Shown here: piece by piece, positions 1 through 64,000 of the stretch
How the letters are laid out: the number at the start of each line of letters is the position of its first letter
How positions within the stretch are numbered: position 1 is the first letter of the stretch
From: a virus
IMG/VR virus record: IMGVR_UViG_3300025732_000017
Reading direction: 5' to 3' (one strand)
Length of the DNA: 64,000 nt
Translations under genes and position numbers: made by a program
Notes under the pieces: generated by a model
What the model was told of the DNA's origin: nothing
The model's database searches: none
Seen by the model: only the letters and a program-made list of their open reading frames with translations

Positions 1-57
1 ATAGTTCTAGACAAACAGACTAAATCATGTTATGATTGTTTTTTATCATAGGATATC

Positions 58-1293
58 GTGATGTACCAAAAATATACCGTTGATGATGTAAAGAAGTCTT
101 CCGCTCGTAAATTGTTCAATGTGATTTCCACGTTTGCTGGCGGCGGTGGCTCTTCTACTGGATATCGTCTTGCTGGTGGTAATATCATCGCAATCAATGA
201 ATTCGTTGAAGAAGCAATCAAGACATACTCAACGAACTTTCCTGACACCAAGATCATACCCGGCGACATCAAGAAATTGACTGCAAAAGACTTTCTTGAT
301 ACAGCTGGACTCAAGCCTGGCGAACTTGATATTCTTGATGGATCTCCACCGTGTTCAGCATTCTCTGTTGCAGGTAAGCGCGAGAAGGGTTGGGCTGGAC
401 ATGTCACAGATACACGCAAGTCATACTTTGACGATGATGGTAATATCATTGAAGAAGGCGAACTTCTTGTTCAAGAAGGTATCAAGAAGTACTCTGATGG
501 CAAGACCGTAGAAGCCATTGAAGATCTATTTTTGGAATTCATTCGTATCGCAAAAGAGATCAAGCCAAAGGTAATCGTTGCCGAGAACGTCAAAGGCATC
601 ACGTTTGGTGAAGCCAAAAGCAAACTATATGAGTTTGTCAATTCGTTTGAAAAGATTGGATATCAAGTTACATATCAGGTATTGAATGCAGCAGATTTTG
701 GTGTGCCACAAGCAAGAGAGCGTACTCTATTTGTCTGCATACGCGAAGATGTATGTGATGCAATTGGCTTGAACTTCCTCAATATTCACTCTACTGTTTT
801 TCCTAATGCAACATATGCAAAGCACATATCTTTGCGCGAGGCAATTGAAGACATAGAGAATGATCCGAACGAATTGCAGGAACTCTATGACTATGTGCAA
901 AATGGCTTTCAAAAAGATTGGATCACGAAACTACCTTTCAATCCAACAAGACATACAAAGCCATCGGACAAGGAATTTCGCGATTGGAATCCCAAGGCAT
1001 CATGCTTCAACATGATTCGCCCATGTCCAGATCTTCCGTCTCCAACTTTGACTCAGCGCGGACAACAGAAGTCCGTATCTGGCGTGTTTCACTATGCCGA
1101 GAATAGAAAGTTCACGATCAAGGAATTGAAGCGTATCATGAGTCTACCCGAAGACTTTGTTCTTACAGGCACGTTTGATCAACAGGCTGAGAGAATTGGA
1201 CGCATGGTTGCACCAAAGATGATGGCTGCTCTTGCAGGTAGCATCTATGAAAATGTTTTGAAGCCATATAATGATAGCCAAGTTACTAAGTGA
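58..1293 (+). CDS. C5 cytosine DNA methyltransferase homolog, probably a carboxymethyltransferase (CmoX-like)
   Basis: Motif I FAGGGG, motif IV GSPPC, motif VI ENV, motif VIII QARER. Motif X reads GRMV instead of GN(A/S)V. Clustered with cmoA. Confidence 0.9.
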   Translation: MMYQKYTVDDVKKSSARKLFNVISTFAGGGGSSTGYRLAGGNIIAINEFVEEAIKTYSTNFPDTKIIPGDIKKLTAKDFLDTAGLKPGELDILDGSPPCSAFSVAGKREKGWAGHVTDTRKSYFDDDGNIIEEGELLVQEGIKKYSDGKTVEAIEDLFLEFIRIAKEIKPKVIVAENVKGITFGEAKSKLYEFVNSFEKIGYQVTYQVLNAADFGVPQARERTLFVCIREDVCDAIGLNFLNIHSTVFPNATYAKHISLREAIEDIENDPNELQELYDYVQNGFQKDWITKLPFNPTRHTKPSDKEFRDWNPKASCFNMIRPCPDLPSPTLTQRGQQKSVSGVFHYAENRKFTIKELKRIMSLPEDFVLTGTFDQQAERIGRMVAPKMMAALAGSIYENVLKPYNDSQVTK

Positions 1294-2062
1294 AGAAATA
1301 GAAAAAGCATCAAACGATATCAACGTCGCTGTACTTTTGTCTGGCGGCGTTGATAGCATTTCTGTGGCATTAGCAGCACATCGTGTTGGTAAGAAGATTA
1401 CTGCATACACGTTTCATCTAAAAGACCAGCCGACATATGATGCAAGTAAAGCACAAGAAATAAGTAAGATCATGGGTTGGTCGTGCAAGACGATTGAAAT
1501 TCCTGTTGACAATGTTATACGGGATTTCATTCGCCTTCGTCGTGAAGTAGATTGTCAGAAGAAGACACACTATGAATGCTGCTTTCCTTTTCTATATGTC
1601 TATCCGCAAATAGAAGAGAAAGAAGTGCTTAGTGGATGGGCTGCCGATGGTTACTATGGCGTATCCAAGAAAGCCAATCTACACTACAAGCATACGATGG
1701 AAAAGTTCAACGAATTTCGTGAAGATTATTTTCTGCTTGATCACTGTGCTGGCTATCTTTGGCACAAGAGGATTGCTGATATGCACAACAAGATCTTTAT
1801 CACACCATATCTAACCGAGCCAGTAAAACAGTTTTTTTGGACCAAAGACTGGTATGAATTGAATCAGCCATTTCAGAAACACCATGTAGTAGAAGCATTT
1901 GATGAATTTTCTAGATTTGGTGCCGTAAAGAAACACATCAATCTGCAATTGGGCTCAGGTGTTGACAAACTGTTTGAATCTGTTATAATACCTGACAAGA
2001 CGATCAACTATCGTAATAGAAAACGCATCATGGATATTTGCAAGGATTGGAGAAATAGATGA
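1271..2062 (+). CDS. Asparagine synthetase-like ATP-dependent amide ligase (synthetase domain only)
   Basis: PP-loop LLSGGVDS and LSGWAADGYYG (cf. AsnB LSGEGADELFGGY). At 263 aa it has no N-terminal Ntn glutaminase domain. Confidence 0.8.
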   Translation: MIAKLLSEEIEKASNDINVAVLLSGGVDSISVALAAHRVGKKITAYTFHLKDQPTYDASKAQEISKIMGWSCKTIEIPVDNVIRDFIRLRREVDCQKKTHYECCFPFLYVYPQIEEKEVLSGWAADGYYGVSKKANLHYKHTMEKFNEFREDYFLLDHCAGYLWHKRIADMHNKIFITPYLTEPVKQFFWTKDWYELNQPFQKHHVVEAFDEFSRFGAVKKHINLQLGSGVDKLFESVIIPDKTINYRNRKRIMDICKDWRNR

Positions 2063-2745
2063 CACAAAAATTTACATTTGCCCAGCGCGAAGAGGGTTTT
2101 GACAATCACATTAGCCAGTCCATTCGCGGATACAACGACTTGATTGGTGATGTCATCAATCTCTCGCAGTATTTTGTAGAGAACGATACTGTCGTCTATG
2201 ATATCGGCTGTTCAACTGGCAAGATGCTTCGTGCAATGATTGGTCAGAACGAGAAAATTGCACCTCGTGCCAATTATGTAGGAATTGAGATTGAAGAAGA
2301 TTTCTTCAAGTTCTTTGATGAGAATGTTCAGAGTAATTTGGAGTTCATTCGGAATGATGTGCGTGATGTAAGTTTTGCTGTCAATACATCTTTGATCACT
2401 TCTATTTTCACTCTTCAGTTCATGCCCAGACAAGATCGTCAGGATGTCATCAATCAAATCTATAACTGTTTGATTCCCGGTGGGGCGTTCATCTTTGCCG
2501 AGAAGACGATTGGCAACAATCCGATGATTCATGAGATGCGTACATTCACCTACTATGATTTCAAGAAACTCAGTTTCACCTATGACGATATCATGACGAA
2601 GGAAAAGAAACTGCGTTCCATGTTGAAGTCCAATAGTCGTCAGGAATTGATTGAAATGTGTGAGATTGCTGGATTCAATCCCAATTCAATTGATTCGTTC
2701 TGGCAAAACTTTGCGTTTACTGGATTCATTGCAATCAAGAACTGA
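2059..2745 (+). CDS. cmoA: Carboxy-S-adenosyl-L-methionine synthase
   Basis: FDNHISQSIRGY, VYDIGCSTG, FTLQFM, LIPGGAFIFAEK and the C-terminal FTGFIAIK follow the CmoA pattern. Confidence 0.85.
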   Translation: MTQKFTFAQREEGFDNHISQSIRGYNDLIGDVINLSQYFVENDTVVYDIGCSTGKMLRAMIGQNEKIAPRANYVGIEIEEDFFKFFDENVQSNLEFIRNDVRDVSFAVNTSLITSIFTLQFMPRQDRQDVINQIYNCLIPGGAFIFAEKTIGNNPMIHEMRTFTYYDFKKLSFTYDDIMTKEKKLRSMLKSNSRQELIEMCEIAGFNPNSIDSFWQNFAFTGFIAIKN

Positions 2746-2813
2746 TTGGGAATTCCAATATACATATGTGGTAGATGCATAGCTGCTATGCATTGGGAAA
2801 ACAAAGATTGTCC

Positions 2814-2842
2814 TTGTTTCCAAGAAACGATCAGAGTATACT
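2814..2842 (+). promoter_or_regulatory. Possible sigma70-type early promoter
   Basis: TTGTTT-N17-TATACT just upstream of ATG 2849. Confidence 0.45.
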
Positions 2843-2848
2843 GACCAC

Positions 2849-5107
2849 ATGATCGAGAAAAAGACACCCACCATTCACCGGGAAGCCAAGTCACAGCTTG
2901 CGCGTCTCATGGCCAACGAGAACCTCACGGTCGAGCATCGTGCAGTTCGTACAGCGTCCTTCGACACGAATAATCGTGTTCTGACGCTTCCAATCTGGAC
3001 TGACATGACTGGCGATATCTATGATACGCTGGTTGGTCACGAGGTTGGACATGCGCTGGATACTCCAGCGGGTGTCGATGCCATTCTTTCCGCAATCAAG
3101 GCGATTGACGCCAACAACATGCATGGCGCCAAGATGTTCCTCAATGTGGTTGAGGATGCTCGCATTGAAAAGATGGTGCGTCGTCGTTATCCTGGTATGC
3201 GTCGTTCCTTCTCTCTCGGCTACAAGCAGCTGTTGGATCGGAACTTCTTTGGCACGATTGGTCGTGACCTGAAGACGTACAAGCTGATTGACCGCGTCAA
3301 TCTGTACTTCAAGCTGGGTTCGGCTGCGATCATTGACTTCTCTCCCAAGGAGATGGAGTTGGTTCGCATGGTTGACAACAGCGAATCCTTTGAGGACGTT
3401 GTCGCCGCAGCCAAGGCGCTCTATCAATATGCCAAGGATCATAAGGAAGACCAGCCTGATCAGGACGGCGATCAGGACGAAGACTATGACATGTATCCGG
3501 ATGACGACGGAAACTATTACATGGAGAGCGAGTCTTCTGACGAAAATGACGAGGAGGATGAGTCTGACGACGAGACTGGTTCTCCTTCCGATCGGGACGA
3601 TGAGGACGACGAGTCCATGTCCAAGTCCGAGGCTGAAGATGGTGAGGATGGGTCCGATGATGAGGACTCAGATTCTGAGGATGCCTCTGACTCTGAGGAT
3701 GAGCCGATTGATGATGTAGGCACTTCGGAAAACAATCCGACTTCCGAGACTCAGGAGTCTTGGGAAAACCAGAAGGACAAGCTGCTCTCTGGTGCGGTTC
3801 GCGGTTACCTTTACTGCAACATTCCCGAGATTGATGGTCATAATTGGATTGTGCCTTACAAGCAGATCCATTATGGAAATGGTAAGACTGGCGAGGGGCG
3901 CATCGACGGCCTGTCTACGGTTGTTCAAGCGGAAGGCTGGAATGGTCTTCGTGGTCCGAACGAGGCCGAGCGTTTTGCCATGCTCAACAAGTTCAAGAGC
4001 GAAAATGCACCCATCATTTCCTTCATGGTGAAGGAGTTTGAAATGCGTAAGGCTGCTGAGCAGTATGCTCGTCAGTCTATCGCCAAGACTGGCGTGATCA
4101 ACACCAACAAACTCCATACCTACAAGTACAATGACGATATCTTCCGTCGCATCACCAATGTGCCGACTGGCAAGAATCATGGTCTTGTTCTTATTCTGGA
4201 TTGGTCTGGTTCCATGGGTCAGCAGATTACGGGCACCATTGAGCAGCTTCTGAACATGGCACTCTTCTGCCGTCGTGTCCAGATTCCGTTTGAGGTGTTT
4301 GCATTCAGCGATGGTTATCACCCGCATCCTGAAGGGGCAAGTAATTTCAAGTATGATAATGGCGATATGATGATCACCTATGGACTCTCGCTTCTTCAGC
4401 TTCTGTCCTCTACCATGAAGCCGAAGGAACTCAATGATGCCATGGGCAATCTTCTCGCTCTTGGAGAAAACTTCAGGCCGGGTAATCGCAATACTCGTCC
4501 CATGGGGTACTTCCATCTCAATGGAACTCCGCTTGATGGTGCGTTGCTTTGCCTTCCGAGCATCGTGAATGCTTTCCGCAAGCGTAACAAGCTGCAGATC
4601 GTCAATACGATCATCCTTACCGATGGTGAGAATTCCTATAGTCCCGAGATCAATGACAAGGAATATGCCCGTTGGGGTAATAAGGTTCTTGTGGTTCGCG
4701 ACAAGGTGACCAAGGCTGAGTATACCTGTTCTATGCATGGTGGTGAAGAACTTACCAAGATTCTCCTCAAGAACCTTGAGGATCGTACCAATGCAAACGT
4801 CATTGGTTACTATCTGGTCAGTGGATCTTCTCGTACCCTGAGGCAGGCTATTAGTCCGTATTTTCCTGACGATATTGAGAATGCGTTCAATAAGTTCAAT
4901 GAAAAGAGGTACGTGGAGATCACCAGTAGGGGTTACACCTACTACTATGTGATCAAGGGTAACAATCTTCAGATTGAAACTGAGGAGCTGGATATCGGTC
5001 GTGCAACTTCTGCCAAGGCTATTGCCAAGGCATTTGGAAAGTACTCCAAGAACAAGTTGGACAATCGTGTCATGCTTTCCAGGTTCATTGAAAAGATTTC
5101 GGCTTGA
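2849..5107 (+). CDS. CobT-like protein: HExxH metallopeptidase domain, acidic linker, VWA domain
   Basis: HEVGH near the N-terminus, a long D/E/S-rich linker, MIDAS DWSGSM and LTDGE. Adjacent to an AAA ATPase. Confidence 0.8.
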   Translation: MIEKKTPTIHREAKSQLARLMANENLTVEHRAVRTASFDTNNRVLTLPIWTDMTGDIYDTLVGHEVGHALDTPAGVDAILSAIKAIDANNMHGAKMFLNVVEDARIEKMVRRRYPGMRRSFSLGYKQLLDRNFFGTIGRDLKTYKLIDRVNLYFKLGSAAIIDFSPKEMELVRMVDNSESFEDVVAAAKALYQYAKDHKEDQPDQDGDQDEDYDMYPDDDGNYYMESESSDENDEEDESDDETGSPSDRDDEDDESMSKSEAEDGEDGSDDEDSDSEDASDSEDEPIDDVGTSENNPTSETQESWENQKDKLLSGAVRGYLYCNIPEIDGHNWIVPYKQIHYGNGKTGEGRIDGLSTVVQAEGWNGLRGPNEAERFAMLNKFKSENAPIISFMVKEFEMRKAAEQYARQSIAKTGVINTNKLHTYKYNDDIFRRITNVPTGKNHGLVLILDWSGSMGQQITGTIEQLLNMALFCRRVQIPFEVFAFSDGYHPHPEGASNFKYDNGDMMITYGLSLLQLLSSTMKPKELNDAMGNLLALGENFRPGNRNTRPMGYFHLNGTPLDGALLCLPSIVNAFRKRNKLQIVNTIILTDGENSYSPEINDKEYARWGNKVLVVRDKVTKAEYTCSMHGGEELTKILLKNLEDRTNANVIGYYLVSGSSRTLRQAISPYFPDDIENAFNKFNEKRYVEITSRGYTYYYVIKGNNLQIETEELDIGRATSAKAIAKAFGKYSKNKLDNRVMLSRFIEKISA

Positions 5108-5132
5108 CATTCCCAATCTTGTATTGTATTCT
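5104..5132 (+). promoter_or_regulatory. sigma70-type early promoter
   Basis: TTGACA-N17-TATTCT upstream of GAGG RBS and ATG 5158. Confidence 0.75.
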
Positions 5133-5157
5133 TAGATCATAACCTGAGAGGAAATAA

Positions 5158-6369
5158 ATGTCTCTGACCAACAAGCAGATTGCCTTCATCAAGCTGGCAA
5201 ACGCAAACGGTTTTACCAGCACGATTTCCCGCAAGGACGCAAAGGCGCTTTGCAAGGCTAATGACTTCAAGTGGCCGCGATGGATTGCGATTGACGACCA
5301 GTATCGTCACGCTCGCGGCGTCTATAGGCTTCCCAAGATTGATAGTGAGGTAAGTGTGCCTAAGGTTTCTCGGATTGATACGCCCGTGCAGCAGGCTCCT
5401 GCACCGACCATGAATCTTCAGGTTCTTGGTACGAATGTGGCGGAATCGCTCATTCCAATGCCCAATCGCAAGTATGTGCCATTTGGCAACTTTGCCGATG
5501 TTGAGGCTATCATTTCTTCCACTCTATTCTATCCGATCTATGTCACGGGTCTGTCTGGCAACGGCAAGACCATGATGATTGAGCAGGTCTGTGCCAAGGC
5601 TCGGCGCGAGATGGTTCGCGTCAATATCACGGCCGAGACTGACGAAGACGATCTTATCGGCGGCTTCCGTCTGATTGATGGTCAGACCGTGTGGCATAAT
5701 GGTCCTGTGGTCATGGCCATGGAGCGTGGTGCTGTACTGCTCCTGGACGAGGTTGACCTTGGTTCAATTAAGCTGATGTGCCTTCAGCCCGTGCTTGAGG
5801 GTAAGCCGATCTTCATCAAAAAGATCAACAAGCTGGTTCAGCCTGCCAAGGGCTTCACGGTTGTTGCTACTGCAAACACCAAGGGTAAGGGTTCAGACGA
5901 TGGTCGCTTCATTGGCACCAACGTGATGAACGAGGCTTTCCTTGAGCGTTTTTCCATCACCCTTGAGCAGGAGTATCCGCCTGCTGTAACCGAGAAGAAG
6001 ATCCTTCTCAACATCCTGGATCGCTCTGCGGACAATGACAAGGAGTTTGCCGAGCTGCTTATCAAGTGGGCAGAGGCAATTCGCCGCACCTATTATGATG
6101 GTGGTGTGACCGAGATCATTTCCACTCGTCGTTTGGTGCATATCTGCGAGGCGTATAACATCTTCTCCAAGGATCGCAAGAAGGCGATTCAGCTCTGTCT
6201 CAATCGGTTTGATGCGGACACCAAGAATTCGTTCATGGATCTGTATACCAAGATTGATGCTGAGGTCAATCCTCCTGTGGTTGCTGCGCCTGGCACCGAC
6301 AGCCCGACTGTTCAGGCTGAGATGTCGCTTGAGGACAAGATCAAGGCGGCTGACGAAATTCCCTTCTGA
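5158..6369 (+). CDS. CobS/MoxR-family AAA+ ATPase
   Basis: Walker A GLSGNGKT, Walker B LLLDEVD, VATANTKG, AFLERF, ISTRRL. Typical T4-like phage cobS homolog. Confidence 0.88.
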   Translation: MSLTNKQIAFIKLANANGFTSTISRKDAKALCKANDFKWPRWIAIDDQYRHARGVYRLPKIDSEVSVPKVSRIDTPVQQAPAPTMNLQVLGTNVAESLIPMPNRKYVPFGNFADVEAIISSTLFYPIYVTGLSGNGKTMMIEQVCAKARREMVRVNITAETDEDDLIGGFRLIDGQTVWHNGPVVMAMERGAVLLLDEVDLGSIKLMCLQPVLEGKPIFIKKINKLVQPAKGFTVVATANTKGKGSDDGRFIGTNVMNEAFLERFSITLEQEYPPAVTEKKILLNILDRSADNDKEFAELLIKWAEAIRRTYYDGGVTEIISTRRLVHICEAYNIFSKDRKKAIQLCLNRFDADTKNSFMDLYTKIDAEVNPPVVAAPGTDSPTVQAEMSLEDKIKAADEIPF

Positions 6370-6375
6370 AAATAC

Positions 6376-6410
6376 TTGACATTCCATTTCAACATTGATA
6401 TAATGTTGAA
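6376..6410 (+). promoter_or_regulatory. Consensus sigma70 promoter with overlapping inverted repeat
   Basis: TTGACA(6376-81)-N17-TATAAT(6399-404). The inverted repeat TTCAACATT-N5-AATGTTGAA (6388-6410) covers the -10 box. Confidence 0.85.
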
Positions 6411-6484
6411 TAATGGAGCGACGTTCTTGGTTGCTCGTCACTCCGTTTCTCTCTAGTGCAACCTTTTGTTATGGAGTAAAATAT

Positions 6485-6754
6485 ATGGCTAAGATCTCTG
6501 CTAAGACTCGTATGCTTCAGGCTCTCAAGGGCAATGGCGCATACAACACCTTCTCGGTTGCTCAGGGTCGCAATCGTTTCGGTGTGACGAATGTTTCAGC
6601 TCGTATCGCTGAGCTGCGTCAGGATGGTCATTCCATCTATACGAACGTTCGTCGTCGTGGCGATGGCAGCAAGGTCCGCGTCTATCGTCTTGGCACTCCG
6701 ACCAAGGCCATGAAGGCTGCGGCTCGCAAGACGAAGACTCGTCGTTCTGCCTGA
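6485..6754 (+). CDS. Small basic winged-HTH-like DNA-binding protein
   Basis: GGAG RBS then ATG 6485 (89 aa). VSARIAELRQDGHSI...VYRLG is a wHTH-like pattern; K/R-rich tail. Confidence 0.65.
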   Translation: MAKISAKTRMLQALKGNGAYNTFSVAQGRNRFGVTNVSARIAELRQDGHSIYTNVRRRGDGSKVRVYRLGTPTKAMKAAARKTKTRRSA

Positions 6755-6778
6755 TTCAATAGTTCATATTGAGTCCAT

Positions 6779-6811
6779 GAAGGGGAAGAGAAATCTTCCC
6801 CTTCTTCATTT
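6779..6811 (+). terminator. Intrinsic terminator
   Basis: GAAGGGGAAGA-GAAA-TCTTCCCCTTC, an 11-bp stem followed by TTCATTT. Confidence 0.8.
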
Positions 6812-6815
6812 GCTA

Positions 6816-6823
6816 ACTAAATA
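6816..6823 (+). promoter_or_regulatory. T4-type late promoter-like site
   Basis: ACTAAATA right after the terminator, upstream of ATG 6865. Confidence 0.45.
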
Positions 6824-6864
6824 GGAGTATGGTTTAGTAATTACTTTTTTGATTGGAGTACACT

Positions 6865-7680
6865 ATGGAAATTTCTATCTCTGTTGACGAACTACGCAAA
6901 AGAAAGTTGTTTATCGCCACACCAATGTATGGTGGTATGGCAAATGGACTTTACATGAAGTCCTGTCTAGATCTACAGTCTATACTAAATCAATATGGCG
7001 TTGAAGCCAAGTTTTCATTTCTATTCAACGAATCCCTCATCACTCGCGCAAGAAATTATTTGACTGATGAGTTTTTGAGAAATGAACAGTTTACTCATCT
7101 TCTATTTTTGGATTCGGATATTCACTTTAATCCACAAGATGTTGTCACGATGCTTGCACTTGACAAGGACATCATTGGTGGACCATATCCCAAGAAGTCA
7201 ATCAATTGGGGTAATGTTGCAAACGCCGTAAGAAGCAAGCCTGATATTGAGGCTGGAGAACTTGAAGGATTGGTTGGCGAATTTGTATTCAATCCTGTTG
7301 CTGGAACAAAGCAGTTCTCTATTACTGAACCACTTGAAGTCATGGAAATCGGAACAGGTTTCATGATGATCAAGCGAGAGGTCTTCAAGAAGTTTGAAGA
7401 CGCATATCCAGAGTATCGTTACAAGCCAGATCATGTTGGTCAAAAGCATTTTGACGGCTCGCGATACATTCATGCATATTTTGATACGATCATTGATCGT
7501 GGACCAAATGCTCCTGGCTCATCCGAGAGATACCTTTCAGAAGATTATTTCTTCTGTCAGATGAGCCGTAAAATCGGCATCAAGATTTGGTTGTGCCCGT
7601 GGATGAAGACGCAACACGTTGGCACATATGCGTTTACTGGTGATCTTCCAAGAATTGCACAGTATACGGGACGTATATGA
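6865..7680 (+). CDS. GT-A fold glycosyltransferase-like protein
   Basis: FIATPMYGG, ITRARN, LLFLDSDI (DxD), YLSEDYFFC, CPW..TQHVG. GGAG RBS before ATG 6865. Confidence 0.7.
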   Translation: MEISISVDELRKRKLFIATPMYGGMANGLYMKSCLDLQSILNQYGVEAKFSFLFNESLITRARNYLTDEFLRNEQFTHLLFLDSDIHFNPQDVVTMLALDKDIIGGPYPKKSINWGNVANAVRSKPDIEAGELEGLVGEFVFNPVAGTKQFSITEPLEVMEIGTGFMMIKREVFKKFEDAYPEYRYKPDHVGQKHFDGSRYIHAYFDTIIDRGPNAPGSSERYLSEDYFFCQMSRKIGIKIWLCPWMKTQHVGTYAFTGDLPRIAQYTGRI

Positions 7681-8285
7681 TTATTGGATTTGTTGGTACT
7701 ATCGGTAGCGGTAAAGGAACTGCTGGCGATATATTGGCGCAGCGGGGCTTCTTTACTGAAAGTTTCGCTGCGCCTCTAAAGGATATAACTGCAAGTCTTT
7801 TCGGTTGGCCAAGACATCTTGTCGAAGGTGATACAACTGAGTCTCGCGAATTTCGTGAAACAAGAGACGAGTGGTGGTCCAATAGATTCGGCAAAGATAT
7901 CACTCCGCGTTTGATATTGCAGCTCATTGGTACTGAGTGTATGCGCGAGTGTATACACTCAGACTTCTGGGTTGCGTGTCTCGAAAGACGAATAAAGCAG
8001 AATCACGATTATGTGATTACAGATGTTCGTTTTCCTAACGAGATTGATTCCATTCACAAGATGGGTGGAAAGATTGTAGAGATTCAACGCGGAAAACCTG
8101 CGGATTGGTATGTACATGCTTGCATGTATAACAATGGCGATTCTGGTGTAAAGCCTAGTGCTCATTATTCGGAGTGGGCATGGATGGGATACAAGACTGA
8201 CTACACATTGAACAATGATGGGTCTTTGGAAGACCTTGAAAATGACATTGAATTGATGCTTGAGTGCTTGACACCACCAAGGTAA
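7677..8285 (+). CDS. Deoxynucleoside monophosphate kinase (T4 gp1-like)
   Basis: GFVGTIGSGKGT, FAAPLK, PRLILQLIGTE, VITDVRFPNE. Confidence 0.9.
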   Translation: MIIGFVGTIGSGKGTAGDILAQRGFFTESFAAPLKDITASLFGWPRHLVEGDTTESREFRETRDEWWSNRFGKDITPRLILQLIGTECMRECIHSDFWVACLERRIKQNHDYVITDVRFPNEIDSIHKMGGKIVEIQRGKPADWYVHACMYNNGDSGVKPSAHYSEWAWMGYKTDYTLNNDGSLEDLENDIELMLECLTPPR

Positions 8286-8296
8286 AGTGATACTAT
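8268..8296 (+). promoter_or_regulatory. sigma70-type promoter with extended -10
   Basis: TTGACA-N17-TACTAT with TGn before the -10 box, upstream of the clamp gene. Confidence 0.7.
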
Positions 8297-8324
8297 TATC
8301 TTCATACAACTATGGAGTTTTGTT

Positions 8325-8990
8325 ATGAAATTCTCACAAGAGACGATGAATGTCTTGAAGAACTTCTCCCAAATCAATCAGGGAATCTTCTTCAAGAAGG
8401 GTGATGTAGTTTCAACTATCTCACCTCAGAAAAACATTTTGGCCGAGGCTACAATCAAGGAAAGTTTTCCAAGAGACTTCGGCATCTATGATCTTCCAAA
8501 CTTTCTGAGTGTGCTTTCTCTTAGCAAGGAAGATCCAGAAGTTGCTTTTGAAGACAAGCAGCTTACCCTCATTGGCAACAATGGTCGTGCGACGATCACC
8601 TATCGTTATACTGATGCATCTATGATTGTTTGTCCGCCAGACAAGAAGCTGACTGTACCATCTGCAACGGTATCGTTTGATCTTACTGAAGTTGATCTTG
8701 CTTGGGTATCTCGTTGTGCTGCAGTACTTCAGCAGCCAAACGTATCCATCGAGAGTGATGGTGAAAAGGTGTATGTGTCTACATTCGATTCAACAAATGA
8801 TTCCACACATACACAGAAACTCACGATTGCTGATGGCAATGGTGAGACATACAAGTTTGTTCTTCGCACCGAAAACCTGAAGCTGCTGCCAGCAGATTAC
8901 AAGGTTGAGGCTACCAAGGGAATTATCACATTCTCCGCGAAGAACTCGGCAATCAAGTATTGGATTGCAACTGAAAAGACAAAGGAGTGA
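8325..8990 (+). CDS. gp45: DNA polymerase sliding clamp (T4 gp45)
   Basis: LKNFSQINQGI..KKG, FGIYDLPNFL, ENLKLLPADY, IKYWIATE. Sits upstream of the clamp loader genes. Confidence 0.92.
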   Translation: MKFSQETMNVLKNFSQINQGIFFKKGDVVSTISPQKNILAEATIKESFPRDFGIYDLPNFLSVLSLSKEDPEVAFEDKQLTLIGNNGRATITYRYTDASMIVCPPDKKLTVPSATVSFDLTEVDLAWVSRCAAVLQQPNVSIESDGEKVYVSTFDSTNDSTHTQKLTIADGNGETYKFVLRTENLKLLPADYKVEATKGIITFSAKNSAIKYWIATEKTKE

Positions 8991-8993
8991 TCA

Positions 8994-9275
8994 ATGTCTA
9001 CAATTGGAAACAATAGTGGTGTTCCTTCTCTGGATCCAGAGGAGATCAAGAAGATTGTTGATGCCGTCAATGTCATCAATGATAGCATGACGCGAGTTGC
9101 TGCCGAGCGTGATCTTGTAAAAGAGACAGTCAATAGGATTCATGAGGAAACAGGTTTTCCTAAGAAGCTGTTGCGTCGTATTGCAAAGACACATTATCAG
9201 AGATCCTTTGAAATGGATCTACAAGAAAATCGTGACTTTGAAAGCACATACGAGACGATCACCAACAAGAAGTAA
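8994..9275 (+). CDS. dsbA: T4 DsbA-like dsDNA-binding protein
   Basis: 93-aa helical protein; SMTRVAAERDLVKE..EETGFPKKLLRRIAKTHY..F..E...YETI matches the DsbA pattern. Confidence 0.65.
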   Translation: MSTIGNNSGVPSLDPEEIKKIVDAVNVINDSMTRVAAERDLVKETVNRIHEETGFPKKLLRRIAKTHYQRSFEMDLQENRDFESTYETITNKK

Positions 9276-9280
9276 GTTCT

Positions 9281-9700
9281 ATGGCTAAACAGAGATACGC
9301 CACATGCACTTGTGAAGGTTGTTACGTCAGATTGCCAAAAAATGAGGCATATTATGATGATGTAACAGTTGAAATAGGTGGATGGGAAGGATCTTCTGAA
9401 GGCTCTTACTCTGGAAGTGGGCGTAGATCATCCAAAAATAATTATGGTTGGTCTAGTTATGGGTCTACTCGTAGTTCCAGTTCCAGTAGAACACATTATC
9501 GGCATCGTAGATTGTGGTACTGTTTTGACTGCTACAATAATCTGCTAGAAGCAAGAGTAAAGGCCGAAGAGGAAAGAGAAGAGCGAGAAAGACGAGAAGC
9601 TGAAAGAAGAAGACTTGAAAAAGAGCAGAGAAGACCCTTTGTTATCTTCATTTGGTTCTGTATAATAACCCTCATCATCATGTTGTTCGCAAAGCCGTAG
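9281..9700 (+). CDS. Hypothetical membrane-anchored Zn-finger-like protein
   Basis: Two CxxC pairs (CEGC, CFDC) flanking a Ser/Gly-rich loop, an E/R coiled coil and a C-terminal hydrophobic helix. Confidence 0.55.
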   Translation: MAKQRYATCTCEGCYVRLPKNEAYYDDVTVEIGGWEGSSEGSYSGSGRRSSKNNYGWSSYGSTRSSSSSRTHYRHRRLWYCFDCYNNLLEARVKAEEEREERERREAERRRLEKEQRRPFVIFIWFCIITLIIMLFAKP

Positions 9701-9710
9701 GAGATTTGGA

Positions 9711-10652
9711 ATGTCTAATAATGATCAATTCTTGTGGACCGAGAAGTATCGCCCACAGAAAGTTGCAGATTGCATTCTACCAGAAAGCATCAAGAGTGCA
9801 TTTCAGGAATATGTAAATCAAAAAAACATTCCAAATCTTCTTTTGACAGGTGGTCCTGGCGTTGGTAAGACGACTATCGCCAAGGCCATGTGCAATGAAG
9901 TTGGTTGTGACTTCATGGTCATCAATGGTTCGGATGAACGAGGCATTGATGTTCTTCGTACCAAGATCAAGACGTATGCATCTTCCATGAGTTTTTCTGG
10001 CGGCAGAAAAGTCGTCATCATTGATGAAGCGGACTATCTAACGCCAGAAGCACAAGCAGCCATGCGAGCTGCTATTGAAGAGTTTGCATCCAATTGTTCT
10101 TTCATCTTTACCTGCAATTACAAGGCTCGCTTGATTGAAGCCATTCATTCACGTTGTTCCGTGATTGAGTTCAAGATCAAGAATGGCAACAAGGTGAAGA
10201 TGGCGGCTGGCTTTCTAAAAAGAATTCAGAGTATTCTTGATCAGGAAAAGATCAAGTATGACAATGGTGCTCTTGTTCAGATCATTCAAAAGCACTTTCC
10301 AGACTATCGTCGCGTATTGAATGAGTTGCAGAGATATGCCGTTCGTGGCGAGATTGACTCTGGCGTACTTGCACAAGTTGGTGATGTCAACCTCAAGGAA
10401 CTTGTTGGTTTCTTGAAGGAGAAAGACTTCACGGCTATGCGTAAGTGGGTTGCGACAAACTCTGATGCTGATCAAAACAAGATCTTCCGTCAGATCTATG
10501 ATGCGATGTATGATACCATGCAGCCACAGTCTATTCCACAGGCTGTGATCGTGTTGGCTGATTATCAATACAAGTCGGCGTTTGTTGCTGATCAAGAAAT
10601 CAACATGGTTGCATGTTTGACAACCATCATGATGGAGTGTTCGTTTAAATAA
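9711..10652 (+). CDS. gp44: Clamp loader ATPase subunit (T4 gp44)
   Basis: LWTEKYRP, GGPGVGKTT, IIDEAD, FIFTCN, IHSRC, FPDYRR, DQEIN. Confidence 0.95.
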   Translation: MSNNDQFLWTEKYRPQKVADCILPESIKSAFQEYVNQKNIPNLLLTGGPGVGKTTIAKAMCNEVGCDFMVINGSDERGIDVLRTKIKTYASSMSFSGGRKVVIIDEADYLTPEAQAAMRAAIEEFASNCSFIFTCNYKARLIEAIHSRCSVIEFKIKNGNKVKMAAGFLKRIQSILDQEKIKYDNGALVQIIQKHFPDYRRVLNELQRYAVRGEIDSGVLAQVGDVNLKELVGFLKEKDFTAMRKWVATNSDADQNKIFRQIYDAMYDTMQPQSIPQAVIVLADYQYKSAFVADQEINMVACLTTIMMECSFK

Positions 10653-11227
10653 TGCTAAATCCTAGACAGCTTAAAGTATTAAAGTCGTTTAATTGGAATA
10701 ATATATTTTCCGATGCTCTTGCATGTGATGCCTTAAACGAGGCTCAAAATAGATTTTTGAAAGGTAGAATCATAGAGAAATCGATTGAATGGAATAGTAA
10801 TGGTCATTTGACATACATTGGTGATAAGCATAAGGATTTTGATTGGGTCGAAGAGAAATTTGAAGTTGAAATGAAAAGTGTAACATCTTATAGGATTTAT
10901 GGTAAAAAAGGTCAGATAAAAGGAAAATTTGAAATACTACTTAGCAGTGTGATGGGCAATAAGAAACAGACACCTATTGAATCCGAAATATGCGATCTTA
11001 TATTGATACTTTATCGTGATGGTGCATTTGTTCTTGAGAAAGAAAATGTACTTAAAAACATACAATCTTATGAGGATGGATTACGAGTTAGAGGACATAC
11101 GTCATGCTTGATTCCATTGACTGGATTAATTCAAGAGAAAAATATTGTAAAGAATCCAAAGTTTTTGAATTTTCCTATTCACTTGAATAAATTGATAGAG
11201 AGTGCTATAAAAGATTCATATGCTTGA
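10652..11227 (+). CDS. Hypothetical protein, possibly a PD-(D/E)xK nuclease
   Basis: AT-rich 191-aa insertion between gp44 and gp62. KDFD...EVEMKS resembles a D...ExK active site. Confidence 0.5.
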   Translation: MLNPRQLKVLKSFNWNNIFSDALACDALNEAQNRFLKGRIIEKSIEWNSNGHLTYIGDKHKDFDWVEEKFEVEMKSVTSYRIYGKKGQIKGKFEILLSSVMGNKKQTPIESEICDLILILYRDGAFVLEKENVLKNIQSYEDGLRVRGHTSCLIPLTGLIQEKNIVKNPKFLNFPIHLNKLIESAIKDSYA

Positions 11228-11238
11228 GGTTTATGATA

Positions 11239-11667
11239 ATGGACTTGTTTAAAGATATTTTACCATCAATTCAAAAGACAAAGAAGGATTTGTCAGATGA
11301 GCCAGACTTTAAAAAGTCGTATAATGCATTTGTGGTCAATCGTGCGCTATCATATCATGTGGATTCTATACTCCACGCCAATGAAATGAATAGTAGGCAT
11401 GGATTGGACGAAAATCTACAATATCATTTTTATCTAAATAGTATACGATCTATGAAACGCAAGTTTCAGCCGTGGGTCAAAAAAGAGAAGAATGATATTC
11501 TGGAGGCCGTAAAAGAGTACTACCAGTTTTCCAGCGCAAAGGCATTAGAGGCGATGCGTCTTCTCTCCACTGATCAGGTTGATCATATAATAAGTATAAC
11601 AAAAAAAGGTGGAGTGGGTAATGTGGAGCGTAGAAGACATGGTGGAGGTGACGCTAAAAGAGCGTGA
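11239..11667 (+). CDS. gp62: Clamp loader small subunit (T4 gp62)
   Basis: YNAFVVNRALSYH.D, QYHFYLNSI, VKEYYQFS..KA.EA..LL, KGG. Start chosen by GAGG spacing; 11233 is an alternative. Confidence 0.88.
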   Translation: MDLFKDILPSIQKTKKDLSDEPDFKKSYNAFVVNRALSYHVDSILHANEMNSRHGLDENLQYHFYLNSIRSMKRKFQPWVKKEKNDILEAVKEYYQFSSAKALEAMRLLSTDQVDHIISITKKGGVGNVERRRHGGGDAKRA

Positions 11668-12028
11668 TGACTTCCTAAAGGTCAAGGAAACATTGACCAG
11701 AATTGGCGTAGCCTCAAAGAAGGATCAGACACTCTATCAATCTTGTCATATTCTTCACAAGCAGGGTAAGTACTATATCGCACATTTCAAGGAGTTATTT
11801 GCACTTGATGGCAAGCCAACAAATTTCTCCGAAGGCGATATTGCAAGAAGAAACTCAATTGCAAATCTATTGGCTGAATGGGGTCTTGTTGGGCTAGTAA
11901 AGCCAGAGAGAACAGCAGATCCAGTATCGCCACTAAATCAAATCAAGATACTGGCCTTCAAAGACAAAAATGATTGGCAACTTGTAGCAAAATATAATAT
12001 TGGTAAGAAAAAGATTGAAACTGAATAA
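11621..12028 (+). CDS. regA: Translational repressor RegA
   Basis: DDFLKVKETLTRIGVAS, LYQSCHILHKQGKYYIAHFKELFALDG. Confidence 0.95.
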   Translation: MWSVEDMVEVTLKERDDFLKVKETLTRIGVASKKDQTLYQSCHILHKQGKYYIAHFKELFALDGKPTNFSEGDIARRNSIANLLAEWGLVGLVKPERTADPVSPLNQIKILAFKDKNDWQLVAKYNIGKKKIETE

Positions 12029-12045
12029 TTGAAGGAGTTTATATC

Positions 12046-12591
12046 ATGGCAACAAAATTGAAGTACTACAAGATACATCCGCAAGTACAAGCACCAGTCT
12101 ATTCAACGACTGATGCTGCTTGTTTTGATATCTTTCTATGTACATTTGGTGTAATGTCGTTTGAAGGATATGATGATACGGGAAAGAAGTTTAGTCGGCT
12201 ATTAACAAGCGATGGTGGTGTAACGATATGTCCAAGAGATCGTGTGCTTGCACCCACTGGATTGATCTTTGATATTCCAAAAGAATACTCAGTACGCATT
12301 CATCCTCGCTCGGGTCTTTCCTTGAAAGAGGGTCTAACGCTTGCAAATGCTGAAGGTGTAATTGATTCTGATTATATGGAAGAAACTTTCGTCATGTTGA
12401 CAAACATTACAACTAGAAACATAGTTGTACCCAATCTATCTAGAATTTGTCAAGGTGAACTTGTACGCAATAATAGAGCAGCATTTGAAGAAGTAAAGGC
12501 AAGACCAACACGCGATAACACAAATCGTAAGGGCGGATTTGGTTCTACAGGCACAAAGGTACTTGACAATCCTACTGCGAATACTATATAA
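12046..12591 (+). CDS. dut: Trimeric dUTPase
   Basis: HPRSGL, GVIDSDY, RICQG, RKGGFGSTG. Confidence 0.92.
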   Translation: MATKLKYYKIHPQVQAPVYSTTDAACFDIFLCTFGVMSFEGYDDTGKKFSRLLTSDGGVTICPRDRVLAPTGLIFDIPKEYSVRIHPRSGLSLKEGLTLANAEGVIDSDYMEETFVMLTNITTRNIVVPNLSRICQGELVRNNRAAFEEVKARPTRDNTNRKGGFGSTGTKVLDNPTANTI

Positions 12592-12592
12592 T
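12563..12592 (+). promoter_or_regulatory. Promoter for hsp20
   Basis: TTGACA-N18-TATAAT. It can also be read as CTTGAC-N16-CTATAT, similar to alphaproteobacterial RpoH promoters. Confidence 0.6.
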
Positions 12593-12597
12593 ATACA

Positions 12598-12651
12598 GAC
12601 TAGCGCCAAATGGGCTAGTCGTTTTCAACTTGCTTAAAAGGAGTTAACATG
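12598..12651 (+). promoter_or_regulatory. ROSE-like RNA thermometer in the hsp20 5' UTR
   Basis: 5' hairpin GACTAGC..GCTAGTC, then AAC-TTGCT-TAAA-AGGAG-TT in which UUGCU pairs with the SD and leaves a bulged G. Confidence 0.6.
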
Positions 12652-13101
12652 ACATTCGCATACGGTCGTAATCTGCTTCCTTCAACTGTTGGTTTTGATA
12701 GACTTCTATCTACTCTAGATGAAGCACTAAATATTCCCGAGAAGGTACTTACCTCTTATCCTCCATACAACATCGCTAAAGTTAGCGAAGACAAGTATGT
12801 AATTGAATTGGCAGTTGCCGGATTCAAGAGAGAAGAGATTGATATCACTCTTGAGGATAGCAAACTAACAATTCAGGGAAACGCAAAGAAAGATGAGGAC
12901 GGAAGTAAAACTTATTACCATCGTGGCATTGCTCTTCGTAATTTTACCCGTGTATTTACTCTCGCTGATACGGTAGTAGTAAATAGTGCTGATCTTGTTG
13001 ATGGAATGCTTGTAGTTGAACTACAGAATATCATTCCAGAAAGCAAGAAGCCAAGAAAGATTTCCTTGGGCGGCACACAAAAAGTTCTCGCTTCAGAATA
13101 A
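12649..13101 (+). CDS. hsp20: Small heat shock protein (IbpA/Hsp20 family)
   Basis: VGFDRL, YPPYNI, ELAVAGFK, HRGIA.RNF.R.F.L, DGML.V.L..IIPE..KPRKI. Confidence 0.93.
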   Translation: MTFAYGRNLLPSTVGFDRLLSTLDEALNIPEKVLTSYPPYNIAKVSEDKYVIELAVAGFKREEIDITLEDSKLTIQGNAKKDEDGSKTYYHRGIALRNFTRVFTLADTVVVNSADLVDGMLVVELQNIIPESKKPRKISLGGTQKVLASE

Positions 13102-13107
13102 TTTCTG

Positions 13108-13115
13108 AATAAATA
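13108..13115 (+). promoter_or_regulatory. T4-type late promoter-like site
   Basis: AATAAATA in the intergenic region after hsp20. Confidence 0.35.
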
Positions 13116-13140
13116 ATCACACTTATTTCAACAACTAACC

Positions 13141-13176
13141 AGTCACCGTGGGCAATATCGTTCACGGTGACTTTCT
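13141..13176 (+). terminator. Hairpin, probable terminator after hsp20
   Basis: AGTCACCGTG-N12-CACGGTGACT followed by TTCT. Confidence 0.5.
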
Positions 13177-13195
13177 ATCTAGAAAGGATACTTTG

Positions 13196-13552
13196 ATGGA
13201 ACAATACTGGGGTTATCACGCCATGCTTGATTGTCGCGCCTGCGATATTGAGTCAATCAAGAGTTATGATAATGTCTATAATTTTGCCAAAAGTCTTGTG
13301 AATGCCATTGATATGAAAGCCTTTGGAGAACCCCAGATTGTTCATTTTGGTGAGGGAAACAAAGCAGGATTTACTCTTGTTCAGCTCATTGAAACAAGCA
13401 ATATCTGTGCTCATTTCTGCAATGACACGGGCGATGCCTACATTGATGTATTTTCTTGCAAGCCATATGATCGTGATGTAGTTCGCGACGAGATCATCAA
13501 GTTCTTCAAGCCTCGTCAGATTACAGTAAACTATCTTGAAAGACAGGCATGA
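13196..13552 (+). CDS. S-adenosylmethionine decarboxylase-like pyruvoyl enzyme (divergent paralog)
   Basis: GYHAMLD, GFTLVQLIETSNICAHF, YIDVFSCK. AAGGA RBS before ATG 13196. Confidence 0.75.
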   Translation: MEQYWGYHAMLDCRACDIESIKSYDNVYNFAKSLVNAIDMKAFGEPQIVHFGEGNKAGFTLVQLIETSNICAHFCNDTGDAYIDVFSCKPYDRDVVRDEIIKFFKPRQITVNYLERQA

Positions 13553-13555
13553 GAG

Positions 13556-13903
13556 ATGAGCGGTGTATCATATATGGGTCGGCATGTTATTGCTGATCTA
13601 CATGATGTATCGGCTGAAGTTCTTGGCTCAATTGATTTTTGGAAAGAAATCCTAATCGATGGAGCCAAGAAATCAGGTGCAACAGTTCTAAGCGATCACT
13701 TTCATCATTTTGGTGAGGGTTATGGCATTACTGGTGTAATTGTCTTGGCCGAGAGTCATATTTCAATTCATACATGGCCTGAAAAAAACTATGCTGCAAT
13801 TGATGTGTTTATGTGTGGTACTTGTGATCCTGAAGTTGCAGTAGATCATATTACGAGCAAGATAAATACTTTTGTCAAGAAAGACTTGATTTATCGTAAG
13901 TGA
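13556..13903 (+). CDS. speD: S-adenosylmethionine decarboxylase proenzyme (class 1b)
   Basis: GRHVIADL, GITGVIVLAESHISIHTWPE, AIDVFMCG. Confidence 0.9.
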   Translation: MSGVSYMGRHVIADLHDVSAEVLGSIDFWKEILIDGAKKSGATVLSDHFHHFGEGYGITGVIVLAESHISIHTWPEKNYAAIDVFMCGTCDPEVAVDHITSKINTFVKKDLIYRK

Positions 13904-13939
13904 TTTGATATACTGCATTTGAGTTTTGGAGATTTTATC

Positions 13940-14263
13940 ATGAGATATATTGGATACTCAGTCTCTCGTTGTATACGCGACATAGTAAAGAAGCGTGTCA
14001 ATATCTACGCAGTAGAAGTTATCATTGGTCGTACCTCAATAGAAAATGAGCAGCATGTAGCAGAAGTTGCTCGCGGATATCACAGTCTACCAAAGGGCGA
14101 TTATCGTTCTTGGAATGATTTGGATTATGATGCATGTCATGGAGTTCTTCTGGAACTGTATCGTGATGGTAAGTTACATCAGCCAAGATTGTTTGGTAAG
14201 TATCCAATTCGCATGGACAATCATTGGGGTGTGATTGCTCCGTTTCCCATGAGCGCATTCTGA
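13940..14263 (+). CDS. Hypothetical protein
   Basis: GGAG RBS and coupling to the next gene through TGATG. No motif recognised. Confidence 0.55.
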   Translation: MRYIGYSVSRCIRDIVKKRVNIYAVEVIIGRTSIENEQHVAEVARGYHSLPKGDYRSWNDLDYDACHGVLLELYRDGKLHQPRLFGKYPIRMDNHWGVIAPFPMSAF

Positions 14264-14988
14264 TGAGAGCCGTTGTTATAATTCCAACAACAGGCGACAA
14301 AAAAGTCCTAGAAGCAATCAAGAGCGTCGAAAATCAAACTTATGCTGATACGAGTTATCTCGTCGTTGTTGATGGTAACAAGTTCAAGCATAAGTTTGAT
14401 GATCTGTTTGTAAATTCTGATCCATACATGCCACCTAAAGATGTCGTGTATCTAAAGCACAACACAGGTGCTGATGGATTCTACGGTCATCGCATATATG
14501 CAGGATTCTCGCATCTGGTGAATGAAGATATTGTTCTCTTTCTTGATCAGGACAATTGGTTTGAGCCAGATCATGTTGAAAAACTTATAAGCATAATTCA
14601 AACTGAAAATCTTACATGGGCTCATAGCCTTCGCAACATCTATGACAAAGACAACAATTTTCTTTGTCGTGATGATTGCGAAAGTTTAGGTAAATGGCCT
14701 GTGTGGAATGGTCTAGATAATTTTCATGTAGACACATCTGCATATGCATTTCGTCGTGAATTCATATCTCAAGTCGCATCGCTTTGGCACTCTGGTTATG
14801 CTGGTGATCGTCGCTTTTTCAATATGGTTAGAACAATACCAAATGCGCCATATGGCACAAGTGGTGCATACACATTGAATTATAGACTTGATGGTAATCC
14901 AAATTCAGCGTCACCCGACTTCTTTCTTCATGGCAATAGAGTCATGGAGCAAAAATATTATGGAAAATATCCTTGGAGAAAAGCATGA
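14263..14988 (+). CDS. Glycosyltransferase family 2-like
   Basis: VIIPTTG, YLVVVDG, LFLDQDNWF, VDTS, GDRRF. Confidence 0.8.
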   Translation: MRAVVIIPTTGDKKVLEAIKSVENQTYADTSYLVVVDGNKFKHKFDDLFVNSDPYMPPKDVVYLKHNTGADGFYGHRIYAGFSHLVNEDIVLFLDQDNWFEPDHVEKLISIIQTENLTWAHSLRNIYDKDNNFLCRDDCESLGKWPVWNGLDNFHVDTSAYAFRREFISQVASLWHSGYAGDRRFFNMVRTIPNAPYGTSGAYTLNYRLDGNPNSASPDFFLHGNRVMEQKYYGKYPWRKA

Positions 14989-15563
14989 GTAACATAAAAA
15001 TTGAATATATGCAACAGTATGGCTCTGGTAAGATATTTGTAGAGACTGGAACATATCTTGGAGATACCGTTGAACTTGCATTGAATGCAGGATTTGAGTA
15101 TGTACATACTATTGAAGTGGATCAAGGTATGTATGATAAGTGTCACGCACGATTCAAGGATAATTCTAAGGTCAAGTTGTGGCTTGGTGATTCGGTAGAT
15201 ATCATTCCACAGATTGTTGATGAATTGATAGAACCAGCAACATTTTGGCTTGATGCTCATGCAAGTGGTCCACTTCAAGGTGGTCGTTATGCACCATGTC
15301 CACTTGTGCTGGAACTTGAAGCAATCTATGGAAAGAAGAAGTTGCGTTTTACTGAACGTGGCTCTGAAATGTTTCGCGAAAAGTCTTCAATAGATACACA
15401 CACGATCATGATTGATGATCGGCGTCTATTGGGTTCTGCTGAATGGGGATATGTGCAAGAGAAGCAGATCATGGATCTTCTATTTGCAATCAATCCAAAC
15501 TATAAGATTCATTATCTTGATGGTCATCAAGCCAATGATATCATTTGTGCTACGGTGAGATAA
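14985..15563 (+). CDS. Class I SAM-dependent methyltransferase-like protein
   Basis: FVETGTYLGDT, HTIE, GDS, FWLDAH, IMIDD.R. Confidence 0.65.
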   Translation: MSNIKIEYMQQYGSGKIFVETGTYLGDTVELALNAGFEYVHTIEVDQGMYDKCHARFKDNSKVKLWLGDSVDIIPQIVDELIEPATFWLDAHASGPLQGGRYAPCPLVLELEAIYGKKKLRFTERGSEMFREKSSIDTHTIMIDDRRLLGSAEWGYVQEKQIMDLLFAINPNYKIHYLDGHQANDIICATVR

Positions 15564-15564
15564 C

Positions 15565-16428
15565 ATGAAAGATCTTATTTTAGGATGCATCACAAATTAC
15601 ACTTTTGACAAGATTGCAAACTGGGTCAATTCAATTGAACGTTCGGGCTTTACTGGACACAAAGTTGTCATTGCATATAATGTTGGATTTGACATTGTAG
15701 ATGAACTAACAAAAAGAAACTTTACTGTAGTCACTTTCAATCGTGATGACGCGAATAGACGATTTACATATCGTGAAAATTTCAATATTGTCGTTGATCG
15801 TTTCTATCATTCTTGGAAAGTATTGAGTGATATTGAAAACGAGGTGCGATATGTGATAGCCACGGATGTTAGAGATGTTGTTTTTCAAACAAATCCTACA
15901 GAATGGTTAGATAGTCTTTTGCCCTCAGAATTTAATACGTTAATTGCATCAACCGAAGGGATTAGATATAAGAATGAAGTTTGGGGAAACAACAATATGA
16001 AGTTGAGTTTTCCTTTCGTTCATGAATACATGATGAATAGGGGCATTTATAATGCGGGTGTCATGGCAGGAAAAGTGTCTGTAATCAAGGATTTGTTCTT
16101 GAATATATTCATGATCTGTGCTAATATGCCTCATACTATTCCTGGTGGAGGTGGACCAGATCAAGCTGCATATAACGTATTGCTAACAATGAATCAGTAT
16201 GAAAATATCACACGATTTACTATTGCCAAAGATGCATGGGCAGCACAACTTGGAACAGTTGCTGATCCAAACAAGATAAATCAGTACAGACCATACTTGA
16301 CAGACTTTGAGCCAGTCATTCAAAACGGCGAAGTCTTCAATAACGAAGGTCGTAAGTACTGCATTGTTCATCAATACGATAGAGTGCCGAATCTTCTTCC
16401 ACTAATTAATTCAAAATATGGAACATGA
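15565..16428 (+). CDS. Nucleotide-diphospho-sugar transferase-like (GT-A) protein
   Basis: VIATDVRDVVFQ.NP, NAGVMAG, DQAAYN, IVHQYDR. Confidence 0.6.
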   Translation: MKDLILGCITNYTFDKIANWVNSIERSGFTGHKVVIAYNVGFDIVDELTKRNFTVVTFNRDDANRRFTYRENFNIVVDRFYHSWKVLSDIENEVRYVIATDVRDVVFQTNPTEWLDSLLPSEFNTLIASTEGIRYKNEVWGNNNMKLSFPFVHEYMMNRGIYNAGVMAGKVSVIKDLFLNIFMICANMPHTIPGGGGPDQAAYNVLLTMNQYENITRFTIAKDAWAAQLGTVADPNKINQYRPYLTDFEPVIQNGEVFNNEGRKYCIVHQYDRVPNLLPLINSKYGT

Positions 16429-16429
16429 C

Positions 16430-17065
16430 ATGTCAGATGTAATTAGAATCAATACTGCAACAAACGCTTTTCAAAAAGTTGAAAGACCATTAACGATTGC
16501 CGAATATAAAGAGCAAGGAAAATGGCCATTTGATTTTATTTCTGGAAAAGGTCTTGTTAGTGTAATCAACAATCTATCTGTAAGTCTAGATAGAAATGTT
16601 GTTGGACTAGAAATTGGTATTTGTAAAGGTGAAAACATTGTTCACTTCTTTGAACAGACAAATAGAATCGACAAGATTCATTGTATTGATCCATATCTAC
16701 CATACATGGATTGGGTTGGACCAGTAACGCAAGAGGATATGGATCTATGGTATGATATCACGATGAAGAATTTTGCTCCGTACATGGACAAGATCGTGAT
16801 GTACAAGGACACATCAGACAATTGCGTAAGCAAGTTTAAAGATGGACAATTTGACTACATCTTCATAGATGGCGATCATTCATATGAAGGTGTTATTAAA
16901 GACTTATATAATTATTATGACAAGTTAAGAGTTGGTGGTATTTTTTCTGGTCATGATATTAATCTTCCAGACGTTCAAAGAGCATTGAAAGAGTTTAGAT
17001 CAATAAAGGGTATTGAAAAAGAAATGAAGTTTACTGATGTAAACGTTTGGTACTGGGTAAAGTAA
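16430..17065 (+). CDS. Class I SAM methyltransferase (Methyltransf_24-like)
   Basis: GLEIGICKGE, CIDPY, FDYIFIDGDHSYE, GGIFSGHD. Confidence 0.8.
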   Translation: MSDVIRINTATNAFQKVERPLTIAEYKEQGKWPFDFISGKGLVSVINNLSVSLDRNVVGLEIGICKGENIVHFFEQTNRIDKIHCIDPYLPYMDWVGPVTQEDMDLWYDITMKNFAPYMDKIVMYKDTSDNCVSKFKDGQFDYIFIDGDHSYEGVIKDLYNYYDKLRVGGIFSGHDINLPDVQRALKEFRSIKGIEKEMKFTDVNVWYWVK

Positions 17066-17934
17066 TGCAAAAGAAACCATTGAAACTTGGATTTGTTGAC
17101 GTATGCACATCCGAGTTTTATGAGACGATTCTATCTCAAAGATATGACTTGACGATAGATAATGAAAATCCAGATTTTCTTTTCTTTGGTGATGAAAACT
17201 TTGGAACAAAAAATCTCCAATACTCAAAAGATAAGTGCATAAAGATTTTTCATACTGGCGAAAATCGTAGACCAGAAAATTATGATTGTCATTATGCCAC
17301 GACTTTTGATCATAATCCTAATCCATGGCATTATAGATTACCTGGTTATGCTTTGGTTCCATTCTTCTATAAGAAATTTGAGTTTACACATATTTTTAAT
17401 GCACACAACATCAAGCATCTAAAAACAAAGTTTTGTGTGTTTATACATCGCAATCCAAACAACAATGTGCGAAATGCTGTATTTCATGAACTATGCAAGT
17501 ATAAGAAAGTTGATAGTGCCGGACCATTATTTAATAATATTGGACATGTAATTAGTCCAGACTATGATGCAAAACTTGATTTTATCAAGAACTACAAGTT
17601 TGTTCTTTCATTTGAGAATAGTCCACATCCAGGATATGTGACTGAAAAGATAATGGATGGATTCTATGTCAATTCGGTTCCAATCTACTGGGGTTCATCT
17701 ACGATAGATCTAGACTTCAATGAAGCATCTTTCATCAATGCGGGAAATTTTGATTCAATGGAATCATTCATCAATTATGTAATCAAGATTGATAACGATG
17801 ATACACTATACAACAACATGATTTCACAACCAAAACTAAAGCATGGTCTTCCCCCTTCGTGCATGATTTATGATAATTTCTTGAATTGGTTTGATGCTAT
17901 TGTATACAATAAATTATATCCGAGAGTGAAATGA
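17065..17934 (+). CDS. Alpha-1,3-fucosyltransferase-like (GT10)
   Basis: KFCVFIHRN, YKKVDSAG, YKFVLSFENS..PGYVTEKI, PIYWG. Confidence 0.85.
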   Translation: MQKKPLKLGFVDVCTSEFYETILSQRYDLTIDNENPDFLFFGDENFGTKNLQYSKDKCIKIFHTGENRRPENYDCHYATTFDHNPNPWHYRLPGYALVPFFYKKFEFTHIFNAHNIKHLKTKFCVFIHRNPNNNVRNAVFHELCKYKKVDSAGPLFNNIGHVISPDYDAKLDFIKNYKFVLSFENSPHPGYVTEKIMDGFYVNSVPIYWGSSTIDLDFNEASFINAGNFDSMESFINYVIKIDNDDTLYNNMISQPKLKHGLPPSCMIYDNFLNWFDAIVYNKLYPRVK

Positions 17935-18908
17935 AAAAGCACAAGAAGATCATTGTATGGGGTGCAAAATATGAAACGGGACACACTCATGCATTTACAC
18001 ATGCAGCTTTTGTCAAAGGCGCACAATACCTAAATGAAGAAGTCTATTGGCTTGACGATACAGACAATGTTGATCCTTCATTCTTTGACGATTCGCTAAT
18101 CGTATCAGAACATTGGATAGCAACAACACACCCAAGAAGTCATCGTCTACCACTAAGAAAGTCATCAACATATGTGATGAATTACTTGGGCAACAAGAAA
18201 GGCACCGACAATCCGGGCGCTTCATATTATCTTGGTAGAGTTGGAAGAATCATAGATTTTAGATTTGCAAACAATTGGTCTGACAAATATTGGGAATACA
18301 AATACGAACCTGAAAAGTATATCCCAATAAATGATGGTGTTTCTCATCTAGAAAGAGGATCTGAATACGATAATTTCTATAGCATGTGGGCTACAGATCT
18401 CATGCCAAACGAGATCAATTTTGATGATTGCTTGACACCATGGAAAGAACCAAAGCACGTTTTCTTTTCTGGTACAATTCGTGAAGACAATCGTGATCAA
18501 TTTGAGCCATTTATTCGTGCATGTTCAGAAAATAAAATGAATTTTTACTTCAATGATGTGTGGCGTCAAGTTCTAACGATTGAATCCGTTAAGAGAGCAT
18601 CACTTGATGCGTTTCTTGCTCTTGAACTTCGTCCAAAGTTTCATGTTGATATTGGATACAAGTCATGTCGCGCATTCAAGGTCATTAGTTATGGGCAACT
18701 TGGCATGACAAACTCTCGCGCTGTTTATGATTTCTTTGATCAGGAAATTGCATTTCATGAAGATCCGTATCAGCTATTCCATGTAGCATCAGAGATGCGA
18801 AACAATCCAAAGACAAAAGATCTTGTTCTCAATCAAATGAAGAAGGTAAAAGAGAAGCATACATATGCTAGTAGGATGAAGGATATTATTACTGCTTGTG
18901 AAATGTGA
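17931..18908 (+). CDS. GT-B/CgeB-like glycosyltransferase
   Basis: C-terminal R.FK.ISYG....TN and KHTYASRM patterns; lies within the glyco island. Confidence 0.5.
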   Translation: MKKHKKIIVWGAKYETGHTHAFTHAAFVKGAQYLNEEVYWLDDTDNVDPSFFDDSLIVSEHWIATTHPRSHRLPLRKSSTYVMNYLGNKKGTDNPGASYYLGRVGRIIDFRFANNWSDKYWEYKYEPEKYIPINDGVSHLERGSEYDNFYSMWATDLMPNEINFDDCLTPWKEPKHVFFSGTIREDNRDQFEPFIRACSENKMNFYFNDVWRQVLTIESVKRASLDAFLALELRPKFHVDIGYKSCRAFKVISYGQLGMTNSRAVYDFFDQEIAFHEDPYQLFHVASEMRNNPKTKDLVLNQMKKVKEKHTYASRMKDIITACEM

Positions 18909-18916
18909 GGTTTATT

Positions 18917-19858
18917 ATGGGCACCATTCTGGTTACTGGCGGCGCTGGTTATATTGGTAGTATTTTCGTAGAACAATTATTGAAAATAGGCGGTCATAGA
19001 GTTTGTGTTCTTGACAATCTATATTACAATAATCAATCATCTCTAAATCACTTGATGCATGATCCATATTTGGAAGTCAGACGCGGAGATGTTCGCAAGC
19101 CAAGTGACATAGATCCACTGCTCAAGAAAGCAGACATTATCGTCCCACTTGCCGCTCTCGTTGGCGCACCAATATGCAATAGAGATCCAGTTGCAGCATC
19201 TTCCACAAATAAAGACGCAATATTTGAAATGCTGGACAAGATTAGTCCAGAACAAACTATCATCATGCCTACGACAAATAGTGCATATGGTTCTGGTGAC
19301 AAGGATAATTTTTGTACGGAAGAGTCGCCTCTGAATCCAATCTCACTTTATGCCAGAGACAAGGTTGAAGTAGAAAAGAGGTTGATGCAGCATAAGAATG
19401 CAATTAGCCTAAGGCTTGCTACCGTGTTTGGCATGTCGCCTCGTATGCGTCTTGATTTGCTTGTAAATGATTTCACATATCGTGCTGTGCATGATGGATT
19501 TGTCGTTCTATTTGAAAGTCACTTCAAGAGAAACTATATTCATGTTCGCGATGTATCAAATGCATTTATTCATTGCATGAATAACTTTGAAAAGATGAAT
19601 GGTCAAATCTACAATGTCGGTCTTTCAAATGCAAATATATCCAAACTTGAATTGTGCAAGATGATCAAGAGTCTTGTTCCAAAGTTTACTTTCATGGAAG
19701 CACCATATGGACAAGATCCAGATCAACGCAACTACATAGTATCAAACGCTAAGATTGAAGCAACTGGATTCAAGCCAGAATACTATCTACAGGATGGTCT
19801 TGTTGAATTGATCAAGGGCTATGAACTTATTCGTAATACTCGTCATGGAAATGTGTGA
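18917..19858 (+). CDS. NAD-dependent sugar epimerase/dehydratase (extended SDR)
   Basis: VTGGAGYIGS, LAALVG, YARDK (YxxxK), LRLATVFG. Confidence 0.88.
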   Translation: MGTILVTGGAGYIGSIFVEQLLKIGGHRVCVLDNLYYNNQSSLNHLMHDPYLEVRRGDVRKPSDIDPLLKKADIIVPLAALVGAPICNRDPVAASSTNKDAIFEMLDKISPEQTIIMPTTNSAYGSGDKDNFCTEESPLNPISLYARDKVEVEKRLMQHKNAISLRLATVFGMSPRMRLDLLVNDFTYRAVHDGFVVLFESHFKRNYIHVRDVSNAFIHCMNNFEKMNGQIYNVGLSNANISKLELCKMIKSLVPKFTFMEAPYGQDPDQRNYIVSNAKIEATGFKPEYYLQDGLVELIKGYELIRNTRHGNV

Positions 19859-20841
19859 TGATCATAATAAGAACTCCGTATAGAATTTCATTCTTTGGTG
19901 GCGGCACGGATTATCCTGCTTGGTATAGGGAGCATGGTGGCTGTGTCTTGTCCACCTCCATAAACAAGTGCAGTTTTCTTGTTCTTAGAAAGTTGCCGGA
20001 AATATTCGACTATAGATACAAGATTCGTTACTTTGCTGATGAAACAACAAAGTGCGTGGACGACATCCAGATACCAGTCATTCGCGAGGCAATCAAATAC
20101 ATGAATTTTGAAGACGGATTGGACATCACACATCATGGTGATCTTCCAAATCGCACAGGCATCGGATCAAGTTCAAGTTTTACTGTATCACTAATTCACG
20201 GATTGGCTACTCTCAAGAATGAACAAATTACCAAGAGAGATCTTGCTCGCAAGTCGATCTATCTGGAGCAAAATGTTCTTCGTGAAGCTGTTGGATCGCA
20301 AGATCAAGTTGCCGCTGCATTTGGCGGTTTCAATAGAATTGAATTTGGCGGATATACGGATTTTACTTGCTACTCGTTGCATCTCAAGAAGGATATTCTA
20401 CAGGAACTTGAGTCGTGGGTTCAATTATTCTTTACAGAGAAACTTCGCAATTCATTTGATATCGCCGAGAAGAAGATAACAAATATTAGTTCAAAAAAAG
20501 TTGATCTAAACATCATGAAGGACTTGACACATGAAGCAGAGCGTGTATTATATGAACATAGAATATATGACTTTGCAAATCTTCTCAATGATCAATGGAA
20601 ACTAAAGAAAAGCATGGAGTCATCAATCACAAACACCGAGATTGATGATATCTACGACAAAGGCATTCAGGCTGGTGCTGTAGGAGGAAAGTTGTTGGGT
20701 GCTGGTGGTGGTGGATTCATTCTATTCTTGACACCGCCACATATGCAAAAGAAAGTTGCTGAGAAGTTGAAACTCAGACAAGTACCATTGAACTTTGACT
20801 ATCTTGGAAGTCAATTGATTTATCACGATTATCAGAATTGA
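19858..20841 (+). CDS. hddA: GHMP sugar kinase, HddA-like (heptose-7-phosphate kinase)
   Basis: RTPYRISFFGGGTD, GIGSSSSF, GSQDQ, GGKLLGAGGGGF. Confidence 0.8.
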   Translation: MIIIRTPYRISFFGGGTDYPAWYREHGGCVLSTSINKCSFLVLRKLPEIFDYRYKIRYFADETTKCVDDIQIPVIREAIKYMNFEDGLDITHHGDLPNRTGIGSSSSFTVSLIHGLATLKNEQITKRDLARKSIYLEQNVLREAVGSQDQVAAAFGGFNRIEFGGYTDFTCYSLHLKKDILQELESWVQLFFTEKLRNSFDIAEKKITNISSKKVDLNIMKDLTHEAERVLYEHRIYDFANLLNDQWKLKKSMESSITNTEIDDIYDKGIQAGAVGGKLLGAGGGGFILFLTPPHMQKKVAEKLKLRQVPLNFDYLGSQLIYHDYQN

Positions 20842-20848
20842 GGTTATC

Positions 20849-21799
20849 ATGAAAAAGATTTATGTTGCTGGGCATAGCGGTCTCGTAGGGTCTGCTATTG
20901 TTAGAATGTTGCGTGAGCATGGTGAAACAAACATTGTCACACGCACATCAAAAGAACTTGACTTGACAAATCCTATTGCAGTTGAAGAATTCTTCACGCA
21001 AGAAAAGCCAGATGAAGTCTATCTTGCTGCTGCAAAAGTTGGTGGTATCGTAGCAAATAATACTTTTCCTGCGGACATGATTAACATCAATCTACGCATA
21101 CAAACGAATGTAATTGATACAGCATATCGTCATGGCGTGCAAAAGTTGTTGTTCTTGGGATCAACGTGCATCTATCCTCGCGAATGCCCACAACCGATCA
21201 AGGAAGAATATCTACTCACAGGTCATCTTGAAATTACAAATGATGCATATGCAATCGCAAAGATTGCAGGAATAAAGATGTGTCAAGCATATAATCGTCA
21301 ACATGGAACTGATTATCGTGCTGTAATGCCGAGCAATGTATACGGACCTGGCGATAATTTTCATCCAGAAAACAATCATCTCGCGGCTGGGCTAATGCGT
21401 AAGTTTCATGAAGCAAAGTTCAACGAAACAAAAGCGGTTTTATGGGGAACTGGAACACCTCGTCGCGAATTTCTATATTGCGATGATCTTGCTCGTGGAT
21501 GCATTCATGTATTGAATGCTCCAAAAGATGAGTTTGCAAAGACGGGTGGATTCGTCAATCTTGGTCCGGGATACGATCTAGAGATTCGCGATTTTGCTGA
21601 GATACTTGCAAAAGTCGTTGGATATAATGACGACTTCTTGTATGATTCATCTCGTCCTGACGGTACTATGCGTAAGCTGACGGACGTATCAAAAGCACAT
21701 GCACTTGGCTGGAGACCTCAGATTTCTCTTGAAGATGGACTAAGAAGAATGTATAATTGGTACGTTGATGGTCTCAAGAATGGAACAGTAAGAACATGA
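20849..21799 (+). CDS. fcl: GDP-L-fucose synthase family epimerase/reductase
   Basis: VAGHSGLVGSA, AAAKVGGI, LGSTCIYP, YAIAKIAG, WGTGTPRREF, PDGTMRK. Confidence 0.92.
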   Translation: MKKIYVAGHSGLVGSAIVRMLREHGETNIVTRTSKELDLTNPIAVEEFFTQEKPDEVYLAAAKVGGIVANNTFPADMININLRIQTNVIDTAYRHGVQKLLFLGSTCIYPRECPQPIKEEYLLTGHLEITNDAYAIAKIAGIKMCQAYNRQHGTDYRAVMPSNVYGPGDNFHPENNHLAAGLMRKFHEAKFNETKAVLWGTGTPRREFLYCDDLARGCIHVLNAPKDEFAKTGGFVNLGPGYDLEIRDFAEILAKVVGYNDDFLYDSSRPDGTMRKLTDVSKAHALGWRPQISLEDGLRRMYNWYVDGLKNGTVRT

Positions 21800-22767
21800 A
21801 GTATGTTGTGACTGGTGGAGCAGGTTATATCGGTAGTCATGTAGTTGATGAACTATTAAGACGTGGTCATGAAGTTGTGGCAATTGATAATCTATCCACT
21901 GGTCAAATGAGATTTATTGAGCATAATCTAGATAACAAGAACTTTACATTTGTTCGGGGTGATATCAATGGGAATCTTTCTTTTCTTGGCGATACTGACG
22001 CGGTATACCATTTTGCTGCGAATGCTGACATAAGAAAGGGGTTCAAGAATCCAAATCTTGACTTCAAGAACAACATTGAAGGAACAATGAATCTATTGCA
22101 ATCCATGAACTACCATGGAGTCAAGAGGATGATATTTGCATCAACTTCGGCAGTTCTTGGAGAAGTTGATAGAGAAAGATTGCCTGCTTCCGAGAGAGTT
22201 GCCATGCCAGAGCAAACCTCGTTGTATGGCGCATCAAAGTTGGCGGGTGAAGGTTTGATTTCTGCATTTTGCGAAGGCTTTGATTTTGAAGCATATGTAT
22301 TTCGTTTCGTGACTGTTCTTGGTCCAAGATATCCACACGGCTTTGCATTTGACTTCGTCAAGAAACTCTTGAATAATCCATATTATCTAGAAGTTCTTGG
22401 TGATGGCACAGGAATAAAGAGTTCCATTCATGTGTCAGATGTTGTTTCGGCCGTGACTATGATTGGTGAAGATATCAGACCAGCAAGAGACAAGAAGCGA
22501 CGATATGAAGTATTCAATATTGGTAATGATGTCACATATCGAGTCTCTGATGCAGCACAATGGGTTGCGAATGCGATGGGCGTGACTCCAGACATCGTAT
22601 ATGGAAATACGTTAAAGGGTTGGCCTGGTGATATTCCTTATATTCATCTGGATACATCAAAGATCAAATTGTATGGATGGAAGTCAAATTATACACCAAA
22701 GCAAGCCATACATGAAACTGTTGATTGGCTTCTTCACAATCGCTGGATATATGAGGTTCGTCAATGA
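21796..22767 (+). CDS. NAD-dependent epimerase/dehydratase (GalE-like SDR)
   Basis: VTGGAGYIGS, HFAANAD, FASTS, YGASKLAGE. Confidence 0.88.
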   Translation: MKYVVTGGAGYIGSHVVDELLRRGHEVVAIDNLSTGQMRFIEHNLDNKNFTFVRGDINGNLSFLGDTDAVYHFAANADIRKGFKNPNLDFKNNIEGTMNLLQSMNYHGVKRMIFASTSAVLGEVDRERLPASERVAMPEQTSLYGASKLAGEGLISAFCEGFDFEAYVFRFVTVLGPRYPHGFAFDFVKKLLNNPYYLEVLGDGTGIKSSIHVSDVVSAVTMIGEDIRPARDKKRRYEVFNIGNDVTYRVSDAAQWVANAMGVTPDIVYGNTLKGWPGDIPYIHLDTSKIKLYGWKSNYTPKQAIHETVDWLLHNRWIYEVRQ

Positions 22768-23204
22768 GCACGATTGTAATCGTGAGTGGCGGATTTGATC
22801 CGATTCACTCTGGTCATATCGAATACTTCAAGTCCGCAAGAATGTTTGGCATGAGATTGTATGTTGGTGTCAACTCTGATAATTGGTTAACACGCAAGAA
22901 GGGTAACTTCTTCATGCCATTTGAAGAGCGTTTGAAGATTGTTCAAAGCATACGATACGTTGATCAAGCAATGGGCTTCAATGACGACGACGATAGTGCT
23001 GCAAGTTTGATTAGAAACATACGCAGAGATAATCCTGATGCATTGCTAATCTTTGCCAATGGTGGTGATAGAATCGGCGGCACTCGTCAAAGTGAACTTG
23101 AAATGCAGGCGGCAGATGACAAGATTATATTTGCAGTCGGCGTCGGTGGAATCAAGAAGATAAATTCTTCTTCCGATATTCTCAAAAGATGGAAAACTTC
23201 ATGA
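22764..23204 (+). CDS. Cytidylyltransferase-family nucleotidyltransferase (RfaE/TagD-like)
   Basis: SGGFDPIHSGH (HxGH), VGVNSD.WL.RKKG, FANGGDR. Confidence 0.85.
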   Translation: MSTIVIVSGGFDPIHSGHIEYFKSARMFGMRLYVGVNSDNWLTRKKGNFFMPFEERLKIVQSIRYVDQAMGFNDDDDSAASLIRNIRRDNPDALLIFANGGDRIGGTRQSELEMQAADDKIIFAVGVGGIKKINSSSDILKRWKTS

Positions 23205-23938
23205 AAAAGGCAATAGTATTTGTTCCTACAGGAAATAATCCTGATACATTTGACGATAGATATGACAAGAATGCACATTGGCGATCAAAGCATTTAGAGA
23301 GAACATACGAGATAGTTGGATCTATTTACAAGGAGGGATTTATTCCAGATCCTAGTTCATACGATTATATCTATGATATTCGTGGTCACAAGTGGCAAAT
23401 GATTCGTGAAGTATTCAAGCAATTTGATTATTCAAAGTATGATTATGTTTGTTGTATTGATGACGATCAAATTACGGATGTATGGAATCTAAACAAAGGT
23501 CTTGAACTGGCTCGTCGTTTTGATTTTCGCATATGGCAATTGTCAATGGCAGAAGGGTCTGACCTATTTTATAATATCTTGAGACAAGATAAATCATGTG
23601 ATTTTTCTGAGACAAATTTTGTCGAGATTGGTGTTCCTTGTTTTCGTGTAGATGTCTTTGAAAAGATCCTTCGTGTTCTAGACAAATGGGATTTTACCAT
23701 AGGCTATGGTCTGGACAAGGCTTTTTGTGATATAGCACAAACAATGGCAAATGTTGTTCATTGTGCATCAATATATCATCCACCTCGTCATAGATATTAT
23801 GACAAGACAAATGCAATGAGAGAACATGATCAATTTCTGTATAGCGATTATCCGAGAATATGCAGAGAATTATTCAATCGTGAACCATTAGTGATAGATA
23901 GACAATATACGACAAACAAATATAAAATTGCGGAGTGA
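23201..23938 (+). CDS. DUF707-like putative glycosyltransferase
   Basis: YDYVCCIDDD, WQLSM..GS, TNFVEIGVPCF, GYGLD resemble the DUF707 pattern. Confidence 0.55.
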   Translation: MKKAIVFVPTGNNPDTFDDRYDKNAHWRSKHLERTYEIVGSIYKEGFIPDPSSYDYIYDIRGHKWQMIREVFKQFDYSKYDYVCCIDDDQITDVWNLNKGLELARRFDFRIWQLSMAEGSDLFYNILRQDKSCDFSETNFVEIGVPCFRVDVFEKILRVLDKWDFTIGYGLDKAFCDIAQTMANVVHCASIYHPPRHRYYDKTNAMREHDQFLYSDYPRICRELFNREPLVIDRQYTTNKYKIAE

Positions 23939-23943
23939 TAAAA

Positions 23944-24492
23944 ATGATTATTGATTTAGGTGCTGGTCCATGGCCAAAGGCTGATGCAACAGTATGTGTG
24001 GATGTCAACAAGTGGAGAGACAACTATATCATACACGATCTATCATCTTTACCGTATCCATTTGAATCAAATGTAGCAGATAAGATCTACTTTGGCGATG
24101 TGATTGAACATCTCTCAAAGTTCATTGTTGATGATGTTCTAAAAGAGATTCATCGTGTTCTAAAACCAGGAGGATTTCTAGAGATCACAACACCCGACAT
24201 TGAATGGGTTGCTGAGAGAATCTACAAGAAAGACTGGCATATCATGGCAAATGTAGATTGGCTCAACAAGAACAAGGATCCATTTGAAGATGCTATGGAA
24301 GTAATTTATGCTGGATGGCTTCATGAGACGGATCACAAGATTCCTGGCATGGGTCATATCAATGGTTTCAATCAAGAAAAATTGACAAAATATTTGACTC
24401 GTGCTGGATTCAAGAGTACAATGAGAGTTCCTGATATGAGAAATCCCGAACCTGCTCGTGGTTCTGTATTGAAGATGTTGGCCTATAAATGA
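23944..24492 (+). CDS. Class I SAM methyltransferase (type 11-like)
   Basis: IDLGAG, HDL...PYPF, DVIEHL, RVLKPGG.LEITTPD. Confidence 0.8.
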   Translation: MIIDLGAGPWPKADATVCVDVNKWRDNYIIHDLSSLPYPFESNVADKIYFGDVIEHLSKFIVDDVLKEIHRVLKPGGFLEITTPDIEWVAERIYKKDWHIMANVDWLNKNKDPFEDAMEVIYAGWLHETDHKIPGMGHINGFNQEKLTKYLTRAGFKSTMRVPDMRNPEPARGSVLKMLAYK

Positions 24493-25433
24493 GAAAACTT
24501 CTTGTTACTGGTGGTGCTGGATTTATTGGCATCAACTTCATAAAGCATATACTTGATGTTGACAAAGTTGACATTGTTGTTGCTGATAGATTCACATATG
24601 CAAGTAATCCAGAAGAACTCATCAATAATATGAAGATTGACACCCATTGCATGGACTTATCGGACGCGACATCTGTTGAAAGTCTATTCAAGATGCATGA
24701 GATTACCCATGTCGTGCATTTTGCCGCAGAGAGCCACGTTGATAGATCAATCAAGGACTGTCAACCTTTCATACAATCAAATATCATTGCAACAGTCAAT
24801 CTACTAAATGAAGCAATGAAATATAAAGTTCAAAAGTTCGTTCACATATCTACGGATGAAGTTTTTGGCGAAATTGCGATACCAGGTAAATTCAATGAAC
24901 TTTCAAATATATGTCCAAGAAATCCATACTCTGCTAGCAAGGCTTCAGCCGAACATTTTGTAGAAGCATATGGTAATACATATGGATTTCCATATACTAT
25001 AATCAATTCATCAAACAATTATGGTCCATGGCAGTATCCCGAAAAGTTTATTCCTCTAGCGATTAATCGTATTCTAAAAAAGCAAAAAGTTCCGGTATAT
25101 GGAACTGGTAGTCAGATTCGCGATTGGATCTTTGTCAAGGATGCAGCTGAAGCAATTCGTCGTGTACTTCATCATGGGAACACACATGATAGATATTGCA
25201 TCGGTGGCGAACAAGAAATAAGAAACATTGATCTTCTTCGCATGATAATTCAAAAAATGAACGTAGATGAAAATCTAATAGAGTACGTTACTGATCGTCC
25301 TGGGCATGATGCAAGATATGCCACATCAATACTCAAGATTAAAAGAGAGTTGAAGTGGGTGCCAGAGTACAATCTATCTGATGGATTGAATGAAACGATA
25401 GAGTGGATAAAGAAACATGAAAATAGGATTTAA
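24489..25433 (+). CDS. rfbB: dTDP-glucose 4,6-dehydratase
   Basis: TGGAGFIG, FAAESHVDRSI, HISTDEVFG, PYSASKA, DRPGHD.RY. Confidence 0.92.
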   Translation: MRKLLVTGGAGFIGINFIKHILDVDKVDIVVADRFTYASNPEELINNMKIDTHCMDLSDATSVESLFKMHEITHVVHFAAESHVDRSIKDCQPFIQSNIIATVNLLNEAMKYKVQKFVHISTDEVFGEIAIPGKFNELSNICPRNPYSASKASAEHFVEAYGNTYGFPYTIINSSNNYGPWQYPEKFIPLAINRILKKQKVPVYGTGSQIRDWIFVKDAAEAIRRVLHHGNTHDRYCIGGEQEIRNIDLLRMIIQKMNVDENLIEYVTDRPGHDARYATSILKIKRELKWVPEYNLSDGLNETIEWIKKHENRI

Positions 25434-25896
25434 TTGTAGTAGTTTTGATCTGCTTCATGCAGGTCATGTTACCATGCTAAAGATGGAAAAAGAATTGTGT
25501 GATTACTTGAAGGTCGCACTTCAGGTTGATCCTACAATTGATAGACCCGGAATAAAGAACAAACCAATTCAAAGCATCTATGAGAGATATGTTCAGCTTC
25601 AAGCATGTAAATATGTAGATGAGATATTGGTGTATGAAACTGAGTTTGATCTACTCCAGTTGTTAATGACACAGACAATTCATGTTCGTTTTCTTTCTGA
25701 TGAGTATTTGAATCGGGACTTCACAGGAAAACAGTGGTGTATTGACAACGGTATTGAATTGCATTATCATAAACGTCAGCACATTTATGGCTCATCCGAA
25801 TTGAGAAAACGCACATACGAAATGGAAAAGAAAAGACTTGATGAAGTCATCAAGAAAGAAATACCGCAACATCATCCGGAGTTGTTGAACACATGA
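25417..25896 (+). CDS. Glycerol-3-phosphate cytidylyltransferase-like (TagD family)
   Basis: SSFDLLHAGH, LQVDP, QSIYERYVQL, YVDEI.VYETE, SSELR. Confidence 0.85.
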   Translation: MKIGFNCSSFDLLHAGHVTMLKMEKELCDYLKVALQVDPTIDRPGIKNKPIQSIYERYVQLQACKYVDEILVYETEFDLLQLLMTQTIHVRFLSDEYLNRDFTGKQWCIDNGIELHYHKRQHIYGSSELRKRTYEMEKKRLDEVIKKEIPQHHPELLNT

Positions 25897-26675
25897 TTAC
25901 ATTGATTGGGCATGGTTATATTGGACAAGCAATATGGAAGAAACTAGAATTTCATAGTTACATTTCTTCATATTGGATCTCACACAAAGACAAGATTCCA
26001 AATGACACAAGAGTAATAATCAACGCAGCAGGGTATACAGGATCTCCGAATGTTGATGCTTGCGAACTATACAAGGAAGACACGATTGCAGGAAATGTAT
26101 TATGGCCAATTGAACTTGAAAGAAGAAGTCTGCACATTCCTGTAGTTCATATTTCAAGCGGATGCGTATATACAGGATATCAAAAAGACTTTACGGAAGA
26201 AGATGAGCCAAACTTCAATTTTGATAATGGTAGTTTCTATAGTGGATCAAAGGCTTTGGGGCAAAAACTTCTTGCGCCATACATGAACAAGTCATATCTT
26301 TTGAGAATTCGTATGCCATTTGATTCAGAAAAACATCCAAAGAACTTCTTGACCAAGTTGGAAAAATATGCGAAGTTGATAGATTTCCGCAATAGTCTAA
26401 GTCACGTTGATGATGTTGCTGATGTAGCATTATTTTTTGCTACAAATAAGCCAAAGCCGGGAATCTATAATGTCACAAATGGTGGTAGCAAGACGACAAA
26501 AGAAATTGCCGACATGATGGGATTAAACAAGAATTGGTTTACGGAAGATCAGTTTCGTGCTGCAGTTACGGCACCAAGATCAAACTGTGTTCTTGACAAT
26601 ACAAAACTAAAGAACATATTTCCAATCCGTGATATAGATGTCGCATTGAAGGATGCGATTGACAAATATCAATGA
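25893..26675 (+). CDS. NDP-4-keto-6-deoxyglucose 3,5-epimerase/4-reductase (RmlD/NRS-ER-like)
   Basis: INAAGYTGSPNVDACE, HISSGCVY, FYSGSK, LRIRMP. Confidence 0.75.
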   Translation: MITLIGHGYIGQAIWKKLEFHSYISSYWISHKDKIPNDTRVIINAAGYTGSPNVDACELYKEDTIAGNVLWPIELERRSLHIPVVHISSGCVYTGYQKDFTEEDEPNFNFDNGSFYSGSKALGQKLLAPYMNKSYLLRIRMPFDSEKHPKNFLTKLEKYAKLIDFRNSLSHVDDVADVALFFATNKPKPGIYNVTNGGSKTTKEIADMMGLNKNWFTEDQFRAAVTAPRSNCVLDNTKLKNIFPIRDIDVALKDAIDKYQ

Positions 26676-26929
26676 AAAAAACTGCAATTGTAGCATCCAG
26701 TTTCTCAGAAAACGGAAGCAAAAGTCTTGCAAAATTGTTGACAAAGAAGTATGGATGCACTATAATCAAGGAATCTACATATGATAAAGATCGTGGTATG
26801 TGGATGCTCACATACACAGATCCATTGTTGGAGATCGTAGATGAAATTCAAAGTTCTAAAAATGAACGCACTCGCAGAAGCACTAGACAAAGTAAAAATA
26901 AAAGACCCCGTCGCTCTTCCATGGAATGA
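26672..26929 (+). CDS. Hypothetical protein
   Basis: Coupled ATGA overlap with the upstream gene. The true 3' extent overlaps the next ORF. Confidence 0.4.
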   Translation: MKKTAIVASSFSENGSKSLAKLLTKKYGCTIIKESTYDKDRGMWMLTYTDPLLEIVDEIQSSKNERTRRSTRQSKNKRPRRSSME

Positions 26930-27605
26930 ATGGAAAAATTGGGAAGAAGAGCAAAAGAAAACTCGTCCAATAATGTACTTTTGTCAGCTCGTTGTTTGGC
27001 AAAAAATCAAGGACACTTGTGAGGATATTCAGCGCAAGTTCTGGCACGATCCAATCTATGCGATAAAGTATCGCACAACACACAAGTACAATGTACTTGA
27101 TACTGGACTAGAGCCAAGTTACTATGACCTGGATACTCGCATTCTTCATGGATTGTTTAATGAGTTGGTCAACTTCGTTGAATGCGAAAAGGCGTGGATG
27201 AACGTTGTGTGGGGCAAGGAACCCGGCAAGCGTGGTCTTTTTGAGAGATTTCGTTCACCTGAACTTGGAGTTCAATATCTTCAATGGGAAATTGACCTTG
27301 GGGGTGATGAAAACAAGGCTAATGCTGAGACAGCAAAGGAAACACTTGCACTCTACAAGTGGTGGAAAGAAGTATATCTAACTCGTCCCGACCCCATGGA
27401 CGCATCTGGTTGGTCCGCATATTATGACATGCGTCGTGAACAAGGTCATGATGTTCTCGATGATCATAATAATCGTTCCGAAGAAGATCAACAGAAAGAC
27501 AAAATGGCAATTCAAAGACTTCATGAAATAGAAGAAGCATATGCAAGAGAAGAAGAGGAGATGCTTATTCGCTTGATCAAGATTCGTAGATATTTGTGGA
27601 CATGA
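26862..27605 (+). CDS. Hypothetical phage protein (helical, Trp-rich)
   Basis: Long ORF with genome-typical codon use. No motif recognised. Confidence 0.65.
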   Translation: MNALAEALDKVKIKDPVALPWNEWKNWEEEQKKTRPIMYFCQLVVWQKIKDTCEDIQRKFWHDPIYAIKYRTTHKYNVLDTGLEPSYYDLDTRILHGLFNELVNFVECEKAWMNVVWGKEPGKRGLFERFRSPELGVQYLQWEIDLGGDENKANAETAKETLALYKWWKEVYLTRPDPMDASGWSAYYDMRREQGHDVLDDHNNRSEEDQQKDKMAIQRLHEIEEAYAREEEEMLIRLIKIRRYLWT

Positions 27606-28288
27606 TAACACATGCACTCTTTCCTACTCTTGTTGGAGAATTTCGCTATGACAAGAGAGAAGATTTCAAGCAAAGGTTCTTCAATAGAGTGCTTCATCAC
27701 ATGGATGAACATGGTTACTCCATGGAGACAACAGGAAATGTAGATCTTCATCATGACGATGAGTTGAGCGATATCTTTGACTTTGCTGCTTCAAGTGCGT
27801 TTGAGTACATGAATACGCTTCAGCTAAATGATGAGTTTGATTTGAATCTGGTAAAGACATGGTTGAATATCATAACAGAGTTTCACACACCAAATCATAA
27901 TCATGCTGATGCACATCTATCATTCGTATATTATGTGCAGATACCAGATGAATTGGACAAGCCCGTGAATTTTCTTGTGAAGGACATACCTAATGAACTG
28001 TTTCACGGAATGACAAATGCAAGTATAAAAGAATGGAACATGTGGAATAGTCCCACTTGGTATTTCAAACCAATAGAGGGACAGATGTTCATGTTTCCAG
28101 GCAAACTATTTCACTATACGTCGGGTTATGGTTCTGGGTCTCCCGACGCTCCAGTCAAGACTCTGGATGATCTAAAACCTAGACGCATATCAATCGCCGG
28201 TGACTTTGTTCTAACGTACAAACAAAGAATCGGCCGGGCATATGGTATCATGCCTGTTTCCAATTGGAAAGTGTATAAAGGAGTATAA
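27602..28288 (+). CDS. 2OG-Fe(II) oxygenase (TIGR02466-like)
   Basis: HNHADAHLSFVYY, MFPGKLFHYT, RRISIAGDF. Confidence 0.78.
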   Translation: MITHALFPTLVGEFRYDKREDFKQRFFNRVLHHMDEHGYSMETTGNVDLHHDDELSDIFDFAASSAFEYMNTLQLNDEFDLNLVKTWLNIITEFHTPNHNHADAHLSFVYYVQIPDELDKPVNFLVKDIPNELFHGMTNASIKEWNMWNSPTWYFKPIEGQMFMFPGKLFHYTSGYGSGSPDAPVKTLDDLKPRRISIAGDFVLTYKQRIGRAYGIMPVSNWKVYKGV

Positions 28289-28289
28289 C

Positions 28290-28457
28290 ATGCAGAAGAC
28301 TGAATTTATTCAGCGGAAGTATGATGGTAAGTGGGTTCTTTGGTCGTATGAAGTTGATCCGACCATTGATCTTGAAGATTTTCGTGGTCGCGAGATGTTG
28401 ATTCCCTATCGTTGGGTTCCTCGTGGCGTTTATGATTACATTGTGGAGTTTGAATAA
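28290..28457 (+). CDS. Small hypothetical protein
   Basis: AGGAG RBS; 55 aa; coupled TAATG overlap with the next gene. Confidence 0.5.
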   Translation: MQKTEFIQRKYDGKWVLWSYEVDPTIDLEDFRGREMLIPYRWVPRGVYDYIVEFE

Positions 28458-28756
28458 TGGCTAATATTCGTATCATCAAGTTGATTACTGGCGAAGAACT
28501 TCTCGGTGATGTCACCGATCAAGGACTTGCATATTCTATCAAGAATGCAGTAATCGTTGCTCTTGTTCCTAGCAGAGCAAATCCACAGCAGCCGTCAATC
28601 GGTCTTGCTCCTTGGATGCCATATGCTGAGAATGAACCAATCATTATCTCAAAAAGCAATGTTGTATACGACGCAAAGCCAATCAAGGAAATGGTGAACA
28701 ACTACAATTCAATCTTTGGTGGAATCATTACCCCGCCTAAGACTCTTCTTGTATGA
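28457..28756 (+). CDS. Conserved T4-like hypothetical protein (Sm-like fold suspected)
   Basis: IIKLITGEELLG...IKNA...GLAPWMPY...Y...FG.II.P; lies upstream of gp43. Confidence 0.65.
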   Translation: MANIRIIKLITGEELLGDVTDQGLAYSIKNAVIVALVPSRANPQQPSIGLAPWMPYAENEPIIISKSNVVYDAKPIKEMVNNYNSIFGGIITPPKTLLV

Positions 28757-28783
28757 TTCATCATTTCATGATATCATCAAAGA

Positions 28784-31342
28784 ATGAAAAATGATTTCTA
28801 CACAAATGTCGCTGTTCTTGGCAACAACATTCTTTATCGTGGAATAAGAGACGGTAAAAGAATCCGAGGAAAGATACCATATAGACCTACTCTATATGTA
28901 GCCTCCAAGAAACCTACGGAATACAAAACTCTCTTCGGAGACTATGTAGATACCATGCGTCCTGGTGGCATCAAGGAGTGTCGTGAATTCGTTGAACAAT
29001 ACAAAGATGTCAGCGGATTCACGATATATGGTAATACAAACTATCAATATGCATTCATTTCGGATGCTCATCCAAACGATATTGATTGGGATATTGAAAA
29101 ACTCAATATCGCAATAGTTGATATTGAGGTTGCATCCGATAATGGCTTTCCTGAGCCAACAGCTGCCAATGAAGAGATTACTGCCATCACGATCAAGTTA
29201 GATGGTAAGTATCATGTCTTTGGCTGTGGTGCATTTGATGCATCGGCGATGGAATATGATGTTCAATATGTAAAATGCTCAAGCGAAGTTGATCTTCTCA
29301 AGAGATTTCTTGATCATTGGACATTGAACTACCCAGACATCGTGACTGGATGGAACATCAAGTTCTTTGACTTTCCCTATCTTGTCAATCGCATCAACAA
29401 GATCCTTGGCGAAAAGGAAGTCTTTCGCTTATCTCCTTGGGGTCGTGTGAGTGATCGCACGGTCACGATCATGGGTCGTGCAAACATTGCATATGAGATG
29501 CTTGGAATTGCAACACTTGATTACATTGAAATGTATCGCAAGTTTGCGCCAGGTGGTGTCTCGCAAGAGTCATATAAACTCAACAATATTGCCAATGTGG
29601 AGATTGGTGAGAAGAAGATTTCATATGAAGAGTATGACAATCTCCATACTCTTTATCGCGAGAACTATCAGAAGTTCATTGAGTATAACATTCACGACGT
29701 TCGTCTTGTGGAAAAGCTTGACGACAAGTTGAAACTCATTGAACTTGCGTTGACCCTTGCATATGATTCCAAGACGAATTATGAAGATGTATTCACACAG
29801 GTTCGCATGTGGGATGCATTGATCTATAATCATCTTCGCAAGAAGAACATTGTCATTCCGCCAAAGAATGACAATGAAAAGAATGCTGCATATGAAGGCG
29901 CATTCGTCAAGGATCCTCTTGTTGGTATGCACAGCTGGATGGCAAGTTTTGACTTGAACTCGCTGTATCCACACTTGATCATGCAGTATAATCTATCACC
30001 AGAAACTCTTGTTCAGCCATTGGATTATACCGATGAGATGCATCAGGTATTGCGTAACAGGATTTCAGTTGATGAACTTCTTGCTCGTAATGTGGATACA
30101 TCTGCGCTCAAGGAATTGAATGTCACATTGACTCCAAACAAGCAATTCTTTCGCACGGACATTCATGGCTTTCTTCCAGAGATGATGGAACGCATGTATG
30201 ATGATCGTTCCGTCTACAAGAAGAAGGCTATTGAAGCCAAGAAGGAATTGGAGACTTGCAAGGATGAGGCTATGCGCTACGAAATTGAAAAGCGTATAGC
30301 AAGATACAATAATCTACAGCTTGCAAAGAAGGTGTCATTGAATTCAGCTTATGGTGCGATGGGTAATCAATACTTCCGATTCTTTGATATTCGCATCGCG
30401 GAAGCAATCACTCTTGCTGGTCAGTTATCCATTCGCTGGATTGAGTTGCGTATAAATGAATACATGAACAAGTTGCTGAAGACGGAGAATGTTGATTATG
30501 TGGTTGCATCGGATACAGATAGCATTTACCTTACGCTTGATGCGATTGTACGCAGATCTTTTGGTGATCGTGTCGGATCAACTGATCCTGCAAAAATCAT
30601 CGCATTCATGGACAAGGTATGTGAAACTAAGATTCAACCTTATATTGATGAGGTGTATCAAGATCTTGCTTCGTATATGAATTCGTATGCACAAAAGATG
30701 CAAATGAAGCGAGAGGCTCTTGCTGATCGTGGCATCTGGACTGCAAAGAAAAGATATATCATGAATGTGTACAACAACGAAGGCGTGCAATATGCAAAGC
30801 CCAAGTTGAAGGTCATGGGGCTTGAAATGATCAAGTCTTCCACACCTGCTGCCATTCGTGAAAAGATGAAGGACGCGATTGAGATCATTCTTCGCGGATC
30901 AGAAGCTGATGTCCAAAACTTCATTGAAAGGTTCAAGGACGATTTTAAGAATCTTCCACCTGAAGAGATTTCATTTCCTCGCGGTGTTACTGGCATGAAA
31001 GATTATGCAGATGCCAGTAACGTATACAAGAAAGGCACACCAATCCATGTAAAGGGTGCTTTGCTCTATAACAATCTATTGCAGAAGCATAAACTGACAA
31101 AGAAGTATCCTAAAATACAGGAAGGCGAGAAACTTCGCTTTACATATCTCAGACTTCCAAATGTCATAAATGATACCGTGATATCATATCCTGGCAGACT
31201 GCCTCCAGAGTTTGATCTACATAGATTTGTGGATTATGACTTGCAGTTTGACAAGGCTTTCATTGAACCGCTCAAGTCAATTCTTGATTGCGTTGGATGG
31301 AAGGCTTATCAGGAATCTGACTTGACTTCTTTCTTCTCTTGA
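28784..31342 (+). CDS. gp43: Family B DNA polymerase (T4 gp43)
   Basis: Exonuclease DIEV, GWN..FFD and YNIHDV; polymerase SFDLNSLYP, K..LNSAYG, DTDS, KKRY. Uninterrupted. Confidence 0.97.
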   Translation: MKNDFYTNVAVLGNNILYRGIRDGKRIRGKIPYRPTLYVASKKPTEYKTLFGDYVDTMRPGGIKECREFVEQYKDVSGFTIYGNTNYQYAFISDAHPNDIDWDIEKLNIAIVDIEVASDNGFPEPTAANEEITAITIKLDGKYHVFGCGAFDASAMEYDVQYVKCSSEVDLLKRFLDHWTLNYPDIVTGWNIKFFDFPYLVNRINKILGEKEVFRLSPWGRVSDRTVTIMGRANIAYEMLGIATLDYIEMYRKFAPGGVSQESYKLNNIANVEIGEKKISYEEYDNLHTLYRENYQKFIEYNIHDVRLVEKLDDKLKLIELALTLAYDSKTNYEDVFTQVRMWDALIYNHLRKKNIVIPPKNDNEKNAAYEGAFVKDPLVGMHSWMASFDLNSLYPHLIMQYNLSPETLVQPLDYTDEMHQVLRNRISVDELLARNVDTSALKELNVTLTPNKQFFRTDIHGFLPEMMERMYDDRSVYKKKAIEAKKELETCKDEAMRYEIEKRIARYNNLQLAKKVSLNSAYGAMGNQYFRFFDIRIAEAITLAGQLSIRWIELRINEYMNKLLKTENVDYVVASDTDSIYLTLDAIVRRSFGDRVGSTDPAKIIAFMDKVCETKIQPYIDEVYQDLASYMNSYAQKMQMKREALADRGIWTAKKRYIMNVYNNEGVQYAKPKLKVMGLEMIKSSTPAAIREKMKDAIEIILRGSEADVQNFIERFKDDFKNLPPEEISFPRGVTGMKDYADASNVYKKGTPIHVKGALLYNNLLQKHKLTKKYPKIQEGEKLRFTYLRLPNVINDTVISYPGRLPPEFDLHRFVDYDLQFDKAFIEPLKSILDCVGWKAYQESDLTSFFS

Positions 31343-31374
31343 TATAAAATAAGACATATTTGAAGGAGTGTTTC

Positions 31375-32424
31375 ATGAGTAATATTTTCTCGGCCTTGAT
31401 CAAAGAGGCTGGTAACGAATATGCCAGTCTTGTTGAAGACGGCATTGAAGCGGGCGATGTAACTGGCTATATTGGTACTGGTTCATATGTACTGAATGCA
31501 TTGCTTTCTGGTTCAATCTATGGTGGTCTTCCAGCAAACAAGATCACAGCACTTGCTGGTGAGCCTGCTACTGGCAAGACCTATTACACGCTGAATATCG
31601 TCAAGCAATTCTTGATTGATAATCCAAATGGCGGTGTGATGTACTTTGAGTCTGAGTCGGCTCTAACGAAGCAAATGTTTGTTGATCGTGGAATTGATGT
31701 TCGTCGTGTCCATATCATTCCCGTGACAACAATCCAAGAGTTTCGTACACAGGCAGTAAAGATTCTGGACAAGTATACAGAAACTCCTGCTGGTGATCGT
31801 CCACCAATGCTCATGGTGCTTGATTCGCTTGGCAATCTTTCTACCGAGAAAGAAATCACAGACATCTCCGAGGGTAAAGACACGCGAGACATGACACGCT
31901 CTCAGTTGATTCGTGGTGCATTTCGTGTCATTACATTGAAACTCGGCAAGGCCAAGGTTTCAATGATCATTACCAATCACACATATGATGTCATCGGTTC
32001 ATATGTTCCGACAAAGAAGATGGGTGGCGGCTCAGGTCTTGAATATGCCGCATCAACGATCATCTTCCTCTCCAAGAAGAAAGAAAAGCAGGACAATGAA
32101 GTCGTAGGCAACATCGTCAAGTGCAAGCTGCAGAAGAGCCGTTTGACGATTGCAGACAAGGTCGTTGAGACGCTTCTTCGCTACGATACTGGTGTAGACA
32201 AGTATTATGGTTTGCTTGATCTTGCAATCAAGTTCAACATCATCAAGAAGGTTTCAACTCGTCTTGAGCTGCCAGATGGCACCAAGGTATTTGAAAAGAA
32301 CATTCTTGAGAATCCAGAGAAGTACTTCACGCAGGAAATTCTTGATCAGATCAATGAAAACTGTGCGAATGAATTCTTGTATGGTAAGACGGAGGTAGCG
32401 ACCGATGATAGTGAAGAAGGTTAA
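31375..32424 (+). CDS. uvsX: RecA-like recombinase UvsX
   Basis: [36 protein letters not shown]. Confidence 0.95.
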
Positions 32425-32830
32425 GGATCTCTTCAAGAAATCCATGGTCATGGACAAGGACTTTGATCTTGATCCAGACTATAAGAGCGAAGACACCAGC
32501 AAGATGGCTGCCATCAAGATAATTACTGGCAGATACAAAGGAATCACATTTTGCTTTGGTGGCATTAGGGTTGAAGACAAGGAAAATCCTGATGGAACAT
32601 ATACATTACACTTTGATTATGATATACTGAATCCAGGTAAACACGATCCAAAAAAACTGGAAGGTAGCCAAGCATTTACGGATACGCTAGGAGCCATTCT
32701 AAATTCTATCATCATAGCCGGGATAGAGAGAGAAAGGGAAATGCACGATGAAGAGACTGGAAACAACTATTCTGAAGAACCTGACACAAAACGAAGAGTA
32801 CGCAAGAAAGGTTCTGCCGTTTCTGAATGA
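32405..32830 (+). CDS. T4 gp40-like head assembly chaperone
   Basis: Lies between uvsX and gp41, as gp40 does in T4. Motif IKI..G.YKG..F.FG....ENPDG...L.FDYDI. Confidence 0.5.
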
Positions 32831-34163
32831 TGACTATTTCACCGAGAGATCGGAGAAACTTGTATTCCAGCACATCAAGGAATTCATTCTAAAGTATAAT
32901 GCTGTTCCGACGCTTGAAGCACTTCATATCAACATCAACAATCTCTCTGGTGTGAAGGAAGAAGAAGTCAAGAATGCTTCTGAAGTATTGAATGCAGTTG
33001 AACAAATAAAGGAAGAGAAAAGCGAACAGCAGTGGTTGATTGACAAGACCGAGAAGTTTTGTCAAGAGAAGGCTATCTACAATGCTGTGCTTGAGTCCAT
33101 TGGCATTCTTGATGTAAACTCAAAGTCTACAAAAGACAAAGGTGCAATTCCAAAGATTCTATCTGATGCATTGGCAGTCAGCTTTGACAGTCATGTCGGT
33201 CATGATTATCTGGCTGACTCTGATGCGCGATATGAATTCTATCATCGCACCGAGAAGAAGATTCCGTTTGATCTGGACTTCATGAACAAGATCACCAAGG
33301 GCGGCATACCTGCAAAGACATTGAATGTGTTTCTTGCTGGTACTGGTGTTGGTAAGTCATTGTTCATGTGTCATGTCGCATCTGCGTGTCTTGTCCAAGG
33401 GTATAATGTTCTCTATATCACGATGGAGATGGCAGAAGAGAAGATTGCCGAGCGTATTGATGCTAATCTTCTCAATGTCACTTTGGATGATCTTTCAAAT
33501 CTTCCTAAGGATGTGTATGACAAGAAGGTTGAGAAGGTGCGAAAGAATACGGTTGGCAAGTTGATCATCAAGGAATATCCAACTGCTTTGGCTAGCACAA
33601 CTCATTTTCGCACACTATTGAATGAATTGCTCTTGAAAAAGAGTTTCCGTCCTGATATAATCTTCATTGACTATCTCAATATTTGCTGTTCAGCAAGAGT
33701 CAAGCCTGGATCAAATATCAATTCGTATACCTACATCAAGGCTATCGCGGAAGAGATTCGTGGTCTGGCAGTTGAGTTCAAGGTTCCTATCGTATCAGCT
33801 ACACAGACGACGAGATCTGGTTATTCAAGTACTGATGTTGAATTGACAGATACTTCCGAGTCGTTTGGTCTACCTGCAACTGCAGATTTCATGGCGGCTT
33901 TGATTTCTACCGAAGAGTTGGAAGCATTGAATCAGATCATGGTCAAGCAGTTGAAGAACCGATATAATGATCCAACGAGCAACAAGAGATTTGTTCTTGG
34001 TATTGATCGTGCAAAGATGCGTCTCTATGATGTAGAGCAATCGGCGCAAGATGACATATTGGATTCTGGTCAAAAGAAAGGAGCTGATGATAAGTTCGTT
34101 GAAAAGGTGATGAAGTCTCCATTTGGTCAAAACAAGTTCAAAACGTCAGGATTGAAGGTGTAA
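32748..34163 (+). CDS. gp41: Replicative DNA helicase (T4 gp41)
   Basis: AGTGVGKSL, YITMEMAEE, IKEYPT, IFIDYLN, SATQTTR, KQLKNRY. Confidence 0.96.
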   Translation: MKRLETTILKNLTQNEEYARKVLPFLNDDYFTERSEKLVFQHIKEFILKYNAVPTLEALHININNLSGVKEEEVKNASEVLNAVEQIKEEKSEQQWLIDKTEKFCQEKAIYNAVLESIGILDVNSKSTKDKGAIPKILSDALAVSFDSHVGHDYLADSDARYEFYHRTEKKIPFDLDFMNKITKGGIPAKTLNVFLAGTGVGKSLFMCHVASACLVQGYNVLYITMEMAEEKIAERIDANLLNVTLDDLSNLPKDVYDKKVEKVRKNTVGKLIIKEYPTALASTTHFRTLLNELLLKKSFRPDIIFIDYLNICCSARVKPGSNINSYTYIKAIAEEIRGLAVEFKVPIVSATQTTRSGYSSTDVELTDTSESFGLPATADFMAALISTEELEALNQIMVKQLKNRYNDPTSNKRFVLGIDRAKMRLYDVEQSAQDDILDSGQKKGADDKFVEKVMKSPFGQNKFKTSGLKV

Positions 34164-34164
34164 A

Positions 34165-34356
34165 ATGATTGAGAATTATTACTATCAACTCGTACAACAG
34201 AATAATGATACATTTACTTGGAATGTCGTTGAAACACAAACCGATCAGACGATTGCGGAGTATATATTTGAAGATGACGCGATTTCAATGGTCATGCATC
34301 TAATGAGTGGTGGTGGCTTTGATGGATTTACTCCGAAGTTCTTTCTGAATCCGTGA
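34165..34356 (+). CDS. Small hypothetical protein
   Basis: Fills the gap after gp41; ends GGGFDGFTPKFF. Confidence 0.6.
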   Translation: MIENYYYQLVQQNNDTFTWNVVETQTDQTIAEYIFEDDAISMVMHLMSGGGFDGFTPKFFLNP

Positions 34357-34357
34357 C

Positions 34358-34930
34358 ATGTTCATATTCAACACTCTAATGCTTCTTCTGAATGGCATTG
34401 ATGTACCTCAGGGTAGAATCAAGGCTACGGACATGAAGAAACGAGTCGCGAATTTATTTGAAAATGTCAAGTTCAATATTGAAAGAACGGATTCTCTTGA
34501 AGACGAAGATTACACCATTGCTGGATTCTATCTTGAAGAATTGCAGGAGATAGAAATCGTTTTCATTATCCCAAAGAAAGCAAAGGGATATTTCAATATA
34601 GAGAATCCAAATCTATTTCGTTTTCATCTAGCACAAACTATACAACACGAATTCATTCATCATCAGCAGTTTCTCAAGAGAGATGAATTGCAAACCGAAT
34701 CCTTTTCATTATGCATGAGGGGAAATAGTGAGCAAAAGTATCTTGGTGAGAGGGACGAGATTGATGCGTATTCGTATGATGTTGCGATTGAGGTAAATAC
34801 ATATGGTTGGGAAGATTCACAAACATTGAGAATATATCGCAAGCAATTTGATCCCAGTCATCCTGTCATGAAGAGGCTTCTAAAGAAGACATACAAGAAT
34901 CTGGGAGTGCTGAATGGACGAAAGAATTGA
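34358..34930 (+). CDS. Putative zincin-like metalloprotein
   Basis: QHEFIHHQQ (HExxH) followed by YLGERDEIDAYSY. Confidence 0.55.
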   Translation: MFIFNTLMLLLNGIDVPQGRIKATDMKKRVANLFENVKFNIERTDSLEDEDYTIAGFYLEELQEIEIVFIIPKKAKGYFNIENPNLFRFHLAQTIQHEFIHHQQFLKRDELQTESFSLCMRGNSEQKYLGERDEIDAYSYDVAIEVNTYGWEDSQTLRIYRKQFDPSHPVMKRLLKKTYKNLGVLNGRKN

Positions 34931-35123
34931 AGAAATGATGCGCGAAACCATGGAGAAGGCTGAAAAGATGGTTTTAGAAGCAAGATCGCGCGACGAATTT
35001 CTTGCGGTAAATGGTTCTTTGCTTGCAGTTGCACAGCGGATGTATGTTGCATATATGGGAAGTGAAGATACGGCCAAGATGTTCTACAACATAGCTGACA
35101 AGTTGGCTGTAAGCAAAGACTAA
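34914..35123 (+). CDS. Small hypothetical protein
   Basis: GGGAG RBS; helical 69-aa product. Confidence 0.55.
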   Translation: MDERIEEMMRETMEKAEKMVLEARSRDEFLAVNGSLLAVAQRMYVAYMGSEDTAKMFYNIADKLAVSKD

Positions 35124-35126
35124 ATA
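35119..35126 (+). promoter_or_regulatory. T4-type late promoter-like site
   Basis: ACTAAATA about 30 nt upstream of a structural-type gene. Confidence 0.55.
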
Positions 35127-35157
35127 CTTGAAAGCATTAAGAAAGAGAAACTGATAA

Positions 35158-36702
35158 GTGGCTCAGTTTAGAATAGACCAACAAGATTTTGTAAGGCCTC
35201 ATAACAGAACGCTGTTTGAGGTGAATATGCAAGCCGATGAGTATGGTCATCTCATGGGAGGATCTCGTTCTGGTCCAACTAAGTATAGTTCATTTGGTGA
35301 ACCTGTCTCTGTTGCTATTAATCCGGTTATTCAGTTAGACGCTCTATATGGATTTGATCCAAGAGAGTTTGAAACGCTATCTGCATCCACTGGTTTTTAT
35401 GAATCAACTGGCACCTTATTTAAAACTCATACTGGCACTGGTGCGTATGGTTATGCGATAATTCGTTCTAATAGAATTCTTCGTTATCGTCCAGGTCAAG
35501 GTGCGTTGTTAAGATTTACTGCTGGATTTGATAACCCTCAAACTGGTGTTACTCTAAGAGCAGGATTCTTTACACAAGAACAATCTATTATGATTGGTTA
35601 TGATGGTGATAGATTTGGTGTGTTGAGGCAGAACGGCGGTAAGGCTCACATAGCAAAATTGACTATAAGTGCTGGCGGCACAGGGACTGCAACAATTACA
35701 CTAAATGGTGTCGCAACAGATGTTGAGATTGCTTCTGCTAATACTACCGTTGTGGCAAAAACTATTGCAGCGGCATCGTTTACTGGATGGATTACAGAAC
35801 AAGTTAATAATGATGTGTATTTTTTATCAACGACATTGGGTGTTAAATCTGATGAATATAGTTTGACGGGCACTGGCACCGGCACGTTTACTACAAGTCA
35901 AGCAGGTGCCGCCGATGTTACTAATTGGACATATCAAGAAGATTTTAACATTGACAAATTAGATGGCACAGGAACTTCTGGTGTCACGCTAGACCCATCA
36001 AAATTAAACATTTATCAAATTAATTTTAGGTGGTTGGGTGCTGGCGAAATTAGATACGCAGTGGAAAATCCTCTGAATGGTGACATGATATTTTTTCATC
36101 ACGAACACTATTCAAATGAAAACACAGATGTACACACCAATAATCCATCATTTAGAATTGGTTATGTTGCCGCTAATCTGACTGGAAATACAATTACAGA
36201 TGCACATACATACGGCGCATCACTGATGGCAGCTATTGAAGGTCAAACAGTTGACAGGGCATTTCCAACAGGAATCACTAGCGATCAAAAATCTTCTTTG
36301 GGTGCAGATACTTATCACTCAATTATTTCTGTGAAAAACTCATTAATTTATCAAAATAGAATCAATCTAAGATTATGTATATTGAAGAAGTTGACTATTT
36401 CCGTTACTACAAACGGCCCAACAAGGCATTACCTGGTATTGAAAGGAACAAAAAGCACAGGAACTTCATGGAGTAAAATTGCTAATTACAGTTCAGTATT
36501 GCAAGATACATCAACAGGAAGTTTTACTTTTGCAAATGAACATCCAATGGCTGCATATACTCTTCCTTCTAATGGTTCCGGTAATTTTGATCTAGAAGAT
36601 CTTCAAATTACAATACCTCCAGGTATGTGGATTGATTTGATGGTGGTTGGAGGTCAGGTCATCAATAGCGTTATTGCAAGTCTGACTTGGATAGAAGTTT
36701 AA
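35158..36702 (+). CDS. Putative virion structural protein
   Basis: G/T/S-rich beta-type composition, RYRPGQG and LDPSKLNIYQINFRWLGAG motifs, late-promoter-like site upstream. Confidence 0.6.
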   Translation: MAQFRIDQQDFVRPHNRTLFEVNMQADEYGHLMGGSRSGPTKYSSFGEPVSVAINPVIQLDALYGFDPREFETLSASTGFYESTGTLFKTHTGTGAYGYAIIRSNRILRYRPGQGALLRFTAGFDNPQTGVTLRAGFFTQEQSIMIGYDGDRFGVLRQNGGKAHIAKLTISAGGTGTATITLNGVATDVEIASANTTVVAKTIAAASFTGWITEQVNNDVYFLSTTLGVKSDEYSLTGTGTGTFTTSQAGAADVTNWTYQEDFNIDKLDGTGTSGVTLDPSKLNIYQINFRWLGAGEIRYAVENPLNGDMIFFHHEHYSNENTDVHTNNPSFRIGYVAANLTGNTITDAHTYGASLMAAIEGQTVDRAFPTGITSDQKSSLGADTYHSIISVKNSLIYQNRINLRLCILKKLTISVTTNGPTRHYLVLKGTKSTGTSWSKIANYSSVLQDTSTGSFTFANEHPMAAYTLPSNGSGNFDLEDLQITIPPGMWIDLMVVGGQVINSVIASLTWIEV

Positions 36703-36753
36703 TTTTAGGAAAAAAATAGATTAAGAAGAAATTTCAAGATAAGGAATAATAAC

Positions 36754-37728
36754 GTGTTAACATTCAAGAACTTTTTGAATTTATCAGAGTCTTTTTTGAT
36801 TGAAGCAAATCAAGGTAGTTATAGTGACGAACATGCACATGTAAAAGTCTGGAATCACATGGTTGAAAAAGGAATTGCTCATGATAAAGAGGCAATGAAA
36901 AGAGAGTTAGAAACTGCAAAGACGGATAAAGCACACCCTTTACATTTTGATAATGCTGGAAAAGAAGGATTTATCGGAGGAAAAAAGACAAAAGATTCCA
37001 AAAATAGTTATCATTCCGAATTAGAAACTGCGATGCATACAGTTCATGCTTTGGCAACACATAAAGGATTTGCTAAAGCAGTAAAAGAAAAACACAAAGC
37101 AAAAGTCATGGGTGGTGCAAAAGGTAGTGTTTCCGACACTTGGAAAAAATACGGAGCAACTAAAGGTGCAACATCTAAAACAGACATTGCAATTTATGAT
37201 CCGAAAAAAGGAGAACACGAAGGTATTAGACTTTCAATGAAAAAGGGTGCAGGTTCTCAATTGATGTCTGGTGGTCCAGAAGAGAATAATGCTACACATC
37301 ATCATGCTGCATTAGAAATGTTGAATAATCATCCAAAATATGCAAAGTTATCTCCAGAAAAGAAAAAAGAGATTCATAATCATATAATGGGGCATATCAA
37401 AAAAGCAGGTAAACATATTGATGCTATGAGAACAGCGTCCAGAGAAAATATGGAAAAATTGAAAAATAGAGCGCAAAAACATTTAAATACTGTACACGAT
37501 GCTTATCCCGAATTGAATCACTATGTTAGAAAAGAAGCAACGACGGGTGAAGGTAAATTTGGTAAAGGAGCTGCACATACAGCATCGTTTCTAGTCAAAT
37601 CTGTATCAGGTAGTAAAGGTGCTAAAGTAGTTCATGTAGATGAACATGATTATGAAGGATCTCGTCCGAGAGCTGCTTTACCAAAAGGTACTGGGCGTTC
37701 GGGTAATTTTAAATTGGATGAAAGATAA
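36754..37728 (+). CDS. Putative capsid-internal protein with nuclease-like motif
   Basis: N-terminal MLTFKNFL..SESFLIE resembles a capsid-targeting sequence. SKTDI...LSMKK is PD-(D/E)xK-like. Confidence 0.5.
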   Translation: MLTFKNFLNLSESFLIEANQGSYSDEHAHVKVWNHMVEKGIAHDKEAMKRELETAKTDKAHPLHFDNAGKEGFIGGKKTKDSKNSYHSELETAMHTVHALATHKGFAKAVKEKHKAKVMGGAKGSVSDTWKKYGATKGATSKTDIAIYDPKKGEHEGIRLSMKKGAGSQLMSGGPEENNATHHHAALEMLNNHPKYAKLSPEKKKEIHNHIMGHIKKAGKHIDAMRTASRENMEKLKNRAQKHLNTVHDAYPELNHYVRKEATTGEGKFGKGAAHTASFLVKSVSGSKGAKVVHVDEHDYEGSRPRAALPKGTGRSGNFKLDER

Positions 37729-37847
37729 TACTTGGAAAAATATATGGCAAATCGCCATCAAAAGGCGATAGTGCAGGAAGAATAGTTATAACTGACGGAA
37801 TACCAAAAACCGCACTAATAGTAAGTATGTCATAATCGGAGAAACAA

Positions 37848-39050
37848 ATGCTAGACTTCAAATCATATTTGATAGAATCAGACGGACAAGGCATAGCCTC
37901 AGCAAAACATCAGGAACATCCCGAAGATGATGCTATGAGAAGTCATGAGCATTTCAAACATGCAGTCTCCGCTCTAAGAGCAGTTCATCATGCACTAAAG
38001 ACAGGTAACTCTGGCGATACACACATATCAACAAAACAAGATGGTGCACCAGCAATAGTCTATGGACATCATCCAAAAACTGGTAAATTCTTCGTAGCAA
38101 CAAAGCATTCGGCATATGGTTCAACACCTAGACTTGCGACGACACATGCTGAAGTAGATCAGCACTTTGGTCATTCGCCGGGTCTAGCACAAAAGATGCA
38201 CGCCGCTTTGGAACATCTACCGAAGATTGCTCCAAGAAAAGGAGTATTCCAGGGCGACTTCATGCATGATTCAAGTGAGATGAAGCATGATGATCATGAA
38301 GTTTCATTCAAGCCAAATACTATTAGATATCATCTTGGTAGAAATACACCTGAAGGCAAAAAGGCAGTCAAAGCAAAGATAGGATTTTCTACACATACAA
38401 AGATTGATGGAGATCCTGATAGACCAGAAACATTGCAAGCATCTCCGCTAAGAAGTACGACGGGATTCAGAAGTCATTCAGATGTACATCATATCTCTGC
38501 ACAAACAAGTCTTGGTTCTGGCGGACATGTTACGGAAAAAGAAAGCAAGCAAGTAGAACATCACTTGAAACAAGCAGAGAAGATCAACAAGAATCTTCAT
38601 CCCAATCATCATGATATTGTCAATAAACATGCTGAACATATTTCTACATACATCAATCAAACTGTAAGAACAGGTGAAAGACCAACAACTCAAGGTCTAC
38701 GCAAGCATATTCAAACTCGTATGCAAAAAGAAGTAGACAAGATGAAGACCGAAAAGGGCAAAGCTGCAAAAACAGAAAGAATGAATGCTGCACTTGCACA
38801 TCATGATACACATGAAGAACATTTTGGTAAAGCACTAGAAATTCATCATCATGTTCAACAAGCAAAGAATATTCTTGTCTCAGGATTGAATAGAGCAACA
38901 AAGAATGCAAGTCCAATGAGACAAACGATTGACAATAAAGAGACAGATCCTGAAGGACATGTTGTTCATCATGAAGGTAAGACGATGAAAATGGTCAATC
39001 GTCAAGAATTTTCTAGAGCAAACTTTGCGCCAAAAGATTGGAAGAAGTAA
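37848..39050 (+). CDS. Conserved T4-like protein (DUF6267-like) with ligase-type nucleotidyltransferase motifs
   Basis: MLDFKSYLIE N-terminus; HQEHPED; STKQDGAPA (KxDG); FQGDFM; DPEGHV; KMVNR.EFSRANF. Confidence 0.6.
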   Translation: MLDFKSYLIESDGQGIASAKHQEHPEDDAMRSHEHFKHAVSALRAVHHALKTGNSGDTHISTKQDGAPAIVYGHHPKTGKFFVATKHSAYGSTPRLATTHAEVDQHFGHSPGLAQKMHAALEHLPKIAPRKGVFQGDFMHDSSEMKHDDHEVSFKPNTIRYHLGRNTPEGKKAVKAKIGFSTHTKIDGDPDRPETLQASPLRSTTGFRSHSDVHHISAQTSLGSGGHVTEKESKQVEHHLKQAEKINKNLHPNHHDIVNKHAEHISTYINQTVRTGERPTTQGLRKHIQTRMQKEVDKMKTEKGKAAKTERMNAALAHHDTHEEHFGKALEIHHHVQQAKNILVSGLNRATKNASPMRQTIDNKETDPEGHVVHHEGKTMKMVNRQEFSRANFAPKDWKK

Positions 39051-39067
39051 ACTGGGATAATTATATT

Positions 39068-39661
39068 ATGAAAATTGAATTGACTAATGATACATCTCTT
39101 GTTATTGATGATTTTTTAAATGAAAATGACTACGCAAAAATAGTTCAATTATCGTCCAACTATTCTTTTAGATCAAATCATAAGTCAAGTCCTACGGTTG
39201 ATCCGCATGGTCATTGGGTGTACAATTTATTGATTGATGGCCTACAAAATAATTCTACAAGTATCATTAATGTTTCTGATTATTTCAAAGATAACTTTTA
39301 TAAAAATGTTTGGAATTATATACAAGAAACATATCATCTTCAAGACAAGATTTTAATTAGATGCTATATGAATGCTTATACATACGGTACCGAAGGATAT
39401 GTTCATACTGATTCATCTCGGAGTAATGAATGGACAGCCATATTATATGTTTTAAATGATGATTGGGATATAAATTGGGCAGGAGAAACGGTGTTGTTTT
39501 CAAATAATGAAATCACAAGATCCATTTTACCTAAAAAAAATAGAGCATTTATTTTTCCGTCTAGGATAGCACATGCAGCAAGATCCGTTTCTAGAATATG
39601 TTATCAAACACGAAAAACGTTAATGTTTAAATTTAGAAGCAAATACAAAGAAGAAATGTAA
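39068..39661 (+). CDS. 2OG-Fe(II) oxygenase (prolyl-4-hydroxylase-like)
   Basis: YVHTDS (HxD), WTAILY, WAGET, IFPS..AHAA, RKTLMFK. Confidence 0.8.
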   Translation: MKIELTNDTSLVIDDFLNENDYAKIVQLSSNYSFRSNHKSSPTVDPHGHWVYNLLIDGLQNNSTSIINVSDYFKDNFYKNVWNYIQETYHLQDKILIRCYMNAYTYGTEGYVHTDSSRSNEWTAILYVLNDDWDINWAGETVLFSNNEITRSILPKKNRAFIFPSRIAHAARSVSRICYQTRKTLMFKFRSKYKEEM

Positions 39662-39666
39662 AATAG

Positions 39667-39674
39667 CATAAATA
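39667..39674 (+). promoter_or_regulatory. T4-type late promoter-like site
   Basis: CATAAATA upstream of GGGAG RBS and ATG 39706. Confidence 0.55.
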
Positions 39675-39705
39675 CTCTCGTCACCGCTAATTATGGGAGT
39701 ATACC

Positions 39706-39990
39706 ATGGAAGCAGAATTCTTCAAGCTGGTGGCGGAAGTTGGATTTCCAATTGCATCTTCAATAGCAGGCGGATACTTTGTTTTTCTTACGCTAAAGTT
39801 TATTCTAGCCGGCGTTCAAAGTTCAGTAAAAGGATTGAGTGGGATTATCATGGCACTTGACAATCGCGTCAAGACTATGAATCACGATATCGTTAGAATT
39901 GATACTTTGGTTTCAACAGCACTACATGTCAGACCTGATATCGACAGACTCGCAAGAGCTGACGGTAAAAACGACGCAAGAAAGGACTGA
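39706..39990 (+). CDS. Small membrane protein (YvrJ/holin-like GFPI motif)
   Basis: VGFPIA followed by one TM helix and a coiled coil. Confidence 0.65.
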   Translation: MEAEFFKLVAEVGFPIASSIAGGYFVFLTLKFILAGVQSSVKGLSGIIMALDNRVKTMNHDIVRIDTLVSTALHVRPDIDRLARADGKNDARKD

Positions 39991-39995
39991 CAAAT

Positions 39996-40502
39996 ATGAA
40001 ACACGAACATCATATTATACCTAAACATATGGGTGGAAATGACGACCCTTCTAATTTAGTTTATCTAACTATTGAAGAACATGCTGAAGCACATAAAATA
40101 TTATGGGAAAAACATGGGAAATTAGAAGATAAAGTTGCTTACATGGGATTATTAAAAATGATTGATCGTGAGCAAATTATACATTGTTTAGTTTCCGCCC
40201 CTAAAAGCGAAGAACACAAAAGAAAAATATCTGAGGCACTTAAAGGTAAATCTAAACCTTGGTTAATTGGTTCTAAGAATGCTGCTGGCAAACGAGGACC
40301 CAATACTAAAGAACATAATCAACGTATTGCAGAAGCAAAAAAAGGTAAAAAACGTGCGCCTTTTAGTGATGAATGGAAACAAGCACTAAAAAACGCAAAA
40401 CAAAAACAACCAATACTTCAATGCCCACACTGTCAGTTACAAGGTCGTGGCGCTAATATGACCAGATATCATTTTGATAATTGCAAAGGAATCAAATCAT
40501 GA
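39996..40502 (+). mobile_element. Free-standing HNH homing endonuclease with NUMOD3-like repeats
   Basis: HHIIPKHMGGNDDPSNLVYLTIEEHAEAH; SEEHKRKISEALKGK; C-terminal CPHC..YHFDNC. AT-rich. Confidence 0.88.
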
Positions 40503-40765
40503 CTGATCAAATTATTGCCATGATTAATAAATATGGATTTCCTATCGTTGCTGCTGGCGGTATGGGATATATGATATATTTTGTTTGGAAATGGGCTACA
40601 GCAGAAATCAAACCTGTGTTATCTGAAGCAAACACAGTCCTGATTGCATTGATCGACCGCGTTAGAATGTTGGACAATGATTTGATTAGACTCAATCAAA
40701 AAATCAACATCGTTCTAATGATGAGGGAAACACATGCAAGCAAAGACAAGAAGGATACTGAATAA
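40499..40765 (+). CDS. Small membrane protein, paralog of 39706-39990
   Basis: YGFPIVA, a TM helix, and LI.L.DRVRMLDND.IR matching the paralog's ALDNRVKTMNHDIVR. Confidence 0.65.
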   Translation: MTDQIIAMINKYGFPIVAAGGMGYMIYFVWKWATAEIKPVLSEANTVLIALIDRVRMLDNDLIRLNQKINIVLMMRETHASKDKKDTE

Positions 40766-42635
40766 CCTTCTACTTTTTGTCACATTATTAATAACACCTA
40801 TAGCATTATCTCAAGTTCTACCCAGCGGTTATATTGGAACCGTAACGAATAATACGCCAAATACTTGGCAGACGTATTCGTACTCGTTCATTCCAAATAT
40901 ATCAGGCACAAACTATGTCGGATTTGCGTTTAGGCAAGATCCTGCATATTGGACTTTCGACAATGCAAGTTTGACAGAATCGGGTTCATCCTCAAATCTT
41001 CTAACAAACGGAGGATTCACTACGGGTGGTGCAATCAACATAACAACCAGCAACGGACCAGGAACGATTCAAGCACCTACTAATTGGGGTGTCTGGTATC
41101 AGAATGGTACATATCCTGCTGCGGCAGGCACATGGCAAGACATCGGAGGAACACATGGAGGTGTCTGGTTTGATGGTGCAGTAGGTACGTTTGACGGTAT
41201 CTATCAAGGTATCAGTCTTATTGCTGGAACAACATATACATTGACGTTTGAAATATTTGGCAATCACACAAGCAATGATAGTTCAGTACAACTTGGTGTT
41301 TACGCAGGTCCATGCGCAGACACATCTATCGCTGTCTCCTCATGTACAATACCAAGCAGTGCTGGATTCACAACTCTTGCGACACCTGCAGAAGGTGCAG
41401 CAGCTGGTAATCCAACGCCAACAGTAGTAAGTACTACGGCAGGACCAGACATCGTAGATTCTTCTTCCAATAGAGGAGCCACGACATCAACCACTACAAG
41501 CACAAGAGGCACAACAAGCGCAGTTGCAACAACAACACTAACACCAACAAGACAAGAACAAATACTATCAGTAAACAGAAATATCACTACAGTTGCAACA
41601 ACACCAATCACAACAGTTGTCAGATACACAACACCAATTACTACTACAACAATCACAACTCCAACTACAATTCAAACATGGAGTGATGGCACAACAACCA
41701 CAGTAAATGGAACACCAGTAACAACAACATCAATTATCAATGAAATTGTCACAGCAACAACAACGACCGATGAAGTAATTACAACAGCAGATAATCGTGC
41801 ATTCACGACTCGTATTGATCAACTTGCAAAACTTGACAAGATCAGCACTCTACAAAATGAAAACTCATTGGCTGATCCTCTATCAAGAAACAAGGCTGCA
41901 AATGACAAGATTACAAATAGAAGTGATCCTACAAAACAGTCTCAAGTATATGTAACTGGTTATTCTCTTCGCTCTGGTACCAAGGACACATACAAATATA
42001 CGACAAATGTCTTTGGTATTGGATATGAAGAGAAGTATAATGACTCTCTATTGTTGGGTGGTCAATTGAACATTGGCACAACCGATCTTAGAGGCGACGA
42101 TTCTGGTGGCGAACTAAGAAAGTATTCAATAGACTTCTTCGCGCTAAAGTCTTATGAAGATTGGCTATTGAAGACAAATCTAGGCACAGCATACAATGAG
42201 TTTGAAACACATCATTTCATGCGTGGTTTGAATTTGTCAAATACAGCAGAAACATCTGGTCATGATGCTTGGTTTGTCAACAGAGTCTATACGCCAGATG
42301 CATATGGTTTTAGACCATTTGCTGGTATTAAATTTGAATACGACTATAGAAAGAACATCTTTGAAAGCGGCTCACCAGTAACTGCAGTCAATCATGCTGC
42401 CAGAAAAGACTTCACGACTTCTGGGCATGGTGGTCTACGATTTGAACAAGAACTTGTGGACGATCTAACCGCAGTTGTTGAAGGTGTATTGGAAACATCA
42501 AAGACCAAGACAATCTTTGGTGGATTCAATTACTCATTTGATCCTAGTGCATCAATAATGCTAAAGTATGCAGTACAAGAGAAAGAAAATGTGGTAAATA
42601 ACATTATTGGTGCTCAAATAAGGATTGTATTCTAA
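40734..42635 (+). CDS. Autotransporter-like outer membrane protein with Thr-rich stalk
   Basis: Signal-peptide-like N-terminus, beta-sandwich-like domain (NLLTNGGF), Thr-rich linker, alternating amphipathic strands and a terminal Phe (GAQIRIVF). Confidence 0.7.
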   Translation: MQAKTRRILNNLLLFVTLLITPIALSQVLPSGYIGTVTNNTPNTWQTYSYSFIPNISGTNYVGFAFRQDPAYWTFDNASLTESGSSSNLLTNGGFTTGGAINITTSNGPGTIQAPTNWGVWYQNGTYPAAAGTWQDIGGTHGGVWFDGAVGTFDGIYQGISLIAGTTYTLTFEIFGNHTSNDSSVQLGVYAGPCADTSIAVSSCTIPSSAGFTTLATPAEGAAAGNPTPTVVSTTAGPDIVDSSSNRGATTSTTTSTRGTTSAVATTTLTPTRQEQILSVNRNITTVATTPITTVVRYTTPITTTTITTPTTIQTWSDGTTTTVNGTPVTTTSIINEIVTATTTTDEVITTADNRAFTTRIDQLAKLDKISTLQNENSLADPLSRNKAANDKITNRSDPTKQSQVYVTGYSLRSGTKDTYKYTTNVFGIGYEEKYNDSLLLGGQLNIGTTDLRGDDSGGELRKYSIDFFALKSYEDWLLKTNLGTAYNEFETHHFMRGLNLSNTAETSGHDAWFVNRVYTPDAYGFRPFAGIKFEYDYRKNIFESGSPVTAVNHAARKDFTTSGHGGLRFEQELVDDLTAVVEGVLETSKTKTIFGGFNYSFDPSASIMLKYAVQEKENVVNNIIGAQIRIVF

Positions 42636-42958
42636 TGAAAAACATTATAATATGTGCAATGGCTCTGGCGCTTTTCGGCGCCAGAGCATATGCTCAGGAA
42701 GAATTGACATGGCGTCAAAAGCCAGTATTGTGTGGTGAAACAAAGACAGTATTGGAACAATTGAAAAATGAAAATTATACGATTATAGGGAAATCAACAA
42801 TTGTTCTCGACAAGACTGAAAGAACTATGGGATATGTTTGGCTGCTTCTAAAAGATGATGAACTACTAATCATTGAAAATTTCAGAGGTGTTAGTTGCTT
42901 GATCAGCGTTTCAAAAGACTACATCGAAATAAATCTAAAGAAAGAAAATGACCTATAA
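42635..42958 (+). CDS. Secreted hypothetical protein
   Basis: Signal peptide ending AYA-Q; KPVLCG...C.IS motif. Confidence 0.6.
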   Translation: MKNIIICAMALALFGARAYAQEELTWRQKPVLCGETKTVLEQLKNENYTIIGKSTIVLDKTERTMGYVWLLLKDDELLIIENFRGVSCLISVSKDYIEINLKKENDL

Positions 42959-43061
42959 GACATCCGACATGGCTGTCGCACTATGGGGTGGAATATTCAT
43001 AGGATTCATATTTGGAATAATTGTTGGCGTTGCCTTTCAATTATTCAAATGTTCATTTTGA
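42948..43061 (+). CDS. Small single-TM peptide (not in the ORF track)
   Basis: MTYKTSDMAVALWGGIFIGFIFGIIVGVAFQLFKCSF, 37 aa, overlapping the upstream stop. Confidence 0.35.
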   Translation: MTYKTSDMAVALWGGIFIGFIFGIIVGVAFQLFKCSF

Positions 43062-45104
43062 AGTAGCCCTATAGACACCATCCCAATCTGCTGGTGGTGG
43101 ATTTCTTAGATACTCTTCACATCTTTCCTTCATCATTTCATAGTATGCTTTCATCTGACCATTGAATGCTCTGTCTAATTTCTCGCACATGCTTATTGCA
43201 CTTCCGAATTTTTGTGAGCGATAGTCATCAAGCATGATATTATGCATTTCTCTAAATGGTGCATAATTCAAGAATTCCATTTCTCTATTTGTTCCTATCA
43301 CGGTATAGATATTTACACCTTGCTTCTTACCCTTGACTGCAATTGTATCAAGTTCAATGATGAAGTATTCATCGGCAACATATTCTGCTGTCTTTGATCC
43401 GATTACGAGTTTTACTCCGTACGGTTTGGATTGTCCCTCAAGACGACTAGCAAGGTTGACAGCATCACCGAGGCAAGTATAATCGAAACGTTGATCGCTG
43501 CCCATGTTTCCAACAACAACCATACCAGTATTGATACCAAGACCCATGCCGAAAGGAGGAACACCTTCAGCTCCGATTTTTCTGTTGAACTCATCTAGAT
43601 CTCCTAACATGCTTAGAGCGGTTTTTACTGCATTCTTGGCGTGCTGCTTGTCGTCAAGTGGTGCATTCCAGAACGCCATCTGTGCATCACCAATATACTT
43701 GTCCAATGTGCCTTCATTCTCAAGGATCTTTGCTGTCATCGCAGTCATGTAGCGATTCATGATTTGTGTCAGACCCTGAACGTTTTCTCCATAGTGTTCA
43801 CTAATAGAAGTAAATCCACGAACATCGGTAAACATGATTGATAGTTCTCTGGTATCGCCACCGAGTTTCAATAGTTCTGGATTCTTCTGCAGTTTCTCAA
43901 CAAGTGCCTTTGAAAGATAAGATTGAAACTGTTTCTTGATTTGTTGCTTTAGTCTGAACTCTCTTGCAAAGTTGTTGAAGACTAGCCATGAGAATACTAA
44001 AGTAATTGCAAATAAAGGAAATGAATAATCAAACATAATATTCATTTCGTACATATAGAAGCAGGAACCGACGATTCCTACTGCCGAAACCACATAAAAA
44101 GGTATGGTTTGCCAAATCTTTAGTCTTGGAACAAGAAGAATGAATAGTAATCCAATGAGAGTCAATGTGAATAATTCAATACCATCAGCATAATCCAATC
44201 GCGTCAAACTATCGCCATTTACCAACGTAGAAATCATGGCTGCCTGCACTTCAGCTACGTTCTTTAGACCATAAGGCGTTGGAACGTTTGTGGCTAGTCC
44301 CTCGGCAGATAGAGTCAATATTACGACACGGTTCTCTATGTCGTTTAGATGATACATATGACGATAATCGAATTCCTTGTTGTACTTTATCCAGACGCGA
44401 CCATTTGAGTCCGTTTGGATAGTTTCAAATTGTGGAATGCGAACTGACTCAATGCCATTCAATCCAACTTTCATTTGGTAACTAGGATCACCAGTCAATG
44501 CACGAATGACTTCCAGAGACAACGTTGGATAAAGTTCCTTGTCTATTTGCACGACCATTGGCATACGACGTACGACGCCATCTATCTCTCCAGATGCAGC
44601 AAGAACACCGACACCAGCTGCCTTATCTTCAAACACTTTCAATGGGCGAACGATACCTAAAAATCTTTGTATCCACCCTTCGGGGTTTTGACCAATTATT
44701 GCGATTCCTCTTGGTGAACCTTCTGCTTTGCTGGCCTTGTTTGATGGTGCCTGTGATATGACAACACCATCGAGCGCATTTGCAAGATCTTGATCTTTTC
44801 CAAAACGATCTGGCTCCGAAAATATTATTGGCATGACTATCATCGCAGGATTCATCGTCTTTATCATTTCAAGTAGTTTTGCAACTTTATCACGAGGCCA
44901 TGGCCACTGACCTTGATTTTCAATATCGTCGTCAGTTATTTCAATAATTGAGATTTGTTCGCTGGATGTTCTTTCTCTTGATACTTGATAGTAGTCAAAT
45001 GTTTTTAGTCGTGCTGTCTCAATCAACCAACCATCTTGGAATCTCAACGCAATCAAACCTATCAAAACAACAACAACAATTTTCCAAGATGTAAAGAAGT
45101 TCAT
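43053..45104 (-). CDS. CHASE2-domain class III adenylate cyclase
   Basis: CHASE2 GQWPWPR and DGVVRRMP; 3 TM helices; cyclase FTDVRGFT, DKYIGDA, GNMGS..RFDYT.LGDAVNLASRLEG. Confidence 0.93.
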   Translation of the reverse strand: MNFFTSWKIVVVVLIGLIALRFQDGWLIETARLKTFDYYQVSRERTSSEQISIIEITDDDIENQGQWPWPRDKVAKLLEMIKTMNPAMIVMPIIFSEPDRFGKDQDLANALDGVVISQAPSNKASKAEGSPRGIAIIGQNPEGWIQRFLGIVRPLKVFEDKAAGVGVLAASGEIDGVVRRMPMVVQIDKELYPTLSLEVIRALTGDPSYQMKVGLNGIESVRIPQFETIQTDSNGRVWIKYNKEFDYRHMYHLNDIENRVVILTLSAEGLATNVPTPYGLKNVAEVQAAMISTLVNGDSLTRLDYADGIELFTLTLIGLLFILLVPRLKIWQTIPFYVVSAVGIVGSCFYMYEMNIMFDYSFPLFAITLVFSWLVFNNFAREFRLKQQIKKQFQSYLSKALVEKLQKNPELLKLGGDTRELSIMFTDVRGFTSISEHYGENVQGLTQIMNRYMTAMTAKILENEGTLDKYIGDAQMAFWNAPLDDKQHAKNAVKTALSMLGDLDEFNRKIGAEGVPPFGMGLGINTGMVVVGNMGSDQRFDYTCLGDAVNLASRLEGQSKPYGVKLVIGSKTAEYVADEYFIIELDTIAVKGKKQGVNIYTVIGTNREMEFLNYAPFREMHNIMLDDYRSQKFGSAISMCEKLDRAFNGQMKAYYEMMKERCEEYLRNPPPADWDGVYRATSK

Positions 45105-46132
45105 TTTTGTATTATCCTTATCTTATTGACATACGGAGACTCGGCATCGTTTATGCTAAACGTCACCGTTCTATCGCCTTGAGTTATTGACATGTCGTAG
45201 TTTTTGTCTTTTTCTATGTCCATTTGGACAGCACTTTCAACATTACGAAGTAGCCTGACTTTTGTGGCAGTGAATATAGTATATATTTGAGTAGATTGAT
45301 TGAGTCCTGCAATCTTTCCGACCGAAGACGCATCATATTCGCTCAACACATTTTGCAATAAATCCATATCAAGAAGATTGACATCAAGATCGTTGAACTT
45401 GAGATTGTCTTTGTCTAGATCTGTCGTATCAAGTTCTCTGAATTCCAGAAGATCTATTCTCAATGGATCATTTTTGTCGTGAGTGTCTTCGTCCTTTGAC
45501 TTCTCTGGCTTTGACACAATCAAAAGATTATTGATTTGACTCTCAAGTAGATTCAATATCGTTGGCTGTGCTGGTTTTCCCTCACTTGACGCGACATATG
45601 TGGATTGAAATGCCTTGTTCAATATCACTTGTCCAGCATCGGATTCAACTCGTATCTCACCGACTGTGCCATCGCGATTGGGTAATAGAATTATAAGACT
45701 TTGACCTATTTCGTCAACCGTCATGCTAAATGATGTGCCGCGAACACCAACTGTTGCAACTGGTGTTTGGATGTTTATGTTTTCATTATTGTTCTTTGCG
45801 ATTGCACCAGATGCATACCTGACCGTGCCAAGTGCAATCTTCATGGACATCTTGCCAGCACCACGATTGGGATCATAGACATATTCGTCTATGACAAGTT
45901 TGCTATTCTCGGTGATGGCTACTTGTGTTTCATCCTTGAATTTTATATTTGCTCTTGCGCGAGCTGTGCGAATCGTGTCCAATGATTCAACTTTACCACC
46001 TAAAGAAGCATCAACTGACGAGCCAGCTTTTTTGTCTATTTGTGCTGGACCCGTCAGTTGAATAAATTCACCAATAGAATTGGCTTTAGCCTCAGTCAGA
46101 CTGAGTAATAGTAGCAGTAAGATTATTACCAT
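45101..46132 (-). CDS. FecR-domain periplasmic protein
   Basis: Signal peptide; D.IRT......I.FKDET.V.I.ENSKL.ID.Y; I.TP.AT.GVRGT.F. Confidence 0.85.
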   Translation of the reverse strand: MVIILLLLLLSLTEAKANSIGEFIQLTGPAQIDKKAGSSVDASLGGKVESLDTIRTARARANIKFKDETQVAITENSKLVIDEYVYDPNRGAGKMSMKIALGTVRYASGAIAKNNNENINIQTPVATVGVRGTSFSMTVDEIGQSLIILLPNRDGTVGEIRVESDAGQVILNKAFQSTYVASSEGKPAQPTILNLLESQINNLLIVSKPEKSKDEDTHDKNDPLRIDLLEFRELDTTDLDKDNLKFNDLDVNLLDMDLLQNVLSEYDASSVGKIAGLNQSTQIYTIFTATKVRLLRNVESAVQMDIEKDKNYDMSITQGDRTVTFSINDAESPYVNKIRIIQK

Positions 46133-46760
46133 TTGTCGTCACATTCATGACCTTTTGTATGCTACCAGATTGAGAATATGTAAAGGTTCCGCTATTACCT
46201 GTGTGCGTGATCGTTGCTGTATGAGGTAATGTAGGAGCACCCGATTGACTAAAGTTTGTTACATTCAGATCGCCCGTAATATTCATTGTTAGCGATCCCG
46301 CCGTTGAATTCATTAGTATTGTAGTTTGATTATTGTCGCCAGTAACAGTTGCATCAAGTATCACGCTACTCTTCTTGATCGTGATATCTGTTGTATTGTT
46401 ATCTCCGATGTTGTAGAATTTCGCATCTACTGATGCACACGCATCAGTATTTCCAGCATTACACTTGAACTCCATCGTGTTCGTGCTGCCCTCTTGTTTT
46501 AGATCAACAAGATTTCCGTTACCATTCAATTCAAAATTCAATGTGTTTATCGCGCCGTTTTGCATTATGGTTATATCGTTATTGTCGCCTGTAATCAAAG
46601 CAGGCGTCGTTGACGAATTGATTTGATTCAATGCACCATTTTGTTGGGTGATTGTCAATGTCAATGCGTCTCCTGTTTGATCAATATAGATTTTACTATC
46701 CGTCGCGTTTGCTACATTGAATAACAAAACCATGAACAATGCTGCCCATAGTTTTCTCAT
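46092..46760 (-). CDS. Curlin-like repeat protein (CsgA/CsgB-like)
   Basis: Signal peptide; repeated x-I-x-Q-x-G-x-x-N units (IYIDQTGD, ITGDNNDITIMQNG, LKQEGSTN, VTGDNN, ITGDLN). Confidence 0.7.
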   Translation of the reverse strand: MRKLWAALFMVLLFNVANATDSKIYIDQTGDALTLTITQQNGALNQINSSTTPALITGDNNDITIMQNGAINTLNFELNGNGNLVDLKQEGSTNTMEFKCNAGNTDACASVDAKFYNIGDNNTTDITIKKSSVILDATVTGDNNQTTILMNSTAGSLTMNITGDLNVTNFSQSGAPTLPHTATITHTGNSGTFTYSQSGSIQKVMNVTTNGNNLTATITQSD

Positions 46761-47533
46761 TTGTTTCCTTCCTTTCTTTTCCAAAATCCTTTTCTTTCGC
46801 CTTCCATGATTGTTTCTATTACACTCTGCTCTATCGCAGCCTTGACAGCGTAGTTTGTTGGTTCATTTACTGCAAGACCTGTTTCTATTTCAAGTGCCTT
46901 TGTTCCCATGTCAACGAACTTCAACACATCAACTGATGTCTTGATGCTCAATATTGTTTTTTGTACTGCAACGGATGTTAGAACTTCGCCCGTTTGAACC
47001 GACACAAGACGAAGAAATACCGTGACAATATCCTGTCTATATTGTGTTGATACACCAATACCAAGGTATCTTGCACCAACACCACCCGATGATATGTTTG
47101 TATCATAACTTATGACGCCACCCTCGGCAATCAATCCAGCAAATAGTAGTGGGCGTAATTCTTTTGCTCTTTCTCCTTCAAATGCTTCGCGAGCAGTACG
47201 AATCAATTGTCTTTCCTTGATTAGATTATCAAGACCTACACGTTCAACAACACGAAACCATTTACCTTTTCCGACATCTTGCATGGCTTTGATCAACCAT
47301 GCTTCTGCGCCTTGTGTTATTGCTGTGCTTAGATGTGCAACATTTTCACTTGGTTTTCTTTGTCCGGTCTTGTCAAGATACGAGTAGACGGCCACGATCA
47401 ATGGCTGTCCATCAATTTCTTCTATCATTTCAAACATGCTTTGAGCCTTTGATGGCATCAATTCTGGCTCAGTCACTTCCATGGGTGCAACGCATCCAGC
47501 AAGCAACAAGAGCATTAGTAATGCTTTGTACAT
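46757..47533 (-). CDS. csgG: Curli secretion pore lipoprotein CsgG
   Basis: Lipobox LLAGC; VAVY...DKTGQRKP; F.VVERVGL.NL.KERQ.IR; GG...YD.N..SGG.GARYLGIG; VTV.LRLVSV.TGE. Confidence 0.92.
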   Translation of the reverse strand: MYKALLMLLLLAGCVAPMEVTEPELMPSKAQSMFEMIEEIDGQPLIVAVYSYLDKTGQRKPSENVAHLSTAITQGAEAWLIKAMQDVGKGKWFRVVERVGLDNLIKERQLIRTAREAFEGERAKELRPLLFAGLIAEGGVISYDTNISSGGVGARYLGIGVSTQYRQDIVTVFLRLVSVQTGEVLTSVAVQKTILSIKTSVDVLKFVDMGTKALEIETGLAVNEPTNYAVKAAIEQSVIETIMEGERKGFWKRKEGNK

Positions 47534-47976
47534 TAGAACTTGAACTCGCCTATTGGAACTTCAACGGTTGTTGTATTTCCATTTGATTGGACTATTGATA
47601 ATGTAACAGCATCTGTAGTCTTCACGAAGGATATTGTGTTTCCTTCAATGACGACGGTGCCAGAATTGCTTGCATTCTCACCAAACATTGTATCTACAAG
47701 TTGCTTGCTCAATTGAGCATATATTCTACCTTCAACATTCAATAGAAACTTGGATAGATTTGAATTGTCTATCTTTCTTTGTTCAGCAGCTTTTCTTGCT
47801 TCTTCTTCGGCTTTTAGTTTCTCTCTACGCTGGTATTCCATTGTTTCAATGGTTAGAACGTGTGAAGAATATCCAATGCCGCTAAACGAAGGATTCTTGA
47901 AGCCAAATTGTAGATTATCGGCTAAAACATGATCAGATATCAGCAAAAACATGACTAAGAAAGGTAATTTTCTCAT
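47533..47976 (-). CDS. csgF: Curli assembly component CsgF
   Basis: Signal peptide followed by LQFGFKNPSFSGIG; directly upstream of csgG. Confidence 0.85.
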   Translation of the reverse strand: MRKLPFLVMFLLISDHVLADNLQFGFKNPSFSGIGYSSHVLTIETMEYQRREKLKAEEEARKAAEQRKIDNSNLSKFLLNVEGRIYAQLSKQLVDTMFGENASNSGTVVIEGNTISFVKTTDAVTLSIVQSNGNTTTVEVPIGEFKF

Positions 47977-48002
47977 GATATTGAGTCCTTTCTTACAAGT
48001 AT

Positions 48003-48016
48003 TATTTAGATAAATA
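48003..48016. promoter_or_regulatory. Back-to-back divergent T4-type late promoters
   Basis: TATTTA-GA-TAAATA gives TCTAAATA on the minus strand (toward csgF) and GATAAATA on the plus strand (toward 48044). Confidence 0.6.
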
Positions 48017-48043
48017 TTACATACCACAACGTATTGGTGCATA

Positions 48044-50740
48044 ATGAAAGACTATAGATCGTTTATTATTGAGGCTAAAAAGAAAGCATTGAAGACTGTC
48101 GTGATGGCTTTTGGGCGCATGAATCCGCCAACTGTAGGTCATCAAAAACTTGTAAATAAAGTTAGAGAATTGGCAGATCGTCACAATGCTCATCATGAAG
48201 TCATAGTCTCTCATTCACAAGATGCACAAAAGAATCCATTATCGCAAGAACAAAAACTAAAACACGCAAAAAGATATTTTCCTGGCACAAATATAGTTGG
48301 CTCAAGTAAAGAGCATCCTAATTTTCTTGCACATGCACAACGTCTACATCAAGCAGGAAATGAGCATCTGGTCATGGTTGCTGGTCAAGATCGCGTCAAG
48401 GAATTTCATGACACATTGAAAAGATATAATGGTACACATCCTGGTGCACTATTCAATTTCAAGAAAATATCGGTAGTTTCTGCTGGTGCAAGAGATCCAG
48501 ATGCTGAGGGTGTTGAGGGAATGTCAGCATCAAAGATGCGCGAACATGCAAAAAACAATAACTTTGATGAGTTTCGCAAAGGAGTTCCCGGACATGTATC
48601 AGATGAACATGCAAAAGAATTGTTTCATGATACACGCAAGGGTATGGGATTGCATGAACAAGTTGATGAAGCATGTTGGGATGGATATAAAGCTGCTGGC
48701 ATGAAAAAGAAAGGGAATCGCATGGTTCCAAATTGTGTTCCTGAAGAATCTATCTTGAATAAACCGACAATGTCACCAGAAGAAATAGCAAAGAAACATA
48801 AAGTTGATGTCAAAGAAATCAATCGTCAACTTGAAATGGGAATCAAAGTAGAAAAAGAACACACCAAAGATGAAAAGACAGCTAGAGAAATCGCTCTTGA
48901 TCATCTTGGTGAAAAGCCAAATTACTATAGCAAGTTGAAGCAATACGTTGAATCAGTAGTAAAAGTAGGCACATTGATTGAAAATGATTTGGGTGAAGTT
49001 GGCAAAGTGCTTTCACTTCGCGAGAATTCAGTAGTATATAATGTTCTTGCTACAGGTATGATGAAGTCGTCAGGATATGGCGACTTTTCTCTTGTTGAGG
49101 CCATTGGTCATTTGGCTACAGGCGCACCAGATTATTTCTTTGGTGGTGTTGCAGACGCTCCAAAAGACAAGCAAGAAGAAATTGATCGCTCTCCTCAAGA
49201 CAAGGATGTTGGACATAAAAAACACACAACTCCAGCAAAATATTATGCAGGTCTTGAAAAGGGCACCAAGGAAAAGCGTTACGACCATTTTAGAAAGAAC
49301 ACAAAGAAAAGTTGGAAAGATCCTTCTGCATATGAACTAGCACCTGGCGATGCCAATGCAAAGACAAAACCATCCAAGCATACAGAAAAATACAAGAGAA
49401 TGTATGGTGAAGAACAAATAAATAATTTACAAACTGAAAATCTTTCAAGGGACGAAACCATGAATGAAGAAGCAGCAAAGGGTCTAGCCGCAAAGGCGAA
49501 GAAGTCGGGTATTCCATTGAGCACTTTGAGAAAAGTGTACAATAGAGGAATGGCTGCATGGAGAGGTGGTCATAGACCAGGAACTACTCCACAACAATGG
49601 GGTATGGCTCGCGTCAATTCATACATCACAAAAGGCAAGGGCACATATTATGGGGCTGACGCTGATCTGAGTGGTCAGGGCAAGAAGAAGATGAAGAAGG
49701 AAAATGTTTCTACTGATTTTGTAGGAACAGGAATGAATACTCCATTTTATGGAAGTCTTGACAAGGTTGGCGTTCATAATGAAAGCATTGACGAAGCATT
49801 TGAATCATTCATGAATGAAAATGTTCATGCTCTTGATACGAACATGGAATCACATTTATTTGGAACCGATGCTGCACGGATTGCAGCACAACAGATGACA
49901 CCGGGTGAGCCAGGCTATGTGGGAATGGGTAAAGAGGCTTCTAACTTCGTCCACTCAAGAGAAGGCGAACCCGAAGCCGATAAAGAAAAAAGTAAAGAAA
50001 AAAATAAAAAAAGCCAAGAAGAAGACTATCCGGGTGGCGACTACAACTCCAGACTTTCCGGAGCGCCAGCAGCCGTAGGTGGTCTTGGTGGATCATATAG
50101 CATCAATGTCCAAGAGAATGCACTACCAAATGTAGATTCTATTCGTGCATGGGCCTTGAAGGAATCCACACAAAGAAATTTCGTAGAAAGATATGGCAAT
50201 GATGCATCCAAGAAATTGATTGAGGCTGCACATCGCATGGTCAATTCAAAGACATCTTTCACATCGTTTAGACAAAAACTAGATGAAGCAGATTATGCAC
50301 CACAAGCATTTTCCATGGGATCTGGCTCAGGTCCAGTACTAAGTCCGCCAGAAACAGGATATGCAAAACAAGCATTTGGTGAAGGCAAGAAGAAGCCAAA
50401 GATGGAAAAAGTCAATGAAGATGAAGTGACATTTCATTGTGAAGAAGATGAATTGATTGAAGCACTTCAATGGGATGAAGAGACAACACCAATTGAAGAA
50501 GCTGAATATCAAGGCAAAAAAGTACAACTAGGCAAACCAATGGCTGGTGATGTAAAGAAGTCTAAGGTGTATGTCAAGGGACCTTCTGGTCGTGTCGTAA
50601 AGGTAAACTTTGGCGACAAGAACATGACAATCAAGAAGAATATTCCTGCTCGTAGAAAGTCATTCAGAGCAAGACATCATTGCGATACAAATCCGGGACC
50701 AAGATGGAAGGCACGCTATTGGTCGTGCAGGGCATGGTAA
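48044..50740 (+). CDS. Modular head-internal polyprotein with N-terminal cytidyltransferase-like domain
   Basis: MKDYRSFIIE; FGRMNPPTVGH (HxGH-like); MSASKMR; further small modules separated by (I/L/V)-x-E sites. Confidence 0.7.
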   Translation: MKDYRSFIIEAKKKALKTVVMAFGRMNPPTVGHQKLVNKVRELADRHNAHHEVIVSHSQDAQKNPLSQEQKLKHAKRYFPGTNIVGSSKEHPNFLAHAQRLHQAGNEHLVMVAGQDRVKEFHDTLKRYNGTHPGALFNFKKISVVSAGARDPDAEGVEGMSASKMREHAKNNNFDEFRKGVPGHVSDEHAKELFHDTRKGMGLHEQVDEACWDGYKAAGMKKKGNRMVPNCVPEESILNKPTMSPEEIAKKHKVDVKEINRQLEMGIKVEKEHTKDEKTAREIALDHLGEKPNYYSKLKQYVESVVKVGTLIENDLGEVGKVLSLRENSVVYNVLATGMMKSSGYGDFSLVEAIGHLATGAPDYFFGGVADAPKDKQEEIDRSPQDKDVGHKKHTTPAKYYAGLEKGTKEKRYDHFRKNTKKSWKDPSAYELAPGDANAKTKPSKHTEKYKRMYGEEQINNLQTENLSRDETMNEEAAKGLAAKAKKSGIPLSTLRKVYNRGMAAWRGGHRPGTTPQQWGMARVNSYITKGKGTYYGADADLSGQGKKKMKKENVSTDFVGTGMNTPFYGSLDKVGVHNESIDEAFESFMNENVHALDTNMESHLFGTDAARIAAQQMTPGEPGYVGMGKEASNFVHSREGEPEADKEKSKEKNKKSQEEDYPGGDYNSRLSGAPAAVGGLGGSYSINVQENALPNVDSIRAWALKESTQRNFVERYGNDASKKLIEAAHRMVNSKTSFTSFRQKLDEADYAPQAFSMGSGSGPVLSPPETGYAKQAFGEGKKKPKMEKVNEDEVTFHCEEDELIEALQWDEETTPIEEAEYQGKKVQLGKPMAGDVKKSKVYVKGPSGRVVKVNFGDKNMTIKKNIPARRKSFRARHHCDTNPGPRWKARYWSCRAW

Positions 50741-50742
50741 AA

Positions 50743-50979
50743 ATGAAGACATTTACAACTTTTCTAAAAGAAGCATCTGGTAATGATGCAGACAACTACG
50801 ATGAATATCGCGGACAGATGGCGCGAACACAGCTGATGTCTACGGCTGACAAGGCTAGAGAATTGGCTATGGAAATAAAGGATGACACGCAATTGGAAGC
50901 GTGGGTTGAATCCAAGATTACACTGGCTGAAGATTATATTCAAACAGTTTACGATTATCTCAAATATAATAAGAAATAA
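50743..50979 (+). CDS. Small putative capsid-internal protein
   Basis: MKTFTTFLKE N-terminus; GQMARTQL..LEAWVESKITLA.DYI motif. Confidence 0.65.
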   Translation: MKTFTTFLKEASGNDADNYDEYRGQMARTQLMSTADKARELAMEIKDDTQLEAWVESKITLAEDYIQTVYDYLKYNKK

Positions 50980-50991
50980 AGGGATCAATAA

Positions 50992-52611
50992 ATGTTTACC
51001 AAGAATTTCAATAGTCTGCCAGACAGCTTGATTGAAGCATCAAAGAAGATCATGACTGAGGCATCAAATGAAGCGCCAAATATTCAGCGTTTGACATTGA
51101 CACAAGAAGAGATTTCATCAATCAATGAGTTGATGAGCGTTGCTGAAGAAGCATTGAATGAATATGTTGTCAATCAAGCCGCACATGAAAAGATTACAAA
51201 GGAAAGAGATGCTGGCAATGAAGCAATGAAAGTTGCACATAATGCACCAGATCGCGCACATGATGCATTGAGCAATCTTCATGATCGTCTTTCAAGCGCA
51301 CATCCAGAACAAAAAGTTGCAAAGGCTCATCTTGCTGCATCTATTGACATGCTCAAGCGTGCAAAGAATGCACCAAATGACAAGGAAAGAGCACAGCATC
51401 TGGACAATGCAAGAGATGCTCATCAAAAAGCACACGAATTGCTTGGAAAACATTTACAGAACAATGCACAGCAATTGTCTCGTCAAAATGTTCATGTTGA
51501 AGAAGTGAATGAAGCACTATCACCAGAGGCTAAGAAGCGTCGTGATGAATTGAAGGCAAAAGTTCGTTCGGCTAAAGATGCTTACAAAGAAATTTCAAAG
51601 CAAGCAAAGTCACCTAAAAGCGGACTGGCTCCTCTCAAGACATCCGTCACACCAAAAGAACATGAGTCAGAAGATCCAGAAGAATCTGCTCGCAAGCATC
51701 CAATTGATAGACTAAGAAGAATTGCTCTATCAACAGGCGGCGCACATTTTGAATTTGACAACGGAGAAAAGCACAAAATTTCCAGAGATGTTGCTCGCAC
51801 GATTGTCAAGCACTATGAACTTCCGACTGAGAGAGGTGGATTAAAACCTTATGAAAAAGAAAAATTGCAGAGCGATATTACAAAGTCGCACGATCACATG
51901 ATGAAGCATTACAACAAGATTTCCGGCACAAATGAAGCAAAGAAACTCGATGAAGTTCCAGTTGAGACAATCAAGCAGGTTAGAACATTCAATGTAGAAG
52001 AAACTGATGACGAGACACCACCATTTGAACCAGACAAGAAAAAGAAATATACAGGTAGTGCTAAGTCTCGCGCAACATGGCTTGCAAAACATGCTCGCGA
52101 CACGATGAAGAAGCAGATGAAAACAGAACAGGTGAAGCCTGGTGGCAATATGGCTGCAAAAATACAAGTTCCTGAGGAAAAAATTGTGAACTTGGGAACT
52201 GTTCATAATCCAGAAAAATATCCTAATGCAATTCCTGATCCAACAGGAAATCTACAACGTGCAATACGCAAACTAGCAGATCCTAAACGATCTGGAAATG
52301 AACGTTCTGATAGTTCTACATCAATTCAAACCAGAATTGGCGAAGAGCCTATTGATGAGCGTGAAATGACAAAAGCGGAAATGAATAAGCGCGAAGAGAT
52401 TGTCATGAAATTGAAGAAAAAGATGACAGAATTTGAAAAAAATTATGGCAAGAAAGCCAAGGATGTGATGTATGCAACTGCCACAAAGATGGCCATGAAA
52501 GAAGAGACACCAAAGGGTAAGACGATGACTGGTCAAAAAGCTGATCCAGTAGAAGTAAATCCTTCGGCCCCAACCAAAGAGGGTATTGGAGTAAAGTCAA
52601 CAACCACCTAA
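50992..52611 (+). CDS. Putative prohead core/internal protein
   Basis: Charged and helical, with many xxE cleavage-like sites. The C-terminal REEIVMKLKK..FEKNYG..AKDVMYATATKMA module is typical of T4-like core proteins. Confidence 0.55.
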   Translation: MFTKNFNSLPDSLIEASKKIMTEASNEAPNIQRLTLTQEEISSINELMSVAEEALNEYVVNQAAHEKITKERDAGNEAMKVAHNAPDRAHDALSNLHDRLSSAHPEQKVAKAHLAASIDMLKRAKNAPNDKERAQHLDNARDAHQKAHELLGKHLQNNAQQLSRQNVHVEEVNEALSPEAKKRRDELKAKVRSAKDAYKEISKQAKSPKSGLAPLKTSVTPKEHESEDPEESARKHPIDRLRRIALSTGGAHFEFDNGEKHKISRDVARTIVKHYELPTERGGLKPYEKEKLQSDITKSHDHMMKHYNKISGTNEAKKLDEVPVETIKQVRTFNVEETDDETPPFEPDKKKKYTGSAKSRATWLAKHARDTMKKQMKTEQVKPGGNMAAKIQVPEEKIVNLGTVHNPEKYPNAIPDPTGNLQRAIRKLADPKRSGNERSDSSTSIQTRIGEEPIDEREMTKAEMNKREEIVMKLKKKMTEFEKNYGKKAKDVMYATATKMAMKEETPKGKTMTGQKADPVEVNPSAPTKEGIGVKSTTT

Positions 52612-52612
52612 T

Positions 52613-52620
52613 TATAAATA
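52613..52620 (+). promoter_or_regulatory. T4 late promoter (perfect consensus)
   Basis: TATAAATA 28 nt upstream of ATG 52649, with AGGAG RBS. Confidence 0.8.
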
Positions 52621-52648
52621 ATAGAAAAGACAAACAAGGAGAAAAACA

Positions 52649-53233
52649 ATGGCCCTATGGGGAGCACAAGATAATTCAGCAAATGCACCAAAGTGGACTG
52701 TACTTAGCGGTCTTGGTTCAGATGCGAATGGATTTACAGCATATCAAAACACAACGACAAGTGCATTTGTAAATCAAGCGCAGATTGGTATTGAAGGTGT
52801 CAATACTGTAGAAGTTGCAAATACACTACTATCAAATGGTGCTGGATTTGGTAAAGCCGCACACGTTGGCTGGAACTTGAGAAAGCAGGGAACAGGATAT
52901 GTTTCCAGCGTTGCAGTTTCAAGCGGCGGTCAGGGATATAATGCAAATGCATACATCGTCTTCACTGGCGGTGGTGGAATTAGTGGGAGCAATGCAAATG
53001 CAAGTTACACGATTGCAAATTCCATCAACACAAGCCAGTCATATTCTTCAAACGCACTACAGAATACAATCGTTTCAGTAACGATCAATTCACCCGGTTC
53101 AAACTATACGTCTGCACCAACAGCAACAGCACAAGGTTCAAACATTTCAGAAGCAACATTCACCGTAACAATGGGTGGTCGTGTTGGTCGCGTACAGTTT
53201 GAAACACTTGTTGCTCTAAACAACGTAGCCTAA
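52649..53233 (+). CDS. Virion structural protein
   Basis: Late promoter; MALWG start; A/S/T/N-rich with VAVSSGGQGY and VTINSPGSNYTSAPT repeats. Confidence 0.65.
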   Translation: MALWGAQDNSANAPKWTVLSGLGSDANGFTAYQNTTTSAFVNQAQIGIEGVNTVEVANTLLSNGAGFGKAAHVGWNLRKQGTGYVSSVAVSSGGQGYNANAYIVFTGGGGISGSNANASYTIANSINTSQSYSSNALQNTIVSVTINSPGSNYTSAPTATAQGSNISEATFTVTMGGRVGRVQFETLVALNNVA

Positions 53234-53245
53234 TAGGATAGTCAA

Positions 53246-55030
53246 ATGAAAGTCCCTTCGTTCAAGAAATTCCTGGAAGAAGAAGATAGCAAGGCTATCG
53301 TTCAAACAGGATTGAATTCCAAGAGTATTGACAATAGCGTGACAAAAGAGATCATCAACTCTCGTCTTGCTAATGCAACAAGCAATCCATTCCTAACACC
53401 ATATATTGCACTAGGAAGCATTGCTCGCATTCTTGCTTATGTCAATATTGTTGTACCTCAATATACATTCTTGGATAGAGACGAAGGCGAAGTTGTATTT
53501 GATGCAACTCAGGTCGGACAAATTGCTGGTGTAAATCTTGATGGTTCACCAGCAAGATCCGAAGCTGATCATTTCATCTACTTCTCATATTCCATGAATG
53601 ATGAAGGATACTATGATTGCTTTGCAGCTCTTGTAGATTCAGATGAACTTGAAGATATCATGGACATGGGTGGAGACGATGATGTTGATCAATTTGATGT
53701 TGATCAAAAAGTGAATGAAGAGCAGATTGACGAGTTGAGCAAGGATACTCTCGGAAGTTATGCTCTAAAAGCCCATAGAAAAGGTGACATGGCTGCAAGA
53801 ATGTCAAGGGATGCAAATGATGACATGGGTAAAATTGCCAGAAAAAGATATGGCGGAACTCAATTGGCCATTAGAAAACTTTCTGGTAATGCAGAAGTAA
53901 ATGCAACTGAAGAACTAAAAGGCAATCAGCACAAACTTGATGTTGCTGAACCAAAGGGTAAATTGACATCAGCAGACTTCAAGAAACTTCGTGGTGAAGA
54001 AGTTGATGAGGGATTTGACAAATGGCACAATAAACTCAAGAAGAGAAATTGGCTAAGAAAATCTGGGTATGAAAAGTCATCAGTAGATCATACAAGCCCA
54101 GGTAACACAGCAGCCATGGCTGTTCGTGCAGGTAGAGATAAGCTGAAAAAAGAAGAGACTGAGCATGTTGATGAGTCTGGGGGTGCTCTCAGTAGTGATG
54201 GTATGCGCAGAATAAAAAAAGGTGAAAGTCCATTTAGACCTAAAAGCACAGCAAGAAAGATTGACAATTGGGTAACTACCAAAATTAGAAGTTTATTTGG
54301 TATGAAGCCCAAAAAATTTGCTGAAGAGTCAGTTAAGGAAGAACCCACTAATCCAGCTACGGAACTAAGGACTCGTATTGCTGCACATCAAGCAGCAATT
54401 GCTGCACACAAAGCAGCAAAACCACAATCAGTTCGTAAACCAGCTGCAACCCCAGCACCAAAACCAGCACCAAAAAGTGAGCCGTCAGTTTATGATGCTG
54501 CTAAAAACTTACCATCAAATCCTGCTGCGCAATCTTATAAGAAGGAAATTGCTGCACGTCAAGCAGGAAAAAAAGTAGATGAAGAATCCATAAATGAAAG
54601 AAAATCATCTGATCCCAAAGGGCTTGCTTATAAAGTAACTGCAGCAAGTCATGCAGCAAATCCACAATGGGGTCCAGCTGATCATACACAAGATCCGAAG
54701 ACACATTTTGGAACAGCAGCAACAAGAAGTTCAACACTTGCTGCAGTCAGATCAATAAGAGCACAAAGATCACAGGGTGGTTTTGATGCAAATAATCCAA
54801 AACATGTTGATGCCGCTGCAAAAGCTGTTCACGGTTCACCTCAAGATTATGAAGGTAAGCCAAAAGGTTGGTCACAAACTGCAATGACTCATTCTGGTCA
54901 ATCACCAGAACAAAAAGAACGTAGAGCAAAGCTGACTGGTCCTTATGGTTCTCTATCAGAACCAGAAAAAGAAAAAGATAGAGAAATAGTTAGAACAGTA
55001 GCTGCAAATATGCCTACAAAAAAAAAGTAA
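53246..55030 (+). CDS. Modular putative head-internal protein
   Basis: SFKKFLEE N-terminus; repeated IDE/VDE/INE boundaries; RyR-like C-terminal module. Confidence 0.6.
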   Translation: MKVPSFKKFLEEEDSKAIVQTGLNSKSIDNSVTKEIINSRLANATSNPFLTPYIALGSIARILAYVNIVVPQYTFLDRDEGEVVFDATQVGQIAGVNLDGSPARSEADHFIYFSYSMNDEGYYDCFAALVDSDELEDIMDMGGDDDVDQFDVDQKVNEEQIDELSKDTLGSYALKAHRKGDMAARMSRDANDDMGKIARKRYGGTQLAIRKLSGNAEVNATEELKGNQHKLDVAEPKGKLTSADFKKLRGEEVDEGFDKWHNKLKKRNWLRKSGYEKSSVDHTSPGNTAAMAVRAGRDKLKKEETEHVDESGGALSSDGMRRIKKGESPFRPKSTARKIDNWVTTKIRSLFGMKPKKFAEESVKEEPTNPATELRTRIAAHQAAIAAHKAAKPQSVRKPAATPAPKPAPKSEPSVYDAAKNLPSNPAAQSYKKEIAARQAGKKVDEESINERKSSDPKGLAYKVTAASHAANPQWGPADHTQDPKTHFGTAATRSSTLAAVRSIRAQRSQGGFDANNPKHVDAAAKAVHGSPQDYEGKPKGWSQTAMTHSGQSPEQKERRAKLTGPYGSLSEPEKEKDREIVRTVAANMPTKKK

Positions 55031-55103
55031 GTGAGCAAGGTATAGAAGTAATTGAACCTAAAGAATATTCAACTTGGAGAGACACACAAACTCAATAACA
55101 TGA

Positions 55104-55490
55104 ATGAATGATGATCTAAATGATGAAAACTTCATGATATTTGCGATCAAGGCTTATAACAAACCTAATTGTGTTATGAGCGAGTTTTACGAAGATCTGA
55201 AAAGAATCAAATATGTAAAACGATTGTTCATCAAATATCATAAGAACAAGGAAATAAAAGAACGTCTCGTCATAAACCATTTGATAGTAATATATAATGT
55301 GTTTGGTGCAAATTCAGCAACTAGAATTTTATTCTACAAGGTTGACGAGAAATATTATACAATTTTGAAGACATTCTTGATATTCTTGAACTACATGCCA
55401 AAATATGTGATGGGAATAAGAGGAAAGAACATACGATCATCCGAAATATCAGTTGATCTAAAATTAGCAGACATATTGAGAAAGCAATGA
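55104..55490 (+). CDS. Conserved T4-like hypothetical protein
   Basis: FAIKAY.KP.C...EFYEDLKRIKY.KRL; KERL..NHLI..YNVFG. Confidence 0.75.
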   Translation: MNDDLNDENFMIFAIKAYNKPNCVMSEFYEDLKRIKYVKRLFIKYHKNKEIKERLVINHLIVIYNVFGANSATRILFYKVDEKYYTILKTFLIFLNYMPKYVMGIRGKNIRSSEISVDLKLADILRKQ

Positions 55491-56005
55491 CCGACATCAA
55501 AGAAGACGCACCAGCAAATGCAGCAGGATCAGGAGCAGTAGCTGGACTCGGTGTTGGTCCACAGGGCGAGCCGCCAGGACCTCAAAGCATTCTCACACGA
55601 ATGCTCAAGCGTAAAAAACTGGAACAAGAAGAAAAGTGGTCACAAGACTACAAGAAAAGCATTGATTGCTCCAATCCAAAAGGATTCAGTCAAAAAGCCC
55701 ATTGCGCTGGACGCAAGGCTAGACAAGCAGGTCGCGACACAAAGTCCGAACCAATCACAGAAGCAACATTTGCTGGCAATCAAGTATTTGTAGTGCCATC
55801 AGATTATTATCATAATTGTAGAGTAGGAAAACAAAGATATCATAAGTATGAAAAATATGTGGGTAAGGATGAAATTGGTGAGACAATTAGACGGTATGGT
55901 AGAGATAGAAAGAATCGCAACAAACCTATAATCGTCCAAGACGAGAAAACAGGTGCGATGACTTATCTACGATACGGTGGAAAGCATAGAAAGGATCACA
56001 CATGA
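55487..56005 (+). CDS. Modular late protein
   Basis: EDAPANAAGSG.VAG; KWSQDYKKSIDC.NPKGFSQKAHC; PIIVQDE.TG.M.YLRYG modules. Confidence 0.65.
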   Translation: MTDIKEDAPANAAGSGAVAGLGVGPQGEPPGPQSILTRMLKRKKLEQEEKWSQDYKKSIDCSNPKGFSQKAHCAGRKARQAGRDTKSEPITEATFAGNQVFVVPSDYYHNCRVGKQRYHKYEKYVGKDEIGETIRRYGRDRKNRNKPIIVQDEKTGAMTYLRYGGKHRKDHT

Positions 56006-56610
56006 TTACTCCTGAAATTCTCAAGGAATGTCTACCACAAGCCACAATGCAGGCTTGCGAAGCATTTGCCGAACCAATGGAGCAGGCTTTTGAGCCATAT
56101 GAAATCAATACACCACAAAGACTTGCTGCATTCATTGCACAAGTTGGTCACGAAAGCGGCAATCTTCGCTTCGTGAAAGAAAACCTAAACTATTCAGCAC
56201 AAGGTCTTCGCAAGATATTTCCAAAGTATTTCCCTAATGATCAGATTGCAATGCAGTATCAGCGCAATCCAGAAGCAATCGCAAATCGCGTATATGCAAA
56301 TCGCATGGGTAATGGACCAGAAGAATCTGGCGATGGATGGAGATATCGTGGTCGCGGGCTAATTCAATTGACAGGTCATGACAACTATCACAAGTGCATG
56401 ACTGATCTTGAAGTAGATGATCCAGAATACTTTGAGACACCAGAAGGCGCAGTATATTCTGCTTGCTGGTTCTGGGATACAAGAAAATTGAATGCAGTTG
56501 CCGACACGGGCGATATCAAGAAGATGACGAAGCTGATCAATGGTGGCTTCATCGGTCTTGAAGATCGCATCAAGCATTATGAACACGCATTGCATGTCCT
56601 AGGTGCGTGA
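56002..56610 (+). CDS. GH19-family endolysin
   Basis: RLAAFIAQVGHESG, GDGWRYRGRGLIQLTG..NY, INGG..GL.DR. Confidence 0.9.
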   Translation: MITPEILKECLPQATMQACEAFAEPMEQAFEPYEINTPQRLAAFIAQVGHESGNLRFVKENLNYSAQGLRKIFPKYFPNDQIAMQYQRNPEAIANRVYANRMGNGPEESGDGWRYRGRGLIQLTGHDNYHKCMTDLEVDDPEYFETPEGAVYSACWFWDTRKLNAVADTGDIKKMTKLINGGFIGLEDRIKHYEHALHVLGA

Positions 56611-57077
56611 TGCTGGGGTTCGTTGCTTCCAAGGCAATGCTCATGGTTGTAATCGCTGCTGTAGGTAGTGGCGGTTACTTCTATGTTCAAAGTTTACGCA
56701 GTCAACTTCAAGCAGCTGTAGAAGCACAGCAAAAACTTGAAGACGCAATAGCCGCAAAAGAACTTGTCATGAAACAAGTACAAGAAGACATTGAAAAGAT
56801 CAGAAAAATAAATGCAGATCTAAATATCAAGTTCTCAAATGCACAAAGAGATGTTTCTGATCTTGAAAAGAAATTCCAAGATGCACAAGGTCGTCAAAGA
56901 GACTTCGCAAGAGCAGCCATGCAAAATCCAAAAGCATTGCAAGACAAGATCAATCGTGGAACACAGTTTGCTCTACGATGCAATGAAATTGCAACTGGTT
57001 CACCATTGAAGCCAGAGGACGACAAGAACAATATATGTCAAGAATTGATAAAGAGTAAGAAAGCAGAGAAAAAATGA
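56610..57077 (+). CDS. Inner-membrane spanin (Rz-like)
   Basis: N-terminal TM helix plus long coiled coil; follows the endolysin. Confidence 0.65.
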   Translation: MLGFVASKAMLMVVIAAVGSGGYFYVQSLRSQLQAAVEAQQKLEDAIAAKELVMKQVQEDIEKIRKINADLNIKFSNAQRDVSDLEKKFQDAQGRQRDFARAAMQNPKALQDKINRGTQFALRCNEIATGSPLKPEDDKNNICQELIKSKKAEKK

Positions 57078-57475
57078 ATCGTCTGTTACTATGTGCTACG
57101 TTATTGCTTGCAGGATGTGGCGGCGTAGCCCCAAAGATTGTAGAAAAGCCGATACTTGTTGATAGACCTGAATTGATTGTTCCAGAAATACAACCTGCTG
57201 AACAATACAATTTTGAGTGGGTCGTGATAACAAAGGAAAACTTTGCGGAAGTTGCAAAGGATCTTGAAAGCAAGGGACAAACAATTGTTCTTTTTGCTGT
57301 CACACCACAGGGCTATCAGAATCTTAGCGTGAATATTGCTGAACTTAGACGATTCATAACACAACAGCAGTCTGTGATCGTGTCATACAAGACATACTAT
57401 GGTAAAAAGACTGAAGAACCAAAAGTAGAAGAAAAGAAAGAAGAAGAAAAGAAACCATTTTGGAAAATATTCTGA
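57074..57475 (+). CDS. Outer-membrane spanin lipoprotein (Rz1-like)
   Basis: Lipobox LLAGC, Pro-rich start, overlaps the i-spanin stop. Confidence 0.7.
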   Translation: MNRLLLCATLLLAGCGGVAPKIVEKPILVDRPELIVPEIQPAEQYNFEWVVITKENFAEVAKDLESKGQTIVLFAVTPQGYQNLSVNIAELRRFITQQQSVIVSYKTYYGKKTEEPKVEEKKEEEKKPFWKIF

Positions 57476-57484
57476 GGTACTACC

Positions 57485-57979
57485 ATGGCAGTAAATGCAG
57501 AAACAGAAGTAAAGACACCTGAAGGCAAACCAGCCGAAGATTGGATGAGCAAGAGATGGAGACCAATGATGGGTTGGCTATACATGGGAACATGTACAGT
57601 TGACTTCATCGTGTTTCCTATCGTCTGGTCCATTCTACAAGCAACAACAGGACAGCAAGTGACACAATGGAATCCTATCACCCTACAAGGTGCAGGATTG
57701 TATCACCTAGCAATGGGTGCAATTTGTGGTGTTGCTGCATGGTCGCGCGGTCAAGAAAAGATGGCTGGCTCGGGTATGAGCGGCGGCATGGGTATGGGTA
57801 TGGGTATGGGCGGAATGGGAATGAGCGGTGGTATGGGCATGGGCATGAGCAGACCTATGGGACTAAATAGTACTACACCGACATCTTCGTCATATGCTAG
57901 AACACCTGCGTCAGCCTCAAGATCGGTGTTACCTGATACTGACATGGAAGACGCAGATAATATGATTAGAAGAAGATAA
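57485..57979 (+). CDS. Holin-like membrane protein with Gly/Met-repeat tail
   Basis: WRPMMGWLY (3TM-holin-like), hydrophobic segments, within the lysis cassette. Confidence 0.6.
   Translation: MAVNAETEVKTPEGKPAEDWMSKRWRPMMGWLYMGTCTVDFIVFPIVWSILQATTGQQVTQWNPITLQGAGLYHLAMGAICGVAAWSRGQEKMAGSGMSGGMGMGMGMGGMGMSGGMGMGMSRPMGLNSTTPTSSSYARTPASASRSVLPDTDMEDADNMIRRR
57772..57860 (+). repeat. ATGGGT/ATGGGC (Met-Gly) short tandem repeats
   Basis: Encodes GMSGGMGMGMGMGGMGMSGGMGMGMS. Confidence 0.8.
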
Positions 57980-57990
57980 AGGAGAAACAA

Positions 57991-58161
57991 ATGGACTTTA
58001 TTACAAATATATTGTCACTCGCATGGGCACTACTTTGGACTAAGGAAGCATTTTGGCTAGTCGTTGGTCTTCTTGTTGGCTGGAACATTCTTCCACAACC
58101 AACGTGGGTCAAGAGCCTTGTTGCAAAAGTACTTCCTAAAAAAGTAACATCTCCAGAGTGA
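57991..58161 (+). CDS. Small membrane protein (not in the ORF track)
   Basis: AGGAG RBS; MDFITNILSLAWALLWTKEAFWLVVGLLVGWNILPQPTWVKSLVAKVLPKKVTSPE. Confidence 0.65.
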   Translation: MDFITNILSLAWALLWTKEAFWLVVGLLVGWNILPQPTWVKSLVAKVLPKKVTSPE

Positions 58162-58162
58162 T

Positions 58163-58660
58163 ATGATAAACATGGGCGCGGTCAAGAGAAAAACAAGTGT
58201 AAATACTGAAGTTGAATTATTGAAAAAAGATATAACTTTGATAAACGATGTGTTCAAAAAGTTAGATACGACGATAGAAAAACTAGAAGAATTGACCGCG
58301 TCCATGACCAAGATTCTTTCACTTCATGAACAAAAACTGGAATATCACGAAAGAAAAGATCAAGACTTGGATAGACTAATAGAACTAAGAAGAACAGAAT
58401 TGCTAAACGACATAAAAGAACTACATTCAAGAGTAACAACGGTAAATCGCGAACTTACAACGCAAATTGAACATACTGAAAACAAGATAACAAACGAAAT
58501 CAAAGCACTAAAAGATCATATAACACAAGAACATAAGCAAGCATCAAACGTAGTAGAACAAATACAACGCTGGAAGTGGATGATTCTTGGTGGGTCAGCT
58601 GCAGTAATGTGGCTGATCTCCAGCGTCAACTTCGCTGCTCTTTCCAAACTATTCAAATAA
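58163..58660 (+). CDS. Coiled-coil protein with C-terminal TM helix
   Basis: Heptad-rich; ends WKWMILGGSAAVMWLI. Confidence 0.65.
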   Translation: MINMGAVKRKTSVNTEVELLKKDITLINDVFKKLDTTIEKLEELTASMTKILSLHEQKLEYHERKDQDLDRLIELRRTELLNDIKELHSRVTTVNRELTTQIEHTENKITNEIKALKDHITQEHKQASNVVEQIQRWKWMILGGSAAVMWLISSVNFAALSKLFK

Positions 58661-58664
58661 TCGT

Positions 58665-58693
58665 TTGACTTTCCGCCTTGTGTCGTCTATACT
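58665..58693 (+). promoter_or_regulatory. sigma70-type promoter for primase
   Basis: TTGACT-N17-TATACT. Confidence 0.65.
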
Positions 58694-58699
58694 GACGAC

Positions 58700-59698
58700 A
58701 TGATATGGCTAGACAAAAAATACCTGAACCTGATCTCGCATAAGCTGGAACGCTTTGCGTGGAAAAGCGACAAACTTGCAAACATGAGATGCCCACTCTG
58801 TGGTGATTCTCAAAGAAACAAGTTGAAGGCGCGTGGTTATGCATTTGAACTGAAGGGAAGCCTGATGTACAAGTGCCACAACTGCTCTGCGTCAATGGCT
58901 ATTCCAGCATTCATCAAGATGATTGATGAAAATGCATATCGTGAATACATGATGGAAAAGTTTGGCACGGCCAACAACGTCGTCACGACGCCACCAAAGA
59001 TGACGACGAAGCCCCCTGTCTTTCGCGCAAGAATTGATCTTCCCACGATTGAATCTTTGGAAGAAGAGCATTATGCTCGCCAGTACATTGCAAATCGCAA
59101 GATCCCAAAGGAGTTCTGGACCAATCTATATTATGCTGAAGACTTTCGCGGGTTCATAGATGAACTGGTTCCTAATCATGGCAAGGAACTAAAGAGCGAT
59201 GCTCGTATCGTCATTCCATTCCATGATGCACGAAAGAAACTTGTTGCGATTCAAGGTCGTGCATTGGCTGCCGACAACAAGATCCGATATATCACGATAA
59301 AGATTGATGAAGAAGCACCAAAGATCTATGGACTTGATCGTGTGGACGTTACCAAGACGACATATGTCGTTGAAGGTCCGATTGATTCCATGTTTCTACC
59401 AAACGCACTTGCAATTGCTGGTGCAAATCTGATTCAGGTGAGACAATATGTGAATACCGAGACAGCTGTATTCATCTCGGACAATGAGCCAAGAAACAAG
59501 GATATCGTTCGCCAGATTGATCAAAGCATCAATGCGGGTCTTCGCGTTTGCATTTGGCCACAGACGATGAATTGCAAGGACATCAATGACTTGATCTTGT
59601 CAGGTAAGAATACGCAACAAATCGTGAAGATGATTGATGGAAACGTATTTAGCGGTGTGAAGGCTAAGTTCATGTTGAATCAATGGAAAAAAATATAA
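58700..59698 (+). CDS. gp61: DNA primase (T4 gp61)
   Basis: RCPLCGDS, YKCHNC zinc finger, QGRAL, VVEGPIDS, DNEPRN, KDIND. Confidence 0.95.
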   Translation: MIWLDKKYLNLISHKLERFAWKSDKLANMRCPLCGDSQRNKLKARGYAFELKGSLMYKCHNCSASMAIPAFIKMIDENAYREYMMEKFGTANNVVTTPPKMTTKPPVFRARIDLPTIESLEEEHYARQYIANRKIPKEFWTNLYYAEDFRGFIDELVPNHGKELKSDARIVIPFHDARKKLVAIQGRALAADNKIRYITIKIDEEAPKIYGLDRVDVTKTTYVVEGPIDSMFLPNALAIAGANLIQVRQYVNTETAVFISDNEPRNKDIVRQIDQSINAGLRVCIWPQTMNCKDINDLILSGKNTQQIVKMIDGNVFSGVKAKFMLNQWKKI

Positions 59699-59778
59699 AA
59701 AATATTTTTTGTTGATATTTTCTACGTTTGTGATATTATCTATGATAAGTATACTATCCTCAACATCATGGGTGAGTC

Positions 59779-60447
59779 ATGAAAATAGAATTAGTGTCAT
59801 ATACACAGCCAGTGAAAAGATTGCAAGATCAAGGGATTATTACGCCCATTGATCTGATTGCATTTTGTGCTCGCGTTTCCAATCCAGCCAATCAATTCAA
59901 TAACGACACATCGGAAAAACTTGTCAATTACTTGATCAAGAACAAGCATTGGTCTCCGCTTGAAATGGTTGACATGACATTGGAGATTGAGACAACACGC
60001 GACATTGCGCGCCAGATTCTGCGCCATCGCTCGTTTGTATTCCAAGAGTTTTCTCAGAGATATGCTGTTGCCGATCTTGGCTATGAGTTCCGCGATGCCA
60101 GATTGCAGGACAAGAAGAATCGTCAGAATTCAATTGATGTAGAAGACTTTGATTTGAATTCCGAATGGAAGACTGCGCAGATGCGAGTCATGATGGAAGC
60201 GCAGAATGCATATGATTGGGCGATAGATAACGGTATCGCAAAGGAAGTTGCAAGATCTGTTCTTCCTGAGGGAATGGTTCTTTCTCGTCTTTACATGAAG
60301 GGCACCCTTCGTTCTTGGGTCCACTATATAGATCTACGTTCAGGCAACGGAACTCAAAAAGAACACATGCTTATCGCCATTGGGGCTGCAAAGGTAATAT
60401 CCCAAGTATTCCCTATAGAAAAAGTACTTTCAACTAATAATCAATAA
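59779..60447 (+). CDS. thyX: FAD-dependent thymidylate synthase
   Basis: HWSPLE, RHRSFVFQEFSQRY, AKEVAR.VLP, LRSWVHY..LR....TQKEH. Confidence 0.95.
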   Translation: MKIELVSYTQPVKRLQDQGIITPIDLIAFCARVSNPANQFNNDTSEKLVNYLIKNKHWSPLEMVDMTLEIETTRDIARQILRHRSFVFQEFSQRYAVADLGYEFRDARLQDKKNRQNSIDVEDFDLNSEWKTAQMRVMMEAQNAYDWAIDNGIAKEVARSVLPEGMVLSRLYMKGTLRSWVHYIDLRSGNGTQKEHMLIAIGAAKVISQVFPIEKVLSTNNQ

Positions 60448-60457
60448 AGAGGCAAAA

Positions 60458-62377
60458 ATGAGTAATTCACTACCGACGCAATATCAGTCGTTCATCCACC
60501 TTTCGCGCTATTCAAGATGGTTACCAGAAAAGAATAGACGCGAAAATTGGTTTGAGACTGTTGGCAGATACTTTGATTTCTTTGAAGATCATCTAAAGCA
60601 ACATTGCAATTACAAGGTAAAGCCAGAAGAGCGTCGTGAACTGGAAGACGCAGTTCTTAGCCTAGAGATCATGCCATCAATGCGATGCCTCATGACTGCA
60701 GGTGAAGCATTGTCTCGCGAGAATGTTGCTGGATACAATTGCTCATACGTTGCTGTTGACTCGCCTCGTTCGTTTGACGAAATCCTATACATTCTCATGA
60801 ATGGAACTGGTGTTGGTTTCTCCGTCGAGCAAAAGTTCACCGATCAGCTTCCGATCATTGCTGAAGATTTCTATGAGTCCGACACCACTGTCGTCGTTGG
60901 TGATTCAAAACTTGGTTGGGCCAAGGCTCTGAAGGAAATCATTCATCTTCTCTATGGTGGTCAGATTGCTCGCTGGGATGTATCAAAGGTCAGACCCGCA
61001 GGCGCACCACTCAAGACATTTGGTGGTCGTGCATCTGGTCCAGAACCACTTGTCTCTTTGTTTGAATTCGTCACACGCATCTTCAAGAATGCTGCTGGTC
61101 GCAAGCTGACATCTCTTGAATGCCATGACATTGTCTGCAAGATCGCCGAGATCGTTGTCGTTGGTGGTGTTCGTCGTTCTGCACTCATTTCATTGTCAGA
61201 TCTTTCTGATGATGGTATGCGTACTGCAAAGAGTGGCATGTGGTGGGAAAACAATGCACAGAGAGCATTGGCCAACAATTCATTCGTTGCAAAGCGTAAG
61301 CCAGACATGTCAGTATTCATGAAGGAATGGTTTGCGCTGTATGAGTCCAAGTCGGGTGAGCGCGGAATCTTCTCGCGCACAGCATCACAGAATCAGGCCA
61401 AGAAGTATGGTCGTCGCAATCCAGATTTTGACTTTGGTACGAATCCATGCTCCGAGATCATTTTGCGTAATCGCGAGTTCTGCAATCTGACCGAAGTCGT
61501 CGTTCGTGCCTTAGACACATCAGTTGATCTTCATCGCAAGATTCGGCTTGCAACAATTCTTGGCACATGGCAGTCAACGCTGACCAACTTCAAGTATCTT
61601 CGCAATACATGGAAGAACAACTGCGATGAAGAAAGACTACTTGGCGTTTCATTGACTGGTATCATGGACAATGAAATCACGAATGGCAAGAAGGGTCGTG
61701 AAGAACTTCGTTCGGTTCTGAATGCTATTCGCAATCGTGCTGTCGAGACGAATGTTGAATGGGCCAAGAAACTTGGCATTCCTCGTTCGGCTGCGATTAC
61801 ATGCGTGAAGCCATCTGGCACAGTATCGCAGTTGGTTGATTCGGCATCTGGTATTCATGCGAGACATGCGCCATATTATATTCGCACGGTTCGTGCTGAC
61901 AAGAAAGATCCATTGGCCAAGATGATGGTTGATGCTGGCTTTCCTGTTGAAGACGATGTGATGAAGCCAGAACACACATATGTCTTTGCATTTCCAATGA
62001 AGACACCAGAGAATGCAGTATTTCGCAAGGACATGACTGCGATTGAGCAGCTTGAACTTTGGCTTGAGTATCAGAGACATTTCTGCGAGCATAAGCCATC
62101 TGTCACCATCTCGGTCAAGGAAGATGAGTGGATGGAAGTTGGTGCATGGGTCTATGAGCATTTTGACGAGATGTCTGGCGTATCGTTCTTGCCATTCTCT
62201 GATGCGTCTTATAAGCAAATGCCATATCAGGATTGCACGAAAGAGCAGTATGAGGCAATGGTAGAAAGAATGCCTAAGAATGTTGATTGGTCAAAGCTGT
62301 CAGATTATGAAAAACGTGATACAACAACTGGTACACAGGAGTTGAGCTGCACTGCGGGTTCCTGTGAAGTAGTATAA
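60458..62377 (+). CDS. nrdJ: Class II (adenosylcobalamin) ribonucleotide reductase
   Basis: GYNC, GGVRRSA, TNPCSEI, TCVKPSGT, EHKPS, C-terminal CTAGSC. No nrdB nearby. Confidence 0.88.
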   Translation: MSNSLPTQYQSFIHLSRYSRWLPEKNRRENWFETVGRYFDFFEDHLKQHCNYKVKPEERRELEDAVLSLEIMPSMRCLMTAGEALSRENVAGYNCSYVAVDSPRSFDEILYILMNGTGVGFSVEQKFTDQLPIIAEDFYESDTTVVVGDSKLGWAKALKEIIHLLYGGQIARWDVSKVRPAGAPLKTFGGRASGPEPLVSLFEFVTRIFKNAAGRKLTSLECHDIVCKIAEIVVVGGVRRSALISLSDLSDDGMRTAKSGMWWENNAQRALANNSFVAKRKPDMSVFMKEWFALYESKSGERGIFSRTASQNQAKKYGRRNPDFDFGTNPCSEIILRNREFCNLTEVVVRALDTSVDLHRKIRLATILGTWQSTLTNFKYLRNTWKNNCDEERLLGVSLTGIMDNEITNGKKGREELRSVLNAIRNRAVETNVEWAKKLGIPRSAAITCVKPSGTVSQLVDSASGIHARHAPYYIRTVRADKKDPLAKMMVDAGFPVEDDVMKPEHTYVFAFPMKTPENAVFRKDMTAIEQLELWLEYQRHFCEHKPSVTISVKEDEWMEVGAWVYEHFDEMSGVSFLPFSDASYKQMPYQDCTKEQYEAMVERMPKNVDWSKLSDYEKRDTTTGTQELSCTAGSCEVV

Positions 62378-63066
62378 TCATATCGTTCTATGGATAGGCC
62401 TCTATGTTTACCTTTTGCATAGGGGCCTTTTCCTATCTTGTGTCTAACTGCACTATAAGATAAACCAAGTTCATCACACATTTTTCGGGTATCATCAACA
62501 ATAATTTTCTTTCCATCAATGAAAGTCCATATTGTTTTTTTACGACCATCTTTTCCATAACCTTTTGTTTTGTATTTGCTAGAATTATTAGAATGTGTTG
62601 TTGATTTACCTCTATTGTGGGCTGGCTTACCTTTATTTTTTGCAGCAACTTTTGCTGCAATTTCGGGTCTTTTCATTGGATTATTTTGCAACATTTTTTC
62701 TTTTTGTTGAAGATTGGGCAATCCTTTATTCCAAGGCGATCTTCCTAGCGCCTTTTGTCTTATTTTTTCTTTTGTTTGCTCATTGTGTTTCTTTATATAA
62801 AATTGACCATTGTTATTTGATTGATTATAATAATTTGAATTTTCGGCTGCATTCGCTTCGCGCAGCATTTTTGTTTCAAGATTGTACATGTCTTCAAATA
62901 ATCCATGTGCAATAATTTCTCTCCTGAAATTAGATGGATTTATTTGATATTCTTCAAGCATGATTTTAGATGAGCATATGTATCCGTCATCTGAACTACC
63001 TTTATGTACACCAATGTACTTTTTACCGGTAGTTAGATTAGTCCATATATATACGAATGAATCCAT
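62305..63066 (-). mobile_element. Free-standing GIY-YIG (Seg-like) homing endonuclease
   Basis: FVYIWTN...KKYIG.HKG..DDGY..S; NUMOD3-like repeats; GAGGAG RBS. Overlaps the nrdJ 3' end convergently. Confidence 0.88.
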
Positions 63067-63127
63067 TGCTGATGGCTCCTCTTTAGCTGTTAGAGTGGTT
63101 GGGGCCTCGGAACCCGCGAACCACATC

Positions 63128-63135
63128 TATTTAGC
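63128..63135 (-). promoter_or_regulatory. Late promoter-like site for the GIY-YIG gene
   Basis: GCTAAATA on the minus strand, 62 nt upstream of the ATG. Confidence 0.55.
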
Positions 63136-63151
63136 AATTAGGAGATTGTAA

Positions 63152-63319
63152 ATGACAGAGAGGACTCTAATGTGTGTATCGTGTGACTCTGAATACACGA
63201 TAGAGTATGATGAAGACGCAGTAATGGGCAAGGATTGTTATTGCCCATTCTGTGGCCACATGTATGACTTTGATGATGACGAAGAGGAAGATGATTCCTG
63301 GAGTGATGAGGAAGAATAA
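63152..63319 (+). CDS. Small Zn-ribbon protein with acidic tail (not in the ORF track)
   Basis: AGGAG RBS; CVSC..CPFC followed by DFDDDEEEDDSWSDEEE; 55 aa. Confidence 0.7.
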   Translation: MTERTLMCVSCDSEYTIEYDEDAVMGKDCYCPFCGHMYDFDDDEEEDDSWSDEEE

Positions 63320-63351
63320 ATAGTACATAAAATCATCTAGAAAGAGATACC

Positions 63352-63993
63352 ATGGACGATAATACATCAATTCAATTCAGACTTCGTTTGGCGCAGATCA
63401 ACGGAATCAATATGAATGAAGAGCAGCTTTCGGAGACTAACCATCAACGCATAGATGAATCGCTAGATCATATTACGCGCATTACACAAGCATTGAAGGA
63501 TCCAAATCCAGATGTTCGTAGAAATGCGATATCTCATCGTTTGGCAACACCTAAACACATAACGCAAGCATTGGAAGATCAATCGTCTGATGTTCGTGTG
63601 GCTGCAATCAATCATCCCAATGTAACATCAAAACATATTACACATGCATTGAAGGATAAAGTCATGGCCGTGCGTATTGTCGCAATCAAACATCCTAAAG
63701 CAACGCCTGAACATATAACGCAAGCATTGAAAGATGGAGACAGGTATGTTCGTCAGGCGGCTTTGAAACATCATAATGTAACATCTGAACATATAACGCA
63801 AGCAGTGAAGGATCCAAATCCAGATGTTCGTAGAAATGCAATTACTCATCATTTGGCAACACCTGAACATCTTGAGCAAGGAATGAAAGACCCTGATGGA
63901 AGTGTGCGAACAGTCGCTAGTATAATACATAAAAGAGATCATGATCCTATAACAGACGCCGCGCGGCCACAACATTTGGGTGACGAAGACTAA
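63352..63993 (+). CDS. HEAT/LRV-like repeat protein
   Basis: Six 24-aa repeats with consensus HITQALKD.n.dVR..Ai.H..aT.e. AATAAATA at 63315 upstream. Confidence 0.75.
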   Translation: MDDNTSIQFRLRLAQINGINMNEEQLSETNHQRIDESLDHITRITQALKDPNPDVRRNAISHRLATPKHITQALEDQSSDVRVAAINHPNVTSKHITHALKDKVMAVRIVAIKHPKATPEHITQALKDGDRYVRQAALKHHNVTSEHITQAVKDPNPDVRRNAITHHLATPEHLEQGMKDPDGSVRTVASIIHKRDHDPITDAARPQHLGDED

Positions 63994-64000
63994 TAAAATC

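Follow-up and report, generated by a model that had tools for sequence, protein, structure and literature searches.

A three-gene cassette of an uncultured T4-like phage is very probably an orthologue of the S-B43 CmoA-CmoX-CmoY DNA hypermodification system

The CmoA-CmoX-CmoY system of Synechococcus phage S-B43 was described by Yang et al. (Nat Commun 2025, December 2025; PMC12783734). In S-B43, CmoA makes carboxy-SAM, CmoX (SpCmoX; PDB 8YF3) writes 5-carboxymethylcytosine at GC sites after replication, and CmoY ligates glycine to 5-carboxymethylcytosine with formation of an amide; a survey of 5,615 candidate CmoX sequences was published in the same work (PMC12783734). The same base can be produced by an engineered enzyme, M.MpeI N374K, which, as cited in PMC12783734, uses carboxy-SAM to give 5-carboxymethylcytosine. 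Two other known systems bear on the comparison, namely, the E. coli CmoA/CmoB pathway for tRNA cmo5U34 (4GEK, 4IWN) and the C5-methyltransferases (C5-MTases) M.HaeIII and M.HhaI.

The window analyzed here is a 64-kb stretch of DNA from a T4-like myovirus of fresh or brackish water that has not been cultured. As the initial annotation had stated, it carries three overlapping genes, which we identify as cmoX, cmoY, and cmoA. These are translationally coupled + strand ORFs (58/61-1293, 1271-2062, and 2059-2745) with overlaps of 23 nt between cmoX and cmoY and 4 nt between cmoY and cmoA; cmoA belongs to the same operon as cmoX, 766 nt farther downstream. No intrinsic terminator-like sites were found in positions 1-3000. 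A perfect sigma-70-type consensus is present within cmoY, ∼70 nt upstream of cmoA, and this promoter-like site is limited to the closest relatives. The cmoX ORF opens with a GTG at 58, which is followed by an ATG at 61. The ATG is the likelier start because it is preceded, at a distance of 6 nt, by an AGGA, because the product is 410 aa long in public gene calls, and because the S-B43 alignments begin at the ATG. We nevertheless number CmoX from the GTG, and Arg382 in this count equals Arg381 counted from the ATG. The features of the cassette are as follows:

61..1293, + strand: cmoX, DNA cytosine C5-carboxymethyltransferase homologue, 410 aa (PF00145, 8YF3 match, S-B43 identity)
343..354, + strand: SPPC motif (motif IV) of CmoX, residues 96-99, with catalytic Cys99; invariant in 81/81 aligned sequences
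397..480, + strand: 28-residue insertion after the catalytic-loop region of CmoX; S-B43 CmoX has 9 residues there
583..591, + strand: ENV motif (motif VI) of CmoX, residues 176-178; AENVKG kept in 80/81 sequences
778..1092, + strand: target recognition domain (TRD) of CmoX, residues 241-345; 31% identical to SpCmoX
1201..1203, + strand: Arg382 codon in motif X (GRMV) of CmoX; equals SpCmoX Arg350 in a residue-for-residue alignment with 8YF3
1271..2062, + strand: cmoY, ATP-dependent (AMP-forming) amide ligase homologue, 263 aa (PF00733, S-B43 identity)
1340..1357, + strand: PP-loop SGGVDS of CmoY, residues 24-29 (alignment of 63 CmoY sequences)
2059..2745, + strand: cmoA, carboxy-SAM synthase homologue, 228 aa (TIGR00740, PDB matches, S-B43 identity)
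2602..2616, + strand: CmoA Glu182 to Arg186; register agreed by HMMER, MAFFT, and hhalign

From these sequence comparisons, we consider the cassette very probably an orthologue of the S-B43 hypermodification system. Each of the three enzymes has a counterpart of its own family in S-B43, with 46-51% identity, and the SPPC Cys, the Arg that binds the carboxylate, and the adenine/ribose contacts of carboxy-SAM are common to both systems; in both, the ligase is PP-loop-only, without a glutaminase domain, and the genes are packed tightly together in the genome of a T4-like myovirus. They differ in gene order (A-Y-X in S-B43, X-Y-A in the window), in their flanks (pyrophosphatase and glutaredoxin in S-B43, peptide deformylase and CobT/CobS in the window), in the insertion and TRD of CmoX, and in the phage itself, which in the window belongs to a different lineage. 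The initial annotation had pointed to a similar cyanophage cluster and cautioned that the chemistry might not be new. Both points were correct, the cluster being that of S-B43, since chemistry, structure, and the 5,615-sequence survey are all published (PMC12783734). The window cassette adds another member to an already described system and brings no new chemistry.

Profile searches of all three proteins gave the family matches claimed for them. CmoX matched PF00145/TIGR00675 (C5-MTase; Pfam and NCBIfam search, 5.9e-58). When CmoX was searched against the PDB with phmmer, the best match was 8YF3 (1.2e-110), with M.HaeIII next and far behind (9e-26). Pairwise, CmoX is 49% identical to its S-B43 counterpart (366 bits, 1e-129), a similarity that exceeds the published SSN edge for CmoX (about e-70, roughly 50% identity; PMC12783734). 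The catalytic PC and ENV motifs are retained, as had been noted: SPPC aligns with SpCmoX S95-C98, which places Cys99 at SpCmoX Cys98. The motif-X sequence reads ERIGRMVAP, with Arg382 at codon 1201-1203, as had also been noted, and the Asn of SAM-using C5-MTases (GN[A/S]V) is absent. In the crystal structure, SpCmoX Arg350 contacts the carboxyl group of carboxy-SAM, and the Arg-to-Asn mutant of SpCmoX is dead rather than switched to SAM (PMC12783734). The adenine/ribose contacts Phe25, Glu47, Phe48, and Asp69 of SpCmoX correspond to Phe26, Glu48, Phe49, and Asp70 here, identical in 81/81 aligned sequences, and all carboxy-SAM-binding and catalytic residues of SpCmoX named in PMC12783734 are conserved.

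CmoX has its catalytic fold in common with M.HaeIII and M.HhaI, as well as motifs I, IV, VI, and VIII, but their motif-X Asn (HhaI Asn304) is replaced by Arg, and their TRDs have no detectable similarity to that of the window enzyme. M.MpeI N374K, as far as it is described in PMC12783734, resembles CmoX in having a basic residue where motif X would carry Asn. However, it is an engineered point mutant of a SAM-using family and targets CG, whereas the window enzyme occurs naturally, is part of the CmoX lineage (GC target in S-B43), and is accompanied by its own cofactor synthase and ligase.

Database annotations tell a different story, naming the three products DNA (cytosine-5)-methyltransferase 1, asparagine synthetase B, and tRNA (cmo5U34)-methyltransferase. 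Taken literally, with PF00145 as the only Pfam family matching the first protein, they would describe an ordinary 5mC methyltransferase beside a CmoA that serves tRNA modification and is unrelated to it, and beside an enzyme resembling asparagine synthetase, with no DNA carboxymethylation. We rejected this reading as extremely improbable on three grounds. First, motif X carries Arg in 80/80 aligned sequences covering that column, and wild-type SpCmoX takes carboxy-SAM only, not SAM (PMC12783734). Second, a tblastn search with E. coli CmoB found no homologue in the 64-kb window that could spend carboxy-SAM on tRNA (best E = 0.074, to CmoA's own SAM motif); the search covered 64 kb, and the longest contig bearing these genes is 197 kb. 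Third, the three genes co-travel across many phage contigs. In 80 IMG/VR contigs with CmoX genes 62-95% identical to that of the window, CmoA adjoins CmoX in nearly all and CmoY in most, and the order varies between X-Y-A and Y-X-A. That the genes are kept together despite this variation argues for functional linkage. What the sequences show directly is which genes these are, which residues are conserved, and that the gene neighbourhood is conserved as well.

CmoA gave a full-length match to TIGR00740 (6.2e-28, 98.1 bits, below the NCBI cut-off of 193.3) and scored 79.5 bits against NF011995, whose cut-off of 285 was not reached. Its best PDB matches are E. coli CmoA (4GEK/4IWN) and YecO (1IM8), and hhalign aligned it to E. 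coli CmoA with 99.9% probability. It is 46% identical (8e-72) to the S-B43 enzyme, SpCmoA, which is active, its kcat having been measured at 2.33 per second (PMC12783734). The relationship to the E. coli pathway lies in the CmoA fold and the SAM-binding residues: the cofactor contacts Tyr39, Asp62, Gly64, Ser66, and Phe137 (E. coli numbering) are shared without change by the window protein and 76 phage CmoA sequences. Glu replaces Asp89, and Asn90 and Asn132 are unconserved, being missing in SpCmoA too. In other respects the two pathways diverge, as the identity to E. coli CmoA is only about 28%, CmoB is lacking in the window, and the candidate consumer of carboxy-SAM there is a DNA C5-MTase homologue, not a tRNA enzyme. 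In E. coli CmoA, Arg199 is in a salt bridge with the carboxylate of the cofactor (PMC3663124). Its column is occupied by Glu182 in the window, and an Arg (Arg186) follows four residues, or one helical turn, later. All 76 phage CmoA sequences have this Arg, among them that of the active S-B43 enzyme, which shares the Glu/Arg arrangement.

The discussion of PMC12783734 raises as an open question whether CmoA serves mainly to drain host SAM and blunt SAM-dependent defences, with DNA modification secondary. The promoter-like site in cmoY could permit separate early expression of cmoA, a point in favour of such a role, but it is confined to the closest relatives. The tight linkage of CmoA to CmoX in nearly all relatives fits the role of a cofactor supplier. 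We therefore regard drainage as the main function of CmoA as very unlikely and favour cofactor supply to CmoX.

CmoY matched PF00733 (the PP-loop part of Asn_synthase) over residues 5-150 (Pfam, 5.3e-12). The same Pfam search of the 263-aa protein returned no match to a glutaminase (GATase) domain, leaving the PP-loop synthetase domain only, and no sequence match was found in the PDB. Within the PP-loop, each of the residues S24, G26, D28, and S29 is found in no fewer than 97% of the 63 aligned sequences, and position 25 is Ala in 8/63. CmoY is 51% identical over its full length to S-B43 CmoY, SpCmoY (273 bits, 3e-97), which exceeds the SSN edge delimiting the glycine/alpha-amino-acid cluster (about e-56; PMC12783734). 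The initial annotation proposed that an AsnB-like PP-loop enzyme amidates the carboxylate. Amide formation agrees with the activity of the S-B43 orthologue, but the proposal needs refinement, as the ligase lacks a glutaminase domain and the S-B43 enzyme adds glycine, not ammonia. By analogy, the amine added by the window enzyme would be glycine.

The TRD is where CmoX departs most from SpCmoX, with 31% identity compared to 53-64% for the catalytic blocks. The insertion adjoining the catalytic loop is 28-30 aa long in 61/81 aligned sequences, including the window, and 2-9 aa in the other 20. Together, the 28-residue insertion and the diverged TRD define a CmoX subgroup whose specificity is testable. 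Because of these two features, the GC specificity of SpCmoX may not carry over, and the target of the window enzyme, GC by homology, is uncertain given the low TRD identity. AGCT (observed/expected, 0.50) and GGCC, two palindromes that contain GC, are under-represented in the window, and so is GCATGC; this would not be expected were every GC site protected.

It is thus possible, although we lean against it, that the same pathway has another outcome here, in that CmoX targets something other than plain GC or CmoY uses an amine other than glycine and the final base is not 5-glycylcarboxymethylcytosine. Besides the TRD, the insertion, and the persisting avoidance of AGCT, this would be consistent with the mere 51% identity of CmoY to SpCmoY and with PMC12783734 itself, which reports ligase clusters with differing pocket residues and states that the specificity of other CmoX enzymes has yet to be established. 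On the other hand, the TRD is collinear with that of SpCmoX save for two short indels, and when searched alone against the PDB, its sole methyltransferase match was 8YF3 (8.7e-7). A two-base target, moreover, takes few contacts and is easily retained. The stronger form of this idea, that a non-plain-GC target of this CmoX lineage or the coupling of another amino acid by CmoY yields a cytosine adduct so far undescribed, seems to us unlikely; if true, an abundant group of freshwater T4-like phages would carry such an adduct.

Our preferred reading remains the S-B43 pathway, with the chemistry deduced by homology to characterised enzymes 46-51% identical. In this scheme, CmoA would convert host SAM and prephenate to carboxy-SAM. 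CmoX would flip out cytosines of double-stranded phage DNA after replication, Cys99 would attack C6, and the carboxymethyl group would move from carboxy-SAM to C5, with Arg382 holding the carboxylate of the cofactor, to give 5-carboxymethylcytosine. CmoY would then form an amide on the carboxymethyl group, with glycine as the amine as in S-B43, and DNA so modified would be expected to withstand restriction enzymes. The post-replicative carboxymethylation of cytosine via carboxy-SAM that had been proposed from the sequence alone finds support in the biochemistry of the S-B43 orthologues and in the retention of the key residues. The GC target and the glycine amine are the least secure steps.

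The cassette lies between gp46/peptide deformylase and CobT/CobS. DNA searches of a phage collection found no close cultured relatives, only short matches of 72-75%, and no tRNAs were found in the window. At 14-28 kb, there is an island of sugar-nucleotide and glycosyltransferase genes. We considered this island as an extension of the DNA modification but rejected it, as ∼11 kb of replication genes lie between the two and nothing links them. The gp43 of the host phage shares only about 50% identity with that of cyanomyoviruses. The published carboxymethylcytosine pathway is placed by the cassette in a widespread, uncultured freshwater/brackish T4-like lineage distant from the proven cyanophage, a lineage probably already counted among the candidates of the published IMG/VR survey.

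Profile searches of the three proteins, as proposed in the initial annotation, assigned the ORFs of the Cmo cassette to the following families.

58-1293 (+), ORF 1 (cmoX): C5-cytosine methyltransferase homologue (PF00145, 5.9e-58; TIGR00675)
1271-2062 (+), ORF 2 (cmoY): PF00733, the PP-loop half of asparagine synthetase only, residues 5-150
2059-2745 (+), ORF 3 (cmoA): TIGR00740 (CmoA equivalog), 6.2e-28, full length, under the NCBI cut-off

Consecutive ORFs overlap by 23 nt (ORFs 1 and 2) and 4 nt (ORFs 2 and 3). The ORF 2 protein also matched QueC and NAD synthase, more weakly than PF00733, and no glutaminase domain was found in it by the profile search. Translation of cmoX probably begins at the ATG at 61: this codon has an AGGA 6 nt before it, the product in public gene calls is 410 aa long, and alignments to homologues start from the same position. 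With residues counted from the GTG at 58, CmoX carries SPPC at 96-99 and ENV at 176-178, and its motif X reads ERIGRMVAP in translation, including Arg382 (codon 1201-1203), in full agreement with the initial annotation.

The corresponding system was described in Synechococcus phage S-B43 (Yang et al., Nat Commun 2025, PMC12783734). There, CmoA converts SAM and prephenate to carboxy-SAM; CmoX, a C5-MTase homologue in which Arg350 replaces HhaI Asn304 and touches the cofactor carboxylate (PDB 8YF3), accepts carboxy-SAM as its sole cofactor and forms 5-carboxymethylcytosine at GC sites; and CmoY, an asparagine-synthetase-like ATP-dependent ligase, couples glycine to give 5-glycylcarboxymethylcytosine, a base that accounted for ∼10% of C and 75% of GC sites in virion DNA (PMC12783734). 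The window proteins were 49% (CmoX, 366 bits), 51% (CmoY, 273 bits), and 46% (CmoA, 8e-72) identical to their S-B43 counterparts, and the phmmer match of CmoX to 8YF3 (1.2e-110) was followed among PDB entries by HaeIII (9e-26). Scores for both CmoX and CmoY lay above the network thresholds by which the authors of PMC12783734 delimit the SpCmoX and SpCmoY clusters. In the alignment, Phe25, Glu47, Phe48, Asp69, Ser95-Cys98, and Arg350 (SpCmoX numbering), which are all the residues named in PMC12783734 for carboxy-SAM binding or catalysis, were identical in window CmoX. The two systems differ in cassette order, which is A-Y-X in S-B43 and X-Y-A in the window. The chemistry that the initial annotation deduced from sequence alone, carboxy-SAM-dependent carboxymethylation of cytosine followed by amidation, thus matches the published pathway, and a cyanophage precedent, as it stated, does exist (PMC12783734). 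The window cassette is therefore a further member of a known system rather than new chemistry, as the December 2025 report already combines biochemical work with a crystal structure and, drawing on IMG/VR, surveys 5,615 candidate CmoX sequences (PMC12783734).

The sequence itself shows what the genes are, which of their residues are conserved, and that they are linked, and we consider it very likely from homology that the general CmoA-CmoX-CmoY mechanism applies in the window. CmoA would supply carboxy-SAM, CmoX would carboxymethylate C5 of cytosine in duplex DNA via a covalent Cys99 mechanism, and CmoY would adenylate the new carboxylate and then form the amide. CmoB was not found within the 64-kb window, making it less likely that the carboxy-SAM serves tRNA modification. 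We slightly favor glycine as the amine added by CmoY.

The recognition domain of CmoX (TRD, residues 241-345) was 31% identical to that of SpCmoX, compared to 53-64% for the catalytic blocks. Although divergent, it is collinear with SpCmoX and, as a lone query, matched only SpCmoX among PDB methyltransferases, making GC a plausible target on sequence grounds; whether GC is the full target we judge to be an even call. If it is, the GC sites, comprising 22% of window cytosines (5,782 sites, both strands counted), would be the substrates. AGCT, GGCC, and GCATGC, all GC-containing palindromes, are still rarer than expected in the window, a weak hint at only partial protection of GC sites or at a target more restricted than GC. 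Several short palindromes are strongly avoided across 1-64000: the count of TCGA is 31 where 210 would be expected (z = -12), TTAA, ACGT, and AGCT each reach roughly half of their expected counts, and GCATGC, with an expectation of 11.5, is absent. Such avoidance suggests that type II restriction pressure is heavy and that the cytosine modification does not relieve all of it.

IMG/VR held at least 96 relatives of window CmoX, and we examined the best 80 (62-95% identical). SPPC was invariant throughout the alignment of these sequences with the window, and the motif-X Arg was present in 80/80 sequences covering that column. An insertion after the catalytic-loop region, 28 residues long in the window and not found in S-B43 CmoX, is shared by 61 of 81 sequences in this alignment, window included. 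CmoA adjoined CmoX in nearly all of the best 80 loci and CmoY did so in most; Y-X-A was the commonest order, and X-Y-A was confined to the closest relatives. This linkage outlasts gene rearrangement, which supports the cassette being a functional unit. CmoX and CmoA were present in L057, L058, L059, L067, L068, and L076 (IMG/VR loci), where CmoY was not detected within reach, several kb each side of cmoX; these loci may yield 5-carboxymethylcytosine as the end product or use another ligase. CmoY homologues with 29-34% identity occurred in phage records from Erwinia (43), Dickeya (2), Pseudomonas (2), Yersinia (1), and Staphylococcus (1), so the ligase family extends far past aquatic T4-like phages. 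These records include the Erwinia and Dickeya jumbo phages numbered H28-H64, for example, MZ475896.1 (15646-16494).

Three aligners each paired window CmoA Glu182 with E. coli Arg199, which binds the carboxylate (PMC3663124), and Arg186 followed four residues later (Glu182-Arg186, 2602-2616, +). E. coli CmoA has Arg199 and Glu203, the reverse arrangement, suggesting an i/i+4 charge swap. Arg186 is invariant in phage CmoA sequences, and because the active S-B43 enzyme also has Glu at the Arg199 column and the same Glu/Arg arrangement, this looks like a lineage trait and not a defect. Within the 3′ end of cmoY, ∼70 nt ahead of the cmoA start, lies a perfect sigma-70 consensus (1962-1989, +; TTGACA, 16 nt, TATAAT, with TG upstream), which may be an internal cmoA promoter. 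It is retained in the closest relatives (L002-L004, L083, and L084) despite synonymous changes nearby and is missing in relatives whose CmoA is ∼77% identical.

The exact window Cmo proteins were also found on contigs of up to 197 kb, on which the cassette is preceded by gp23, a tail-tube protein, UvsY, UvsW, gp55, gp47, gp46, peptide deformylase, and a small ORF, and followed by CobT-like and CobS-like genes, a dNMP kinase, and gp45. The remainder of the window encodes gp44, gp43, UvsX, gp41, primase, thymidylate synthase, and ribonucleotide reductase. Window gp43 is only ∼50% identical to cyanomyovirus gp43, a DNA search gave no close match among cultured phages, and the sequencing runs containing this stretch came from freshwater, lake, estuary, lagoon, and aquaculture metagenomes of several studies; the source is therefore a T4-like myovirus, uncultured and widespread in fresh or brackish water.

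Within the T4-like replication module lies a long sugar-nucleotide/glycosyltransferase island (14224-27605, +) with GT2, a GT10-type fucosyltransferase, a GT1-like gene, four NAD-dependent epimerase/dehydratases, and a GHMP kinase, and an additional nucleotide-sugar epimerase at 25893-26675; no link between this island and the Cmo cassette was found within the window. The CobT-like protein (2849-5107, +; phrog_459, 6e-202) gave no Pfam match in the profile search and has a central acidic Asp/Glu/Ser-rich stretch of ∼100 residues; its gene is followed by that of a CobS-like AAA ATPase (5158-6369). The ribonucleotide reductase gene (60458-62377) overlaps at its 3′ end with a homing-endonuclease-like ORF encoded on the opposite strand (62305-63126, -; phrog_314). 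Finally, an 898-aa protein (48044-50740, +) has an N-terminal cytidylyltransferase-like domain (phrog_3041/395) and shares phrog_455 with a 400-aa protein (37848-39050, +).

Follow-up and report, generated by a model that had tools for sequence, protein, structure and literature searches.

A phage-borne cassette that may couple a curli-type secretion unit to a FecR–CHASE2 adenylate cyclase pair

A viral curli cassette that includes FecR and cyclase genes was published in 2022 (PMC9599517), and such cassettes are described from pelagiphages and the Methylophilales phage Melnitz (PMC7029224, PMC9004378), so that the first-pass annotation of the DNA studied here, which gave csgF and csgG in some marine myophages as the state of knowledge, was outdated. 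Podophage cassettes often lack the cyclase (PMC9599517), so that the curli unit need not be accompanied by one. The viral curli papers term FecR an iron-dependent regulator and mention neither the CHASE2 domain nor a FecR–CHASE2 pairing. In bacteria, by contrast, FecR-domain and CHASE2 proteins have been described from adjoining genes, as in a LysM-FecR/CHASE2 kinase operon of Burkholderia (PMC5192318) and a FecR-OMP/TPR/PDE/CHASE2 cyclase cluster of Campylobacterota (PMC9239204). In Sinorhizobium meliloti, SMc02177 adjoins cyaD1 (PMC5498481), and the CHASE2 class III cyclase CyaK reportedly depends for its activation on NsrA, an outer-membrane-associated product of the neighbouring gene, with cAMP as the output (PMC7529298, PMC13001267).

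The window, i.e. the whole 64,000-nucleotide stretch that was analysed (IMG/VR record IMGVR_UViG_3300025732_000017), has a G+C content of ~40% and is from an uncultured T4-like aquatic phage of a lineage without a cultured relative. Its DNA polymerase shares 51% identity with the cyanomyophage enzymes, and the label "lytic" given to it earlier rests only on T4-like gene content of this sort. The pelagiphages and Melnitz are phages of the same kind (T4-like, Kyanoviridae-related), and their cassettes (KC465899, MZ577097) have the order CsgF-CsgG-CsgA/B-FecR-(CsgA/B)-adenylate cyclase, as does the window. The cassette there consists of five minus-strand genes that overlap one another; their products are CsgF, CsgG, a beta-solenoid of curlin repeats, a FecR-domain protein that is secreted and an adenylate cyclase of class IIIb with a CHASE2 domain (Table 1). 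By tblastn, the window proteins are 43–48% (CsgF), 49–51% (CsgG), 29–31% (curlin), 40% (FecR) and 39–42% (cyclase) identical to their pelagiphage and Melnitz counterparts. The window copy is a divergent member of the five-gene form, without the second curlin gene.

The first-pass annotation was right that this cassette is the only multi-gene minus-strand block of the window, that its genes overlap, and in the parts and predicted compartments it assigned (outer membrane, surface or periplasm, inner membrane and cytoplasm). The five genes are real, but two of the starts had to be corrected: csgF most likely begins at the ATG at 47976 (MRKLPF..., opening a signal peptide, with AAGGA 9 nt upstream) and not at 48016 or 48042, and the curlin gene begins at the ATG at 46760. 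In gene order the junctions are TAATG, ATGA, a 41-nt overlap and ATGA, from which translational coupling is read. A CTAAATA at 48003–48009 on the minus strand, 27 nt ahead of the csgF ATG, is a possible late-type promoter and a lead only; the window holds 9 copies of it against 7.5 expected, which is no enrichment, and the exact TATAAATA is absent from the divergent intergenic region. Promoter and terminator scans gave nothing exceeding shuffled sequence, so the case for co-transcription comes from the gene overlaps only. One more minus-strand ORF of the window, a single one, lies at 62305–63126.

Table 1. Coordinates of the cassette genes, their domains and the adjoining intergenic region in the window.
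Feature	Position	Strand	Residues or length	Remarks
csgF	47533..47976	-	147 aa	signal peptide MRKLPFLVMFLLISDHVLA; Pfam CsgF E 7e-17
csgG	46757..47533	-	258 aa	outer-membrane lipoprotein channel, lipobox LLAGC; Pfam CsgG E 4e-50
Curlin-repeat subunit (CsgA/B-like)	46092..46760	-	222 aa	signal peptide; Pfam Curlin_rpt E 9e-4
Secreted FecR-domain protein	45101..46132	-	343 aa	signal peptide; Pfam FecR E 4e-12
FecR fold	45533-46075	-	residues 20-200	part of FecR-domain protein
Disordered acidic Leu/Asp-rich linker	45317-45517	-	residues 206-272	AF2 pLDDT below 50
Small beta domain	45104-45316	-	residues 273-343	C-terminal part of FecR-domain protein
Receptor adenylate cyclase	43053..45104	-	683 aa	Pfam CHASE2 E 4e-41 and Guanylate_cyc E 1e-19
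CHASE2 domain, periplasmic	44148-45065	-	residues 14-319	preceded by N-terminal TM; Pfam, hydropathy
TM cluster		-	residues about 308-380	hydropathy
Class IIIb cyclase domain	43299-43850	-	residues 419-602	Pfam; PDB class III cyclases
Divergent intergenic region	47977..48043	.	67 bp	between csgF and plus-strand gene at 48044

The gene-neighbourhood survey upheld the treatment of the five genes as one set. Among viral loci sampled by their cyclase, the order CsgF-CsgG-curlin-FecR-(curlin2)-cyclase was found in 50/50 with sufficient upstream DNA, the five-gene form without a second curlin, which is also that of the window, accounting for 26 of them. When loci were sampled through CsgG, 43 of 45 had the complete cassette with this gene order and the cyclase on the same strand, and one locus carried an inverted cyclase; in the 68 non-redundant modules every part is an intact ORF. 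When CHASE2 distances were compared with those of the parts outside the cyclase gene, the best correlation was with the FecR domain (r 0.78, partial 0.51), and that with CsgF was lower (r 0.66, partial 0.17), which points weakly to a CHASE2–FecR co-variation that is confounded by shared descent.

In bacteria, the same parts occur as two separate sets. In a phylum-wide sample that took one bacterial CHASE2 gene from each of 60 genomes, a FecR-domain ORF detected by an ad hoc HMM lay within 3 kb of 26, mostly under 200 bp away, and none of the 60 had a FecR match solely in the outer about 8 kb also searched; the other 34 lacked a FecR neighbour, and the pairing is therefore frequent, not obligatory. 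It spans cyclase, histidine kinase and GGDEF outputs, and FecR tracks the sensor and not the output. As a rule, the FecR partners in bacteria come with an outer-membrane or surface part, fused to them or encoded alongside: a Slam barrel, a TonB-type barrel, or adhesin domains together with a type I secretion system, in forms that include FecR-Slam-cyclase triads and fused TPR and TonB-type barrels. CsgG, CsgF or curlin genes were found within 7 kb of none of the 60 CHASE2 genes, nor near any of 43 bacterial cyclase relatives. Reciprocally, the seven strongest CsgG loci among 401 Alphaproteobacteria carry CsgF-CsgG-curlins, with neither FecR nor CHASE2 within 9 kb. Bacterial FecR–CHASE2 pairs thus occur without curli and curli loci without the pair, and the phage cassette therefore joins two separate modules. 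The co-conservation counts, the bacterial FecR–CHASE2 pair, its varying envelope parts and the curli loci lacking the pair are new here.

These results favour, in outline, the sensor reading of the first-pass annotation, and we give an even chance to the proposal that the phage has combined two modules of bacterial origin in one cassette, in which FecR couples the outer-membrane curli unit to the CHASE2 cyclase and cAMP. CsgG/CsgF would form an outer-membrane channel in the infected cell and export curlin. The second module would comprise the periplasmic FecR-domain protein and the CHASE2 receptor that is its partner, with a class IIIb adenylate cyclase as the fused output. Acting on CHASE2 as ligand or co-receptor, the FecR protein would make cAMP production at the inner membrane depend on the condition of the outer-membrane unit, or on something that this unit lets in. 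What we infer here is the FecR–CHASE2 contact, the signal direction, the trigger, for which the first-pass annotation put forward superinfection, curlin polymerisation or envelope damage, and what the cAMP would do, which in that annotation might include the tuning of lysis timing. A FecR relay to CHASE2 gains support, by comparison, from the 26/60 bacterial pairs, their envelope parts and the NsrA–CyaK precedent; the phage FecR protein has neither barrel nor lipid anchor, which counts against its contact with the outer-membrane unit. Also weighing against the proposal are the podophage cassettes without a cyclase, the 34 bacterial CHASE2 genes that lack a FecR neighbour, and the absence of a cAMP receptor gene near the cassette and in five phage genomes.

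The curli genes would, by their sequences, make up a secretion unit of the curli type (type VIII) in minimal form, with CsgG channel, CsgF cap and one curlin-repeat beta-solenoid subunit but no CsgE, CsgC or CsgD. The mature CsgF N-terminus LQFGFKNPSFSG fits the CsgG-capping motif, and an FxFxNPxF-type motif or close variant is present in all phage CsgF homologues. CsgG matches the E. coli CsgG structures at 170 bits; its constriction loop reads S..V.HL vs. Y...NF in E. coli, and an aromatic residue, S/H and L/F are retained across the wider phage clade. The single curlin sequence falls just under the Pfam cut-off (19.6 vs. 20.7 bits), and a profile of 19 phage homologues recovers the solved curlin 8c50 (E 1.4e-13) and E. 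coli CsgA 8enq (E 3e-4). The subunit has about 10 QxGxxN-type strands, and its AF2 model is all-beta (pLDDT 88) with Pontibacter CsgA 8c50 as top structural match (Z 18.3, 190 residues, rmsd 8.6). Judged from intact genes and motifs, the unit looks fully functional, so that sensor and curli functions can both hold and the earlier "sensor rather than biofilm AMG" was a false either/or.

A main role in curli fibres (aggregation for "sibling capture", a superinfection barrier or cofactor import), with FecR and cyclase as accessory regulators (PMC9599517, PMC7029224), is accordingly partly compatible with the coupling proposal, the dispute being which part is input and which output; as the principal account we consider it rather unlikely. 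It is favoured by the seemingly complete type VIII unit, with lipobox, capping motif and secreted CsgA-like curlin, by cassette transcripts in ocean metatranscriptomes (PMC9599517), and by the second curlin of half of the related phages, whose highly variable length (86–797 aa) would suit a fibre or a surface product that is under pressure to diversify. However, bacterial curli loci do not use FecR/CHASE2 and bacterial FecR–CHASE2 pairs are unrelated to curli, the phage has no CsgD-like or CRP-like regulator, and clumping was not seen in Melnitz cultures (PMC9004378). Moreover, the phage FecR protein contains neither an anti-sigma domain nor a transmembrane segment and is accompanied by no ECF sigma factor or TonB transducer, and therefore cannot regulate transcription as FecR does.

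The cyclase carries D427 and D473 (metal), K469 and T543 (adenine-specifying, class IIIb), N550 and R554, all invariant across 12 phage homologues of 50–77% identity; the adenylate-type assignment from D, D, K, N and R was thus borne out, with the Thr added. A conserved 80-aa tail forms the C-terminus. The cyclase domain is the best-conserved part of the cassette (mean identity 67% vs. 43% for CHASE2), and the cyclase is under strong purifying selection. Searches of the window, of 2 Mb of flanking viral DNA and of five cassette-bearing phage genomes brought up no cNMP-binding domain, so the cAMP would act on host receptors. Such conservation would also suit host takeover, in which the cyclase, with FecR as built-in activator, raises cAMP to switch host CRP-type regulons and the curli unit is separate, linked by chance; the target must then be the host's, as no receptor is supplied by the phage. 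Rhizobial CyaD1 becomes constitutive on removal of CHASE2 (PMC5498481), so the sensor domain gates activity, in line with takeover. We nevertheless judge it improbable: in hundreds of divergent contigs the cyclase stays strictly linked to csgF-csgG-curlin in one fixed order, and this, together with translational coupling, is hard to square with unrelated functions, and a soluble cyclase would suffice for a phage needing only cAMP. Use of the CsgG/CsgF pore as a gated secretin or pinholin-like lysis-timing device, argued from structural speculation and Melnitz synteny (PMC9004378), to which the present analysis adds nothing, is very improbable, since a channel in the outer membrane is unable to depolarise the inner one, conservation of the curlin substrate and of the capping motif indicates ordinary type VIII secretion, and FecR and cyclase are left unexplained.

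Returning to the coupling proposal, known systems resemble its parts to differing degrees. In the AF2 model of the FecR-domain protein (pLDDT 74), residues 49–201 match the PupR C-terminal cell-surface signalling domain 6ovk (Z 14.9, rmsd 2.5 Å, 134 residues aligned), but FecA-FecR-FecI and PupR differ in that the phage lacks the cytoplasmic anti-sigma domain, transmembrane helix, ECF sigma factor and TonB-dependent transducer, and the label "iron regulator" is unwarranted. Residues 17–113 align with the LapA/MpIBP-type adhesin retention module 5ix9 (Z 7.6, rmsd 2.1 Å, 23% identity, 74 of its 76 residues covered), a middling Z score that could reflect a common beta arrangement. LapA likewise has a folded domain followed by a long unstructured stretch; it differs in that the phage conduit would be CsgG and not a TolC-like pore, and in that the phage lacks LapG/LapD-type partners. 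NsrA–CyaK and CyaD1/D2 of S. meliloti are reported to combine an outer-membrane receptor with CHASE2 adenylate cyclases and to signal via cAMP-Clr. NsrA itself probably carries a FecR domain, as do the fused FecR-TPR-barrel proteins of NsrA-like length that adjoin CHASE2 cyclases in several of the genomes sampled here. In the phage, by contrast, a small soluble FecR protein goes with a CsgG/CsgF channel and curlin as a distinct outer-membrane part, and a Clr-like receptor is missing. In the Burkholderia, Campylobacterota and FecR-Slam-CHASE2 loci, as in the phage, a gene for a secreted FecR-domain protein adjoins that for a CHASE2 receptor, and a barrel of the outer membrane is often part of the bacterial loci, whereas the link to type VIII secretion has so far been seen only in phages.

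Judged from its gene content, the window belongs to the genome of a T4-like phage; PHROG matches were found for a DNA polymerase (~51% identical to cyanomyophage polymerases), a ribonucleotide reductase and a virion structural protein, and no tRNA genes were found in the window. Apart from a block of five minus-strand ORFs, which encode CsgF, CsgG, a curlin-like protein, a FecR-domain protein and a CHASE2 adenylate cyclase, nearly all of its genes are on the plus strand. The likely starts of csgF and the curlin gene each give a typical signal peptide. The gene junctions are, in order, TAATG, ATGA, a 41-nt overlap and ATGA, and these overlaps imply translational coupling. Scans for sigma-70 promoters and terminators yielded no more than shuffled sequence did, no exact T4 late promoter (TATAAATA) was found near the operon, and the CTAAATA that lies 27 nt upstream of csgF is a motif without enrichment across the window. 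A near-consensus sigma-70-type site within fecR (TTGACG, 16-nt spacer, TATAAT; 11/12 positions) points toward the cyclase gene, in a scan that as a whole did not exceed shuffled sequence. The divergent neighbour of csgF, starting 67 bp from it, encodes an 898-aa protein with a cytidylyltransferase-like N-terminus, DUF5661 and DUF5824, and elsewhere a small ORF between conserved phage genes carries the NUMOD3 motif, which is typical of homing endonucleases.

Coordinates of the cassette, its sub-features and neighbouring ORFs in the window
Feature	Coordinates	Strand	Basis or remark
csgF / csgG / Curlin_rpt (just under cut-off) / FecR / CHASE2+Guanylate_cyc	43053-48042	minus	Pfam
Likely csgF start	47976	minus	ATG
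Likely curlin gene start	46760	minus	ATG
Sigma-70-type site within fecR	45690-45717	minus	
FecR protein linker, residues 206-272	45317-45517	minus	predicted disordered
FecR protein small beta domain, residues 273-343	45104-45316	minus	
Cyclase tail, residues 606-683	43053-43289	minus	
Divergent neighbour of csgF	48044-50740	plus	
Small ORF with NUMOD3 motif	39996-40502		

Annotations of Pelagibacter phage HTVC008M and Methylophilales phage Melnitz include the same cassette. The csgF and csgG genes with three linked genes were described by Zaragoza-Solas et al. (PMC7029224), a pore that times lysis was a speculation of Buchholz et al. (PMC9004378), and the full CsgF-CsgG-CsgA/B-FecR-(CsgA/B)-adenylate cyclase region was reported by Wittmers et al., who also covered its ocean-wide spread, transcripts and likely alphaproteobacterial origin, stated that FecR and the cyclase are not members of bacterial curli operons, and put phage curli proteins at ~0.1% of assembled viral proteins in ocean viromes (PMC9599517). 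Neither CHASE2 nor a FecR-CHASE2 partnership is mentioned in any of these three papers.

Relatives of the cyclase are encoded on at least 598 IMG/VR contigs. Loci were sampled as the best 80 matches each to the window's own cyclase and CsgG, so that the resulting counts describe the window's myophage relatives only. The first-pass annotation had treated the five genes as one system, and their co-conservation held: all 50 cyclase-sampled loci with enough upstream DNA carried the five genes in the same order, either in the five-gene form of the window (26/50) or with a second curlin-like gene (24/50). Among the 45 CsgG-sampled loci with enough downstream DNA, 43 had the cyclase on the same strand, one had it inverted and one had none within 5 kb. 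Across 68 non-redundant modules, mean pairwise identity was 67% for the cyclase domain, 55% for CsgG, 52% for the FecR domain, 46% for CsgF, 43% for CHASE2, 34% for curlin and 25% for the FecR C-terminus. The second curlin-like gene lies between fecR and the cyclase gene in about half of the related phages (loci L044, L085, L226, L248, L262 and others), encodes 86-797 aa and seems to lengthen or shorten by repeat number; the window's clade is entirely without it. The window cassette is intact and strongly conserved, and for the window itself the finding is another, divergent copy of a published cassette that ranks with the commonest accessory modules in T4-like phages from marine and aquatic habitats.

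The cyclase matches Pfam CHASE2 over residues 14-319 (E 4e-41), has hydrophobic segments at residues 2-27 and about 308-380, and begins with an N-terminal helix, followed by a CHASE2 domain predicted to lie in the periplasm, several clustered membrane helices and a catalytic domain of class III that can be aligned to the Cya2, CyaB and CyaC structures. The assignment of an adenylate-type enzyme with intact catalytic residues, made previously from the sequence, was borne out; the full class IIIb set is present, with two metal-binding Asp, the adenine-specifying Lys and Thr, and the transition-state Asn and Arg (D427, D473, K469, T543, N550 and R554), and all six residues are invariant across 12 phage homologues. 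The Lys/Thr pair is a mark of class IIIb adenylate cyclases. After the cyclase domain comes a tail of ~80 residues without a Pfam family match, in which Y654, Y655, R661, D675, G676 and the terminal K683 are invariant, which ends in PPPxDWDGVYRATSK, and through the very end of which the bacterial cyclase relatives align. A search of the window, 2.06 Mb of related viral loci and five phage genomes with the cassette detected no cNMP-binding domain, and the cAMP receptor appears not to be encoded by the phage.

In the curli (type VIII) unit, the window CsgG (Pfam E 4e-50; 170 bits vs E. coli CsgG) has the lipobox LLAGC. In E. coli CsgG the constriction is formed by Y51, N55 and F56; the window protein has S, H and L at these aligned positions with a V close by, the related phages have an aromatic residue, S/H and L/F, and the window loop reads as a conservative variant of that of E. 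coli. At six loci of related phages (L044, L258, L262, L274, L276 and L298) the csgG ORFs reach 387-463 aa, 120-200 codons above the usual 260, which may reflect upstream in-frame starts or genuine extensions. The window CsgF (Pfam E 7e-17) carries LQFGFKNPSFSG directly after its signal peptide, and the FxFxNPxF-type motif, which marks the N-terminal peptide of CsgF that caps the CsgG barrel, is retained in all phage homologues. The curlin-like protein has about ten QxGxxN-type strands and as a single sequence falls just below the Pfam threshold (19.6 bits vs cut-off 20.7), while a profile of 19 phage homologues finds the solved Pontibacter CsgA (8c50) at E 1.4e-13 and E. coli CsgA at 3e-4. 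Its AlphaFold model (pLDDT 88) gave no significant match in a Foldseek search against the PDB; the best structural match, from a VIA-align wide search, was again 8c50 (Z 18.3, 190 residues aligned, rmsd 8.6). No CsgE, CsgC/H or CsgD was found, the five operon ORFs belonging to other families and the flanking ORFs having no Pfam match to any of the three; these components are also absent from alphaproteobacterial systems (PMC9599517).

The FecR-domain protein consists of a signal peptide, a FecR fold at residues 20-200 (Pfam E 4e-12), a disordered acidic Leu/Asp-rich linker and a small C-terminal beta domain. The fold resembles the PupR signalling domain (6ovk; Z 14.9, rmsd 2.5 A, 134 residues aligned), and residues 17-113 also resemble the retention module of MpIBP/LapA-type adhesins (5ix9; Z 7.6, rmsd 2.1 A, 74 residues aligned). 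The linker bears conserved Leu/Asp repeats (LDxDxL...LDKDxL...LDxNxL), and the beta domain closes with a conserved I-x-I-x-Q. Neither the linker nor the beta domain matched a known family or fold, a protein-atlas feature search with residues 200-343 returned no usable match, and the idea that the C-terminus is a curlin repeat was dropped at a profile-profile probability of 7%.

The bacterial relatives of the cyclase, found in Micavibrio, Micropepsaceae, Desulfovibrionaceae, Acidobacteriota and Verrucomicrobiota, frequently have a FecR-domain neighbour; none lies near CsgG or CsgF, and no bacterial donor for the complete five-gene cassette was found among them. Three loci on Bacteroidetes/Chitinophagales MAG contigs, two with a phage-type cassette (L084 and L085) and one with the cyclase (L083), were set aside as bacterial sources; at about 50% identity to the phage genes, they probably come from phages and were binned into the bacterial MAGs. 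CHASE2 genes were then surveyed in 60 genomes drawn from a phylum-wide sample, one gene each with 7-kb flanks. The HMMs for FecR, CHASE2 and cNMP-binding domains were built ad hoc from sequences gathered in the analysis, so that all counts obtained with them are lower bounds. A FecR-domain ORF was found within 3 kb of the CHASE2 gene in at least 26 of the 60 loci, mostly within 200 bp, and in none was a FecR match confined to the outer flanks; curli genes were found at 0/60. By output, a FecR neighbour was found for 19 of 44 cyclases and for 7 of 16 CHASE2 proteins of other types; of the latter, the six scanned with Pfam were five histidine kinases and one GGDEF protein. Reciprocally, the seven strongest CsgG loci among 401 Alphaproteobacteria contained CsgF, CsgG and curlin genes, with no FecR or CHASE2 within 9 kb. 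Since the FecR-CHASE2 loci are without curli and the curli loci without FecR or CHASE2, the phage cassette joins two modules that are separate in the sampled bacteria.

The bacterial FecR partners include short secreted proteins, LysM-FecR proteins, FecR/TPR-repeat/TonB-type barrel fusions of about 1200 aa, and FecR joined to cadherin, Big, FG-GAP, TIG or PKD domains, one of which adjoins a type I secretion system; at one locus a CRP-type gene stands between the FecR gene and the cyclase. Further FecR-CHASE2 pairings have been reported in a Burkholderia operon (PMC5192318), at SMc02177 beside cyaD1 (PMC5498481), in a Campylobacterota cluster (PMC9239204) and for NsrA-CyaK (PMC7529298, PMC13001267). 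Five bacterial loci (L192, L195, L197, L203 and L095) share a triad in which genes for a FecR-domain protein of about 580 aa and an outer-membrane protein of Slam type (TPR+SlipAM barrel) are followed by a CHASE2 cyclase gene. Slam proteins export surface lipoproteins, and the FecR protein of the triads may therefore be Slam cargo. On a Micavibrio chromosome (L093) the CHASE2 cyclase directly follows a type I secretion system (OEP, C39-ABC transporter, HlyD) and stands beside a 1052-aa FecR/FG-GAP/BapA-prefix protein, with a cNMP-binding gene about 6 kb off.

This comparative pattern points to the FecR-domain protein as the partner of the CHASE2 sensor in the periplasm, and suggests that FecR-CHASE2 pairs usually act with something crossing or within the outer membrane. 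CsgG/CsgF and curlin would take this part in the phage; FecR would respond to the state of the curli unit, or to a ligand that comes in through it, and would act on CHASE2, to be read out as cAMP. The pattern favours such a surface-coupled cyclase, to which we give an even chance. In the distance matrices, the FecR domain is the part encoded outside the cyclase gene whose distances follow those of CHASE2 most closely (r 0.78, partial 0.51), a correlation that is confounded by shared descent and lends the surface-coupled cyclase weak support. The first-pass annotation had proposed a trans-envelope cAMP sensor relayed by FecR, triggered by superinfection, curlin polymerisation or envelope damage and tuning lysis timing or host metabolism; the central FecR-CHASE2 link of that mechanism has gained comparative support, and the mechanism as a whole is plausible only. 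Fibre production, the published reading of the cassette, still competes with a surface-coupled cyclase, and the two are partly compatible.

A more specific arrangement can be drawn by analogy with the LapA/MpIBP retention module. The N-terminal FecR fold may stay in the periplasm as a plug touching CHASE2, the 65-residue disordered acidic linker may be threaded through the narrow CsgG/CsgF channel, and the C-terminal beta domain may fold outside the cell beside curlin, so that pull on the outer part, or its masking or loss, through cell contact, curlin assembly or a superinfecting phage, may be passed to the cyclase. FecR-CHASE2 would then be a widespread trans-envelope sensor with an interchangeable conduit (a Slam barrel, a TonB-type barrel, type I or, in phages, type VIII secretion), which phages would have recruited to read the cell surface during infection. 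We consider the threaded FecR protein and this general sensor class, taken jointly, unlikely.

If the FecR-CHASE2 pair is indeed a surface-coupled sensor, hosts would gain a new second-messenger input from the phage during infection, and few viruses would be comparable in bringing in an entire signalling pathway. The comparison further makes FecR a testable candidate partner of CHASE2, a domain for which, to our knowledge, no ligand has been defined since 2016. The factors recognised by CHASE2 domains were not known as of that year (PMC5192318).

With FecA-FecR-FecI signalling the phage shares the periplasmic FecR fold, but its FecR protein is without the cytoplasmic anti-sigma domain and the TM helix, there being no second hydrophobic segment, and no gene for an ECF sigma factor or TonB-dependent transducer was found in the operon or its flanks. 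In NsrA-CyaK-type systems, CyaK activation requires NsrA (PMC7529298, PMC13001267). The phage FecR differs from these in having no fused or neighbouring beta-barrel, the sole outer-membrane protein of the cassette being CsgG, a different kind of channel, and their Clr-like CRP cAMP receptor has no phage counterpart in the window, the 2.06 Mb of loci or the five genomes; what the phage has in common with them is the adjacency of the FecR and cyclase genes, which here overlap by the 4 nt of ATGA.
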